Positions 1 through 64,000 of a stretch of DNA of 64,000 nucleotides are shown piece after piece. Position 1 is the stretch's first letter, and each line of letters starts with the position of its first letter. The DNA comes from Botryllus schlosseri (lineage: Eukaryota), in NCBI GenBank assembly GCA_051294905.1, contig CM119385.1, positions 12,772,001-12,836,000 on the forward strand. The letters run 5' to 3'. The translations under genes were made by a program, and so were the position numbers. The notes beneath the pieces are model-generated. The model was not told the origin of the DNA. It ran no database searches and saw only the letters and a program-made list of their open reading frames with translations.

Positions 1-514
1 AATTCAGAAAGAATTATGACATTATGATGCTCCTCTGAGAACTAAACTTCACTAGCAATAATTGTCCGTCAATTTGTAATTTTCCTGGACGGGTTTCCTG
101 TTTTGTGCTTCTACTTCTTCCAGAAATTTGATTTTCTTGCATTTTATCCATCAAATTCCTCTTTCTGCAGCTTCATATAAGATATCCATCAAGCCTGCAC
201 AAAATATATAATATGTTTATTTTACAGATCAATACTGCTGTGCACTTGTGCAGGCACCTATCAAGGCGTACTCGTCCGACTCATGCAACGTATCAGCGCT
301 ACCAATTTCAACTATTCATCTCATTATTGAATATATTGCTCTCAACAGTTTCAATCCATTACACACCATCAAGCAACAAAACTGGAGTGGGATAAAACGA
401 GACACACTCCAAGTCGATTGTGGCATCAAGTGTGACTGCATTTCAGATTAGACTCATTCTGAAACACAGAATTGTTTCATCTCAATTATGTCACGATTCC
501 ATATTTTTGGTTCA

Positions 515-706
515 ATAATAGATAAGTCATTTTATTAATAAAATGAGAATTCAGATGACTACAAGGAAGTCCACATGCCTTTATCCAGATTTTACATTCT
601 TCCATGCATGTTATTGGCTCTGGGAAAGGTACAAGCGCACACCAGGAACGGTCTGGGTAGCCATCTCCAAGTTACACAGGCTATTAGCGCAGTGGTTATC
701 CGGCAT
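515..706 (-). pseudogene. Frameshifted THAP zinc-finger N-terminus of a DNA-transposon gene
   Basis: Minus-strand translation MPDNHCANSLCN / frameshift / GDGYPDRSWCALVPFPEPITCMEECKIWIKACGLPCSHLN shows the C-x4-C, PFP, W and ACG motifs of transposon THAP domains; the frameshift falls near 669. Confidence 0.6.
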
Positions 707-1761
707 TTGTCCTGATTGATTCAATACATGAGCTAGAACAAAAAATGACGATTTTAGCTGGAAACGGATAATGTTGCCTAACATATATCATATTAATATG
801 ATCATTGAATATGCAGACAAGTGTCCAGTGTAACAGTAACTTGCTAGATAATGATGCAGACTGTAGACTGTACTATACGAATTCAGAAATAGAACACTTA
901 TAACGCCAAGCCCACATAATGAATACCCCACATATCCTGACTCAAGACTAATCTAATAATGCTTTCGGTACGACAATCCCATTGTGTACGACTGAGGCTA
1001 ATACAGCAATAGTTGCTTCATCCGAAAAGTTGTCAGAAATCCATTCATTTGCACATACCATGCTGATGAGTGCTTGTCACCATTCATGTTTATTGTAGGT
1101 TAGAACACTGCAAATACATACTAGCTCTACGTTATTACCATTCACCAAAGCCAGCTATTCCTAATTCAATGTGATTTTGCCAAAAACCTTCATTTTTCAA
1201 CCCTTTTCCATAAGCGCTCATAGTGAGATTGCCCGGCCTTGTTCTTTGTTTACATCCTGCTGCTACCCGATTGGTTCGTGTCAAAGGTCACGTAAGTGTC
1301 TATTTGATGCGGTCTACCTAGGGGGGCGGCATTTTCAAGAGAGCCAGGGGCGGCAGCACATGCTGCTACGCCAGTGCTCCCACATACTAAGATATGCCAC
1401 CAATTTTCATCTTTTTTCCATTTTATTTTATCTTCTGTTAGTTTTAGGCAATAGGTTCATCATGATCATTTTACATGTTGGATGGATTTAGGCCTACGTG
1501 TTCAAGGTCAAAGCGTGTTGTTCGACTGAATGACCGCTACAAATCATCTCGGCTCATTTCTACCGAAACATTTATCGCAATCTTGTGATTATTATGAAAT
1601 TATTACATAAAGTAAACCAAAAACGTCGTTGCGATGGCTTCGCCCACCTAGTTCGGCCAAGTCACGGTCGGATTACGCCTGGTCATGGAAACACGGCCGA
1701 CATGTACAACGCATGCGTCATGGCCTTTCGGCCGACCGTCGGCCGAGCATGGAAACGAAGT

Positions 1762-2740
1762 AATAGTGTCCTATGTGGTATGGACACAAGCAAATCTCAC
1801 GGCTCAATGAAATTGGTCTACGTCACACTTTCCATTTGGTCAAAGGCAATTTGACGGTAGTTTTTGACCGACTTGCCGAGGATTAAATTTGATAAAACGG
1901 GTATCAATCGAAAGCTACCGCGGTGCTGGTTGTGAAAATATAAATTATATTCTGAGATTTTGGAACCCCCACGCAGCCACGCCGTCTGAGCAGCTCAGGA
2001 ACAAGCGCGCACGAGAGCGAGAGAGCGAAGTGAATGCACAATCGGTTGCGCAATAATGGCCAATACGCTTGCAGTTTACTCTGCTCCTCACCTGCTCCCA
2101 GACGGCATGGTTGCGTCACAATACCAAACTCCGTTACAATGCAACATTCGAAGCTGATTTTGGGGGGTTCCAGGGCCACGAGCAGAATAGAATTTATATT
2201 ATCGCAATCAGTACCGCGGTAGCTTTCGATTGATACCCGTTTAATCAATTTTAATGCTCGACAAGCCGGTCAAAAATTACCGTCAAACTAGAGACCAATT
2301 TCACTGAGCCGTGAGATTTGCTTGTGTACTACTGTACACTGTGATTATAGAGATTGTAGGATTGGATTTAGGATTGGCATTGGGACGCAACAATGCTGTC
2401 TGGCGAAACGAGAGACGCAACAATGCTGTCTGGGTCCTTTTTTCTTGAGCTATTCTCTCGTTTCGCTAGACAGCATTGTTGCGTCCCAATGCCAATTTCC
2501 ATAACAATGGAAAATTAGAGGCTGATTGTGGGGGTTCCAGGGCCGTGACCGGAATAAAATTTATATTTTCGTAATCAGTGCAGAGTCAGCTTTCGATTGA
2601 TACCCGTTTCACCAAATTTAATGCTCGGCAAGCCGGTCAAAAATGACCGTCAAATTGCCTGTAGCCAAATGGAAATTGTGACGTGATACAATTTCACTGA
2701 GCGGTGAGATTTGCTTGTGTCGACACCATATAGGACACTA
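1762..2740. mobile_element. Foldback-type MITE with ~210-bp inverted arms plus an extra internal arm copy
   Basis: 1762-1970 is the reverse complement of ~2530-2740 (e.g. GACACAAGCAAATCTCAC / GTGAGATTTGCTTGTGTC); a third, partly deleted arm lies at ~2160-2330. No TSD was identified. Confidence 0.7.
2373..2496. repeat. 124-bp hairpin with 43-bp near-perfect arms (mini-MITE) nested in the foldback
   Basis: 2373-2415 ATTGGCATTGGGACGCAACAATGCTGTCTGGCGAAACGAGAGA matches the reverse complement of 2454-2496 with 1 mismatch. Confidence 0.8.
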
Positions 2741-2962
2741 TGCTGTGATCAATCAACTCACGGTGCAATCCCTAATAAATATTTGAAGGCGTTCGATAAG
2801 CCCGGTACCCCAAATTTACCAATATTACAATTCATTAGGGCTGAGTAGGTGATGAAATAGCGTCGTTGTGTTCATTTTATCTCGATATTAAATTCATGCG
2901 GACTGCGGCATCTGCGAAATTTGAAAAGTGGCCGCGACCCGTTTTGAGTTGGCGACCCCTGG

Positions 2963-3060
2963 CATAAGCGGTGTCTTACAAAAGCCTACAAGTGTGCCGT
3001 GCTACAAGTCAGTGGTTACGGTCTGGTGTAAATGACCATTGTAGTCCACAAACACCATGA
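2963..3060 (+). mobile_element. 3' part of the tRNA-derived SINE family
   Basis: Shares GGTGTCTTACAAAAGCC...GTGCTACAAGTC...GGTGTAAATGACCATTG with the fuller copies at 20944, 34261 and 37827. Confidence 0.6.
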
Positions 3061-3199
3061 TTACCTAAAACGATATTGGGGTTGAGTACATCGTAAATGC
3101 CGATAATGCAATTCTTCCCGCTTCGGCGAACTTACCCGCAAGCTCCACTCGCACGCTGCGTATACAGATAACATACAGTAACTAAAATTTGACGTAGTA

Positions 3200-3334
3200 A
3201 GCAAGTAGCGGGGTATCTCGGCAGACTGTAGTCGCGGGCCACACTATCATATAAGACGGAAACCTGTCCGCGGGCCGGACAAAATCCCTTCGCGGGCCGG
3301 ATCCGGCCCGCGGGCCGTATGTTGCCCGCCCCTG
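3200..3334 (-). mobile_element. hAT (Charlie/Buster-like) terminal fragment
   Basis: The minus strand starts CAGGGGCGGGCAACATACGGCCCGCGGGCCGGATCCGGCCCGCG, with repeated GGCCCGCG subterminal motifs. Confidence 0.5.
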
Positions 3335-3459
3335 CTATAGGCGATGGCATAAACAACTAGCGATAAAGATGAATGATGCACGTGTCGATAGGTAGCGTAG
3401 GTTTGATATGTCAGATCGGGGTCCGGTAATCTTGAAAGCCGACTAGTATTCATTCACTA

Positions 3460-3790
3460 GAAATTGCTTGTCGACTTGAATGTGGACACGGGACAGGACA
3501 TGCTCGACGACTGTCAGATAACAGGCGAGATGCTGTTCGTCGAGGACGCTCCTGGTGTTGTACTTATGCGCTCTAGATTACGAGGTGAAGTAGTCGTTGG
3601 AATTTGTGGGACATTGACCGCAATGGAACTGATACATAAACCTGGCAATTTCTACGACTAAGCAGGTTAAATTGATCAAAGACTACAAAGATATTTCCTT
3701 TCTTCAAGTTTAAATTAATGTCCCCGACTGTGTTTGTGATCGACTCACTAAATTCAGATTTATTTGAGCTGCCGATCAAAACAGCTTTTT
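3460..3790 (-). mobile_element. Degenerate 3' end of a CR1/L2-like LINE ORF2
   Basis: Minus translation ...EIARFMYQFHCGQCPTNSNDYFTS*SRAHKYNTR matches the FMY...YF...H.YNTR C-terminal motif; homologous to 14460-14800. Confidence 0.65.
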
Positions 3791-4184
3791 ACGATGAGGT
3801 ATTACAAATAGTGTCTCTAAAATGATGACAATTCATGTTGGTGTGATTCGTGAGGCAAAACTCGAATCGGACGCTAGCAGGGATGATTCGAATCGATTTA
3901 CAAGCAGTGATTCGAAATGCGCGGCGCTTAGCAATGGTTTGAAATTATTTGCTTCGAGCTACAGGTGCTGCGGATTTTATCAGTTCACAGTTCACACGCT
4001 CTGTTAGCTTATCTGACTCCTGCATCATTCGATCAGCGTTACCGTCAACTATTTTCAGCATGACCGAGCAAAAAAATCCTTCATTTTCCCATCAAGGGAT
4101 CGTTTCCAGTCATTTGAATCGGATTCGTGACGTAAATCAGGCCCTAGCATTAGCCGACTCTAGCGTAAGTTGATTACACTCGTG

Positions 4185-4222
4185 GTCACGTGATTTGCCT
4201 GGAACAACATACATTGACGTCA
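4185..4222 (+). promoter_or_regulatory. Candidate PRKAR1 promoter: E-box GTCACGTGAT (4185-4194) and full CRE TGACGTCA (4215-4222)
   Basis: Motifs read directly. They are followed by a plausible non-coding exon ending at the donor AAAG|GTTTGG (~4319) that could splice to the acceptor at 6374, upstream of the ATG. Confidence 0.45.
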
Positions 4223-5074
4223 GAGCGTTTCGCTATTGGTGGAATTGCCGTTATTTCGTTTTACCTCCCGACTCAATGCTGATCAGATTCCTGGGAATGC
4301 AGAGGCAGATCAGTCAAAGGTTTGGTTTGAACGTTAGGCCACATTGAATTGCAGTATTTCGCAGCAGCTTTTATGTTGTTAGCTATACTGAAAATAGCTT
4401 GAGATCCGTGATTGTGGCACTCCTTCACTCATGCATGTTCTTTTGTATGTGTTCATTTTTGAACGTTGCGTGATACGCTCTATATTTATAGTAAACAAGA
4501 TCTTAATGTTGCAAATAATTGTTGTTTGTGCATTCTTTGCACTTACAGTGTAAATGCCCTCAGGCCATAATGTAAGGAAGTATACGTGCGGGTTACTTGA
4601 GTCTTTGTCGATGCCACTTGATTTGTTGTCTTTACCGTTTTTGCTTATATTGTAGCGTAGGAAACTACGATTTTGTCTATGTATGGCTGATTGGCTGGGC
4701 TATTTACGGGTATTGACTATAAAGACTGATTATGATCGTAGTTTGGAAAAAAATGTCCAAGTTAGCATTGTGTGTGATGATATTGTATTACCCGTCAGAA
4801 AGTAGAAAATGCTAATAAATTTTATTGTGGTTCAGCTGGACTTGGTTCAATCAAAACATCCCCAGCGACCAGCGCATGAAAGAAAGGAATCTAGTTTATC
4901 TTTGCGAACCTTGATTGACCATTTGACTTCTATAGGGGATAGACGTGAGTGAGTGGCATATGTGCCATCATTATTGAAGTGGAAGTTATTTTCAATATTA
5001 TAGAGTCGTTTGCGCTACGACCTGGTGGACGTGGGCATCTATCACATCAGTCAATATGCCTGATGCATCTTGAG

Positions 5075-5824
5075 CAGGGGTTCCAACCTTTTTGTCTTCG
5101 CTAACCCCTTTTGGGGCGCGTACCCAAATGTTTTAGTTAGAATTTAGCTCCATTATCGTGCAACCGTCATTTGTTGTCCTGTGCAAATATCAACTGTAGG
5201 CTAATGATAACTGAACAGCAACAAAATGACCATACTTGAAAATAACATGATAGCCTTGACTACTATTTGTGTAGAAATTGGTAAGACCTCTCTTTTTTCA
5301 AACCGAATTTTGTAACCAAATTTCTTGAAATAGCCTATGCGGTCATGTCTTGGAAATCCGCACTGTCAATTTAGTATGAACGAGTGCCAAAAATACATCT
5401 CAAAGTTATGTGGTGGCGAATGTAATAACAACGCGCGTACTTGTGGGTATGATTGCAACATACATGACACTTGAATTGAGAAACATATTTTTAGTGAACA
5501 TGAACGTCCAGCATAGTCATTTCCATTTTGTGGCTCATGTTGAAGTTATTCTGGAATAGCGGTTATGCGTATCACAGGAGAAAATGGATTTTTGCACCAA
5601 TTTTTTTCCAAAATTCTGACAAATCCCAACAAAACATATCTTAACAGCAATGCGTTTGTATCAGTAGGCCATTGGCAATTTGGAATATTTCATCTCAGAT
5701 GACCATTCTGTTTATATGATTTATGAAGATATAGCAGTTATGAAGCGAGACTGTCTGTACAAATTAGATTATCAACCACTTTGCAAATTTTGACGTTTCG
5801 CAGACCCCAGGTTGACAACCACTG
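5075..5824. mobile_element. hAT MITE (~750 bp)
   Basis: Termini CAGGGGTTCCAACC ... GGTTGACAACCACTG; degraded 8-bp TSD ATCTTGAG / ATCTAAAG. Confidence 0.65.
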
Positions 5825-6412
5825 ATCTAAAGGCTTATTCTGTTACACTTTGAACTTGTCATATTTTGTTGTTTTGAATGTTTTCGCATACATTTCTTGG
5901 TCTGAAAAAATTGCTCCTTATAGCTGCCTAGTACATTGGATGTTGGCCTGATTGGAATCTCCGTCCTTTTTTTGAAATAAATCCTGCGTGATAGAAGCTT
6001 TTTTCGCGTGACAGAGTCAACTTTGCGGCGTGACAAGCAAGGTTACTGACTTCAAATGACTGTGATCAGATGCTAATGGTTAGCAGCTGGTAAGGTGCAA
6101 GTACTTTACCAACAGACAGTAATCAACAGTTCCTGGCTTGAGGATTAGGTCAACACATTTTATACCACATACTAACTGGAATATAGCATTTGAGGTGGCT
6201 GAGAACATTGACTTTTTTTTTTCAATGAAATCAACAACCCGTGGCGGCGTGACCGCGTGCAACTGGCGACCAAGTCGGCGTGATCCTGCGTGCCTTGGAC
6301 ACCGATTCCATACTGGGATGTTGGCGGTTATTTATACATCATTATAATTATAGTTTTATTTCAATCCTATTCAGGGACATAGTTCTTACCTAGGCCTAAC
6401 ATAATCACAACT

Positions 6413-9400
6413 ATGTCTGGCTCTAATGATGATCATAGTTTGAAGGACTGCGAAGCATATGTTCAACTTCATGGAATTCAACAAATTCTGAAGGATTGTA
6501 TTGTACAGGTGATGTTTTACTTTAATTTTTTTAAAGCTCTGAAGCCTCTGATGTCATATAGGCTGTCGGTCGTCGGAATCGCTATCATTTTGCTTATGTA
6601 TAGGCATAGTAATGCTACCCTAACCTAATTCGAGATATACACCAACTGTATCATAAATTGGGCTGATCGTATTGATCTTTACATGGAATCACACATAGGT
6701 CAGTTGTCTCGCACTGGGAATTGACTCGTTTTGTACAGTTTATTGTTAATAACGTATTGAGATATCAGTCGGATTATAGGCCTAATGAAAAATTGAACAA
6801 ATATATATTAGTAAATTGTAGATACTGCTCATGAAGAACCTTTATATTAGCTCAGAAAAGCAAATAATTACTACAAAACATATTTATAGATCTTACAATA
6901 AGGTAAGGTAAATTTGTATTGCCATATTCACCAGATTACCAGAGAACCCGGCCCTTGGAGAACCCGGCCCTACCAACCCGGCCCTTGGAGAACCCGGCCC
7001 TCGGAGTATTCACCGGCAATCCTAATATCCCACCTCCGGCAACCCTAATATCCTCACCCTACCCCTAATATCCCACCCCCGGCAACCCTAATATCCCACC
7101 TCCACCAACCCTAATATCCCACCTTCGGCAACCCTAATATCCCACCTCCGGCAACCCTAATATCCCACCTCCCCCAACCCTAATATCCCGCTCCCCCAAC
7201 CCTAATATCCCACCCCCGGCAACCCTAATATCCCACCCCCGGCAACCCCAATATCCCACCCCCGGCAACCCTAATATCCCACCTCCGGCAACCCTAATAT
7301 CCTACCCTAACCCTAATATCCCACCTTCGGCAACCCTAATATCCCACCTCCGGCAACCCTAATATCCTACCCTAACCCTAATATCCCACCTCCGGCAACC
7401 CTAATATCCCACCTCCGGCAACCCTAATATCCCACCTCCACCAACCCTAATATCCCACCTCCGGCAACCCTAATATCCCACCTCCCCCAACCCTAATATC
7501 CCGCTCCCCCAACCCTAATATCCCACCTCCGGCAACCCTAATATCCCGCCCCCGGGAACCCTAATATCCCACCCCAGGCAACCCTAATATCCCGCCCCCG
7601 GGAACCCTAATATCCCACCCCAGGCAACCCTAAAATCCCACCCCCGGCAACCATAATATCCCACCTCCACCAACCCTAATATCCCACCTTCGGCAACCCT
7701 AATATCCCACCTCCGGCAACCCTAATATCCCACCTCCGGCAACCCTAATATGCCACCTCCCCCAACCCTAATATCCCGCTCCCCCAACCCTAATATCCCA
7801 CCTCCGGCAACCCTAATATCCCACCCCCGGGAACCCTAATATCCCACCCCAGGCAACCCTAATATCCCACCCCCGGCAACCCTAATATCCCACCTCCACC
7901 AACCCTAATATCCCACCTTCGGCAACCCTAATATCCCACCTCCGGCAACCCTAATATCCCACCTCCCCCAACCCTAATATCCCGCTCCCCCAACCCTAAT
8001 ATCCCACCCCCGGCAACCCTAATATCCCACCCCCGGCAACCCCAATATCCCACCCCCGGCAACCCTAATATCCCACCCCGGCAACCCTAATATCCCACCT
8101 CCGGCAACCCTAATATCCCACCCCGGCAACCCTAATATCCCACCTCCGGCAACCCTAATGTCCCACTCCCCGAACCCTAATGTCTCCTTTCCCAACTACT
8201 CTACCCAACCCTAACGCCCCACCTCAACCTACAGTTGCAATAACGAGCAGACCACGAGTGGTTGATATGTGAGCAATAACAATCGTTGGGATATATTTTT
8301 CATCTGAACATTCACACACAATGTACAATGCGATAAGACCCAATGCGATGTCATGAACAGATACGAGTATGTCGAACGTCGCACGTCCGCCCCGCGCCAA
8401 GTCAATTCAACACTGAGCCGACCACACAAGCGTGATCACGTGATCTGATCACTCCGTGACTGCGTGATCTACGCATGCCCTGACCTCCTTACAAGATTGA
8501 CAAATCAGTTGATAATAACATTATTACTTTATTAATTCATATTAATACTTGTGAATACACTTAATTTCAAAATTTCCCGAGGAATTCACCGAGGGCCGGG
8601 TTCTCCAAGGGCCGGGTTCTCCAAGGGCCGGGTTGGTAGGGCCGGGTTCTCCAAGGGCCGGGTTCTCCGGCAACCATTCACCAACGCCAAGTCATTCATT
8701 TCACTATAAGCTAACGATGCTGTAACAAACTAATTTTGATCTTGGGCTTCAGTGTTGTAGATATTCTGCCTGCTGCAATTACTGTTGCTCAACATAGATT
8801 GGTATTTCGTTAGTCATCATTCAGTTTAAGGAATTTTTGAATGTAGGCCCAAAGATGATTCAATTGATATGGTTGAGGAATTTACTCTTGGAGTTGCTGG
8901 ATCATTCAATTTTTTAAACATGACTTGGGTACAATTTCTCGAATTACCCGCTTTTCCATTGGCTGCTATGATCATTACTTTTAATATTACGGCTATTATG
9001 GCTATTACTGCAATTGCAGTTGTGACTCTGTTATTTCTTGTTATTGTAGCTTGGTGACTGAATTGCCATATAAACTTTATACATACATAACATAACATTG
9101 TTGGGTTATATTTTTCATCTGAACAGTCACACACAATGTACAATGCGATAAGATACAATGCGATGTAATGAACAGATAGGAGGATGTCGAACGACAAGCA
9201 TCAGTAGCGATCCTTTACTCTAACATCCACCTCGGCCTAGAGTGCCCGATGTCACAGTTCTTTTCGATGTTGATCTTCTTTGAAGCCGGGACCCTTTCTA
9301 CTAGTTCTTTCCATTCCTTGTGAGTGCTTTCTTTCGCCGGGTCTTTTACTGGACTTTTTTGTCGCCGTAAGAACGGCAACGGCGGGGGAAGAGGAGCCCA

Positions 9401-12400
9401 GATAGACCTTCGACGGGATTCGAACCCGTTTCGTCAGATTGGTGGGCGCTTATCGTAACCACTACACTATCTCCCCCGCCTACATACATACATACTCGTG
9501 AAAATGCAGTACGGTATATTAATGCTAGTATGGGATCTTGTTCTCTGTGTGCTGGAAGACAGAACTAAAGCATTGTCAATACGTACCAAAATTTGATTTA
9601 CGTTAGATCAGTGCTCTTCTACCGGTTTGCAATGTTCACCACGGCACTCACTAAAATAATATGCCTTGGATGTACCGATACGAAAAGGTATACAAGGGGG
9701 CACGACAAACTAGTCAACACTCAAGCAGCAGATTTACATCATGTTGGTAACATTCGCAAAGGTTCCGACTTTTTTTGAGCTTCCTAGATGTGTCGTGTCT
9801 TTGTGGAGGTGCTGACCTTTTCTCTGTAATCAGCTATCAGTTATATATATACAATATACGTACATGCTATCAAGTATACAGGGTGCATGAGTTTGTCACA
9901 ACGACTTGGTGGTTCACAGCAAAAAAGCTTGAAAGAGTACTGTGTTATATTATATGTATTATTTGACGTGCAGTTGTCTCATATATTTATATTATAAATT
10001 TCAGTTATGTATTCAAAAACCGGAAAGACCAATGCAGTTCCTGCGCGAGCATTTTGTTAAACTTGAGCAAGTGAGTCTCTTATGTATTTCAATCAACTGC
10101 ATTGTTGTTCATTGCATACCAGCCTACCTCATATATATATTGGATTGTTCCTTTTCATCACGGCCAAACACCTGACGACTCTGATCCATCAATCATAGTA
10201 TTTTCGATGTGATATTGTCATTCTTTTCGTATAGCTGGTTTAGCAAGAAATTTACCTACGCACATTTAACAGAAGTGGTCAGAAATCATTCGTTTGTTAC
10301 GTCAAGTGCAGACCATGCACCACAGTGACGTGCCTGTAAAGGAATATTGATCACATCGTGATGTTATCATGTTCATTCTACTTATCTTGCCCTTCGTAAA
10401 GATTTTGTCTTGTGAGCCATATTAATATTGATGAATTCTTATTTGATTTTGTGATACTTCGCAGTTTCATGGTGAACACTGGTTATCGTTTAATAAGTGA
10501 GAATTCTAGTTGTTGCAATGCGTTATCATCAATATTGACTTTAAGTATACTAGCCTAACTAATTTTGGTTGAATATTGAGTCTTGAGTGGCATTTCTAGA
10601 ATATTTAATATCACTCAATAAGGCATGGATGTACCACCTTAATGATTCACAAGATGATTTGGATTCACTCGATAGCTGTTCTTTCAAACTTATTACCTTC
10701 GGTGGTTTGTAGGAAGAGGCTACCAAGCTCGACGCGGCGAAGGACCAGGGTGAAGATACTCAGGAAGAAGAGGCTTCCGTCACTCCGCCGCAAAACGCTG
10801 GCCAGCCCCGCAATCGCCGTGGCGCTGTTAGCGCAGAAGTGTATTCGGAAAAAGATATTCAAAATTATGTTAAAAAGGTATGTTGCTACCTTGCTTGTTA
10901 TGGTATGTGTGAGTGACGAGTATTTTTGGCGGTAGGGTTAGCATGGTATATTTTTTAACACTCTCAAAAGTATGCGTAACTTCAAAATGTTTATACAAAC
11001 CCTAGGGCTTGACACAAAGGTTCAAGTACTCAAATCAGAATCGAGTATCAATTGTAACAATTCGAGTCGAGTAGAGATTTTTTTAGCTTGCAGTATTTGA
11101 TATGTGATCACATATCGCATATAAGCTGCATTTTTCAAATTCATTTATACTACGATGATGTCAAAATGAGTGGTGCGCAAATACTGGATCTTGCCCAGAC
11201 CTTACTAGCAGTTAGCACGAGTAGGTTCGCATTCTCACAGCACTTACGCTCAGGTCATTCCAAAAGATTACAAAACCACGTCGGCGCTCTCGAAGGCCAT
11301 AGAGCGAAACGTTCTATTTGCACATCTCGACGAGAACGAACGGTCTGACATTTTCGACGCCATGTTCCCGACTCAACACATCGAGGGCGAGGTCGTCATC
11401 AAACAGGGCGATGAAGGCGACAACTTCTACATCATCGACAGCGGAGAGGTTGATGTAAGTGAGCTGGGGTATTTTATGTTGCTTGGTGATTTTACATAGC
11501 ATTTTTTTTTTAAAGATTTTTGTGAACAATACTCACGTCTCGACTCTGGGAGAGGGAACGAGTTTCGGCGAGCTTGCGCTCATTTACGGAACGCCGAGAG
11601 CGGCCGACGTCCGCGCCAAGACCGTCTTGAAGCTGTGGGCCATTGACAGGGACAGTTACCGTAGAATTTTGATGGGGAGTCAGATCAAGAAGAGGAATAT
11701 GTATCAGGAGTTTCTCGGCAAGATTTCGATCCTCGGTAAGGTTTGATCGAGCCGCCGTTGTTTTTTTCGGTGCGTAATGAATTGTTTGGTGTAGGCACTG
11801 CACAGTATCTATTTTCTAATATACGTCTTTATTTGTTTGCTGTATTTGTGAAATGATCACGTGTTACAAGTTTAAAATTGTTACAAAAACTGTTGCATAG
11901 CGTACAGTAACCGTTTCATAGTCCTGACTGCTTACCGTTTATAAGGTGTGATTTTGAGTCGAATACTATGTGTTAGGAGACATATGCATTCTCAGGTATT
12001 TAGTGCAGACGCAATTATCTACAGCAATCTGTCTGAACAACCTGTAATTATTAAAGTGACATGTTCGAATTGGATGTTGTGTATCGCCGAGAAACCACCA
12101 CAACCACGAGATTTGTGTCGCGTTATTTTCACACACACCGGAAGCATAACATTAGTGATGATGTGGATTTGATTTGCAAATGTAGTGGGCGGTACACTTA
12201 CGCATCGTACGCATTGAAAACTTGTGAAATGGTTTTTGAAGGGTACTGAATGCTGTGATATTGTCGTATGGTAGGCCTATCTAAGTTGATGTCGAGTTGT
12301 TGTGGATCACAACCACTTATGATGAGCCTGCACATTGCACACCCATAATGTTGTCATTTAGATTCATTGGATGATTGGGAGCGTATGACAGTCGCCGATG

Positions 12401-13450
12401 CGTTAGAGCCTGTGCAGTATTCAAGCGGCCAGGAAGTCGTTGTGCAAGGCCAACCAGGAAATGACTTTTTTATCATTGTGGAGGTATGGGACGCAGCCTG
12501 ATCTGTTTACGGTTATGCTAATGTCTCGTGAGTAATTAATTAATTGAACCCTTTGTCTACTGTGGGCCTTTTCAGGAATGTGACCCAGTTCACTGGAAAT
12601 CAAATATTTCTTTCATTTTTCAAGGAACATTTGTATAACACACTGTATAGCCCGGTATTCCTATGCTCAGGTTCAGTGCAGTATATATGATGCTCCATTG
12701 TGGTTGTATGTTGATTGCTGTTTTCATTCCTTCAGGGTACCGCCGCAGTCTTGCAACGTCGTTGTGAAACCGATGAATATACTGAAGTTGGAAATCTCGG
12801 ACCTTCGGATTATTTTGGTGAGTGAAGTTTTTCTGTGATACCTCGATATGTGTGGACTCTGAGAAATGACATGAACTTACAATGGTCCGAGCAGAAAATC
12901 TATACCTATCTCTCTCGCCCATTTATTAAAGAGAATTCTGCCATAATTATAGGTAGTGTTGTTATATAACGTGTCCTGGAAGCTCATTGCTGACCCCAGC
13001 ATCAGTTCGCATGGTCATTAAGTATTTATGATGTGATGTAACTTTCCTAATGCTCCCCCGGGGTGAGGATTCATGAAATCCGAGAACAATGCGATTCTCT
13101 CCCGCCATATGTGACGTTGTTTACCATGTGATTTTTGGTACAGATTATTGAATTGAATTTGTTGGTTCGACATTGTCATGTCTGTATTTACCTGGTGTTA
13201 TTAACAAAATAATAGTAATATGATACACGTGAAAATGGAATTTTTTGTTATTCGTTGTTTTTGATTTTTTTTAGGTGAAATCGCGCTTCTGTTAGATCGA
13301 CCGCGTGCTGCTACCGTGGTGGCCCGCTCGCCATTGCTGAAATGCGTCAAGTTGGACCGACCCCGATTTGAAAGGCTCTTGGGAGAGTGCTCTGAAATAT
13401 TAAAACGCAATATGCAGCAGTACAACAGCTTCGTGTCTATATCTGTTTAA
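6413..13450 (+). CDS. PRKAR1A: cAMP-dependent protein kinase type I regulatory subunit (375 aa, 8 coding exons)
   Basis: Exons 6413-6508, 10005-10070, 10713-10877, 11254-11454, 11516-11735, 12362-12483, 12736-12817, 13275-13450; all GT-AG, summing to 1128 nt in frame. Contains the D/D domain ([22 protein letters not shown]), the RI pseudosubstrate RRGAVSAEV, both phosphate-binding cassettes ([13 protein letters not shown]; [14 protein letters not shown]) and the C-terminus [17 protein letters not shown] at 13716. Confidence 0.97.
6934..8675. mobile_element. 1.74-kb non-autonomous DNA transposon with tandem-repeat TIRs and an internal minisatellite, in PRKAR1 intron
   Basis: Inverted ends built of 16-bp GAGAACCCGGCCCTTG units (6934-7003 vs ~8589-8675); perfect 8-bp TSD ATTCACCA at 6926-6933 and 8676-8683. 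Confidence 0.85.
7013..8215. repeat. Minisatellite of ~22-23-bp units CAACCCTAATATCCCACCTCCGG (roughly 50 copies)
   Basis: Directly visible tandem array with variant units; contains the telomere-like AACCCTAA core. Confidence 0.95.
9336..9478 (-). mobile_element. tRNA-derived SINE, 5' part
   Basis: The minus strand has an A-box-like TAGTGTAGTGG and B box GGTTCGAATCC, followed by the family core CTGGGCTCCTC. Confidence 0.6.
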
Positions 13451-14459
13451 TCATGTCTCGTGAATGGACTACCAATGAAATGATTAGGCGATCATGCTGT
13501 CCAAATATTATTATACGGTAGTGATCAAAGAAAACGTTATCTAGCCAGCACCCCCACTCTTTTTTTTCCTTCAACTATTGCATGTCTCTGTACCTAACCA
13601 CAAGTTATTTCCACTCAATGAAATTTGTTGCTAGCACTGAAACGTCTTCAGATTGCTCCGGCGGTATGGAGGCCGTTTTGTGCCCGAGTGGTGATGGTCT
13701 TGAAGGATATGTGTGAATAAAGGATTGTTGGATCTATTACTGTATCTGTTTCTCTGCTTATTTTGTTGTTATGGTGGGGCTGAGTGAGAGAATAAGAAAT
13801 AATATTAAGTTCTGCGATAGTCTGTTGCGTATACTGCAGGAAGAAAGGGTTGTGTTAACTCTCGGTCGAAGTGGGATCTCGTACCACTGGTCAATGTGAT
13901 AAAGTTCGCGGGATTTGGTTTGCCTATGCGGTACAGTAAGGTGACAGTCGTAAACTTGTAAGTGGACGAAAGCCGCAGAATGCAACTTCGTAATTGTCTA
14001 ACTGGTACGTGATGGTGCCCCCCTAAAAACTCATTATTTATAGAGTCAAGCATTTCGGCGTCGGTCATTACCGCGTCAAGACCACAGTTACCTCTAATTT
14101 TTGACGAGTCTGCGCACACTCACCAACTCACTGCGCAGACCCTTGCCCAAAAGTGCGTAACGACTGAAAAAATGTCATCACGTCCGATTTTCTGTGCGCA
14201 GAGACCGTGTCAGCACTGCGCACGTGCGCAGCTTGGAGGGAACATTGGTCACGACACAACAAGACGTTAACAATGACGTTTGGGCTAAGATGCGAATGCG
14301 AAGTGTGCTGTCAAAAAGCTCCGCGGCGAGGAAACCTTGACTCCCCATCCCCACAAAAACGCCTCATGTTAGTGGATTGCGGAAACCCATTTATAGATGT
14401 CGAATTTTCCCTCGTCCATACACGCCTAAATGGATGGCACGTAATAAACCTTGTCCTGG

Positions 14460-14800
14460 CAATCTCAGCCCCATGTACATGGACATGCTCGTCGAATGTC
14501 GGATAGCCGGCGGGATACTGTTCCACACGTCAGGTCCACGGACCATTTGATACAGCGATGATCTTTTCGGTCGATCACATGATAATAGGACGACGTGGAG
14601 GCGCGGGTGTCATACTTGTGTGCTTTCGATTCCGAGGTAAAGAAGTCATTTGAAATATTCAGGGCAATGACCGCAGTGGAACTGATACATAAACTTGGCG
14701 ATGTCTTGTTTCCGCATATCCTAAGTTTAGGACACCGAATCTCTTCAGCAGCATGTTGTATGGACAACCAGGTCACTTTCAGTCGTGTGCGTCACACGGA
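14460..14800 (-). mobile_element. Degenerate 3' end of a CR1/L2-like LINE ORF2 (same family as 3460-3790)
   Basis: Frameshifted minus translation LLKRFGVLNL..MRKQDIAKFMYQFHCGHCPEYF..NDFFTSESKAHKYDTR; nucleotide similarity to 3500-3650. Confidence 0.65.
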
Positions 14801-14942
14801 ATAAGTTCTTTAGATCTGGTGCGTTTCAGCGATTCCGAAATGTTTTGATTATATATACCAGACGGGAGATCACGAAATGACTGCACACAACAAAGTAATT
14901 GATAACCATAAGGTCCGCCCGAGACCCGAAGATGCATATTAG

Positions 14943-16278
14943 CAGGGCCGTAACAGCACATCGTCAGCCCCCCCCAAAACGTCGGTCTTGGGCCCCCCAT
15001 AGGGTGATAATTCTAACTTCTGGGGGGATACGCCCCCCAGACCCCCCACAGGCTATTCGCTGTTACAACCGCTACTGATCATCTCAATTATGTGTTCGTT
15101 GGGTGAGTCAGCTTTTCTCGCCTGAACGCGCGCAGCGCGAGAAATTTCTATAATTCATTACTGAATCGGTCAATATGATCTTGAATTGCATATAGGCTAT
15201 ATTGCTGTCAACTTTTATCCTCTCTCTGCTCACGTAATCTGATTTACCGGTAGAGTTGAGTGAGGTGTGTAAGAAAAGGTAGGACTCCTCAATAATAATT
15301 AAACCTCTCCCTCCGGGTGTATAGGCTACCCTTTGGCAGGAACGAAACAGCACTTCGTCCCCCCAAAAAAACTTTAGTCTTTGGCTCCCATTGGGTGATA
15401 AAGCAACCCCACCACGTTGTTCACTTTTTCCACGAAATTATGGTTGTATTGTTTAGTGAGCCAGCGCTAAGAGCGAAAATTTTCGATAATTCATCATGAA
15501 ATCGGGAATTGCATATATAGCTTACACTGCTATCATGCAACTTCTTGTCCTGTCTGCTCACGTAATCAGATTTGACGGTAGAGCTGCGAGTGAGGTGTCT
15601 TCGAAACTGTACAGCCCGTAAATAATAATTAAACATCTTCCAGCGGACTCGTTGGTATGACTTCGTTTCATGATGTTATTTCGTGACCTCCTGTCCGCTA
15701 TATCAAAAAATATAGAATCGCCAAAACGAACTAAACTAAAAGATCACACGATTTCAATTTGGTATTTCTTCACTGGCATATAATTTTTCCCTGCAGGATG
15801 GTATTTGTCTTGTGAGGTTGTGTGATTGCCAAGATAGGGACATTCTGCGCCAGTCATTTAGGCGCCTATCGACAATTAAACCTATATGTATTTTGTATAT
15901 ATAACGAAGTTTTCGGTCAGCATAAGGGCAGTCATTCTCGGCCAAGGTTATCTCGCTACCGATCGTTCAGGCACATCTTCTTGGAGTCGCATGTTACATG
16001 GCCTAAAACTTAATATGTCTTGGTGCGTCGTGGCGCGGTAATGGCCAACGCCGATATGCCCATTTTTATAAATCTTGCGTATTTTTTCTTGGGAAAGAGT
16101 ACTCACAATCAAAGTTTAGGCAACTTGAAATCGCGCAAAGCGCGAAAAATTTTTGAAAACGTTGCATAAATTTTCAAAAGATACTCGTAAAGTTATGGTA
16201 ATTCACGAAATAATTTTGGGCCCCCTTCGAGCTCACCCCCCCAATTGGGGGGTTTGGGGTGCGGCAGCTACGGCCCTG
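14943..16278. mobile_element. hAT MITE, 1336 bp
   Basis: TIR CAGGGCCGTA...TACGGCCCTG; TSD CATATTAG / CATACTAG (7/8). Inverted sister copy at 32977-34248; terminal fragments at ~16570-16676 and ~52515-52590. Confidence 0.85.
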
Positions 16279-16286
16279 CATACTAG

Positions 16287-16326
16287 CATAGCAATTTACA
16301 ACGTAGCTACGTTGTAAATTGCTATG
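16287..16326. repeat. 40-bp perfect spacerless palindrome
   Basis: CATAGCAATTTACAACGTAG|CTACGTTGTAAATTGCTATG, flanked by ATACTAG and ATATTAG. Confidence 0.9.
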
Positions 16327-17045
16327 ATATTAGTATTAATTACGGGCCATAAATTTTCAAATATACCAATACCATACCAACGGTAAATATGAGCACGTGG
16401 GTTAGTATAGTTAAAAAATCGACAGTAATTTATGCAATTCCCACTTTCATTTCGATTTCAACCATGTATTTCATTATTTTCGCGCTACACGTGAATAAAC
16501 AACAATAGTACAGCAACCACCGATAACAAGAACACTATCGTAGTGATATCGTAGGACACAAAGAGGAGTCTAGGGGGGGGCGATGCCCCCATGAGTTTGG
16601 TCTATAGCCCTAAGACTCTATGGGAGCCCAAGACCAGCGTTTGGGGAGGGGCTGACGAAGTGCTGTTACGGCCCCGAATATATCCCTGTACAAAATAAGC
16701 TGACTCACTCCAGAATCTTAAATGCTCATTCAATACTTGAACCGTAAAATAGCCTAGAATTATCACTGTGGGTTTTGTTGGGAAATATTAACACAATAAA
16801 AATATCCGGTCCAAAATCACAGCGCGGAGCCACGAGCCATATCAATAGAAGCATAGGCAAATTCGATACAGCGAAATCAAAGTTGTGAAACGGCGAATAT
16901 TTTGTCTGGAAATACCATGGTGAAGCAACGCTATAGTTGTATCAGCTGTACTGGACTGGATGCTTATTGCTCATCGCGTTAGTCAGGCAGTGTTAAGTCG
17001 TTGTTGTTCTCGAGAAGATCAATTTACAACTAAATATTAACGATA

Positions 17046-20000
17046 ATGGTAAGCCATTCATCATGACCTGGAAAGTGTTTTCATTCGATTCAGAGGCAGT
17101 TATCGTCTACGATTTGAGTTGGGTTCGATACCGTACATCCAGGTTTTGTTACTGTTTCTCGTTTATTTGAATTCCTCGTAGTGAAATTGCGTTATGGACC
17201 TATTTAGAGTTATTAATGAAATTATTTCATATAAACAAATTGTAATTACGGCATCACACTAATACACTACAAAAAAAATTAGACAAATTTGGTCTCAAAT
17301 TTAAGAAATGAGGATGATTTGGTCTCATTTTCAGCAATTTCAGTCTCACTGATGGTCTCATTTTACCCACTCACCATAAATGCTATTTTCGACTCAGACA
17401 ACCATATATATATTGATCTGAATAGCACATGTGAGTAGTAAGTGGCATGTACCTTGATAACTATATCTAGTGAATACCTTGTAAACTTAGTACAGGATCA
17501 TCTCAACACTGCAATTTCTGGTCTCTCTCATCCTGCCCCTCCTCCGTTCAGACCCCTAACACTGAAAAGGATGCCCCCAAGGCACTGCCACTATTTTCGA
17601 TCAATTTCTGGCTTACTTTTGAGACATAAAGTACTTGGTAAGACTAATTGGTCTTTAAGACTTATTGGTCTTTAAGACTTATTGGTCTTTAAGACTTATT
17701 GGTCTTTAAGACTTTTTTTTTGTAAAAAATCGATTTGAGACCAAATTTGTCTGATTTTTTTTTTGTAGTGTAGTTCCGTAGCTTACGTAACATTTCCGAA
17801 AACGGTACCATGACTGCCATCCATGCCATAATTTAGCAATTCGTGTTTATAGTCAACTGCAGTGTGATGTTGCACCTTTTGATATTTTGTTCATGTTTGG
17901 ATTTTTTTTCAAGCTGCTATCAAGACAGAAACCTGCAATTGGAGGTAATGGTCCTGCACAGGATAAAGAGAAGGTAAAACAGAAATTGCCGAAAGTTGAA
18001 GATCTACTTGAAAATCGCGATTACACTGGTGCAATTACTTTGCTTGAGGTAATTATCAAAACTAATTGATAATATGTATTGCTAATACAATGACACGTTA
18101 GTATTCAGTCCCTATAATAATAGAAGATCGTGTGATGTTTTGATATGATAAAATTATTAATATATTGCACTGAACTGACCAGTGCTAGCCGAGCCCACAA
18201 AATACTTATCGCCTATTGGTTTGTGGTTGAAACTTAACTTAAAGGTTACAGCTTAAGAGCTTAAATGTGTTGCTCTCTTCAATTGAGCAATATGTTAGTC
18301 ATATCATAACTATGATTGATAAAAAGAAACTGTGTGAATACATTGACCTTTTCAAACAGAAATATCGGATACTTTGGTTTTCAGCATCGATCTGAAGACA
18401 TTTAGTGGCATTTCGTTGCCACCGATATGTGTAATAAATAAATATTCTTTGTGGAAGTACCACCTAATCTGTAACTGAGATTAATGGTAGTCTCATAGAC
18501 CTGCATCAAACATAATGTTCAGCAATCTCTAAAGAATGAATTTACTTGTATCATGTATTCTTGATGTATAATTATGCTGTTTAAATTAGACAGACCGTGC
18601 CTTGTTATTTATGTTCTTAGCTATTTATATTTTTTATACATATAGTTTGAAAAACACACCGGCAAGGCAACGGACAGCACAGATTTATGGATCGCATATT
18701 GTTTTTTTCATTTGGGTCAATACAAGAAATGCTATGATGTAAGTACTCATCATTTACTGATTACTTCTAATGGCCATATTACAATGTATTACCTTTATAA
18801 TTTATCATGATAGGTATACCTGGCTTTAAGTCAACGAGGACCGCCAACTTCCAATCTATTGCTGAACTTGGGCTGCTGCTGCTTCTATCTTGGAATGTAC
18901 AAGGAGGCTCATGAGTATTGTAAAAAAGGTACCGTTTTAAAAGCTTAATTTTTCAATGCTGCGATATAGCATCAATCACTACCTTGCAGGGTTGTTACCA
19001 AGTCACAAGGCTCCGAGTCACAAGTCACTCTCACTTTTATAGTTTTGACTCGAGTCAAGTTGAGTCATTTTTAGTTCACCATCGAGTCAAGTCCGGGTCC
19101 AAGTCAGCGAGCAGATGGTCGAGTCCAAGTCATAGTATTATGACTCGAGTCCGAGTCCAAGTCATTGCGTTGACTGCTCATTTTTGTGTTAAATTCTTGT
19201 TAGAACCACTTTTTATAACTCTGTTTGGTGATATCGAATGGTTCGCATTTAAAATATACTAATTTTCCTCACTTTCAACAGTTTCTGGTCACATTTTTAA
19301 GTAGCCTACCAGTAACCTACCAATAGGCGAAATACCAATAGTGTGGTTACTTTTTCTATTCTTTGAAATTACAATGAATTGTCGGTCTTGGCCGTCTGAG
19401 ACTCGAGTCATATGACTTGGTCCGAGTCATGCGCAATGACTCGAGTCCAAGTCGAGTCATTACACAGATTGACTCGAGTCGATTCGAGTCATTTCTGTAT
19501 TTTGAGAAAATGACTCGAATCAAGTTAGAGTCATCCGAAAATCTTGTCAAATGAATCAAAAATTTCTCGACCTCCTGAGTTACGACTCTAATAGTACTGC
19601 ATGCATATTAAATGATTTGTTTCTAACAATTTTATATGCAATTTACAATCCTAGAAACTTATATTGTGCAAAATTATCTTTATGGAATCAAAATGCCTTG
19701 CTGAATTTGGCCGTGTTTAGCGCATACCTGTTTTGCATATTTTACTTGTATTATGTCAGGGATATCTAGATATCCCTGGTATTATGTATACATTATTTAT
19801 ACATGCGCAAAAGGCTTTAATGTGAAAAGCGTCACTATATCTTCTTTCGTTTTTTAACAATAATAATAATGATAATAGTCATTGGCGCTACAGGGGTCGT
19901 GAGCAAAAAACTCATGAGACATATCCAACAAATTCGGGGTAACGTTCGATTCGACATGATCCAAAAGATCACATTATTGGGCACTGTGCACATTCTTCGG

Positions 20001-23000
20001 AAGGCCTTGAATGCACCACTGGACTAAAATTACACTTGTGAATCACAGCATAATTTCTGTAATTACGATTCTTCATCTTCAATCATCTCTACCTCTGCTC
20101 TGTAAACCTTGCCAATTCTTCATCTGCTGCAATTCTGTAATCTGACTTCTCCATGTATTGCATAGGAATAACAATTTGAATGTATTACTGAAATTTTAAA
20201 AATTTACTCCAATCTCGTCATTTTCCTTTGGGGGCAGGTTGCTCCCCGGATTATGTGTGTATCTACCAGTTTTACTGTGAATAATGAATATAATAATAAT
20301 TTATACATGCATATTTCACATATGCTCGTATTTGGACAGTCTGCTTTAATTTTCAATTTATGTATTTCCAGCGGACAAGGGACCATTACAAAACAGACTG
20401 ATGTTCCATATTTCACACAAGGTATGTTGCTCGTCATGCATGATTCAGCTACTCAATTAAATTCTTTTGTCAAGTTATCACTTTCGTTTCTCGTTTGTTT
20501 TTTGTTTCCGTCGTGATTTCTGTTTTATGTTTGTTCCGTTGACTTCAGTTCAGCGATGAGAAAGCCGTCCTCACGTACCACCAACATCTCCAAGACAATT
20601 TTGAAGATCAGCTGAGTCTCGCGTCAATCCATTACATGCGATCACACTACCAAGAGGCTATCGATGTCTATAAAAGGCTTCTGTTAGAGAATAGGTTTGC
20701 ATTAATTTTGCATGATCATTTGATTTGATTTTATAATTTATTTTATTACTGTCGTCGAGGAATCTAAAATGGCGTTATTAGTTGTAAATAAGACATCCTC
20801 TTTCCGTGTAAACTCTCTCGAAGAGATGCTTCTGATTCATAAGAACTGTGTCAAATTCACCAGTTATATTTCTAATTCTGCTTTAGCCCCACCCACCAAA
20901 AATATAGAAAAGGTTATTTGTCATTTTTTTGTTTGTTTGAGATATGCATGGTGTTTTGTCGACTACTATGGTCATTTACACCAGGCCGATATTCTTCCTT
21001 TTTATTCCGCAACTGCCGACTTATAGCACGGCCCACTTCCAGGCTTTTTGTAAGACACCGCTTATGCGGATGAGGTGGCGAGGAGGAGCCTAGATAAACC
21101 TCCAACATTCAGGTATACGAATTCTGAAGTCGACCTTGGTCGGACTCGAACCCACAATCCATTGGTGTTGCAGTCGCGGATTATACCACTGCGCTATCTT
21201 GCCACTCATTTGTCATTTAATGACGTTGCTTGAGTTAATGTGTGTAATTTGGTACCCGGAATGCAGCGAAGTAAGTAATTTGAGCAAGTTATGAAGCACA
21301 GCTCATGGATAGTAGGCAGGTAGCAGACATGTTGAAGAATATGTGATTTTATCATGCGGACATTTGACAATGGTGTCTGAGATTGGTGGATTGTGGCTAG
21401 GACTGTTTATCAAATGTAAAATCTCAGGTATACATCTGTTCCAACCTACAGGTCATAGACAATATCAGGATTTGAAATACTGCGTTTGGATTAGATCGAC
21501 TCCGGGTATAGAAAGATATATTTCAGCACCAATGTACTCTGTCCATTTTTACTATGGTATGTGTGCCTGCTGTATCTAGCTGTAATTGATTAGACTTGAG
21601 GGAGGGACACTGGATAATGCAGTCATTTCGTGTCATATGCATTGAAATGTGAATGGATTGCTGTGATTCTCTGTTTTCATAATGAATGTTAAATCAATCT
21701 ACTGCGGAAAGAGTTTTGAAGTTTGTTCTGTGACAAAATGATCACTGATCAGTCTTGTGTGTAGAAACACAGTAATAGAATTAGTACTTTATGTGATAGT
21801 GACAGTTTCAACAGGCGCCGAATACATCAGTAAACCGTGATATCTCTTATTCAAGTTTGGAGATGAGTTCAATCTGCTCATGCACCATTCGAAATTTGAG
21901 GATTGTCTTTTCGACCAAATGTGCCTAGCCAGTTTGCATTACATGCGAGGACACTACAATGAGTCAGTGAAGATCTTCAAGCAACTGATGACAGACGATA
22001 CCAAAAGGTGAAGCGTTTCAGTCAGAAAGGCAGCGGCACATTTTTTACGTGCATCCTTATCGTCGATACATGTAATATATGTACATTGTACAAGGCTATG
22101 TTTTTGTGACTTGGGGATGAGTATATTCAATGTCCGTCAGTCAGTGATGTCATTATTATTATTGTTGCTACGGTGCTCATATTTATTCGTTAAGCTCTGT
22201 ATAGAATGACAAATGAAGTGAATCTTATTTGGATTCGAAGGAATATTATAACTGATGGGGAACTTGAATACGTAGATTACCGATTCCCTAATCTTGCAAT
22301 AATATTTTTTTCAGGGAATTTCTGGCGCTCAATGTCTACGTTGCGCTCTGCTATTACAAGTTGGACTACTATGATGTGTCCCAGGTCAGTATGTCAGAGG
22401 GTTGCCAAGTAACACTATTATGTACACCGGAGATGAAAGGGGGCCATTTCGAATGTAATCCACATCTTAATGCCTACCTCATATTGGAGGTTGATGTGTA
22501 AAAAGTAAATAGTTTGGCCTCAAAAAGTATCACAGTCGAAGTTGTCTAAAACATAAACACCTAATTATGTAGTGTAATTAGACAAAAACAACTTGGGTAC
22601 TCCTAAAATGGAGAAAACTACTTAGTTTCTGAACAACTCTGGTTCTCTGTTTGTTGTTTAGTAATCGTCTTGCTAGGCTGCTGTTAGGCTTAGGAGGTCA
22701 GATCGGTGTAGTTTTTGTGATCCTGTAGTTGTCTTTGGATTAAGTGTACCACCAGCACACTTTACTGTGTAGATCTGTGTGATCTGTTACCGTGTTGATC
22801 TCGAATGATATGTACTGAGAAATTTGTGGTACCGTTTTTGATTTTTACTTTTAGGAAGTTCTCGCCGTTTACCTCCAGCATTTCCCAGACAGCGCGATCG
22901 CTCTCAATCTAAAGGCATGCAACCACTTCCGACTCTATAACGGTAAAGCCGCAGAGGCCGAACTCAGACACTTGCAAGAGATTGCATCGCCGAGCTTCAC

Positions 23001-26000
23001 ATTTGCGGAAGAACTGCTCAAGCACAATTTGGTTTGTTGAATTTGACCTCTTCATTAAAACAAGCTTAACTGTAGATGTAGTCAAGGTGAAAATTTGAGA
23101 GGTCCAATATTTTTTAATAAATGACATGACTTCACATTGAAAACAAATGACAATATCACAGTCAAAAATCCAGTGTTGCTACTCGAGTGGAAGTAGAAGT
23201 AACAAATAATTTATCCGACTTGGAGAAGTAGCCTAATGATTTGCAAGTGGAAGTAAAAAATAAAAGTACGCAAGTAAGTAGTTTCAAGTAGATTTGGCCG
23301 AGGGTTCGCATGCTTTTAGTGGTAAATCGCAGACTGCTTTTGAAATTGCAGGGTGCATCTCTGTCACTAATGGCACCATGAATCCGTTGTTGAGATCAAG
23401 TCACTACCTTCGAATCACAAGTCAATTCGATTCATTGCACATTTTGTCTCGAGTCAAGTCAAGTCACTCGAACTTTTGAGGTGACTCGAGTCAAGTGTCG
23501 CCAAATAGATGATAGTATATGAACCCTCAGAGAGTTGAAACTAATTTATACGATGGAATACACAATCCATCATCACATCCATACGATGTAATTTAAGCCT
23601 GTACCAATTGTTGACCAGTAATATAAATTTACAAACTAATATATCAGTCCGATTTAAATTATGCTAAAGTTTCGTTAAGAGCAGAGAGACACTGCTGCAG
23701 ATAGAATAGCCTGCTACTAGTAGACAACCTAAGCTCTAATCACTGCGCTTGTGGTCAATTTAATTGAGACTTAGCGACGGAGGTTGAGTTAAACCAGGCT
23801 GCGCAATCTTAGAATGACTGGTCGCTCACACAGGGTGTTGATAATATGTACGGTACGCACAGGTACATCGGCTAAGTTGACACCAATCAATTGATGACTT
23901 GAAATTGACTTGAAAATTTTGCTTCGAGTCACGAGTCAACCCACATTTTTGTGACGTCAAGTCATTTTTGCAAAGTGTCTCGAGTCAAGTCATCTGGAAA
24001 AGTTGACTCGAGTCGTCCTTACGCTGCTATGAATAATGTGCGATTTTCGAAAATAAAATAAGTTACAGGGGCAGTGCTCCTTAGTCGATATGACAATTTC
24101 ACTGGAACGTGATGGAAGCACTTCGGTACTCTTTCTGACCCCCTCTGGTGTTACGTCACTTCAACTGCATGTATCCCACCGGGCAGGTTGTATTCCGCAG
24201 TGGAGAAGGCGCGTTGCAGACGTTACCACCCCTGGTCGACGTTATGACAGAAGCGAGATTGAATTTGGTCATCTACTACTTGAAACAAGGTCAGTCGACA
24301 CCACGACTATTCGAGGGTGTGATATCGAAATGGCGAATTGTTGCAAGAAATGACACAGGGTGACGTTCACTTGGTGTGTTCTTCAGTGTCGAAATTGCGT
24401 ATATGGTCACTATTGTGTGGTGTTCTGTATATAGACTGGTATTTAAAATAGTGGTAGGAAGGACGCTAGATTTTTGTCCTTGATGTTTCTGCGGCATATA
24501 CACTGACTCAGTCATGATAGACATACACACGATCTGTGCATATGCATACTGTGAGTGAATGATGTGCATGCATATGCTGTTGAACAAGGAAGGTGCAGAT
24601 ATGGCCTTGTACGGCATTCTAAGCCTTGCACCACCCCTCCATGCTATTCTGGTAATACTGAGCGCCAAGTGGGGAAGTGATGGATACCAGTGTTACTAAT
24701 CAGGTCTTTGATCTGATCCAGCCGGGGGATTGAACCCACGACCTACCAATCAAGAAGACGGACGTTTTACCATTACGCTGTCTTGTCGGGTAATGTGGTT
24801 CTCAACCTTCGGTCTGCGGACCGGTGGCGGTTCTTGGCAACTTTCCTGCCGGTCCGCCAGATATATCAAAAATTTATATCTCAATATAAAGATGCAAAAA
24901 GTTGGACGCTTTCCTATTAATTAAAGTAATGAAGCATCAGATTTTAAATTGATTTAGAAGTTTGAATCGTATTTTCCTACATGGTGTCTCACAATAGAGT
25001 CGATGGTCTACTTTGGCATTACCATACCTCACAATGCTGCAGAGGTTGTACAAAACTTTAAAAATACTCGTTTTAAACAAAATTTGTTTAAATTTGACAG
25101 CAAAATTTTGTGATATGTGGCAGCTTGATTGTGCTAGCAAAGTGGAAATCGCAGTTTTTCTTAAAAGATACAATCAAAATCAAGATGAAGTTGTGAATAC
25201 TAAGGCATTGATTAGTGATAATGATATCGAATTGGGAAGAGGAAGGTAATAACTTTATAGTACGGTACATGGGATATGCGATGAGCTTGCTGACAGAATA
25301 GATGTGCCAAAAGGATGCATGTCAAACGCTTCTTGCTGAATTTTCACATGGAAACTTACAGCCCTTAAAATGCACCGCCAATGTCCGTTGCAAATATGCT
25401 GCGATTTTTAGGGATTCTGGTGCTCTGAGGTTATTTATTAGATTTTATTAATCAGTGTAACAATATCGTTTGATTAATACCAGTTATTATAAATGATGAG
25501 CTGGTTATGATGAATTGCACTATAACAGGTAAGGCTTGGCCCGTCTGTGACTCACCTGTGACCCTCCTTACCTTTTACACTATATTTTTGAACAATAAAA
25601 ATGCAGATTCCGTGATTTTAGTTGTAAAAATGTTTAAAATTTAGTCATTCACGAATATCGATAGAAAATACCCATAATTATTGGTACGGTGTTATAATTA
25701 CTGAAGGTTTCACAATATTATTTAACTCATCCTGGCGACAGGTCAGGCACAGCCTCAACCACCCCCTGACCGCACGTCACTGCCTTCACTGGATCGTAGG
25801 GCACTGTAGATTTTAAACAGGTTATCAAGAAGGGCAACTGCGTATTTCACTTGACATGACGCTGTACATTGCGGTGCGCGAATCATCTGTCGTTGATTAG
25901 TCATCATCACACGACGGCGTTGGCGCTTTTCGCTATGGTAAACCTTATGCGTCACGACAATGCATAGTATTAATGTTCAGTTGCCTTTGCTTTTTGTGAA

Positions 26001-29000
26001 CTTCTACCACTACCACTCTTGGCCATTCTCTTTCCTGCGCCCTCTTACGCGTTTCCGCAGCCGACATTGAAGCCGTGCTCACTCTTACTTTGGGTCAGTC
26101 GAGACGCTGATACGACTGCGGGATGAGGAGCTCATATAAACCTCCGACACACCAGCTATACAGATTTATAACTGCACCATTGCAGATGAAGCCGCGGGCT
26201 GTTGGTTTTGTACACAAGGGCTACATATTTTTCGGCATTATTGGCTGCTCTTCAAGACTTCACATTCCCTCTTTCATCAAAGAGTCAAATGCAGCTGGTA
26301 GACTATCAAAATGTTTTTAATCCGCGCGAAAGTTTAATAAAAGCTAATTCCTGTTCGTTTTTGCGCCAAGTGATCAGATGAACTGACCGGTTCGTAAATA
26401 TTTACCGCGAAGTTCATGGGCGTGTTTACTAGGGGGGAATTGGAGAATTCGACGGTTATTTTTCGATTCGTACCATTTCAACCAATTCACGTCTCGGATT
26501 TCGACATTAGGTCGGTCACTAAACACATATGAGACCATCCCATTTATATACAATATACATAGTTACGAATACGACATGCCGCCCACTCGCTACACGGTTA
26601 CATATCACGCCCAATCAATACAAGTGCTAGTCATAAGCTGATAAATCATCGATTGCTCTATTATTGACTAACAGTGGAACAATCGTCACAATCACACGAC
26701 ATGCATGATTATCGTGAAGAGAGTATTATTATAGAATGTATTAGTAGTATTATAGCCATTATGTGATCTAACTAGTAGCACAACACGAGCCGTCGACTTT
26801 AAAATGCAACTGGGTTGATATTATGACTTCTCGCTAAGTCCCATAGCGTGGCTGTGAAAATAAAGTCACGTTCTGCCGAAATATAAAAACTCTCATGCTC
26901 ATTACAAATATTAGGGTTCAAAGTTTCTCGGAGCGGACTTTTGGGTGCATTACCATCATTCTAGCCAAATCCGACATGTAAATCCGATAAGCGCACTTTT
27001 GGGTACATTACCATGTAGCCAAATCCGCCATATAAATCCGATATCCCATTACATGTGGAATGTCAAATATGCCACTATTATTGCGAGAACCTATCCTAGA
27101 CCTCTATCCGTGGTATCTCGACGTACTGAATCCATAATTTGATCGATTCATATCATGCAACTGTCGCATTGTATTTCGATCGAGATACGATTTTGGTTCA
27201 CGAATCTTTCACGTCGTTCAGATTTAGATGAATTGAGTATACATACAACAAGAACGACCGTGATGCTTCCGTTCAGGAGTTGTGTTTTAACCGTTTGGGT
27301 CACCAGTTACATTCATTGCGAGTGTGTAGAGTGGACACTGTCCATTGCCTGTCTTACGCTGGCATCCAGTCACGCTCTGCTTTACGCAACCGTGATTTAC
27401 TCTTCTCAACGTGACTTTTCAGTGTATTTATCACGGTGATACATTGTTACGCGGGATTGCGGTGATCGACAATTATGTACTTAATCATCTCTGATTGTCT
27501 ACTGCGTGATTATGATGCGTGTTGGAGCTCGGAATTTCTACTTGCATCACACCATTTGTCGCGTTGGTGGACGGCACAAGTCAGAATTGAACGCCTCAAC
27601 ATCCTTGACATAGTAGTAGTAGTGTTTATCGACTTCCGCTTCCAGCAGCTGTGCTCGTGAACTTGCCATGAGCACCAAGTGCAGCGCCCTGCATAATTTT
27701 TCATAATCCATCATTTGACCTTCCCTAACCGATCGGCGCTTTTAAAAATAATGCGTTAGCTTTGTTGCTGGAAATTCTATTGCATACCAGTATCGATCAA
27801 GGTTACCTGAAGGTCGGAGTATAGGTTTCGAGATATTACGAGTAGCTGCAGTTTTTCGAGCTTTCGATTGTTTGCAAATTGAAAAAAAATCCGCGCCTAA
27901 TGTTACATCAGTTGAATTAACTGTATCGACATTTATACCCGAATAACGAACTTGTTTGTGTGCAATGCAAATTAGAACATTCAGTGCATACTGCACTGCA
28001 CAGTCGTTTGGTTGTGCGAAGGCGGCACTTTGCTACCCCTGTCTACGTCACTGATAACGTTCATGAGCTTTTTTCGTGGGATTGAATGAGACGATTATGA
28101 TATAGAGAAGCCAACTTGAGAGTTATATTGCAAAGTTGGAAATGCCACCCCAATCCTCTGGTATATTCTGATATTGATTGCCAAGTGTTCACATATGCGC
28201 TTATGGACTATGGTACATTGTGCACGCTCTTGTTTGTAATGCAACAGAATATTAGATTCCATATTCTAAAACCCACATTTAAATCCATGGTTTGCATGCA
28301 TGCAAGGACCGGTATATAAACTCACTCGTTCATCGCCTGTTACACAGCGATGGTCAATTGGTCACACGCTTCGTGATAAATACCAGCGGATGTTGGATAT
28401 GTATAGCGAACGCCGAAAATATACTATTCAATCGAACGCTTTTAGCACGAACAATCAAACATCATACATTCAACCCTCATATTCTTGTCAGTGTGCTCTC
28501 AATCTCCGTGACCTCGTCGTCAGCATTCGTCCCGCTTGACCGGAGTCTACTACGTCAGCCTATTGTTCAAGTTGATTTGAAATCGCACAATCGCGGATTG
28601 ACCTGACCTTAGCATTTCGTTAAGGCGTTTTGTTGCTCAAGGCTAGTGGTCGCGATGTACTCCACGCACCAGACGTAAATAGATAAAGCACTTGTTTCGG
28701 CAAAAAAAATGTAATAGAACAGGAATAAAATACAGGGCAATGAACACGTAATCGCGTGGCTTGATGCTAGGCAGCATGATGAATGTGCTGTGCATTGTGC
28801 ATATTCATCGAAGCGGTTTCCCTTGCATATCGGACTCCTGCGCGACATCTTCATACCGATCCTTGCTGTGCGTCGCGTTGACCGTAAAGTAGAATATCCC
28901 ACAACGGGTGTGCCATAGCAGTCCTTCATTTAGGTGTGTACGGCGGGGGCTCCATTGATTCCATAGATTCCGTTACTCCGTTTGGGTTTTGGACGTGCTG

Positions 29001-32000
29001 TTGACACGGAACTATGATGCGACTGTTGGAGGTGTGCGCTTGCGTTGGAGTCTGTGGGTAGGATGGCGGGGAAAGTTCGCCTTTAACACTTTTCGTGAGT
29101 CCGCACGATTCTAATTCGTCGTACGTCGGCGGGTCAGCGCATACCACATTCGTAAGAGTGGGTTCGAATGCCGCGCTTGCTTCAGCACCTGATAAGTTAA
29201 GGTCACTTCGTGAACGCACAGCCTTATATTGATTTATACACGCCGACAGAGCGCAGTTATTTATAGCGAGGCTTCTTTCTGAACCAACGCGAATCACAAT
29301 GTTCTGGGTTGGGTCAGCTGTTCGAGATAAGTGAGGCGACAATAGCGGCTAAATTGATACTTACATCGTCTTTGTCTCTCTCGAAGTATCATCATTCGCC
29401 TCTTGCGCACTGACCTCGCGCCGCTTATGAAAAGGCAAAGTAATATCGCGACCACAGCAACTCCCATTACGTACGCTTGATATGAACTAAAAACGGAAGG
29501 TGATTCGTTATTAGCCGAAAGGGAACGTGATAACAACGTCGATGAGTTATATGCTGTTATGTTCATTGTTTACACAAGCTGCACCATGGCCTATCTTTAT
29601 TAAGAATCGCAATCGTTGTCGCACTTGGATTAGGATACAAAGCGAAACAGAAATATATTCGAGATTGTTCGATTCGTTAAGCGATAACTAATCCAATCGG
29701 TATGTTTCCACTATTTCCAAACGATTACGATAATTGATCGACTTCATGGTAACGTGTCTCACCCCGTGTCCCATCCTGACGTGTGATGAAGATGGAAGCC
29801 CGCGTCCTTTAATACGTCGCAGCACATCGCACCCTGTTCGAGTTCGATGTACGGCGCTGTCACTGTGCCAGAGCAACAGGCGTTTCTAATGCTGTCCGAT
29901 GCTTCATAAAGATCTTTTCGTAAAAAGAAGGCAGCGTCGCAGCTCATTTCCGTTCGAAAATCATGGCAAATCACTGCAAACTTTTCCATAATTGATTGTG
30001 GTTGATGCACACAATGAACTAGTACGTTACTTGTGATCGAAAACTGTAAACAGAGAATTTAGATTTAGCACAAGAACCGGCAAATGGGTCTACTAATGCC
30101 ACCCCACAGCGTTCACAACAACCGCCTAGAACCGTCTCTGAACCTACTTTATTATGATTCGCTCTACCAAACAACGCAACGCTCCATTGAAATTCTTGTA
30201 GTCACGTGACAGTGACGTCACATTATTTGATAAACGCTAGCCTCTGGGAGTTACGCTGTATCTGTCAAAACAATCTTCTACCTATACATTGTCTCGTTTC
30301 GAAGTTGCCTTTTTATAACGCACGGTACAGTTTTGTGCTGTAACTGCCGCACACTGTGCTGTTCATCGCGTTTTCATAATAAAGCCTTCGCTTCAAGTCA
30401 TGTATTTAAACGATCGTCTTTCTACCGAGCCGATCAGCTGATAGAATGTTGTCGGTTTCGTATTTCGCCGCCGCTTGATTTGTCTGCGGCATTCGACTGG
30501 TCCACACCGCTCTAAACCAGCGCGCGTAGCAGCTGCAGTTGCTTAGCGATGGAACTTACAGCGGATTGCCCGAGCCATCCACGGCGACATTAACGTTTCT
30601 TATGAATATTCTGATGTTAACTCGCGGTACGTAACACTACTGAAGCAACCATTCGACCTTATCGACTTCCCTGAACAGGCTGTCACGAAAAATACTAACT
30701 CAGCTTTTGGGCGTTGTAGGTAGATGTAGCACAGACCCTGTGCAAATATTGAACGGATTCAATACCTCAAATTGACATTGTGCTTCTTTCGCTTCAGTGA
30801 CTAGTTACTAATTACACGGCCGCCGGCCTCAGTGCAACGTCTGTTAGTTAGGTCTATACAGCGAACTAGATACCCTTCCGTATATTGTTTGAAGCTAATG
30901 GGAGCATTAACGATTGAAGCCCCTACGTTCAATTTCGCCTCTGTTGCTCCCGGTTGTTTTGTATGAGTTACGCCACTGTTAATTCTCTTCGCCCCCAACC
31001 TGTCGGCTTTTATTTCAAGTTATTTTGCTTCGTGCAGCCTACCAAAATCAAGCGGTCATTCAGTTCACTCATTACGTGCCGTTGCGTAAGAAAACCCGGC
31101 TACCTTTTCGCGGCGAAATATTACCGAACTAACAACAGGATATAACGCTCATACATAACTATGTTCGCACCCGGCGTAGCCATTGTTGCCTATATACGTC
31201 ATGCGCTTTTGCATGTTTTGATCCTAAGCTTTGCACACTGCAATAAATAGCGCACCAACGCAGCACTATCTCTCCATCGACGACAATTTCCGTTGCTTGA
31301 ATAGCCACGGGATATTTTTCCCAGTCAGAACACCGCGTTGGTCTCAAACTAGCTGTGTTCGTGATTATATTGACGTAATGTGGTGTAATGTCCTGAACTT
31401 GTCGAGGTTATAATTTACATAATTTCGAACGCTAAGTTACTAGCGATGCAGCATCGCTGAAACGATGTTATGCATAAGCTTGCCATGTGCAATGCATGGC
31501 ATTTTCCCTGAAGTAAATAACGCCCGTCACTTGATATAATGAAATTAAGACTGCCTTTCGATGCATGCACTCATCAATTTGAGAGTTGCCCCAGCACTTA
31601 TATGACTAAAATTCATTACGCTATCGATTTTCTGGGCCGCATTGTTAATTTTTCATAGACGCCGTGGCGTTGCATTGAAGCTTTCCGCCTAGCCATCTGT
31701 TATTCCCTCGCCTGTCTTACAACTGCTGGAGTTGATTTCAGTTTGTGCGCGTGTTGGTTATGCTCCTTATTTCCGGCTTAACTCTGCGGCATTCGCTGCT
31801 GTTCAAGCCCACTCGCGCTGTGAACGCTTTGGTGAAGTCAGCCATTGCTCTCACCTTATTGAATCTCATGTGATTCACGCACTAGATTCGAAACCAGCTC
31901 CTAGGTAACATGCGTTTCCGTAGTTGGGAAGCGAATGACTGCAAGTTACATCACCCACCGTATAACCGATGCCTCATTAAGGCGTCATCATCATCAAAAT

Positions 32001-35000
32001 ATTGCAATCTGCTAAACCTGTTTGCATTTACAATTGCGGCATATTTGTAAATGCTTGTACTACGCTATGAATTTATCTGCTAGCGATACCAACTGTACAA
32101 TTCCTTCTATTAGCTCTGTACAAAGTATCAGTTTGCCAATCAATATCAATGCTGATACCGGGAGGAGTGATTGCGTAGTTTCATTGGTCGATGAATATTT
32201 CATGCCTGCAAGGTAATACAGTTTTCGGGAATATACCTATTTTCCCCGGCCTGCATAATGAGCGCTTTCTGTTGTCGCCTAATTCCTGTATCTGCATTGG
32301 ATTCAAGCAACCGCACATAAAATTAGCGAAATACTGATGCAGTTCTGTCTTCAGATGATATCCTGGAAGCTTACAATCTTATCAAAGACATCGACCCTTC
32401 CACGCCGCAAGAGTACATTTTGAAAGGAGTCGTTAACGCATCCCTCGGACAGGAGCAAGGCTCGGTAATTATGCACTATCTGTGGGGTGCCTTTATTTTG
32501 TACATGCAAGCTAATGAAAAGCTAATGCAGCTAATTAAGCTAAGGAAAAGCTAAGTAAGCTAATGAAAAGCTAATTAAGCTAATGAAAAAGTAAGCTAAT
32601 GAAAAGCTAATGAAGCTAATTAAGCTAATGAAAAGCTAATGAAGCTAATGAAAAGCTAATTACGCTAATGAAAAAGTAAGCTAATGAAAAGTAAGCTAAT
32701 GAAAAGCTAATTAAGCTAATGAAAAGCTAATGAAACCAGCGAATGTAAAAATGAAGCCAAGGAAGTAAGTCCAGGTTAGTATTTTGCTCATATGATTCTG
32801 GATGTATCAAATCCGAAATTTTAAATCCAAGTTTACAATCTGGATATTCGATTCTCAATAGGGATTTTTGAATTATGATTGCAATAGTGCCAATTCAGAC
32901 TTAACTGCACCCTGCAAACCGGAAGATTTGACGACACCGACAGGTTTGTTTTGAGGTGTTCATGGTGTGTCTCGACCAGCACTGTAACTGCCGCACCCCT
33001 AACCCCCCAATTGGGGGGGGGGGCGAGCTCGAAGGGGGCCCAAAATTATTTCGTGAATTAGCATAAATCATAGAGTATTTTTTGAAAATTTATGCAATTT
33101 TTTCGCGCTGCGCGCGAATTCAAGTAGCCTTTTATCTATATTATTGGGCATTGGCCATTACCGCGCCACCACCCACCAATACATACAATCAAGACATGAG
33201 ACTCCAAGAAGTGTGCCAGAACGATCGGCAGCGAGAAAAGCGTGGCCGAAAAGGTCTACGCCATTATGCAGACCGAAGACTTCATTATATCTACAAAATA
33301 CATATAGGTTTAATTGTCCATAGGCTCCTAAATGACTGGCGCCGAATGTTCCTGTCTTTGCAATCTGAACCTCACAAGACACATATCATCCCGCTGGGAA
33401 AAGTTTTATGCCAGTGAAGAAATACCATTTTGAAATCGTGTGCGTCTTTTAGTTTAGAAGCCTACGTTTGGACGATTCTATACTTTTTGATATACCAGAC
33501 TGGAAGTCACGAAATAATATCATGTAACGAGGTCATATCAACGGGTCCGCCCGCCCGAAGATGTTTAATCATTATTTACGGGCCCTCCCGTTTTCAAGAC
33601 ACTTCAGCCAGCTCCACCGGTACATCTAATGACGTGAGTAGAGAGGACAATAAATTGATAGCATAAATATATGCAATCGCCGATCTGATTGACCGATTTT
33701 ATCATAAATCATCGAAAATTTTCGCGCTTCGCGCTGGCTCACAATGCGGTACAGATAATTTCGTGACAAACGCGAACAACGTGATGGGGGAGGGTCGTTT
33801 TATCACCCTATGGGAGCCCAAGTCCCACGTTTTTTGGGGCCTGACGAGGTGCTGTTTCGTTCCTGACAACGGGTATACCCCCGAAGATGTTTAATTATTA
33901 TTGAGTGGTCCTATACCTTTTCAAACACACCTCACTCAGCTCTACCGGCAAATCTGATTACGTGAGCAGGGAGAAGATAAAAATTGATAACAATATATGC
34001 AATTCCCGATCATACTGCCCGATGAAATCATGAATTCTATAAATTTTCCGCGCTTCGCGCGCTTAGGCGACAGAAGCTGATTCACTAAACAAACTCGCAA
34101 TGTATATGATGAATAGCGGTAAAAGTGTATCGCCGGAGGGGGGTGTGGGGGGCGAAGCCCCCAAGAAGTTCGGTCTATAACCCTATGGGGGGGGGCCCAA
34201 GACCAAATTTTTTTTGGGGGGGGCTGACGAAGTGCTGTTACGGCCCTGGTCTCGACTAATATGGTCATGGTCATGGTCATGGTCATTTACACCAGGCAAT
34301 TTTCTACATTTCTATTCCGTAGCGGCCGACTTGTACAACGGCCCACATTCTTGGCTTTTATAAGACACCGCTTACACGGATGAGATGGCACCTAGGTCGG
34401 AATTCTGGAGTCGACCTCGGTCGGACTCGAACCCACAACCCATTGGTGTTGAAGCTGTGGATTATACCACTACGTTATCTCGGCACTACATACAGCGGTG
34501 ATCTCTGACGAAGTTTTTCTGCCTACTCGGTGCTGAAGTGCCAACACGCCTAACATGATAATGTGGCCGGTTATGTTTGCAAACTGAATTTGATAGCGTG
34601 AACGAACATGAACATCAACGACATTTCAAAGGGAGTTCATTTCTTGATGGTAATTAGTTAGGAAGGCAAGGAGGATTTGAAAACAGCATTGTCTCACAAG
34701 CTCCAGCATGCCTGCTATCAATCAACGCATCATACAAAACTGGATTAACCCGTTTCGGCACGCGATATGTCTGGTAAACCGAATTCGCGTGGATATTGGT
34801 TGCGAGCTTGACAGTAATTTTTATTTTACAAATAAACTTCACATCATGATCGACAGATTATAATTTAGATTATTGATCGTTTTCTTTAGAACTGAATCAT
34901 TCTGCGCATAATTTCAAAATTGGGAAGACTTCTTTTTCGTTACCTTTGCGAAACCTAAATGACGTACTAGTGAGACATCGGCACCATTGTCATCCTGATA

Positions 35001-38000
35001 ATGAGTAATGAGTAAACTAACGTTTAAAACGTCCGGATATGTACTACTTTGTAATTGCATATATTTGCTGCGCTGAATTGGGATATTCACGTATCATTTC
35101 TGCTTTATAATATTTCACAGGGAGGGGCAAGGTATAGCCTATCGACTAGCGAGTCGTAACGCATTGACGCTCGTGATCTTTTATTATAATATCCGACAAG
35201 AATAATGCTTAGCGCGGAATATACTTGACTAGTTCCGCTTTATTTCGCTTGAATGTATTCACAGCTCCGCAGCTGCAAAACGAATTGGTTGGGAGTTCGA
35301 ATCAGGCCCAAGTCGGTTCCAGTATTCCTACCCAAGTGTTTCTGGTTTATGTAGGGTGTGGGCTTGTACTGCTCGTACGATCCGCGTAGACGGTGTCTTG
35401 CAAAGGCCCCGACCCATAATAGTCGGTGGATCAGGAACCGTAATAACGAATACCAGCCTGGTGTAAAATGACCAATGACCATCCTATAGTACTAGAAACA
35501 CCATTAATACCAACCTACTACGTTAGTGTGACCACTGACCACTGATAAGTGTGACTAACTGTCTCTAACATTAATTTTGTAATTCACATATAGGTGGCTT
35601 TTCATTAGCTTTTCATTAGCTTTTCATTAGTTTACTTAGCTTTTCATTAGCTTAATTAGCTTCATTAGCTTTTCATTAGCTTACTTTTTCATTAGCTTAA
35701 TTGGCTTTTCATTAGCTTTTCATTAGCTTACTTAGCTTTTCATTAGCTTTTCATTAGCTTACTTAGCTTTTCATTAGCTTCATTAGCTTTTCATTAGCTT
35801 ACTTTTCATTAGCTTACTTTTTCATTAGCTTACTTTTTCATTAGCTTACTTAGCTTTTCTTTAGCTTAATTAGCTTCATTAGCTTTTCATTAGCTTACTT
35901 TTTCATTAGCTTAATTAGCTTTTCATTAGCTTACTTAGCTTTTCATTAGCTTAATTAGCCTTTCATTAGCTTAATTAGCTTTTCCTTAGCTTAATTAGCT
36001 GCATTAGCTTTTCATTAGCTTGCATGTACAAAATAAAGGCACCCCTATCTGTGTGTAGCCGCAAACTGCCCGTGCTGTTTAACGGCGAAGCCCATCTGTC
36101 CGCGTTGTTGTACGTTTGAATTTGATGTTATGGAAAATATTTGCCTCGTCATCTAGAGAGACCGCAGCGACCACACGACAAACAATTTTCAAAATATTGA
36201 TTCCGATAGACATGTTTTCCTACACTCCTTCCGTTTCAAACTATCCACCTCATTTTCAAGATAATCTTCCCCGCTATCTGTTGATACAATCGCGATGCCC
36301 CACTATTATAGCCGAATCTCCCGTCAATGCCGCGGGGCGATATCTTTGTTGTTATTTTCTCGCCTTTTCTGGTCGTTCTCGGCTCTTTGTTGTGAAACAG
36401 AACGCTCGTCACGTGACTTGAACAGCGTTGTTATTTTTCAGAGAGAACACTTGAAGATCGCTCAACAGTACTTTCAGCTCGTCGGAGGGTCTGCGAGCGA
36501 GTGCGGTGAGCATTTGGCGGGTTATTTCAGTCGCTCGCAATGTCGCTAATCCGTTGATAACACGATAGGTTTAAAAGATTTACGTTATCACCCCGCGCAT
36601 GGCTGGCCGTGGTCCCGAAATTGATAGAGAGAAACAGCTAATGTTTGCTCTATGCTCAATGGTAATCAATGTCGCTTGCGTAAATATGGGGCGCGAATGG
36701 CCCAGATGTGATCAAAGTTATCATCGTTGGTGCTGAAATAGAATCAACATAGTGTTTCTCCAAAGGAGCCACGATACGTCCTACTTCGAAATTGTGTGGA
36801 TATTGGTGTATCGGCATGACTTCAAGAATAATTCCTTGACGGAAAAAAACAGATTTGAGTATCGGCCGATATCGAGATTATGTTCGATGCCGAGATTTCT
36901 TGAAATCCTCTACGCCGGTGCGGATACGAAATTTAAAAACGAACTTGCCGAAAGTGCGTGATGGTTTGAACCTGCCCATTCCTGCCTTATGATTTTGTTC
37001 CTCATTTCGCCATGAGCTCCATTCCACTAATTGCGGGCTTTGTCCTAAAACTTACTTGACGATCGGGTCTCTTACAGCAATTGTGACGCGTCATTGGAAA
37101 CCTTTTTTGTCCAATGTGACCAATTGTCATCCGGGAAACTATAGTATCCGGTGCATTTACGATTCCGCATTTCAGAGTGCTAGATGTTCTCATGTGATAA
37201 AACTCTAGATATCAAATATATGCTTGGTGTAACATTCTGGTCGTTCAGTAATCATCCCGTTCGGACTTGAATACCGTAAAATTGGACCGAAAATCGCCAA
37301 AATATTGACAACTTCGACATTTCGGTTCTGCGCCTGATGTACCATGTTTATCTCGCTTTCAGAAATAAGCCGTTAGTGTTATTACAATCCAACTCTATTG
37401 ACTTTTGTTTACCACTTATTTGGTGCCATAGGCTTATTCATCGCTCCATATGATAGCGTATAAATCATAACAAAAACAATAAGATATACGGTGGTTTGGT
37501 TTTTGTAGCTACCAACAAAATACAAAACTTGATATCTGTAAGCCGTAACCGCACACCATAGAAAGCACCGACTTCGTGATTTCGAGATGTTATTTCTCTG
37601 CGTCGTCTACATGTTCGTGACGAATTTCCAACGCATTGCAAATGTTTACAAAGTATCGCGGTTGTCTGTGAAATAACCAAACGTGTTTACTGTTCAGGCA
37701 TTCAGGAATGGTATGAGTGAATTCATGAAACTCCCAAACATCTTTCGAGAATTACCAGCGCGGGGTGGCAAAAGCCGTTTGTGACCCTCCAGTTGTGGCA
37801 TCGAGTATTTTACGTTAGTACCGCACGTGGCGAGATAGCGTAGTGGTATAATCCACGGATGCAACACGAATGGTCTACTGGTACGCGACCGAGGTTAGCT
37901 CAGACATTAGCTCAGAATTCCTACCTAAGTGTTGGAGTTTTATCTGGGCTCCTCCTCGCCATGTGATTCGTGTAAGTGGTGTCGTACAAAAGCCCAGAAG

Positions 38001-41000
38001 TGGGTCGTGCTACAAGTCGGCAGATACGGAATAAATATGAAGAATATCGGCCTGGTGTAAATGACCATTGCAGTCGACAAGCACTATGAATACCACAAAC
38101 AAACCGTTGATTACGCCACATTTTATCTGTCGATTCATCGAAATTTCTCGCCCCTACTAGCTTTTATTCAGTTTTCGCCCGTCGGTACCATCCGTTTGCG
38201 GAAGATTGCAGTGTAACATAGTTGATTTTTCAACCCTGGGTAGCTTTCAATTTGTTGCGGGTTGAATTCTAGATCGCGGTACTGCTACTGGCGGGGTCTA
38301 TTTCATTGCGTTAGCACTCACATTCGGCCCAATATACCTGGGTCATTCTCGGACCAAAATGTACCTCAGTCTTCAAAACCGGTATAATGAGTGTATGCCC
38401 TTTTATCCATAACTTGCCTGGCTCTCGGAACATATGAAACACGTTGAGTGAGCACGGCCTCAGGGAATATACAAATTAAGTAACGAATGGGGCGAGGGTG
38501 GTCTCGGCCCGATAATAGAGCTTCTCGGGTATAAACGCAGCAAAATTGGTTAGTTCGCGGTCGATTAGGGTTACATTTTTATCTCTAATTTCGCAGGCGA
38601 AAAGCTGATCAAGATCATGCTTTCGACTTATTCGCCACCGTGACAAACATGTCAGTTACAAGACTACACATTAGCTGTTGGCTTTCACCTTGTGTGCTTC
38701 TCAGTAAACTACACTGATTAGTCAATTGGACCACTAGTGTCTGTATATGCAGGGATATCTAGATATCCCTGTGTATATGTACTGTATAGGTCATCACTAA
38801 CGCCGACTTTGAGACTAGTGTCTCCCTATTGAACTGGCCAGTTCGCGGTTAAAACTGCTGGATGGATATTACTTCGGGTTGTTGAGAGAGTTTTGTAAGT
38901 TACCCTATTCTCTCGCAGACTACTCATCGCGCCTGTCTTTGTGTGATTCGACTCCTTGCGGTGTTGATTTCCAATTCGCGTGTTACCTTTATGACAAAAT
39001 ACCACCCGTCTTGGAATTTGTTGTTACGCGCTGCTGCGTTGCGTAATCGCTTGCTACGCAAAAATGCGAGTGATACAGCACATTTCTGGGGAAATGCGCA
39101 CGGCTCATGATTTCATGATCTCACAGTTGCCTAACAGAGTTCATGTGCTGTAAAGCGAAGAGACGCGCCTAAGCGTTTGATAATGATAAACATGGTCGGT
39201 GCGAACGCGCACGGATCGCTCAATGGCTAAAAATAGAGCTATTAAATCGTCCTCAACTAGACATCTGTTGACATCGTACCCCTTACTTGTATTGTGTTGT
39301 ATATCTTGAATTTCAAAATCATCAGAAATCCCAACTGAGAACGGTCAATATTGCCACAAAGAAACCAATCTCAAACCCGTTTCCGTAATCGTGATGCCCA
39401 TTTCTTTGTACGACTTCACTGGCAAGTCTATTTATTACATGATAAAATCAGTAATTGATTTGGATTCTACCTGATGAACTGCAGAAGTAGGCTCAACTTC
39501 AAACCGCTTCAGTAACTAGAATGTTAAATGTAAGCTATACGCGAATTTAGTCGAATTTAGTTATGCCCAGTGTTAATCAAAGTAGTTATTGCTGCTCGAT
39601 TAGAAGTAGAATTGACATCTTAAATGTCTACGCAAGTACAAGTATAGGTAATAATTTCCAAGTAAACATCGTGGACTTAGTTTAGACTAGAAAAACTGAA
39701 ATCTACCTCTAGTTATACTTCCGAACTGACTCTTTCTATGTTTAACGGTGAACTATTGATTTGAATATGTTTGGCATTATATAACACAGCACACATTGAA
39801 ACGGGAACGGGAACGATAGACGTACAAACAAGGAATGCCCCACTCTAAAAACAAGGTTCAATCCTGGCGCCTTTCTTTGCTGGGATCTTGTAGATCAGTG
39901 TGTGTATTCGTCGAAACGGGAATTTCGCACATTCAAATAAATGGATACACCTAACCGAAAACCAGGTTGTTCCCGGCAAGCATTTGCAATGTAGCGCAGG
40001 CGCTTGTTTACTCTCTCGAATCCGCGATTGCGGTGCAATTTTTCTCTCCTATCATATATACGTCACTCGCATTGTCTGCCGCATACACTTTTTGTAAATA
40101 CCGGTATTGCACTATCATGGAGTACGCTAATATTTGCGTCCGCAGGCATGATACCTCAATGATAATGTCAAGGGTATATATTAGGGCTGTTCAAAAAAAA
40201 CTTTTTTCCTGAATCTTGCTGGCTAAGTGATTGAATCGTTAGGTTGCCTTAAAAAACGACGCACACCAAATTTGACTTCATTCCATCCGGTAATCGCGGA
40301 TTTCTTACAGTTTGAAAATTTTGAATTTACTAAAAAAATGCAAAGATAATTTTTTTTCAAATTTTTCTGTCAACTAAATGAAATTGTTGCGCTGTCTTCA
40401 AAATCGATGCAAAACAAAATTTGACTCAATTCCAACCCGTAGAAGCGGAGTTATTTGAGTTTTTCCATGATAATTCCTGGATTATCCACCGATCAAGGAT
40501 AATCCCAGAATTATCAAAGAAGATTGAGTCAAATTTGTTTTGCATCGTGTTTGAAGACAGCGCAACAATTTCATTTCGTTGACAGAAAAATTTGAACAAA
40601 AATTATCTTCGCATTTTTTAGTAAATTCAAAATTTTCAAACTGTAAGAAATCCGCGATTACCGGTTGGAATGAATCCAAATTTGGTGTGCGTCGTTTTTT
40701 AAGGCAACCTAACGTCTTAATCACCCAGCCAGCAAGACTCAGGAAAAAACAGCCCTGGTATATATATGATACACGCGAATTGTAGAGTGTGTGTCCACTG
40801 TTCAGTTTCTCGCGCGTAGCCCTAAATATTGACTGGGAAAGTCTTTATTACATCGCAGTAAACATGACGGCTTCTCCGAAACGTATCGCCGCCAGTCGTT
40901 GCCACCTCATAATTTAAAGTCTGTAACTGGGCAATAGATATTTCAGCGGTTGGTAATGTGGCTTTACCACGCGGCATAGGCTTTAGCGTCCTAATCCCAG

Positions 41001-44000
41001 TTACGGTGATTCCAGTGTGACGAACTTAACTCATCGGTAATAGCCCTATGCCGAAGCGCTCGCCGGTTCCCTCGGGTGTCGATGAACTCGGACGAGTTTA
41101 TCTCGGTCCTAACGTTATTGAATGTCGATGCTTTGTTTAAGACACGATCCCCGGTCGGCAATGCATGGCGTCCTGCTTCTTCTTGCTGAAACAATTCGAT
41201 GACGTGCTGATCTATCTTAACTCTGTGAAGGTGAGTGATTATATTTGCCTTGGTTTCGTCTTTTTGTTGCCTAAAGCAGCACTCTGACGTATTCCTGAGC
41301 CCTCTCCGCGGCATAATAATAGACTTGCATAATGGCACCCGTCATATAGAACCAAAAGCACTGATGCTACTTGAGCGGGAGTAGAAGTGATGCCACGATG
41401 AAGTGACTTACAAGCAAACAGGTCGAAAAGTACTACAAATTGACGTAGGCAATGAGCGGTCGGAAAAGAACTGTGGATCTGAAGAGATCTTCTCGGGAAT
41501 TCGCTTGCTAGCACGGGATATATTTCAAAATGCCAGCATGCGCGTCTTGTGCCAATCTGGAATTTTCGAAAGGGCTAAGGAATGGCGTGATTTTAAATGT
41601 GCTTCCTTCGTTTTGGCGGTCGTTGAGATGTCGCTTGTAAAAATCATACAAATCTATTGATGCATTACTACCTAAGGCCTTCGTTGCCTGCCGCCGCTGG
41701 TCGTGCGGAGTTCGATCTAATCCGTCCCGGCGTTTCGCAGAGCTATTTCTACAACGACGACTGCTTCAACTTCAACTACGCCCAGGCGAAGGCGGCGTCC
41801 GGAAACTTCAAAGAGGCGGAGGAGGTCTTCCTGCTGATTAACAGCGAGAAGATTCGCAACGACTACGTCTACTCGAGCTGGCTCGCCAGATGCTGTGAGT
41901 CAGAGTTGGACGAAATGAAATATAGCTACACATTTTTTTCCAATTTGATCAGAATTAGAATTACTCAACTCGCAAAAAAATGAAAATTGAATTGAATTCC
42001 GAATTGCAATGAAATACAACAATATTCAAATTCAGTTCCTATCTAATATGAGTACAATCTCACGAGCACGAAAATGGCAAATGTCTTTACACCAAGTTTG
42101 TCTCATTTCGCACCATACCGTTGTCCTGTAGCATATCCCGGAAAACTAGAAATTAGAATTAGAATTAAAATTACACTAGAATTACATTCAGGCATTACGC
42201 ACTGGCTAGTTTAATGAGACAACTAGAATTATATGGCGAAGATGCCGCCCGAAGGAGTTATTAGTTGCATTCAATCCCCTTGGTAAAATGTAAATTGTTA
42301 CAAATTCGATGTCCTAGTCCAAATCCAGCTTTAAAAAGGTATTAATGTGGCTAAAATCCAAATCCAAACTCGTGCTCTTGTCTGGCGGATATGCGACCCT
42401 GACGATTCATAGTACACGCGACCGCCTTTATTTTGGAAGCCTGACATTTGATAAGCCGAAAAAACCACGCCTAATCTACTAATTACATAGCGGGATGTCT
42501 ATCTTACCGTATTCGGAGAGAGGATAGACCTTGGACGCGATATTCTAATCGGCAAGAACCTCACATTACGGGTGGCCGTCTCTAGCTCGCTGATGAAAAT
42601 CGAGACGTTGCATATTTCATGCGGTATCGATCTTCTTACGTCCCGCCGCGCGACCGCATTGTATTGTCTGATCGTGCGATATCTCGCGAGTGCTGTATCT
42701 CACAACTCGAAGCTGTCGGGACGTGGATCGAATCGCCGCGCGTTCGAGTCCGTTGGACTTGGAAAACATTGCACTGTTGCAGCACTTGACCTCAGAGGTG
42801 GTCGGTAATGAAGTATTTGTAGTTTTAGAGTGTGCTCGAGTAGGTTTGCCAACCTGCATTACTATGGTTTTCGATTACTCTCAATCAAATATTAAACACT
42901 TTTAGACAAAGCTACACTTACACTTTACAATCTGGATTGTGAGAAGTATAAATATATTTGGACCTCACTTTTATCAGTGAAATTTTCGTAAGAACCGAGA
43001 GCTACTCTATAGGTCCCGTCTCGCCCGGGCATCCGTCATATGGGGAGGCTTCAAATTTGAACGACAGTGATTCAATCAAACGATCTATCTACATCTAGGT
43101 CAGGCACTGTCGTGCTTGGCCGGGGCTGCTGAACTTCTAGCCTGCACGCAATTGCGTCATAGATAACGTTGAGATGCCGCTAATCAATCACATCACTCTT
43201 TGTTAAGCAGACCAAAGATAGAACTCTACTAGAAATAGTTTTAAAGCATGTTTTTTTAAATCACTCCTTTACATTTAGTGCAATATACTCGATCTAAGTA
43301 GCATGAAAAATAAGAAGAAGTTGCAATATAAAATTCCCTCAAACAGCTTAAAACACCATACCACACAAATTTTAAGTGCTTCGGAAGCTCCGGGAATCTT
43401 GGAAAAAGTTGCAAAGACTTGCCCAAGTTAATAGTTGTTGGCGTTAGTCGCGAAGATGCATCTCGCGAATTCGAGAGCATCCATCTCCGATCACCTGCTT
43501 AAAAGTACGCGACCGTGCAACTAAATCTACTCAGTGAAACCACTTGACTTTTTTTCAAACCTTTCATCTTCTACATTCACTTGAAGTAGTTTTGGAAATT
43601 TTGGCGGATTATTCCATTATATTTCCAGATGCACTCGATTGCACTCATAATCATCTTACCCTTGTGCCAACTCCGATTCGTCGCTAATTACATGTCAGAG
43701 GAGTCAGGTTTTAGATTTATAGCTACTTTGCGACCGTAAAGTGATATTACAGGGGAAGCGAGGAGGCCGATTTTGAATCCCAATCTTTTGATGACCGTGA
43801 GCGTGGTGCCTTCTAGTCTTGCATTCAGTTTGGAAATATCACGCGGTTCTGACAACTTCACTGATGCGATCTCATCGCAAAACTGCTCTCCACTTTTCAA
43901 AATTTAGTTGTTTTGCCTAGAAAACTGTACAAGTGTACATAGTGTACAAGCATAATTGCAAATTGGCCTCTGAGTACGTAGTGCGAGTATAGACAAATAC

Positions 44001-46393
44001 TCTGAAAAGTAGAACTCCGTTGCTGACCACTTCCGCCGGTACCCAATGCCGTGTCTGCGTTTTTCTTGTGTGGTTGTTATTGCTGTTTGTGTGTTATGTG
44101 TTTCTATCTCTTACATCTCTTTGCCACGCAGACATTATGAACAAGAAACCGCGCCTGGCGTGGGAACTCTACCTGAAGATGGACACGTCCGGAGAGTCCT
44201 TCAGCATTCTACAGCTGATCGCCAACGATTGCTACAAGGTACGACGCAAATTACCGCGCCCTGTAATCCGACCCTGTACTTTGCACTCTCCCCTTTAGAT
44301 GGGGCAGTTCTACTACGCCGCCAAGGCTTTCGATGTCCTCGATCGTATCGACGGCAATCCCGAGTACTGGGAAGGCAAACGCGGCGCCTGCGTTGGGATA
44401 TTTCAGATGATTTTGGCTGGGCATGAACCAAGGTAATGGCGTGTTTTCTTTTCTCAGTCAAGGCTCGGCGGATATTGTTGTGGGGTTTCCGTTCGTCGGT
44501 CATTTTGTAAGACGCCGCTTACGCGGATCGCCTCTTTTGAGACGGTCCGTTCATTATGATAAGGTTTTATTTTATTCTTCATTGATTTGATGTCGAAGCT
44601 TCTGGTGATTGATCTAATATCTATGTTAATTGAGTTATGCACCCGATGCAGGCCGGTAATCTGATCCTGTAGGAACAGCGTAATTTATCAACTTTCTGAC
44701 TGTACTTGGCTATTCTAAATGAGCTCAGAAACGATTATACGACGCCGCGTCCACAGCATCGTAGACAAGTTGACAGAAAAGCTGTTGAAAACAAATTCCT
44801 GGCATGCGCGTGCGATGTACTACAATAAAGTAGCGAGTACGATTTAATAGTGTTTATGACGCTCTGTGTTATTCGCAAAGCGGATAAAGGTTTCTGTTTT
44901 AAACCGAAGTTTGAGTCACGTACGCAAAATACTCATTGTGTATTCCATCTGGTCGTAAATTACGGGCGAATGTGTCGCAGACACGACTGCGGTCGCGAAG
45001 TTGATAGCTTCGAAAACAATAAGTGGTTTTCGAGAGAGTTCCAATGTCTTCATTGCGGGGTGGGTGTTTAGCGACACCGAGTGGTCAGATTTGGAATTTT
45101 CATACTGTCTGTTTTATCAGCTATTTCAACTTTCACTAATCCTAATCAAAACCAAATCCCCAATTCAGTCGTAGTGCATTTCTGAATATATACCCAATCG
45201 TTCATCTCTAATAACCCGGTCATGTAAAGACAAGCTTATGCCAGTTCTAGATTCTTTATGGACATATCCTCTTGACTATGACTGCTAACTTTTAATCGCT
45301 ATACTGTCCGCGGGTACACAAAACTCTCGCACAAAAGATTGGTCAAACCGTGGAGATATTTCCGCGCGCCAGTGTCAGGATATGCTCCTTTTCGTAGATT
45401 GTACCCATTTGTAGCTTCATCAGTCATTTTGGGTTTGATCGTGAGTTGGGCTGGGCCCTGGGCGCAATGATTCGAGTACTCGAATCTGAATCTAGTATTA
45501 CTTTTAATGATTCGAGTCGAGTAGTAAAAGACGATGTTTTCGAGTACTGAAATTATACGCTCTTCGCTACTGAAAGTTAATTTACTAACGCGAATTATAG
45601 TTTTGATACTGATTTTCCGCTGTGGAAACCCTGAAACCTTGATTGGCCGTGTCACAGCATACGAGACATAGTACAAAGCTACGAACGTTACTGGAAATAA
45701 CACATTTCCGAAGTCATGATCATCCCACAACATTGTCAAGAAGTGCAATGAACTCGGTATGGTCGAAAAAATACCAAAGTATCTTTAATGTGATGGATAA
45801 CAGGCATTATGTTCTTTGTGGTGGCATAAAAGTTACATATTTGAACTTTGACATAGTACATTCTGCTGTGAAGTCATAATGTGCGATACTCGAATACTCG
45901 ACTCGTAATACTTGATTCAGAATCGAATCACTCAGGTACTCGATTTTGCCCGGCCCTTATCGTGAGATGAGATGCATTTCGCGATTTCGAAAATAACCGT
46001 AATTTAGCAATTGTCAAAAGTCTACGAACCCTCGAACCAGTCTACATTTCGAAACTACTTACATGAGCACTTTTCAAACCTTTCATTTTTCTTTCCACTT
46101 ACGCAGTTTTGACAGCTACATGTACTTGTAATTTAGTTTAACTCTACGAAATCTACTTCAACTTGAGTAGAAACGCTTACTTCTTTGACCACCGATGCTT
46201 TTCCACGATCAACATGATCGTAATACGACACCATCAATGTAAACCAACCCCGTTCGAATGATACTTTTCCTTACGCAGGGAGACCCTTCGCGAGGTAATT
46301 ATGCTTCTGCGCAGCACCAGCAACCCGCAGGTCGAGTACATTCTCAGGACTATGAAGAAATGGGGCAAGGAGCATCAGCTGAACCTTCAGTGA
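17046..46393 (+). CDS. TTC26: Intraflagellar transport protein 56 (IFT56/TTC26/DYF-13), 554 aa, 16 coding exons
   Basis: Exons 17046-17048 (ATG only, inferred), 17914-18048, 18646-18738, 18814-18928, 20372-20421, 20549-20694, 22315-22384, 22855-23031, 24187-24289, 32355-32464, 36442-36505, 41142-41230, 41741-41894, 44132-44238, 44299-44432, 46279-46393; 1665 nt in frame. Recognisable segments include [66 protein letters not shown] and [19 protein letters not shown] at 46516. Confidence 0.95.
17265..17770. mobile_element. CACTA/EnSpm-type MITE (506 bp) in IFT56 intron 1
   Basis: TIR CACTACAAAAAAAATTAGACAAATTTGGTCTCAAAT mirrored at the right end; 2-bp TA TSD; internal 17-bp tandem repeat TTGGTCTTTAAGACTTA x4 (17648-17714). 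Confidence 0.8.
18987..19600. mobile_element. MITE-like repeat rich in GACTCGAGTC palindromic subterminal motifs
   Basis: Many ACTCGAGTC/CAAGTC motifs, oriented oppositely at the two ends; related pieces at ~23385-24025. No TSD found. Confidence 0.55.
19757..19778. mobile_element. 22-bp palindromic micro-element CAGGGATATCTAGATATCCCTG with flanking direct repeat
   Basis: Perfect palindrome; GTATTATGT on both sides (19748-19756, 19779-19787); identical copy at 38750. Confidence 0.75.
19869..20027 (+). mobile_element. 5'-truncated R4/Dong-like (RLE) non-LTR retrotransposon C-terminus next to a (TAA)n tract
   Basis: Translation [50 protein letters not shown] resembles the IVIGALG...QK..LLGT..ILR end of R4-clade ORFs; preceded by AATAATAATAAT. 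Confidence 0.6.
20944..21207 (-). mobile_element. Near full-length tRNA-derived SINE between IFT56 exons 6a and 6b
   Basis: Minus strand: GTGGCAAGATAGCGCAGTGG (A-box region), GGTTCGAGTCC (B box), family body and GTAAATGACCAT tail. Confidence 0.8.
21856..22007 (+). CDS. TTC26: Duplicated alternative IFT56 exon 6b (candidate mutually exclusive exon)
   Basis: TTCAAG|acceptor and AG|GTGAAG donor; 152 nt open, phases 0/2 identical to exon 20549-20694. Encodes [50 protein letters not shown], 20/48 identical and gap-free against exon 6a. Confidence 0.8.
28926..29566 (-). CDS. Nested antisense gene: small single-pass membrane protein with three PPxY motifs (~154 aa)
   Basis: Exon 29566-29365 (MNITAYNSS...[37 protein letters not shown], donor T|GTAAGT); exon 29188-28926 (alternative in-frame acceptor at 29317) encodes PPTY, PPSY and PPPY. 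An in-frame upstream stop supports the ATG; N-glycosylation sequons precede the TM and a basic stop-transfer follows it. Confidence 0.65.
30201..30220. promoter_or_regulatory. Adjacent CLEAR/USF-type E-box GTCACGTGAC and CRE TGACGTCA, upstream of the nested PPxY gene
   Basis: Both perfect palindromes were read directly, 2 bp apart, ~635 bp 5' of the ATG at 29566. Confidence 0.45.
32977..34248. mobile_element. hAT MITE nested in the foldback (inverted sister of 14943-16278)
   Basis: Perfect 8-bp TSD GTCTCGAC (32969-32976, 34249-34256); right end TACGGCCCTG; internal blocks match the reverse complement of the 15-kb copy. Confidence 0.9.
34261..34487 (-). mobile_element. tRNA-derived SINE with (GACCAT)n tail
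   Basis: B box GGTTCGAGTCC on the minus strand; tail GGTGTAAATGACCATGACCATGACCATGACCAT. Confidence 0.8.
37827..38090 (+). mobile_element. Near full-length tRNA-derived SINE
   Basis: GTGGCGAGATAGCGTAGTGG head, CTGGGCTCCTCCTCGCC core, GTGCTACAAGTCGGCAG and GGTGTAAATGACCATTG tail. Confidence 0.8.
38750..38771. mobile_element. Second copy of the 22-bp palindromic micro-element, with 8-bp TSD
   Basis: CAGGGATATCTAGATATCCCTG flanked by TGTATATG on both sides (38742-38749, 38772-38779). Confidence 0.8.
40182..40757. mobile_element. 576-bp hAT-type foldback MITE, almost entirely self-complementary
   Basis: TAGGGCTGTT...AACAGCCCTG; ~250-bp inverted arms plus a central hairpin; perfect TSD GTATATAT (40174-40181, 40758-40765). 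Confidence 0.9.
45446..45958. mobile_element. hAT-type MITE (513 bp) with CGAGTACTCGA subterminal motifs
   Basis: Ends (T)TGGGCTGGGC / GCCCGGCCCTT; perfect TSD ATCGTGAG (45438-45445, 45959-45966); inverted partial sister at 50727-51081. Confidence 0.85.
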
Positions 46394-46885
46394 GCGTTCG
46401 AATCCAGAATTCGCGCCCAGCGATGGTGTTTGGTCTTGTCAGAGGACCTGCCTTACTGTGAAAGTTATAAATATGTAGACGGTTGTGGCTTGCTTATATT
46501 TTTGTACGTTGACGTAATAAAGAAAATGTACCTGAATTGCTTTTGGTGTTTCTGAAGATGCTGTGTCACGCGATTTAAGGCCGCAAGTATTGCGATTATG
46601 CTGACGAAGGCGCTCGAAAAAAATAGGACCTAGGCCATTCAATCAAGTAGGTCCAACATTATGTGGAGAAACACCAGCTTCTATTGGTAGACTATAGTTC
46701 CCACATGCCATAGCATGAACGGGACTTCATGCAGGCCTGTTTCAATAAACCGATACAATTATCATTGAATCTGACATTTTGTTCCACAAAACACCGTTCA
46801 AGATAGATCAGTGGTTCTCAACCACCGGTGCCTGTCGGTGGCAAGTTTACTGCCGTTCCGTCAAATATATTAGAAACTTATGGGG

Positions 46886-47085
46886 AAGCGAGTGGCGCAG
46901 TTGGTTAAGCGCCAGCGTCACGACACCAATGGTAGTGGTTCGAATCCCGGTTCGGACCAACTTCTATGTGTCGGAGGTTTCTCTGGGCTCCTCATCGCCG
47001 ACCTCACTGCGGTTGCAGTGCATTGAAAAGCCCAGAACGAAAGTGAGCCGTGCTACAAGTCGGCAGCAAAGACCACGACGGGGAT
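46886..47085 (+). mobile_element. tRNA-derived SINE, diverged copy
   Basis: A box TGGCGCAGTTGG, B box GGTTCGAATCC, core CTGGGCTCCTC and GTGCTACAAGTCGGCAG. Confidence 0.7.
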
Positions 47086-48783
47086 GCATGGATGTGAGAG
47101 AGTCTGACGCATGAATGAGCGAAAGAGCTAAGAAGTCCCCAAGATTACTGAAGCAATGAACATTACAAATATTCGTGTCGTGGTGCACAAAGCCTGAAAA
47201 AGGCGATAAGCGCCATTGTAAATGTGCCATTAATAATAATAATAATAAAAATTAGAAACTTATATCTCCAATCCAAAATACAAGGCGTGTGACGATAGTC
47301 CCGTCCATTGATTAGAGAAATAAAACGTCAAATTTTCAATTAATCAAGAAGTTCAGAACGTATTTTTGACATGGTATCGTAATAGACATTTCATGGTCTA
47401 CGTAGGGCTATGTCACTATGGTGCAAGTGTTGTACGAAACTGTTAAAAAGTAGCCTATACTCTTAGCGGAAAAGGTGTTTATTCACGCCCAAAGGTCCGA
47501 AAAGGGTGGTGCACGAAGACGGAACCTAACTCAGAATTTTATCGTGTTCATTAAACCTATGTGCTTGTGCAGTGCATATACCTTCCTACGTGCATGCATA
47601 ATTTGGATTACAATGTTGTACTCGATTGATACCTCAGTATAAGTTTCGTGTCTCATAGGTGTATATTCACACCCGTAAAACAGGGGTTGTGCAATGTACA
47701 CGGGTGGAAATACAACTCGTCCCGGCTGGCATATGCTGTATGCAGGGTTGTGTTTAAAACAAAAATCAATTTAAAACAAACATGTTTAAAACAAGGCCCT
47801 TGCTAAAAACCTGTTTCTTTTTTCTAAGCCATGACGTCACGCATAATCAATTGTGACGTCATAGTGGATTGATATTCACAATTGAAAATATAGGTAAATA
47901 TAGCTCCTTCATTACGTATAATTGAAACACGCGTTAAATAGGGATAGATATGTTAAAATGCTGCATCGAGACCTTGCTTTTTACTCATCGTCGTCCAACT
48001 TAATGATCAGATATTTATACATGCAATTCTTTTCCAAAAATCCATAATTATTTGTGGAACACTAGTGGCACGTAGTTTAGGGGTCACTGGTTTAGAGGGG
48101 CAGGGTGAACTTGTTTCGCAATCTGTTGCAGATAAGGACTTGTGCCCAATAAGATAACCCATCATTCATATATATAGAAGTAGATTTTGTTATTTTGAAA
48201 CATCACAGGTTAACCATGTACTTCTATACACTGTCGTTAAACAAAGACTCGCAACAGCGATAAAAATGTATATCACCATCAAGTCATAGTACTCACGAAA
48301 ATGATGTATTTTTTGTTGTAGACGAGGTTTGCAAAACAAGCTATTAATGTAATGATTGGTGTACTTTGTCTTTGCAATTTCACCAATAATCGTAAAGGTG
48401 AGGCGTGGATAACAGAACAATTGACTCCAGTTCCGAAATCAATAGAAGTCTTTGCGACAATATTTGCGAGACTAATACCTGAAGGATTGTGATAGGTGAT
48501 TTGCTTCGACGAAATGCGTACGATCAAATTATTTAATGATCGCCCGCTCATACTTGATGCCGATGACCCGATTGATGTTGGACGTTGGTGAAGGATTTGT
48601 GTGAGTACGGAAACCTCATTGGTTACTTATAGACACAGTAACGGAACTTTTTTTACATTCACTGTCTTTCGAACTGATGACGTTTTGCGATCATTACTCA
48701 GATGTACCAGTCGTATATATAAATGGCTCGTCAGCTGATACGTTCTCAGGAGACATTACAAATTGAAAACAAGCTGGACTAAA

Positions 48784-51251
48784 ATGGAATTTTCACATTG
48801 CGTATTCGCGATATTGCATCTGGTCACAGCTGTTAGTGGTAGGTTTTTGTTCTTGTTTTAATGTACAGAAACAATCGAGATTGGTAATTTATCAGGAAAA
48901 GTCTTTAGCGGTAAAATTTGAAACCTTGGAGCATAAGTTGTCAGCGAGACTTCGAATTATGTTTATGTCTTAAGAATTGATAAAAATTTCTTCATAACAG
49001 CAACATGCAACTACAACAACATCATATCTGTTACGCCGCGGCATTCGAGAATAGTCAAGAATAAAGACAGTCACACAGTTTCATTGATCGTCAATGTTAA
49101 TAGAAATGAAAGAGACAATAATGTCACCGTGAGTTGGGAAGGAGGTGTGAGGAGTCTAATCTCTATTACACCGGGGGAGGTGTGCACCAGCGAATACGAA
49201 TATTTAGTAGACACTTCGAGTTTCAAGCCATCTTCTTCGCACGAGTATTATTTTACCGCAAACGAAACGCTATCTCCGTTTGACAACGCGGAGACGACAG
49301 TTGAGATATTTGTAGAAGATGATGGAGGTATGTTTTCGAATTCAAGTTCCTTTGTTCACGACATTTAAAGTTTTAATCGACTGTTACTCAACCTTATCAA
49401 GTATGGAATGTGACTCATAAATCATGACAAATTGGCTAAGAATAAATAACGAATTAAGATCATATTTTATCCGTCGTTTAAAATCTTTAAATACAATTAT
49501 ACATATTACAATAGATTTGAACATGCATCAAATTTCACTAATGGGAAGTTGCATATAGCAGAAATGATTATAATCAAATCAATATTCGTCTTGTTGCCAT
49601 GATATATCATACATTATAGCTGTTGTATACGTGCGACTCTATCGGCGCACGGGTAGGCTACTCTCTACGGCAGCCTACCATGTATCGCATATTTCCTACG
49701 ATATCCAGTCACAGCACTATATCGTTCACGGCTGACTATGGGCAAGTCGCGAATTGTAACAATCTACCAAGGCATCATCGATCCTACAGTGTGCCATAAT
49801 TATCCCATACCTGTTGGACCTTGGAAAGAAATGAATTTAGATGTGATTAGGCTACTCTTTTAGGGCCACTAACTCCTCGCAGCGATCGATCATTGCATTT
49901 TATCGTTTACGTTTAAGGCAGCATTAACTTCAGGACGGGCGGTTGCGCGTATATAGGGCCAGTGGTTTAAGTTTTACAGCTGTAGTGCAGATGGGCTTCG
50001 GGTTCGAGTCCTACATTAGGACGCCTGCTGTGTTGGAAATGTGTCTTCGGTCCACATTACCATCATAATGTGGGCACTGGGCATGGGAATTGATGTCCAA
50101 CGACCAACGACTTATCAGATTTTTTCTTATCGAATCTTTTCGAAATATTTCAGAAGAGGAATCGGCCACATCAATTGCAACAATTGTCGCGATTTCGATT
50201 CTCTTCTTCGTAATAATGGTCGGACTACTCTCGTTTCTAGTCGTCTGCTGTTGGTGAGTCTGAGTATGCAGCATTGTAGCAATGTAGCATACAAGTTCAC
50301 CTAATCCAGGGACGGGAAAAGTCGGCTGGCGACAAATTCTTGCTAGGCGCGTGAAAGCCTTGGACAATAATATAAAAATTACGATAAAACCAATTAAATA
50401 TTTAATTACAAAAAAGACTTCATTACACCTTGGATTGGAGCGCAAATAGCAATACTTCGGTAATTCGGCATTGAAATGTGAGATAATCCGATGTACAGAA
50501 CCTGACTTTATAATTATAAGAGGGCGACTTCACAACCGACCGCTTAACGTTGAAGGCGTTCCCGTGAAACGTTCTGAAAAGACCAACATACGTTGCCTTT
50601 TGATCCTACTAATAATAGCGTCATCTATTGGCTTACTGATATTGGTTACATGAAAAAGAATCCCTGTGCAAATTACCACCTAGAATCCAAGATATAATAT
50701 AATATAATATAATAATATAATATAATGCCTGCTGTTATCCATCACATTAAAGATACTTTGGTATTTTTCCGACCATGCCGATTTCATTGTACTTTTGTGA
50801 CAATGTTGTGGGATGGTCATAACTTCGGAAATGTGCTATTTCCAGTAACGTTCGTTGCTTTGTACTCTACGTTTCGTATGCTACGATACGGCTAATCAAG
50901 GTTTCAAGGCTTCAACAGTGAAATTAGTATCGAAACTATTTCTCGCTGATAAATTAACTTTCAGAGACGAGGAGCGTATAATTTCGGTACTAGAAAATAT
51001 CGTCGTTTACTACTCGACTCGAATCATTAAAATTAATACTCGATTCGCATTCGAGTACTCGAATCATTGTGCCCAGCCCTAATTATGATCACATTGATTA
51101 GAGCTTATTACCATTACCAAATGCTTTTTTTTGGGGTCACAGGAAAAGAAATTTTGACGAAAGGACGAAGTATGATTCCGAAACTAGTACCGAAGCTTCG
51201 TCGTTTGAGAATAAACGATTCAGCACGACTTCTTCGAATGAAGACGTTTGA
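48784..51251 (+). CDS. Orphan type I membrane protein: signal peptide, one atypical Ig-like domain, TM, short tail (196 aa)
   Basis: Exons 48784-48838 (MEFSHCVFAILHLVTAVS, phase 1), 49001-49327 (phase 1-1, 109 codons), 50154-50253 (TM IATIVAISILFFVIMVGLLSFLVVCC, donor GTGAGT) and 51143-51251 (WKRNFDERTKYDSE...SSNEDV*); 591 nt in frame with canonical splice sites. Confidence 0.6.
50727..51081 (-). mobile_element. Truncated copy of the 45446-45958 MITE
   Basis: Reverse-complement match over ~350 bp, ending GTGCCCAGCCCTA. Confidence 0.75.
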
Positions 51252-51894
51252 AGAATGATTGCTTCCTGACGAAATTGCATCAATAATTGTATAAAATCAT
51301 CATATATCAGAATGAGTCCTTTCTCCGCATGGTAGGTCCTCGCGGCAGTTACATATAGTAAATCACTCGGGAAAAGTGAGGAATTCAGGAATCGAAGATA
51401 AAAAAATCTGAAAGAATAAGCAAGAAGTCCGTGGTGGTCAAAATGATCGATATTTTACCACTAAACGAAAGCCAAGAAACAGCTGCTTCAGAAATCGCAA
51501 CCAACTGTAACTTGGTAGTCCTTCCCACTGATATAATAGCTACCCAAAATACCTGCATCGATAGGCCATTTGCAGGACTTTGCTCACGTGATTGGTTGTG
51601 CAATGTGGAATATGCATATTATAAAATAAACGATTGATTGGTTAGCAAGCTACTATAATATGCACCTCAGCCTATATTGAAGTTCCCATTTTAAATCTTC
51701 GTTTTAGGGTCTTCAACGTATCATAATCTTGAGTCGATAATATTTTCAGACTTTATTGACTACGTTATTGACTACGACTATTCCGTTATTGCAATGGTAA
51801 AAATCACAGAAATAGCCTACTTGCTGTTGTGCAGTGGTATCGTGGCACCTAACATTGCGATCAAGTTAGCCAAATAAGTTAGTCAAGTGTACAA

Positions 51895-52240
51895 TAGGGC
51901 TGTTCAAAAATAACTTTTTGTTCTGGATTCCAGTCGGTCTGTCATTAAATTGTCAGGTTACCCTAAAAAACACTGCACACTAAATTTGGTTCAATTCTAA
52001 CAAGTATAGGGCTCCGCAGATCCAATTAAAATTTTTAATTTAAACAGGAAAATTAAAAAATAAAATTTTCAAATTTTTCTGTCAATCCCATGAAATTGTT
52101 GAGCTGTCTTCAGAGACTATGCAAAACAAATTTGACTCAATTCCAACTAGTAGAAGTGGAGTTATTGGAGTTTTTCGTTGATAACCCTCGGATTATTCAC
52201 CAATCAAGGATAATCCGAGAAATATCAACGAAAAACTCCA
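51895..52240 (+). mobile_element. Half copy of the 40182-40757 foldback MITE
   Basis: TAGGGCTGTTCAAAAA start, shared AATTTGACTCAATTCCAAC block and the central GATAA..GGATTAT hairpin. Confidence 0.7.
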
Positions 52241-53194
52241 CTGTACACTGTACAAGACACCTACTCATGCTTAGTGCTCATTTCATTGCGATACAATAGT
52301 TACAGGGTTGCCATCGACATGGACCCAAAAATAAGGACAGGCGAAAAATTAGATTGGCATGAAAAAGCGTTTTTGTACATTCTTTGTATTTATACGAGCC
52401 GTGGCATATCACATTCCATACTTTTCACCAGAAACAATCTGCTCCAGCAACTCCTTGTTATTAGAAAGTGCTTCATTGATCTCACGACAGCTCAGGTCTA
52501 GGTTTACCTTCACTCAGGACCGAAACAGCACTTCGTCAACCCCCCTAAAAAACCGTTGGTCTTGCCGCCACCCCCCCCCCCCCTAGGATGATAAACCAAA
52601 CTTCTTCACCTCGTTAGAGTCGTCAACCAACATGGAAAAATGCCGTACACCAAGTTTAGACAAAATCCTTTTTGAGCGTATGGAGCAAAGACTCTAGTAA
52701 AAATGCTTGTAGTCTTGGTCCTGACTGAAGAAAACTTATTTTCAATGTTGGAAGCGGGGATTATTGCTTTGAACAAATGCGATTTGCAACCGTTGGTGAG
52801 GAATGATTGCTGGTGTTTGACAGTATGGAATGCCCAGGTATACCCTCTGCAGTAGCTGCCTTGTATGTAGTCTGCGGTCGTTGGTGCTGATCGACTTGTG
52901 GAAAAATTATTCATCGACTGGCTCAAATTAATCATCATGATACACTTCTTGTGTTTTCGGGTATCAATGTGAGTTGAAATAGCTGTCTTTCCTATGGCCT
53001 CCAGGTTGATGTCACAATTCAAGCTTGAATTTTCTATCATAATCGTCACGACAGACGTTTTTACGCCTGTTCATTTAAACCAGCGGTTCTCAACCTTTTT
53101 TGACACGCGCCCCCCTTGGCGATGGTAAAAAAATCCGCGCCCCCTGACCCCCCTTGCATTTATCGTCATGTCAAAAGGAGCACATCATCTAATA

Positions 53195-53726
53195 CAGAGG
53201 TGGACAACCTTCTTGCTAATCCTGCCCGCATTTCGATTACTTATGTAGCGTAAGGCCGCATTCCAGGGCATGGCCGCAACGAACGATCTGGACGCAAAAT
53301 ACCTATTGTAAACTGTCCATATCCATTTCCGGTGAACTCCGGACTATTCTACATTTCACAACGGCCCATTGTACGCACCGGAAGCGTGAGTGGCAATGTT
53401 ATGAATAGGTGCTGGGAGTGCATATTGTCGCGCGGAGCGCGAAAATTTTTCAGAGCCGCGAATGAATTGTTATTTTTTGACGATTCCCATTCCGGCTCAG
53501 ATTAAGAAGAGCGCTACTGCATTAAGATCAAAAAATGAAGTCTTGTTGAATTGCGCGGAGCGCGAAGAAAATTTCAAGATTAAATAAAATCTCTCGAAAA
53601 TTCGGGAGTGAATTCGCGAATTCGTAATTTCAATTTGCATGTCTGCGGCCGCCAACACATGATAATTGAATTAGGCATCGACGGCCGCACGAATACCCTT
53701 CTACGGCCGCAGGCTGCCCACCCATG
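53195..53726. mobile_element. Nested hAT MITE (532 bp)
   Basis: CAGAGGTGGACAACC ... GCTGCCCACCCATG; perfect TSD ATCTAATA. Confidence 0.85.
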
Positions 53727-54036
53727 ATCTAATAGTATACATATGGTATATCTTACGCCAATTTTGAATCCGCATTCCAGTTGTTGAGTCTTTTACATTG
53801 CTGACAAATTTCCCCGAACTTGTTTGAAAATAACAAAAAAAAACATTGAACAGGACATCAATTAATTTCAATGTAGGTTACACTGAGACTAATCCTGATG
53901 CTGGTAGTGACTACAGAGAGCACGGCGTCGTTCTGTCCTGCCATGCTAAATCTCATCAGTTTTGGAAATGAATTGAATTGTGTTGATTTATAGCCTAATT
54001 GAGGGCGAAATCGGGCAACCTATATTGCATCTATGC

Positions 54037-55176
54037 TAGGGTTACCATATTTCTGTGACCCAAATTCCGGACACCCTTTAGCGCCCACTAGTGGATTTCA
54101 AAATGAGTTATGACATAACACTAGCAAAGCTTTGCTCGTAAACCAGAGGTGGTCACGATCCGGTTCAGGAGTATGTGGTTGTGTGTTGTGTAACCGGGAC
54201 CGAAAGCACATGTTTTCAGCCCCTTCCCGCCCAAATCAACAATGATTTTGAGCCCATCATAGGGTAATCGATGCAGCTTCTGGAGGGGGGCTTGCTATAT
54301 GGATCTGGTTTCCATATGCATCTTGTCGTTAAATTTTTTGAATGAATTCTGTCAATAATATTGGTTGTTCGGTTGTTCCATATATTACTATAGATAGTTA
54401 CTACTCTCCGCGCACATGATCAGAGTTAGCGGTAGAGCTGGTGGAGGATGATGAGTTCGAAAATACAGGAGGCGTAATTGTAGCCTACATATCGTTAAGT
54501 CATGTTCATACCCAACCGATAAGATCGTTTATCAGCCTTATGCCGGTGCGTACCACGGAGCTTGATAAACACCCCACATCCAGTGGTTTCCAACCTTTTA
54601 TGGTCGCGACTCCATCTCCAATTTGAAAATGTTTCGTGGCTCAGATCAAAAGTTGACGAGCTGATTACTTAAAGAAGTCAGCACCTTTGCCCGGACTTAC
54701 TCACGCGCTATATTGGAAGCTTATTACGTTCAACATATTCGCGAACCCAAGAATAAGGCAAAAGACCCCCACGTTTGGAACCACTATCTTTGAATAAAGC
54801 ATTTAAACGGCCTTAACGATCTCTAGGAATATACCGTTCTCCTATAATTGCGATTACAATTAGGCTTATTCCAGTAAATGAGGGTTGTTTTTATTTATAT
54901 TTTATTGCAGTTTTTGCGAGGGTGTGGTAGTCTTCATATTAAAATCAATAAATGTGATAGGAAATCGCGCTCAGCGCGAAGAAAAATATCATGCATCAGC
55001 ATAAATATTCCCAAAAATTATGTTTTTATGGTGATTTACGAAAAAATTATGAGCCTACGTCGTCAAATATTCGAAATTCCGGACATTTGGCATATTTTGG
55101 AAATTCCTCCCGGACGCTAGTTTGAACAGTGAAATTCCGGACATGTCCGGGAAATTCCGGACGTATGGCAACCCTA
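54037..55176. mobile_element. Nested hAT MITE (1140 bp) with TCCGGACA subterminal repeats; itself carries a ~200-bp CAGTGGTTTCCAACC insert (54581-54786)
   Basis: TAGGGTTACCATA ... TATGGCAACCCTA; perfect TSD ATCTATGC. Confidence 0.85.
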
Positions 55177-56608
55177 ATCTATGCCTGCCTTAGGCAGTGC
55201 ACTTCGCCAGCTATTAACAACAGCTACCTAGCGCACCGAGATTTAGGCTACTGCCAAAGCTAAAAAGTAATGAATGACTTGCACGTAGGAATTGCTCTAA
55301 ATCTTCAAAGAATATCAAAAATTTGCTCAAATTAAGTTGAAGTCAGCCTATACTCCATTGAGCGCGACTGCTGGAGTTTGAGTTTGGTAGGCTTTCTAGA
55401 ATACGAAATGAGCTTAATCTTCAACAATCGTCTTTTCAGAATGGTTGTGAAACACATGTTTAGTCACAATTTATACAGACTTTGTCAATTTCGCGCGCCC
55501 CCCAGGTTGAGAACCCCTGATTTAAACTAATCAGATTTAGCCTTATTTGTAGCTAAAACTTTATGCGCAAGTGCAATATAATTTAGAAAAATTTATCAAT
55601 TATTTATAGCTTTACTACTTTTTAACCAATGGGTCGACTGCACTGCGCCTTTTTTCACTACACAATAAATGCTGCCTTCCCTACTGCTGAAGCTTATTCT
55701 GCTGTAGACCATACAGCAGGACCTGGTACTGCTGTTTACTGTTAAAATGACGCTCGCTACGGTAGCTTGGTACAGACGAAACTGCTATACCACCACTCAC
55801 TGCCCATAGCTATCTCACCACTTGGAAGTCTAATCTTGTGGTGTGTACGTCACGAGAGTTCCTTTCATTTATGATGTCATAAAATCTCGACGAAAAAGCA
55901 TAATTTTAGAATATTATGCAACTATAGAGACTGTAGGATGGAGCGACGACCCATTGTTCTAAGTTTAGATCCGTCACGCTTGACTTTGCGTAGTAAAATT
56001 CCATTCGCGAAAGTCCGATTGTCCTATTTTACATGTAAAAGTATAGGCGATTTCGGAAATGCATGGACGAATTTGAGTGCCGAAAAAGGGTGGAAATATT
56101 CTGGCTAGACGGTTCAAATTTTGCATGTTACGAGGAAGCATCAATATGTTCTCACTAAAAAAATTTCACGACTGTCCTCCACCCAGAACACGTTTAAAAT
56201 CAATTTCCCGCAACGCCTTATTCAGTGATAAATTCTCCGCGGCCGAATCCCGTGAACTCGTAGACAATGCTATAATTGATAAGGCTTTATGCGGTAATAA
56301 TTGAGTGGCCGTTGAAAGCCGCTGATACCGATACCAAACTATTTTCTGTGCATAAGCAACCGATGAAAAAAACGAATAGCCTACACGGAAAGCGGATGAA
56401 AAATAGCGACGAAAAGATTATCAATACATCCAAAAGATCAATATCGTACACTGTTTCATCGGGCATTAGGCCTATGTTACATTGGAAGACTGTACTTGTT
56501 CGTTTTGACATCTTCTTTTCTGTTCACTAGGCTAAATCGCATTGTCTTATATCCCGTTGCACATTTCGCGTCTTTAGCAGTAAAAATAATAGAACCGCCA
56601 CGGCAATT

Positions 56609-56994
56609 ATGGTCAACAACTGCGCCATCCCTGAATGTACCTATGTGAACAATCCGCGTAGTGACCAATCTTGTTAGAGATCCTTATTCACGGTACGAAG
56701 ACCAGAGCTGGAATGAAGCGGCCCAGAAGCAGCACGCAGCAATGGCCAGCCTCCTTCTTTCCATCAGGGACCCCTCAAAAGGAGATCGTATCAAGACGTT
56801 GCTCCATAAGGTGACGTAAGTAAAGCAGCTGTCTCAACTTCAACAGAATTAACAGTGTAATTTATAATGGAGCCGCAATCTGCGAAAATCATTTTGAGGA
56901 GAGCGATATCATTCAGCTCAAAACCAGAAAGCAACTCAAAGTGGGAGCTCTGCCTAAGCTAAATTTGCCTGAAAGATGTAGCACAATCATAAAG
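56609..56994 (+). pseudogene. Disrupted THAP-domain gene
   Basis: MVNNCAIPECTY (C-x4-C), in-frame TAG at 56675, then SLFTVRRP and later ICENHFEESDIIQLKTRKQLKVGALPKLNLP (C-x2-HF and AVPT-like box). Confidence 0.75.
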
Positions 56995-57223
56995 GTATGC
57001 GGGGTATCTCACTCAGATCAAGAAATCAATGCACCAAACGATTCCAATTGATATATTTATTCATATAGACGGCCGGCACACGGAACTAGAATATTGATTG
57101 GTATGCTATTAAATTTCATTATTAAGACCACACATTCAACAGAATTGCACAATATACCATTCCCTGCTATTGATACCAGACATTCTTGCAGTGGAAACTT
57201 TTTCCTCAGCTTGAACAAGTGCA

Positions 57224-57667
57224 TCAACAATCTTCACGAGCAAAGATGCAGCAATTAAGAAGCTGATGCTGCAGTTCAAGAAGTTTGCTTGCCTGCTGGC
57301 AAATGTTGGAGTAGTATTGATAAATACCATCAGTACCAACGTCACAGAACACAGCATTCAAGCGTTTGACAAGTGGAACAATAAGATTTAAATCCAATTC
57401 CTCAAATCGTGGTCCACACCCGGAAATAGAATGACAATTACGGCAAGCAATCTTCAAAATGTTCATTACTCGGTCGATGTCAATTTGCTCAGTTGGTGAC
57501 GGGAGCTTATGCACTTTCCCGTGCTTCTTGAGTTCCCTTACAGTGGGAAATATGGCTTCACAGACGTCACAACTTATTCCACTCCACTCATCCAATCCTT
57601 CGAAGCATTGGGAAATTTCCTCCTCGGTGATGGATTCCCAATCCTCCCACAATGATTCTTCGGCCAT
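57224..57667 (-). CDS. 147-aa ORF with acidic N-terminus and a C2H2 zinc finger; transposon accessory gene, probably frameshifted near its 3' end
   Basis: CDVCEAIFPTVRELKKHGKVH = C-x2-C-x12-H-x3-H; the overlapping frame of 57136-57357 (IAASLLVKIVDALV) looks like the continuation. Confidence 0.55.
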   Translation of the reverse strand: MAEESLWEDWESITEEEISQCFEGLDEWSGISCDVCEAIFPTVRELKKHGKVHKLPSPTEQIDIDRVMNILKIACRNCHSISGCGPRFEELDLNLIVPLVKRLNAVFCDVGTDGIYQYYSNICQQASKLLELQHQLLNCCIFAREDC

Positions 57668-58399
57668 AACTTTAACGAAGAAGTATCGGTTATAAAGGAA
57701 TCAAAATTTCTGTGAAAGCATAATACTCAGAATTTTATTTCCGTTTTGCCGTTTCATTTTCATCGCCTGCCCTTTTATTGTTATCTTCTATCATCATATA
57801 ATACGCCACTATAATAGCTATTATATCATAAATCATCGCTGGTATTCACCGATCGTGCGCATTGCGCAGCGATATACCGGCATATTCATCGCTTCGTACG
57901 GCAACAAACGCAAGACCGTCACGCAAGTATCCAAGATATTCACTAATCAGGCCAAACATATTAGGACGTCCAATTAGTCACGGAGTCCGTTATAAGTATT
58001 CAACCTCCAATACTCCGACCCACTCCCATCTACAAACATGCATTAAAGAACAAAAACTCAACTTTCCACCGTCTGAATTGCATGTGGGATTAATAGTGGT
58101 ACACGTAACAATGGGTAGCTCCCTACGCAAAGCGGAGCGTGACCGATCTAAAGGGAGTTGAAAATATTATTGCGCGCAGTGTAAATAGAGTAGTTCAACT
58201 TATATAGATATTTCGGTATATCAATGCACTAATACCAGTATAATATAAAATATTCATAGTAATATGGGCAATAATACCATAAATATTCATTTTTACAAGA
58301 TAATTGCTGCAAAACCATGCAAACAAAATATGTTGCGGATGAATATTAATTAGGCATTTAAATCAGTCGTCACTCCATCCTACAGTCTCTATAATGCAA

Positions 58400-58573
58400 C
58401 ACAGATACCGGAGGAAAACGATCGAAGTTCTGTAGCGGTCGAAAATAAGACAAAATAAGAACGCAAGTCGAAAATAAGGACATTTCCTAGAAATAAGGAC
58501 AGTAGAGTTTTCTAAGACGTGGCCCTTCAAAATAAGGACAAATCTTAGAAATAAGGACGGTATGGCAACCCTA
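58400..58573 (-). mobile_element. hAT terminal fragment with AAATAAGGAC subterminal repeats
   Basis: Ends ...ACGGTATGGCAACCCTA, the same terminus type as 54037-55176. Confidence 0.55.
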
Positions 58574-61500
58574 CTATTGAACAGTAGATGCAAGTTTAGC
58601 TGGTCATTGAAGCAGTAAGATAAGGGTTACAGTTCTTAAGTAGTTCAGTGACTCAGTGACGATCAAGCCCTCCGCGTAAACCGTATACTATTCCACAGAG
58701 CGATATTCGCCGTGATATCGAAATAGTGTAGGTCTACTTATTGAATTTGCTGATGTTCGCAGCAATTTCCTGATAGCTGCATATAGCATATCCGCTGCAA
58801 CCAGTGTATAGTGAGTGCTGAGTAGCGATGCGGAGGTAATCGTAGTCACGATTATGTAGGAATGCGATAAGGCAGCAATGGTACGAATTACAGCCTGACA
58901 GCAAGCGTAAAGCAATTTCACAACGAACGTGGATGCATAATAATCTGAACTACGCAGATGTAGGCCTACTTGGTATCCATACCCGAGAGAGGTTCAATCA
59001 TTTTGCAGCATATGCGGGATGTGAGGTGATGTAATAGCATTACAATGAAACGTGGTGATAATATAAGAAACATTTTGTTACGGAGAATGCCAGAATGTGG
59101 AATACACGGTGCCAGGGGTCTCAAACTGAAATTGGCCCACGGGACAATTTCCTACTAGTTTTTGATGCAGAGGGCCCCAGCATCAATGAGAGTGTTCAAT
59201 TCAATGTCTATCCAAGTAGGCTATAACGGGATGAAATTGTTCGACTGAAAGCGAGCCAACTTTGCAGAGTGACATTCCACAGTCCACACATATCGTGTAA
59301 ATCTCCGTAGGCAAGTAATCTATACTTATAGTTCGACATCGATCATTCAGCTGTCATTCCAAAAACTCCTTCCGCGCTCGTTTCATTCGCTTCACCGCGT
59401 GTTTCTCAGGACGCGAGAACAGCGAACAGCCGTGAGCCGTTTCTCAGTTGAGCAGCCTACTACACTGTCAATTTGAGATCCCAGAATCGCGAAATTATCC
59501 GCTTGAGGCATCACAAAGGAGAGCTTTCAGCGCATGGCCGCGAAAAAAGCTAGGCGCTATAGAGAAAATTTCTCTTTTTTTCCGCTTTGCGTAAGTTCTG
59601 TGTTGCCCGTCTCGCTCTTTTGCGATTCAACGTGCTGGGAACATGACAGGAACTGATTGTGCTGCAGATTCCAAAACTTTCTTGGTGAGTAACGGTGTTG
59701 CATCGCGCCATATCAAGAAATTGGAAGGTAGGTAAATAGCTTCAGCATTAATGTACCCTGTTATATAGATATCTGATATAAAGTACGATCCTAATCTGTA
59801 TATAGCTCACGCATAGCTTAAGCAATATGCCAGGCTGTTATAACAGCTATAGCTACAGCTCTCCGCTTTGAACTTGTAACATTGCGTAACTAGCGATTAG
59901 GGCTGGGCACAATGCTTATAGATCGCGGATTTTGAATGAGTATCAATTAACTCTTTCGACGCCGCGTATCCCCATATGTTCGCTAGAGATTGTCTTCAAA
60001 ACGCCGCGTATCCCCATATGTTCGCTAAATCGAGAGAGCGTATTTTTGTCTCGAAAATCTGACATGCCGTTTTGCGTCCATGGCAGTCGGACATTGTGCG
60101 GTAATGAATTCACAATTCAAGACTTGCTACTAAGAAACAATTTTGCTGGATTACCTGTTCGGAATAGTAACTTTATTTGATATATATTTCCACGACGGTA
60201 ATGATTTTCAACAGATGCCAATACCTAAAGACATTTTACATCATTATCACCAATCTTTAGCGACACATCGTGCGTTAAGTTGATATACGGATCTACTGAA
60301 GCCACCAAGTCAGTACATGTACTGCGACAACACAGACTTCACACCAATATATACGTATTTATTCATGTTTTTCAAACGTTAAATTGCATCGGGAGATGAC
60401 GAGGACTCAACGGAGACAAATAATGATGTTTTTGTGCAGATCGTTGCTCGTAATCGTACACAAATGGGCTCCGTCGGTATGTTACTGCGCCTGAAAAACA
60501 AACTCGAGTACCGGTACTAGCAAAAGTCAAATTTTCGAGCCATTATTGCGGATTTGACGTCACAATGATAACCTTGAAGCATTGACGGCCGAAGATCATG
60601 TCGGCAGCAGTATTTCACGACGGTTCTGAACCTCCGCATTGCCATTGAAAAGGAATTAACGATTTGAGGATAATATAATATCAATATATAATATAATAAG
60701 AATATTCTGTGAAATTTACAACGTCACAGCTAATCTATAAGTACCATAGAAACACCAACAAAATCCATACCTTGGCAGCAGCGCGCCTGAAATCAGCCAA
60801 ACTTCAGTTCGTACCGAAGCCTGTCCTAGCAACACGACAGGATCAATTGAGGCACGTTACGCATCATTAGATAGATATCGTTCGCGGCTACAATACGGAC
60901 GTAGGTACGTCTCGGTAACTAAGGTAGCGACGAAGTTACGATCGGTTGAAATTAGGGTTATTTGGTGAAAATAGCGGCGTTTTGAAGACGATCGTCAAAT
61001 TTAGCTCGGCGTCTAAAGAGTTGAACTGATTCAAGTGTATAGTGGTAAAAGACGATATTTCGAAGTATGAGACGCTATTTCGCCATGAGTATCAATTTTT
61101 CAACGGGAATTGAAGTTGTGATAATCATTTCTACTGTGTTAGCATTGATTGGCCGTATTGCAGAGTACCAAACACAGTAAAAAGCTTTGAATCTTGTCAA
61201 TTTACATTCTGTTGTGTTGTCATAATGCGTGGTCCTAGAATACTCAACTTGAAGCATGAGTCGTGATCCATATGCACTATGGCACTCGATTTCGCCCAGC
61301 CCTACTAGCGTTGGTAATCTACACAATTTAGTGAGCAGTTGTGATCGATGCATCTTGTACGGGGTTAAATCGTGTTACGAATTGTGATCTAGAATGTTTT
61401 TCTTTTCATTTTGTCTAGAAATAATTATATTAGAGTGTCGTAAATGTCAAATGAAAAATCATGTTGGCTGTGCCCATTTCGTTGGGAGTTCAGATCGGAT

Positions 61501-62004
61501 TACAAAACATTTCTTGTAACGTCGCAAGGACCATCCAAGTCTGATTTATACATGCAAGCTTGTGATAAAGACTTTTGGCAAATATTCACCATTGGTGTGA
61601 CGCGCCATCTGTTGTCTGCAAGAAGTAAGAAGCTAATCAACTGAAATGTGATCATGCAACTAAGTCTTGTTGTTTCAGTTGTGGAAAAAGTTGTCAACAA
61701 ATCAAGGTCGAAACGATATAGCCGATGAATCAGCCTCGATTGCTGAATCGGATACCACCTTGCCGGGAGAAGCGTCGGTTGATGAGGATTTAGATACCAC
61801 CATGCCGGTAGAGCCGTCAGTCAATGACGATTTAGATACCACCGTGCCCGTAGAGCCGTCAGTCCGTTGTGATTTAGCTTCTTCAGAAGCAGCTATGCCA
61901 GTAAGTATTTGATAAAATTTTGCAATGAATTTAGCTAACCTGTCTGCCTCAGCAGTCCATACTTTCTCGAAGACGACAACTCGACAGATCTCCTTATTCT
62001 AGTA

Positions 62005-62650
62005 CAGTGGTTCTTCAGTTCTTGAAGAATGGGTCGCGACCTATGTTTGGGTGTAATTTTGTGGCGCGACGGTACCGGAGCGGTCTTTTAATATGTATGT
62101 AATATTATATGAGGTCATTGCAACAACAAAAATATCTTCGCTTTTCGCGCGATTTACTGTAGTTAGTTTGAGCATATCAGAGGTCACTTGAGTTTGGTAC
62201 CACGGCCAATAAGCGAGACACGCGGAGAAGTCGCCACCACAACATGACTTGAACATTAAAATGTGCCGACCTTTGTATTAAACAAATTGATTTCAAATTT
62301 GATTTCATGATGAGATTTTTTTCAACATTAGTTTCTCTGGAAAACACCGTCAGAGACCTGGGACGCTTTAGTGTAGAGTTGTACAACGAGCGGTTGCCGG
62401 TTTATGAGGCCAAAACCCGTCCACGCTTGGACACATGAATATATGGCGTTGGGCCAACATATGGCTGGGCAAAGTGCGGTGCCAAAAAGTTCGGTGGCGA
62501 TAATTGACCGTCGTTACATGGCCAAACCATTCGTTATTGATATAATTATTCGGCACCCAAATGCATTGATTTTAGTGTGTGTTGCTTGGGTCGCGAGATA
62601 CCACTAAAAGTCAGATTTGAGTCGCGGTCTAAAAAGTATTAGAACCACTG
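62005..62650. mobile_element. hAT MITE in an intron of the SAMD3-like pseudogene
   Basis: CAGTGGTTCT ... AGAACCACTG; approximate TSD TTCTAGTA / (T)ATCTAGTA. Confidence 0.7.
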
Positions 62651-63122
62651 TATCTAGTAGGACACCAACTCATATTTTCATCAATTAACAGCCACCATGC
62701 AGTATCAAGCACCTCGATCCTCCGATGCCCTTGCCGGAATTCAGTGTGAAAGTTGAACTAGCGCTGAAGCAACGTACAGCTTATGAAGTCTTCAACCTCG
62801 TAGTGGAGCAGTGTGTAAATCACATCCTGAACAATATTGACATGACCAATAAGTCATCGTATCGAAAGTTTTGGGAAGGCACTTGTGGAAAAGTATCCGT
62901 GCTTAGGATCTACCTTACAGAACCCCCCCTGGGTAAAGTAAACTGGTCTCATTGGTCTAAATTCATTTGTACTGATCATCTCATTTTTTTCTAGAAAAAT
63001 ATCAACACGAAACTGTCTCAGAAATTGAGAGCGCTCAGACTTCTAGACAACGTCCTGCTTCCTTTAAAAACGCTTCTGTGTCAGCAGTGTCTGGTAAATT
63101 ACTAAATAGTACGTAATGTCTG

Positions 63123-63402
63123 TATAGAAGTACATAGTTTGTACTGTGAGTATATAGAAGTAGTCGTGTGACGTGCGCCGGTTTAATTACAACGTAGTTT
63201 GTACTGTGAGTATATAGAAGTAGTCCGGTGATTTGCGCCAGTTTAATTACAACGTAGTTTGTACTGTGAGTATATAGAAGTAGTCCGGTGATTTGCGCCA
63301 GTTTAATTACAACGTAGTTTGTACTGTGATTATATAGAAGTAGTCCGGTGACGTGCGCCGGTTCAATTACAGCGTAGTTTGTACTGTGGGAATAGAAGTA
63401 GA
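63123..63402. repeat. 60-bp minisatellite, ~4.7 copies
   Basis: Unit GTAGTTTGTACTGTGAGTATATAGAAGTAGTCCGGTGATTTGCGCCAGTTTAATTACAAC, read directly. Confidence 0.95.
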
Positions 63403-64000
63403 CCTGCATTGTTCATGGGCATAAGAGCGTTGTGGGTAGGAAATTAGACCATACCCTGTTTGCGGTAGCACCAAGCCATCTGAGTATTGTGTCCCTACTA
63501 ATATTTACACATTCAGGTGGATTCAAGTTGACTGTTGAAGAAGCGACTCGTCAGCTGCAAAAGGAATTCGACAACGAGGACTGCAACTGGCAGAAAATCG
63601 TGACTCTTTTCGAACAATTGCACGGACACCGGCGTGCTCAGCTAACGAAGAAAGGGATCCCTCAATGAAATTCTGCAAACGTTCCCTTCCTTGGGTGATA
63701 TCAGACTGGTGGGTGAACGCATGTATGATTTATCATTAGGCCTCTGCGATATCGAGTGGGGGTCAGTGTATTGACTCTGAATTGAGTATTAGGGTCGAGA
63801 CTAGTATTCCTGTATCACTCATTCTGATGTCACCAACATGAATGATGTGGGGTAGGAATTATGTACCTTTTATACGGCCACAAAGAATAAAGTGCCCGTT
63901 CTTAATATAATACTCCAAAAACTCATATTTTTACAGGTCAGGAAAGATTTCTGGAAGTTGATCGCACCAATTGATGAGATGAGAACTAATTACACAAATG

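What the first reader, a model, noticed from the sequence alone, without database searches (positions are those of the whole stretch)
21856..22007. Hidden tandem-duplicated, frame-enforced mutually exclusive exon in IFT56/TTC26
Seen: 1.16 kb after exon 6a (20549-20694, [48 protein letters not shown]) sits a second exon with AG/GT sites and the same phases (0 in, 2 out), encoding [50 protein letters not shown]. It aligns gap-free at 20/48 identity, with many conservative swaps (I/V, Y/F, L/M, Q/E, E/D), a 2-aa extension and no stop. Including both exons or skipping both shifts the frame, so only one-of-two splicing yields protein. Established: IFT56 is a TPR subunit of IFT-B1 needed for ciliary cargo transport, and 6a is the copy matching the human sequence as I recall it. 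Inference: an old, selected duplicate that swaps one TPR surface, perhaps giving sperm/motile-cilium versus sensory-cilium IFT trains different cargo binding. I know of no described mutually exclusive exon in IFT56. The ORF track misses it entirely.
Basis: partly seen in the sequence, partly recalled or inferred. Interest (0 to 1): 0.88.

Follow-up and report, generated by a model that had tools for sequence, protein, structure and literature searches.

The report
Mutually exclusive duplicated exon in IFT56
An invertebrate gene for the cilium-building protein IFT56 carries two diverged copies of one exon, and its messenger RNAs use exactly one of them, giving two versions of the protein that differ in one helical repeat; this splicing type is familiar but I found no report of it for this gene.

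Summary
Exon 6a (20549-20694, 146 nt) and exon 6b (21856-22007, 152 nt) both have AG/GT sites and the same phases. They align without gaps at 20/48 residues (BLASTP E 4e-16).

With either exon alone the 16-exon IFT56 gene reads open (554 or 556 aa). With both or neither, stop codons follow.

Assembled RNA contigs of public run X1 contain both spliced forms. Exon5-6a-exon7 has depth 36.6 and exon5-6b-exon7 has depth 21.3; the sum matches constitutive exon 8 (57.1). Run X25 has a 448-nt contig joining exon 5 to 6b. Only 2 RNA runs hold 6b words, against 14 or more that hold words of the wider exon 5-7 stretch, so 6b use looks restricted.

The duplication is old and 6b has stayed under coding constraint. 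Synonymous sites are saturated (pS 0.78, pN 0.38), and second codon positions match at 37/48 against 20/48 for third positions. 6b keeps all 16 near-invariant residues of the family.

6b replaces a short helix and one TPR, mostly on helix B. Amphioxus has no 6b. No close relative could be fetched, and the samples' tissues are unknown. The sperm-versus-sensory idea is untested.

Verdict: a new member of a known kind.

The parts
17046..46393 (+). IFT56/TTC26 gene. Candidate start codon at 17046-17048, then 15 further coding exons: 17914-18048, 18646-18738, 18814-18928, 20372-20421, 6a or 6b, 22315-22384, 22855-23031, 24187-24289, 32355-32464, 36442-36505, 41142-41230, 41741-41894, 44132-44238, 44299-44432, 46279-46393 (stop).
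   Evidence: tblastn of vertebrate and amphioxus IFT56 gives 13 HSPs at about 64% identity. All internal boundaries are AG/GT and the spliced frame is open: 554 aa with 6a, 556 aa with 6b. Exon 1 is only a candidate (ATG followed by gtaag).
20372..20421 (+). Constitutive exon 5 (50 nt). Its donor at 20421 is shared by both splice choices.
   Evidence: RNA contigs show junctions 20421>20549 and 20421>21856.
20549..20694 (+). Exon 6a, the canonical variant (146 nt, 48 aa plus 2 nt).
   Evidence: It is 75-79% identical to exon 6 of other animals. An X1 unitig of 202 nt, depth 36.6, joins exon5-6a-exon7. X23 raw reads show 2 junction reads from exon 5 to 6a.
20695..21855 (+). Intron of 1161 nt between the two variants. 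It holds a very abundant interspersed repeat at about 20955-21205.
   Evidence: No RNA junction joins 20694 to 21856 in any of the four runs. Depth over the repeat reaches about 10,000 in X1 with many sequence variants. The intron flanks of 6a and 6b are not alignable.
21856..22007 (+). Exon 6b, the alternative variant (152 nt, 50 aa plus 2 nt).
   Evidence: An X1 unitig of 208 nt, depth 21.3, shows junctions 20421>21856 and 22007>22315. An X25 contig of 448 nt, depth 6.6, joins exon 5 to 6b. There is no stop, and all 16 near-invariant family residues are kept. Its acceptor is weaker: aag, with pyrimidine fraction 0.56 against 0.68-0.72 at neighbouring exons.
22315..22384 (+). Constitutive exon 7 (70 nt). 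Its acceptor is shared by both splice choices.
   Evidence: Junctions 20694>22315 and 22007>22315 are both in X1. Junction 22384>22855 to exon 8 is in X1 and X23.

Best explanation
Exons 6a and 6b are an old tandem duplicate of one IFT56 exon, and they are spliced in a mutually exclusive way. Every productive mRNA carries one of them. This yields two IFT56 proteins that are identical except for residues about 131-178/180.

On a model of the amphioxus orthologue, this region forms a short helix followed by one complete TPR (helix A, turn, helix B) in the N-terminal third of the TPR superhelix. 6a is the default, canonical form. 6b is a regulated form seen in a minority of RNA samples.

6b keeps the fold-defining and invariant polar residues, and helix A is 8/13 identical to 6a. 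It rewrites most of helix B (4/14 identical), the preceding short helix, and the following loop (+2 aa). Some of the changed residues are strongly conserved in all other IFT56 proteins: E19F, Q35N, D39K, R43Q, N48D.

Shown here: the duplication, the splice junctions, the frame logic and the coding constraint.

Inferred: (1) mRNAs with both or neither exon are removed by nonsense-mediated decay, which enforces the one-of-two rule. (2) The swap changes an outer surface of IFT56, and with it a contact to a neighbouring IFT-B1 subunit, adaptor or cargo, in the cell types that choose 6b.
For: - Homology of the two exons: E 4e-16, gap-free.
- Equal phases, AG/GT sites and the frame analysis.
- RNA: X1 holds separate unitigs exon5-6a-exon7 (depth 36.6) and exon5-6b-exon7 (depth 21.3), all junctions GT..AG. 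Their sum, 57.9, equals the depth of constitutive exon 8 (57.1). X25 holds a 448-nt contig with the 5>6b junction. No 6a>6b or 5>7 junction appears in any run.
- Restricted use: 14 RNA-type runs hold words of the exon 5-7 stretch. Only X25 and X1 hold 6b words, and X2 of the same study holds none. X23 raw reads show only 6a.
- Constraint: codon-position identity is 22/37/20 of 48, pS 0.78 (saturated) against pN 0.38, and the intron flanks are unalignable.
- 6b keeps all positions that are 85% or more conserved in 161 distinct orthologous segments.
- The two polymorphisms listed in 6b are both synonymous third-position changes, like those in 6a and exon 8.
- Structure mapping: the AlphaFold2 model of the amphioxus orthologue (pLDDT 88) has helices at 138-146, 152-164 and 168-181 across exon 6, and the 2-aa insertion falls in the loop after helix B.
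Against: - The RNA evidence rests on assembled contigs from two runs of one 2015 study. The only raw-read run with coverage showed 6a alone, at very low depth (6% of the run sampled).
- Tissue or stage of the samples is unknown.
- No orthologous 6b was found anywhere. Amphioxus has a single exon 6 and a 490-nt intron with nothing 6b-like. The protein databases returned no 6b-type sequence. The one protein closer to 6b than to 6a is from a zoosporic fungus-like organism, so it is not an orthologue of 6b.
- No protein-level evidence for the 6b isoform.
- The role of nonsense-mediated decay and the altered binding are inferences.
- No residue-level interface is known for this part of IFT56.
Confidence: 0.8

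Rival explanations
1. 6b is spliced in, but it is a lineage-restricted, functionally near-equivalent variant. Its use would reflect splice-site competition or noise, not a selected isoform with a distinct role.
For: No orthologue of 6b was found outside this genome, and it is absent in amphioxus. Its acceptor is weak. It is undetected in most RNA runs.
Against: It makes up about 37% of transcripts in X1 and is the only form recovered in X25. Synonymous sites are saturated while second codon positions are 77% identical, and every invariant residue is retained. This pattern is hard to reach without long purifying selection on 6b itself.
Confidence: 0.13
2. The 6b-containing RNAs come from a second IFT56 paralogue elsewhere in the genome, or from an assembly artefact, and not from alternative splicing of this locus.
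For: The evidence is from short de Bruijn unitigs. The flanks of the X1 6b unitig are only 24 and 30 nt.
Against: The flanks match exon 5 and exon 7 of this locus. The X25 contig runs 448 nt from 6b upstream through exon 5 and beyond, with no mismatch on the laid part. The 6a and 6b depths sum to the depth of shared exon 8. All junctions sit on GT..AG sites of this locus.
Confidence: 0.03
3. 6b acts mainly as a regulatory exon. Its inclusion together with 6a would create a premature stop that lowers IFT56 output, so the 6b-only mRNA would be a by-product.
For: Inclusion of both exons shifts the frame and gives early stops.
Against: No 6a>6b junction was seen, and the 6a-only and 6b-only forms account for all of the exon 8 depth in X1. 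A purely regulatory exon would not keep an open frame, the TPR signature and all invariant residues.
Confidence: 0.04

Closest known systems
Homologous mutually exclusive exons arising from tandem exon duplication (human 'tandem duplicated exon substitution' events, PMC9741552; human MXE catalogue, PMC5740500)
   Same: Adjacent homologous exons with the same phase and nearly the same length. One of the two appears in each mRNA. The isoforms are identical except for a homologous segment that keeps the fold. The duplication is old and both copies are constrained.
   Different: The gene: TTC26/IFT56 does not occur in the supplementary lists of either paper as held in the library. This event is in an invertebrate and is absent from amphioxus. 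Its age and phylogenetic spread are unknown.
ATE1 exons 7a/7b and insect Dscam1-type clusters, where competing RNA base-pairing selects one exon (PMC7797038, PMC6071210)
   Same: Two homologous exons are chosen exclusively. A site downstream of 6b (22205-22223) is complementary to one site upstream of each variant (20456-20472, and 21206-21217 with 12/12 pairs).
   Different: The pairings are short, AT-rich and within chance expectation for 1.9 kb. No conservation test was possible. The non-multiple-of-three exon lengths already give a frame-based explanation for exclusivity.
Canonical IFT56 (TTC26/DYF-13), a TPR subunit at the periphery of IFT-B1. It binds IFT46 and is linked to import of inner dynein arm and motility proteins (PMC10191852, PMC9753473; PDB 8BD7 chain E)
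   Same: The window encodes a full-length orthologue, about 64% identical to vertebrate and amphioxus IFT56. The 6a isoform is the conserved form.
   Different: No isoform that replaces a TPR has been described for IFT56 in the papers searched.
Amphioxus (Branchiostoma belcheri) IFT56 isoforms X4/X5
   Same: Another tandem duplication of a coding exon in the same gene, giving two proteins of equal length (556 aa) that differ only in a homologous segment.
   Different: It affects the last coding exon (the C-terminal 37 residues), not exon 6. It is therefore a choice between alternative terminal exons, and an independent event.

Membership tests
Homologous mutually exclusive exon pair (tandem exon duplication) | Neighbouring exons are homologous to each other | tested here: met
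   20/48 identical, 33/48 similar, gap-free, E 4e-16. They are reciprocal best hits in the window and there is no third copy.
Homologous mutually exclusive exon pair (tandem exon duplication) | Same splice phases and canonical splice sites, so the exons are interchangeable | tested here: met
   Both are flanked by AG...GT, enter in phase 0 and leave with 2 extra bases. Lengths are 146 and 152 nt.
Homologous mutually exclusive exon pair (tandem exon duplication) | Mature transcripts contain one exon or the other, not both and not neither | tested here: met
   X1 has unitigs 5-6a-7 and 5-6b-7. X25 has a 5-6b contig. No 6a>6b or 5>7 junction appears in four runs. The two depths sum to the exon 8 depth. 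Caveat: contigs can drop rare forms.
Homologous mutually exclusive exon pair (tandem exon duplication) | Each single-exon form keeps the reading frame | tested here: met
   The open frames are 554 aa and 556 aa. Inclusion of both or neither gives early stops.
Homologous mutually exclusive exon pair (tandem exon duplication) | Both copies are maintained by selection or conserved in related species | tested here: inconclusive
   Within-genome signals favour constraint. No close relative could be retrieved. The exon is absent in amphioxus and there are no 6b-like proteins in the databases.
IFT56 / TTC26 / DYF-13 | Full-length sequence orthology to IFT56 with TPR architecture | tested here: met
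   13 exon HSPs cover residues 1-553 of vertebrate and amphioxus IFT56 at about 64% identity. The amphioxus orthologue matches PDB 8BD7 chain E, IFT56, at E 1e-224 and folds as an all-helical TPR solenoid.
MXE clusters controlled by competing RNA secondary structures (docking and selector sites) | A docking site complementary to one selector per variant exon, above chance and conserved | tested here: inconclusive
   Site 22205-22223 pairs with 21206-21217 (12/12) and with 20456-20472 (14/17). By my own rough estimate (no shuffle control was run on this region), about 0.1-1 perfect 12-mer pairs would arise by chance in 1.9 kb of AT-rich intron. Conservation is not testable here.
Frame/NMD-enforced mutual exclusivity | Exon lengths are not multiples of three, so double inclusion or double skipping creates premature stops | tested here: met
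   146 and 152 nt. Stops follow in both aberrant forms. Actual degradation by nonsense-mediated decay is not testable with these tools.

The most novel reading that the evidence does not exclude
6b is an ancient, clade-wide exon that defines a second, cell-type-specific IFT56. The cell type could be sperm or another specialised cilium. On this reading its rewritten outer TPR surface changes which adaptors or cargoes (such as inner-dynein-arm or other motility complexes) dock on the periphery of IFT-B1. That would be the first case of an IFT-B core subunit being retuned by homologous exon switching. A second tandem exon duplication in amphioxus IFT56 would hint that this subunit is a recurrent site of such tuning.
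Probability: 0.25. Interest if true: 0.72.

Novelty: new member of a known kind. Interest (0 to 1): 0.52.

Why it matters
IFT trains are usually treated as having one fixed subunit composition. How different cilia types in one animal load different cargo is an open question. IFT56 sits on the exposed, cargo-facing edge of IFT-B1 and is tied to import of motility components.

A constrained, sample-restricted isoform that keeps the fold but replaces conserved surface residues of one TPR is a natural experiment. It marks a small surface of about 50 residues that evolution has found worth having in two versions. It also gives a clean handle, exon-specific knock-out or probes, to ask whether IFT-B itself is specialised between cilium types.

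If 6b turns out to be species-restricted or functionally equivalent to 6a, it is just one more tandem-exon isoform.

Tried and rejected
1. A search for 6b-type sequences in other organisms gave nothing.
- phmmer of the 6b peptide against 1.84 billion representatives gave 219 hits, all 6a-like except P0002 (classified). P0002 is from Amoeboradix gromovi, a zoosporic fungus-like organism, so it is not an orthologue of 6b.
- A word-index search with 6b found no candidate.
- A JGI metagenome scan found none.

2. Attempts to reach close relatives of the source species failed.
- The nearest full-length representative turned out to be a gecko entry, and the search returned vertebrates and amphioxus only.
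- A search with 6a returned only fragments at 80% identity or less, the identity expected of vertebrate exon 6.
- Two attempts to build a profile from the window's exon peptides on a scaffold failed, because MAFFT aligned the TPR fragments to each other.
- As a result no dN/dS on orthologous 6b could be computed.

3. Contigs fetched for fragments P0114, P0015 and P0047 were short or from distant taxa and showed one exon 6 each. P0114's contig reads a stop codon inside the conserved exon-6 segment, which suggests a ciliate-type genetic code.

4. ARAGORN found no tRNA in the abundant intronic repeat.

5. Scan notes gave nothing bearing on this gene, and word searches for taxon names failed.

The amphioxus orthologue was folded instead.

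7. The paralogue/artefact and poison-exon readings were considered and rejected (see rivals).

Full report
**Observation**

- Exon 6a is 20549-20694 (146 nt). Exon 6b is 21856-22007 (152 nt).
- Both have an AG acceptor and a GT donor, begin in phase 0 and end with two extra bases.
- They are separated by a 1161-nt intron.
- The peptides align without gaps at 20/48 identical and 33/48 similar residues, BLASTP E 4e-16 for the pair.
- A sensitive tblastn of the whole window finds no third copy and no duplicate of any other exon of the gene.

**Gene model**

I used vertebrate and amphioxus IFT56 proteins recovered from the databases as guides and rebuilt the gene on the + strand.
- A candidate ATG lies at 17046-17048, followed by 15 coding exons from 17914 to the stop at 46393. 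All internal exon boundaries are AG/GT.
- With 6a the product is 554 aa. With 6b it is 556 aa. Both frames are open to the natural stop.
- With both exons, or with neither, the frame shifts and stops follow within a few dozen codons.
- The protein is about 64% identical to vertebrate and amphioxus IFT56 over its whole length.
- 6a is the canonical version: 75-79% identical to exon 6 of other animals, against 42-48% for 6b.

**RNA evidence**

Public runs labelled with the same organism were found by shared 31-mers, and four of them were laid on 20340-23060.

Run X1 (RNA, assembled contigs) holds two separate unitigs.
- A 202-nt unitig of depth 36.6 joins exon 5 to 6a to exon 7.
- A 208-nt unitig of depth 21.3 joins exon 5 to 6b to exon 7.
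- All four junctions fall on the predicted GT..AG sites: 20421>20549, 20694>22315, 20421>21856 and 22007>22315.
- This is the bubble expected from a mutually exclusive pair. The two depths sum to 57.9, the depth of the contig covering constitutive exon 8 (57.1). The two forms therefore account for essentially all transcripts, about 63% 6a and 37% 6b.

Run X25, from the same study, holds a 448-nt contig of depth 6.6.
- It joins 6b to exon 5 and continues upstream.
- No 6a contig was laid from this run. The tool warns that holes in contig data prove nothing.

No run showed a 6a>6b junction or an exon 5>exon 7 junction.

Run X23 (raw reads, 6% of the run sampled) showed only 6a, at a depth of a few reads. 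Run X33 did not cover the gene.

In the index, 14 RNA-type runs hold words of the exon 5-7 stretch. Only X25 and X1 hold 6b words, and X2 of the same study holds none. So 6b is real, correctly spliced, and apparently used in a minority of samples. What those samples are is hidden.

**Age and selection**

- Between 6a and 6b, nucleotide identity is 55%.
- By codon position, 22, 37 and 20 of 48 sites are identical.
- The proportion of synonymous differences is 0.78, which is saturated, so dS is undefined. The proportion of non-synonymous differences is 0.38.
- The introns flanking the two exons cannot be aligned.
- If 6b had drifted neutrally for the time needed to saturate third positions, second positions would not remain 77% identical.
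- I compared 6b with 161 distinct orthologous exon-6 segments. It keeps every position that is 85% or more conserved: D3, E4, H11, D16, D20, Q21, L24, A25, S26, H28, Y29, R31, H33, Y34, E36 and K42.
- 6b changes hydrophobic core positions only conservatively: L22M, I27L, A37S, I38V, Y41F, L45M.
- 6b replaces several otherwise strongly conserved polar residues: E19F, Q35N, D39K, R43Q, N48D.
- The polymorphisms listed in 6b (21927, 21966) are synonymous third-position changes, as are those in 6a and exon 8.
- Together these results indicate an old duplication, with 6b itself under long coding constraint.

**Structure**

An AlphaFold2 model of the amphioxus orthologue (mean pLDDT 88) places exon 6 at residues 135-182.
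- It forms a short helix (exon positions 4-12), a loop, helix A (18-30), a turn, and helix B (34-47) of one TPR.
- The two extra residues of 6b fall in the loop after helix B.
- Identity between 6a and 6b is 8/13 in helix A, 4/14 in helix B and 3/9 in the short helix.
- The radical changes at positions 35, 39, 43 and 46 are spaced three to four residues apart. On my reading this puts them on one face of helix B.
- From general TPR architecture, helix A lines the inner groove and helix B the outer surface. I infer that 6b keeps the groove and rewrites an outer stripe. This is my own inference, not a measurement.
- The literature places IFT56 on the flexible, cargo-facing edge of IFT-B1, bound through IFT46 and linked to inner dynein arm import (PMC10191852, PMC9753473).
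- The IFT46-IFT56 pair is the minimal binding unit for ANKRD55 (bioRxiv 10.1101/2024.03.18.584613).
- No residue-level interface for this part of IFT56 is published in what I could read. The only solved structure is the low-resolution train model 8BD7.

**How exclusivity is achieved**

- Both introns are ordinary GT-AG, and the 1161-nt spacing excludes steric hindrance.
- The exon lengths make every non-exclusive product carry premature stops. Frame enforcement with nonsense-mediated decay is therefore the simplest mechanism. This is inferred, not tested.
- 6b has the weaker acceptor: aag, with pyrimidine content 0.56 against 0.68-0.72 at neighbouring exons. This fits a default 6a and an activated 6b.
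- A candidate docking/selector arrangement exists: 22205-22223 is complementary to 21206-21217 and to 20456-20472.
- Three TGCATG motifs cluster around 6a, where 0.45 are expected (uncorrected p about 0.009).
- Both of these observations are weak and unconserved so far.

**Comparison and novelty**

- This is a textbook homologous mutually exclusive exon pair. The kind is well known.
- I found no report of it for IFT56/TTC26. No paper combines the gene with mutually exclusive exons. The gene is absent from the supplementary tables of two human catalogues as held in the library.
- Amphioxus has one exon 6 and a 490-nt intron with nothing 6b-like, so the event is not shared by all deuterostomes or bilaterians.
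- The only database protein closer to 6b than to 6a is from Amoeboradix gromovi. This reflects shared residue states, not orthology.
- I could not retrieve any close relative of the source species, so the phylogenetic depth of 6b is unknown.
- Amphioxus IFT56 has its own tandem duplicate, of the last coding exon. It gives isoforms X4 and X5, of equal length.

**Verdict**

The mutually exclusive splicing is shown by RNA contigs. Coding constraint on 6b is well supported from within the genome. The functional speculation (sperm or motile against sensory cilia, different cargo) remains untested. This is a new member of a known kind, of moderate interest.

Noticed in passing
window 20955-21205: An interspersed repeat in the 6a-6b intron is extremely abundant in all four RNA runs. 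Summed contig depth reaches about 10,000 in X1, with many sequence variants and internal deletions. By eye it ends in a tRNA-like segment on the minus strand, but ARAGORN calls no tRNA. It is probably a transcribed SINE family.
   Followed up: partly
L004 10982-11092 and 12423-12533 (Branchiostoma belcheri IFT56 locus): The last coding exon of amphioxus IFT56 is tandemly duplicated. The annotated isoforms X4 and X5 (P0262, P0263, both 556 aa) differ at 12 positions, all within the last 37 residues. This is an independent homologous-exon choice in the same gene.
   Followed up: partly
window 22205-22223, 21206-21217, 20456-20472: A site in the intron after 6b is complementary to one site upstream of each variant exon (12/12 and 14/17 pairs). 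The two upstream sites resemble each other. It could be a docking/selector system, but it lies within chance expectation, and the 21206 site abuts the repeat.
   Followed up: partly
window 20437, 20709, 20945: Three TGCATG (Rbfox-type) motifs lie 16 nt after exon 5, 15 nt after exon 6a and inside the intron. That is 3 observed against 0.45 expected, uncorrected p about 0.009, and none lies near 6b. The first two sit in a 12-nt imperfect inverted repeat that brackets exon 6a.
   Followed up: partly
window 44239-44298: There is a very short 60-nt intron between the coding exons 44132-44238 and 44299-44432 of IFT56. It ends in TAG, which serves as its acceptor.
   Followed up: no
window 19000-19520 and 23400-24020: Clusters of short GACTCGAGTC / GAGTCAAGTC-like palindromic repeats occur in two IFT56 introns. 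They look like copies of one repeat family.
   Followed up: no
L001 6598-7918: A metagenome contig encodes an almost intron-free IFT56 whose conserved exon-6 segment contains an in-frame stop codon at a conserved position. This suggests a ciliate-type genetic code.
   Followed up: no
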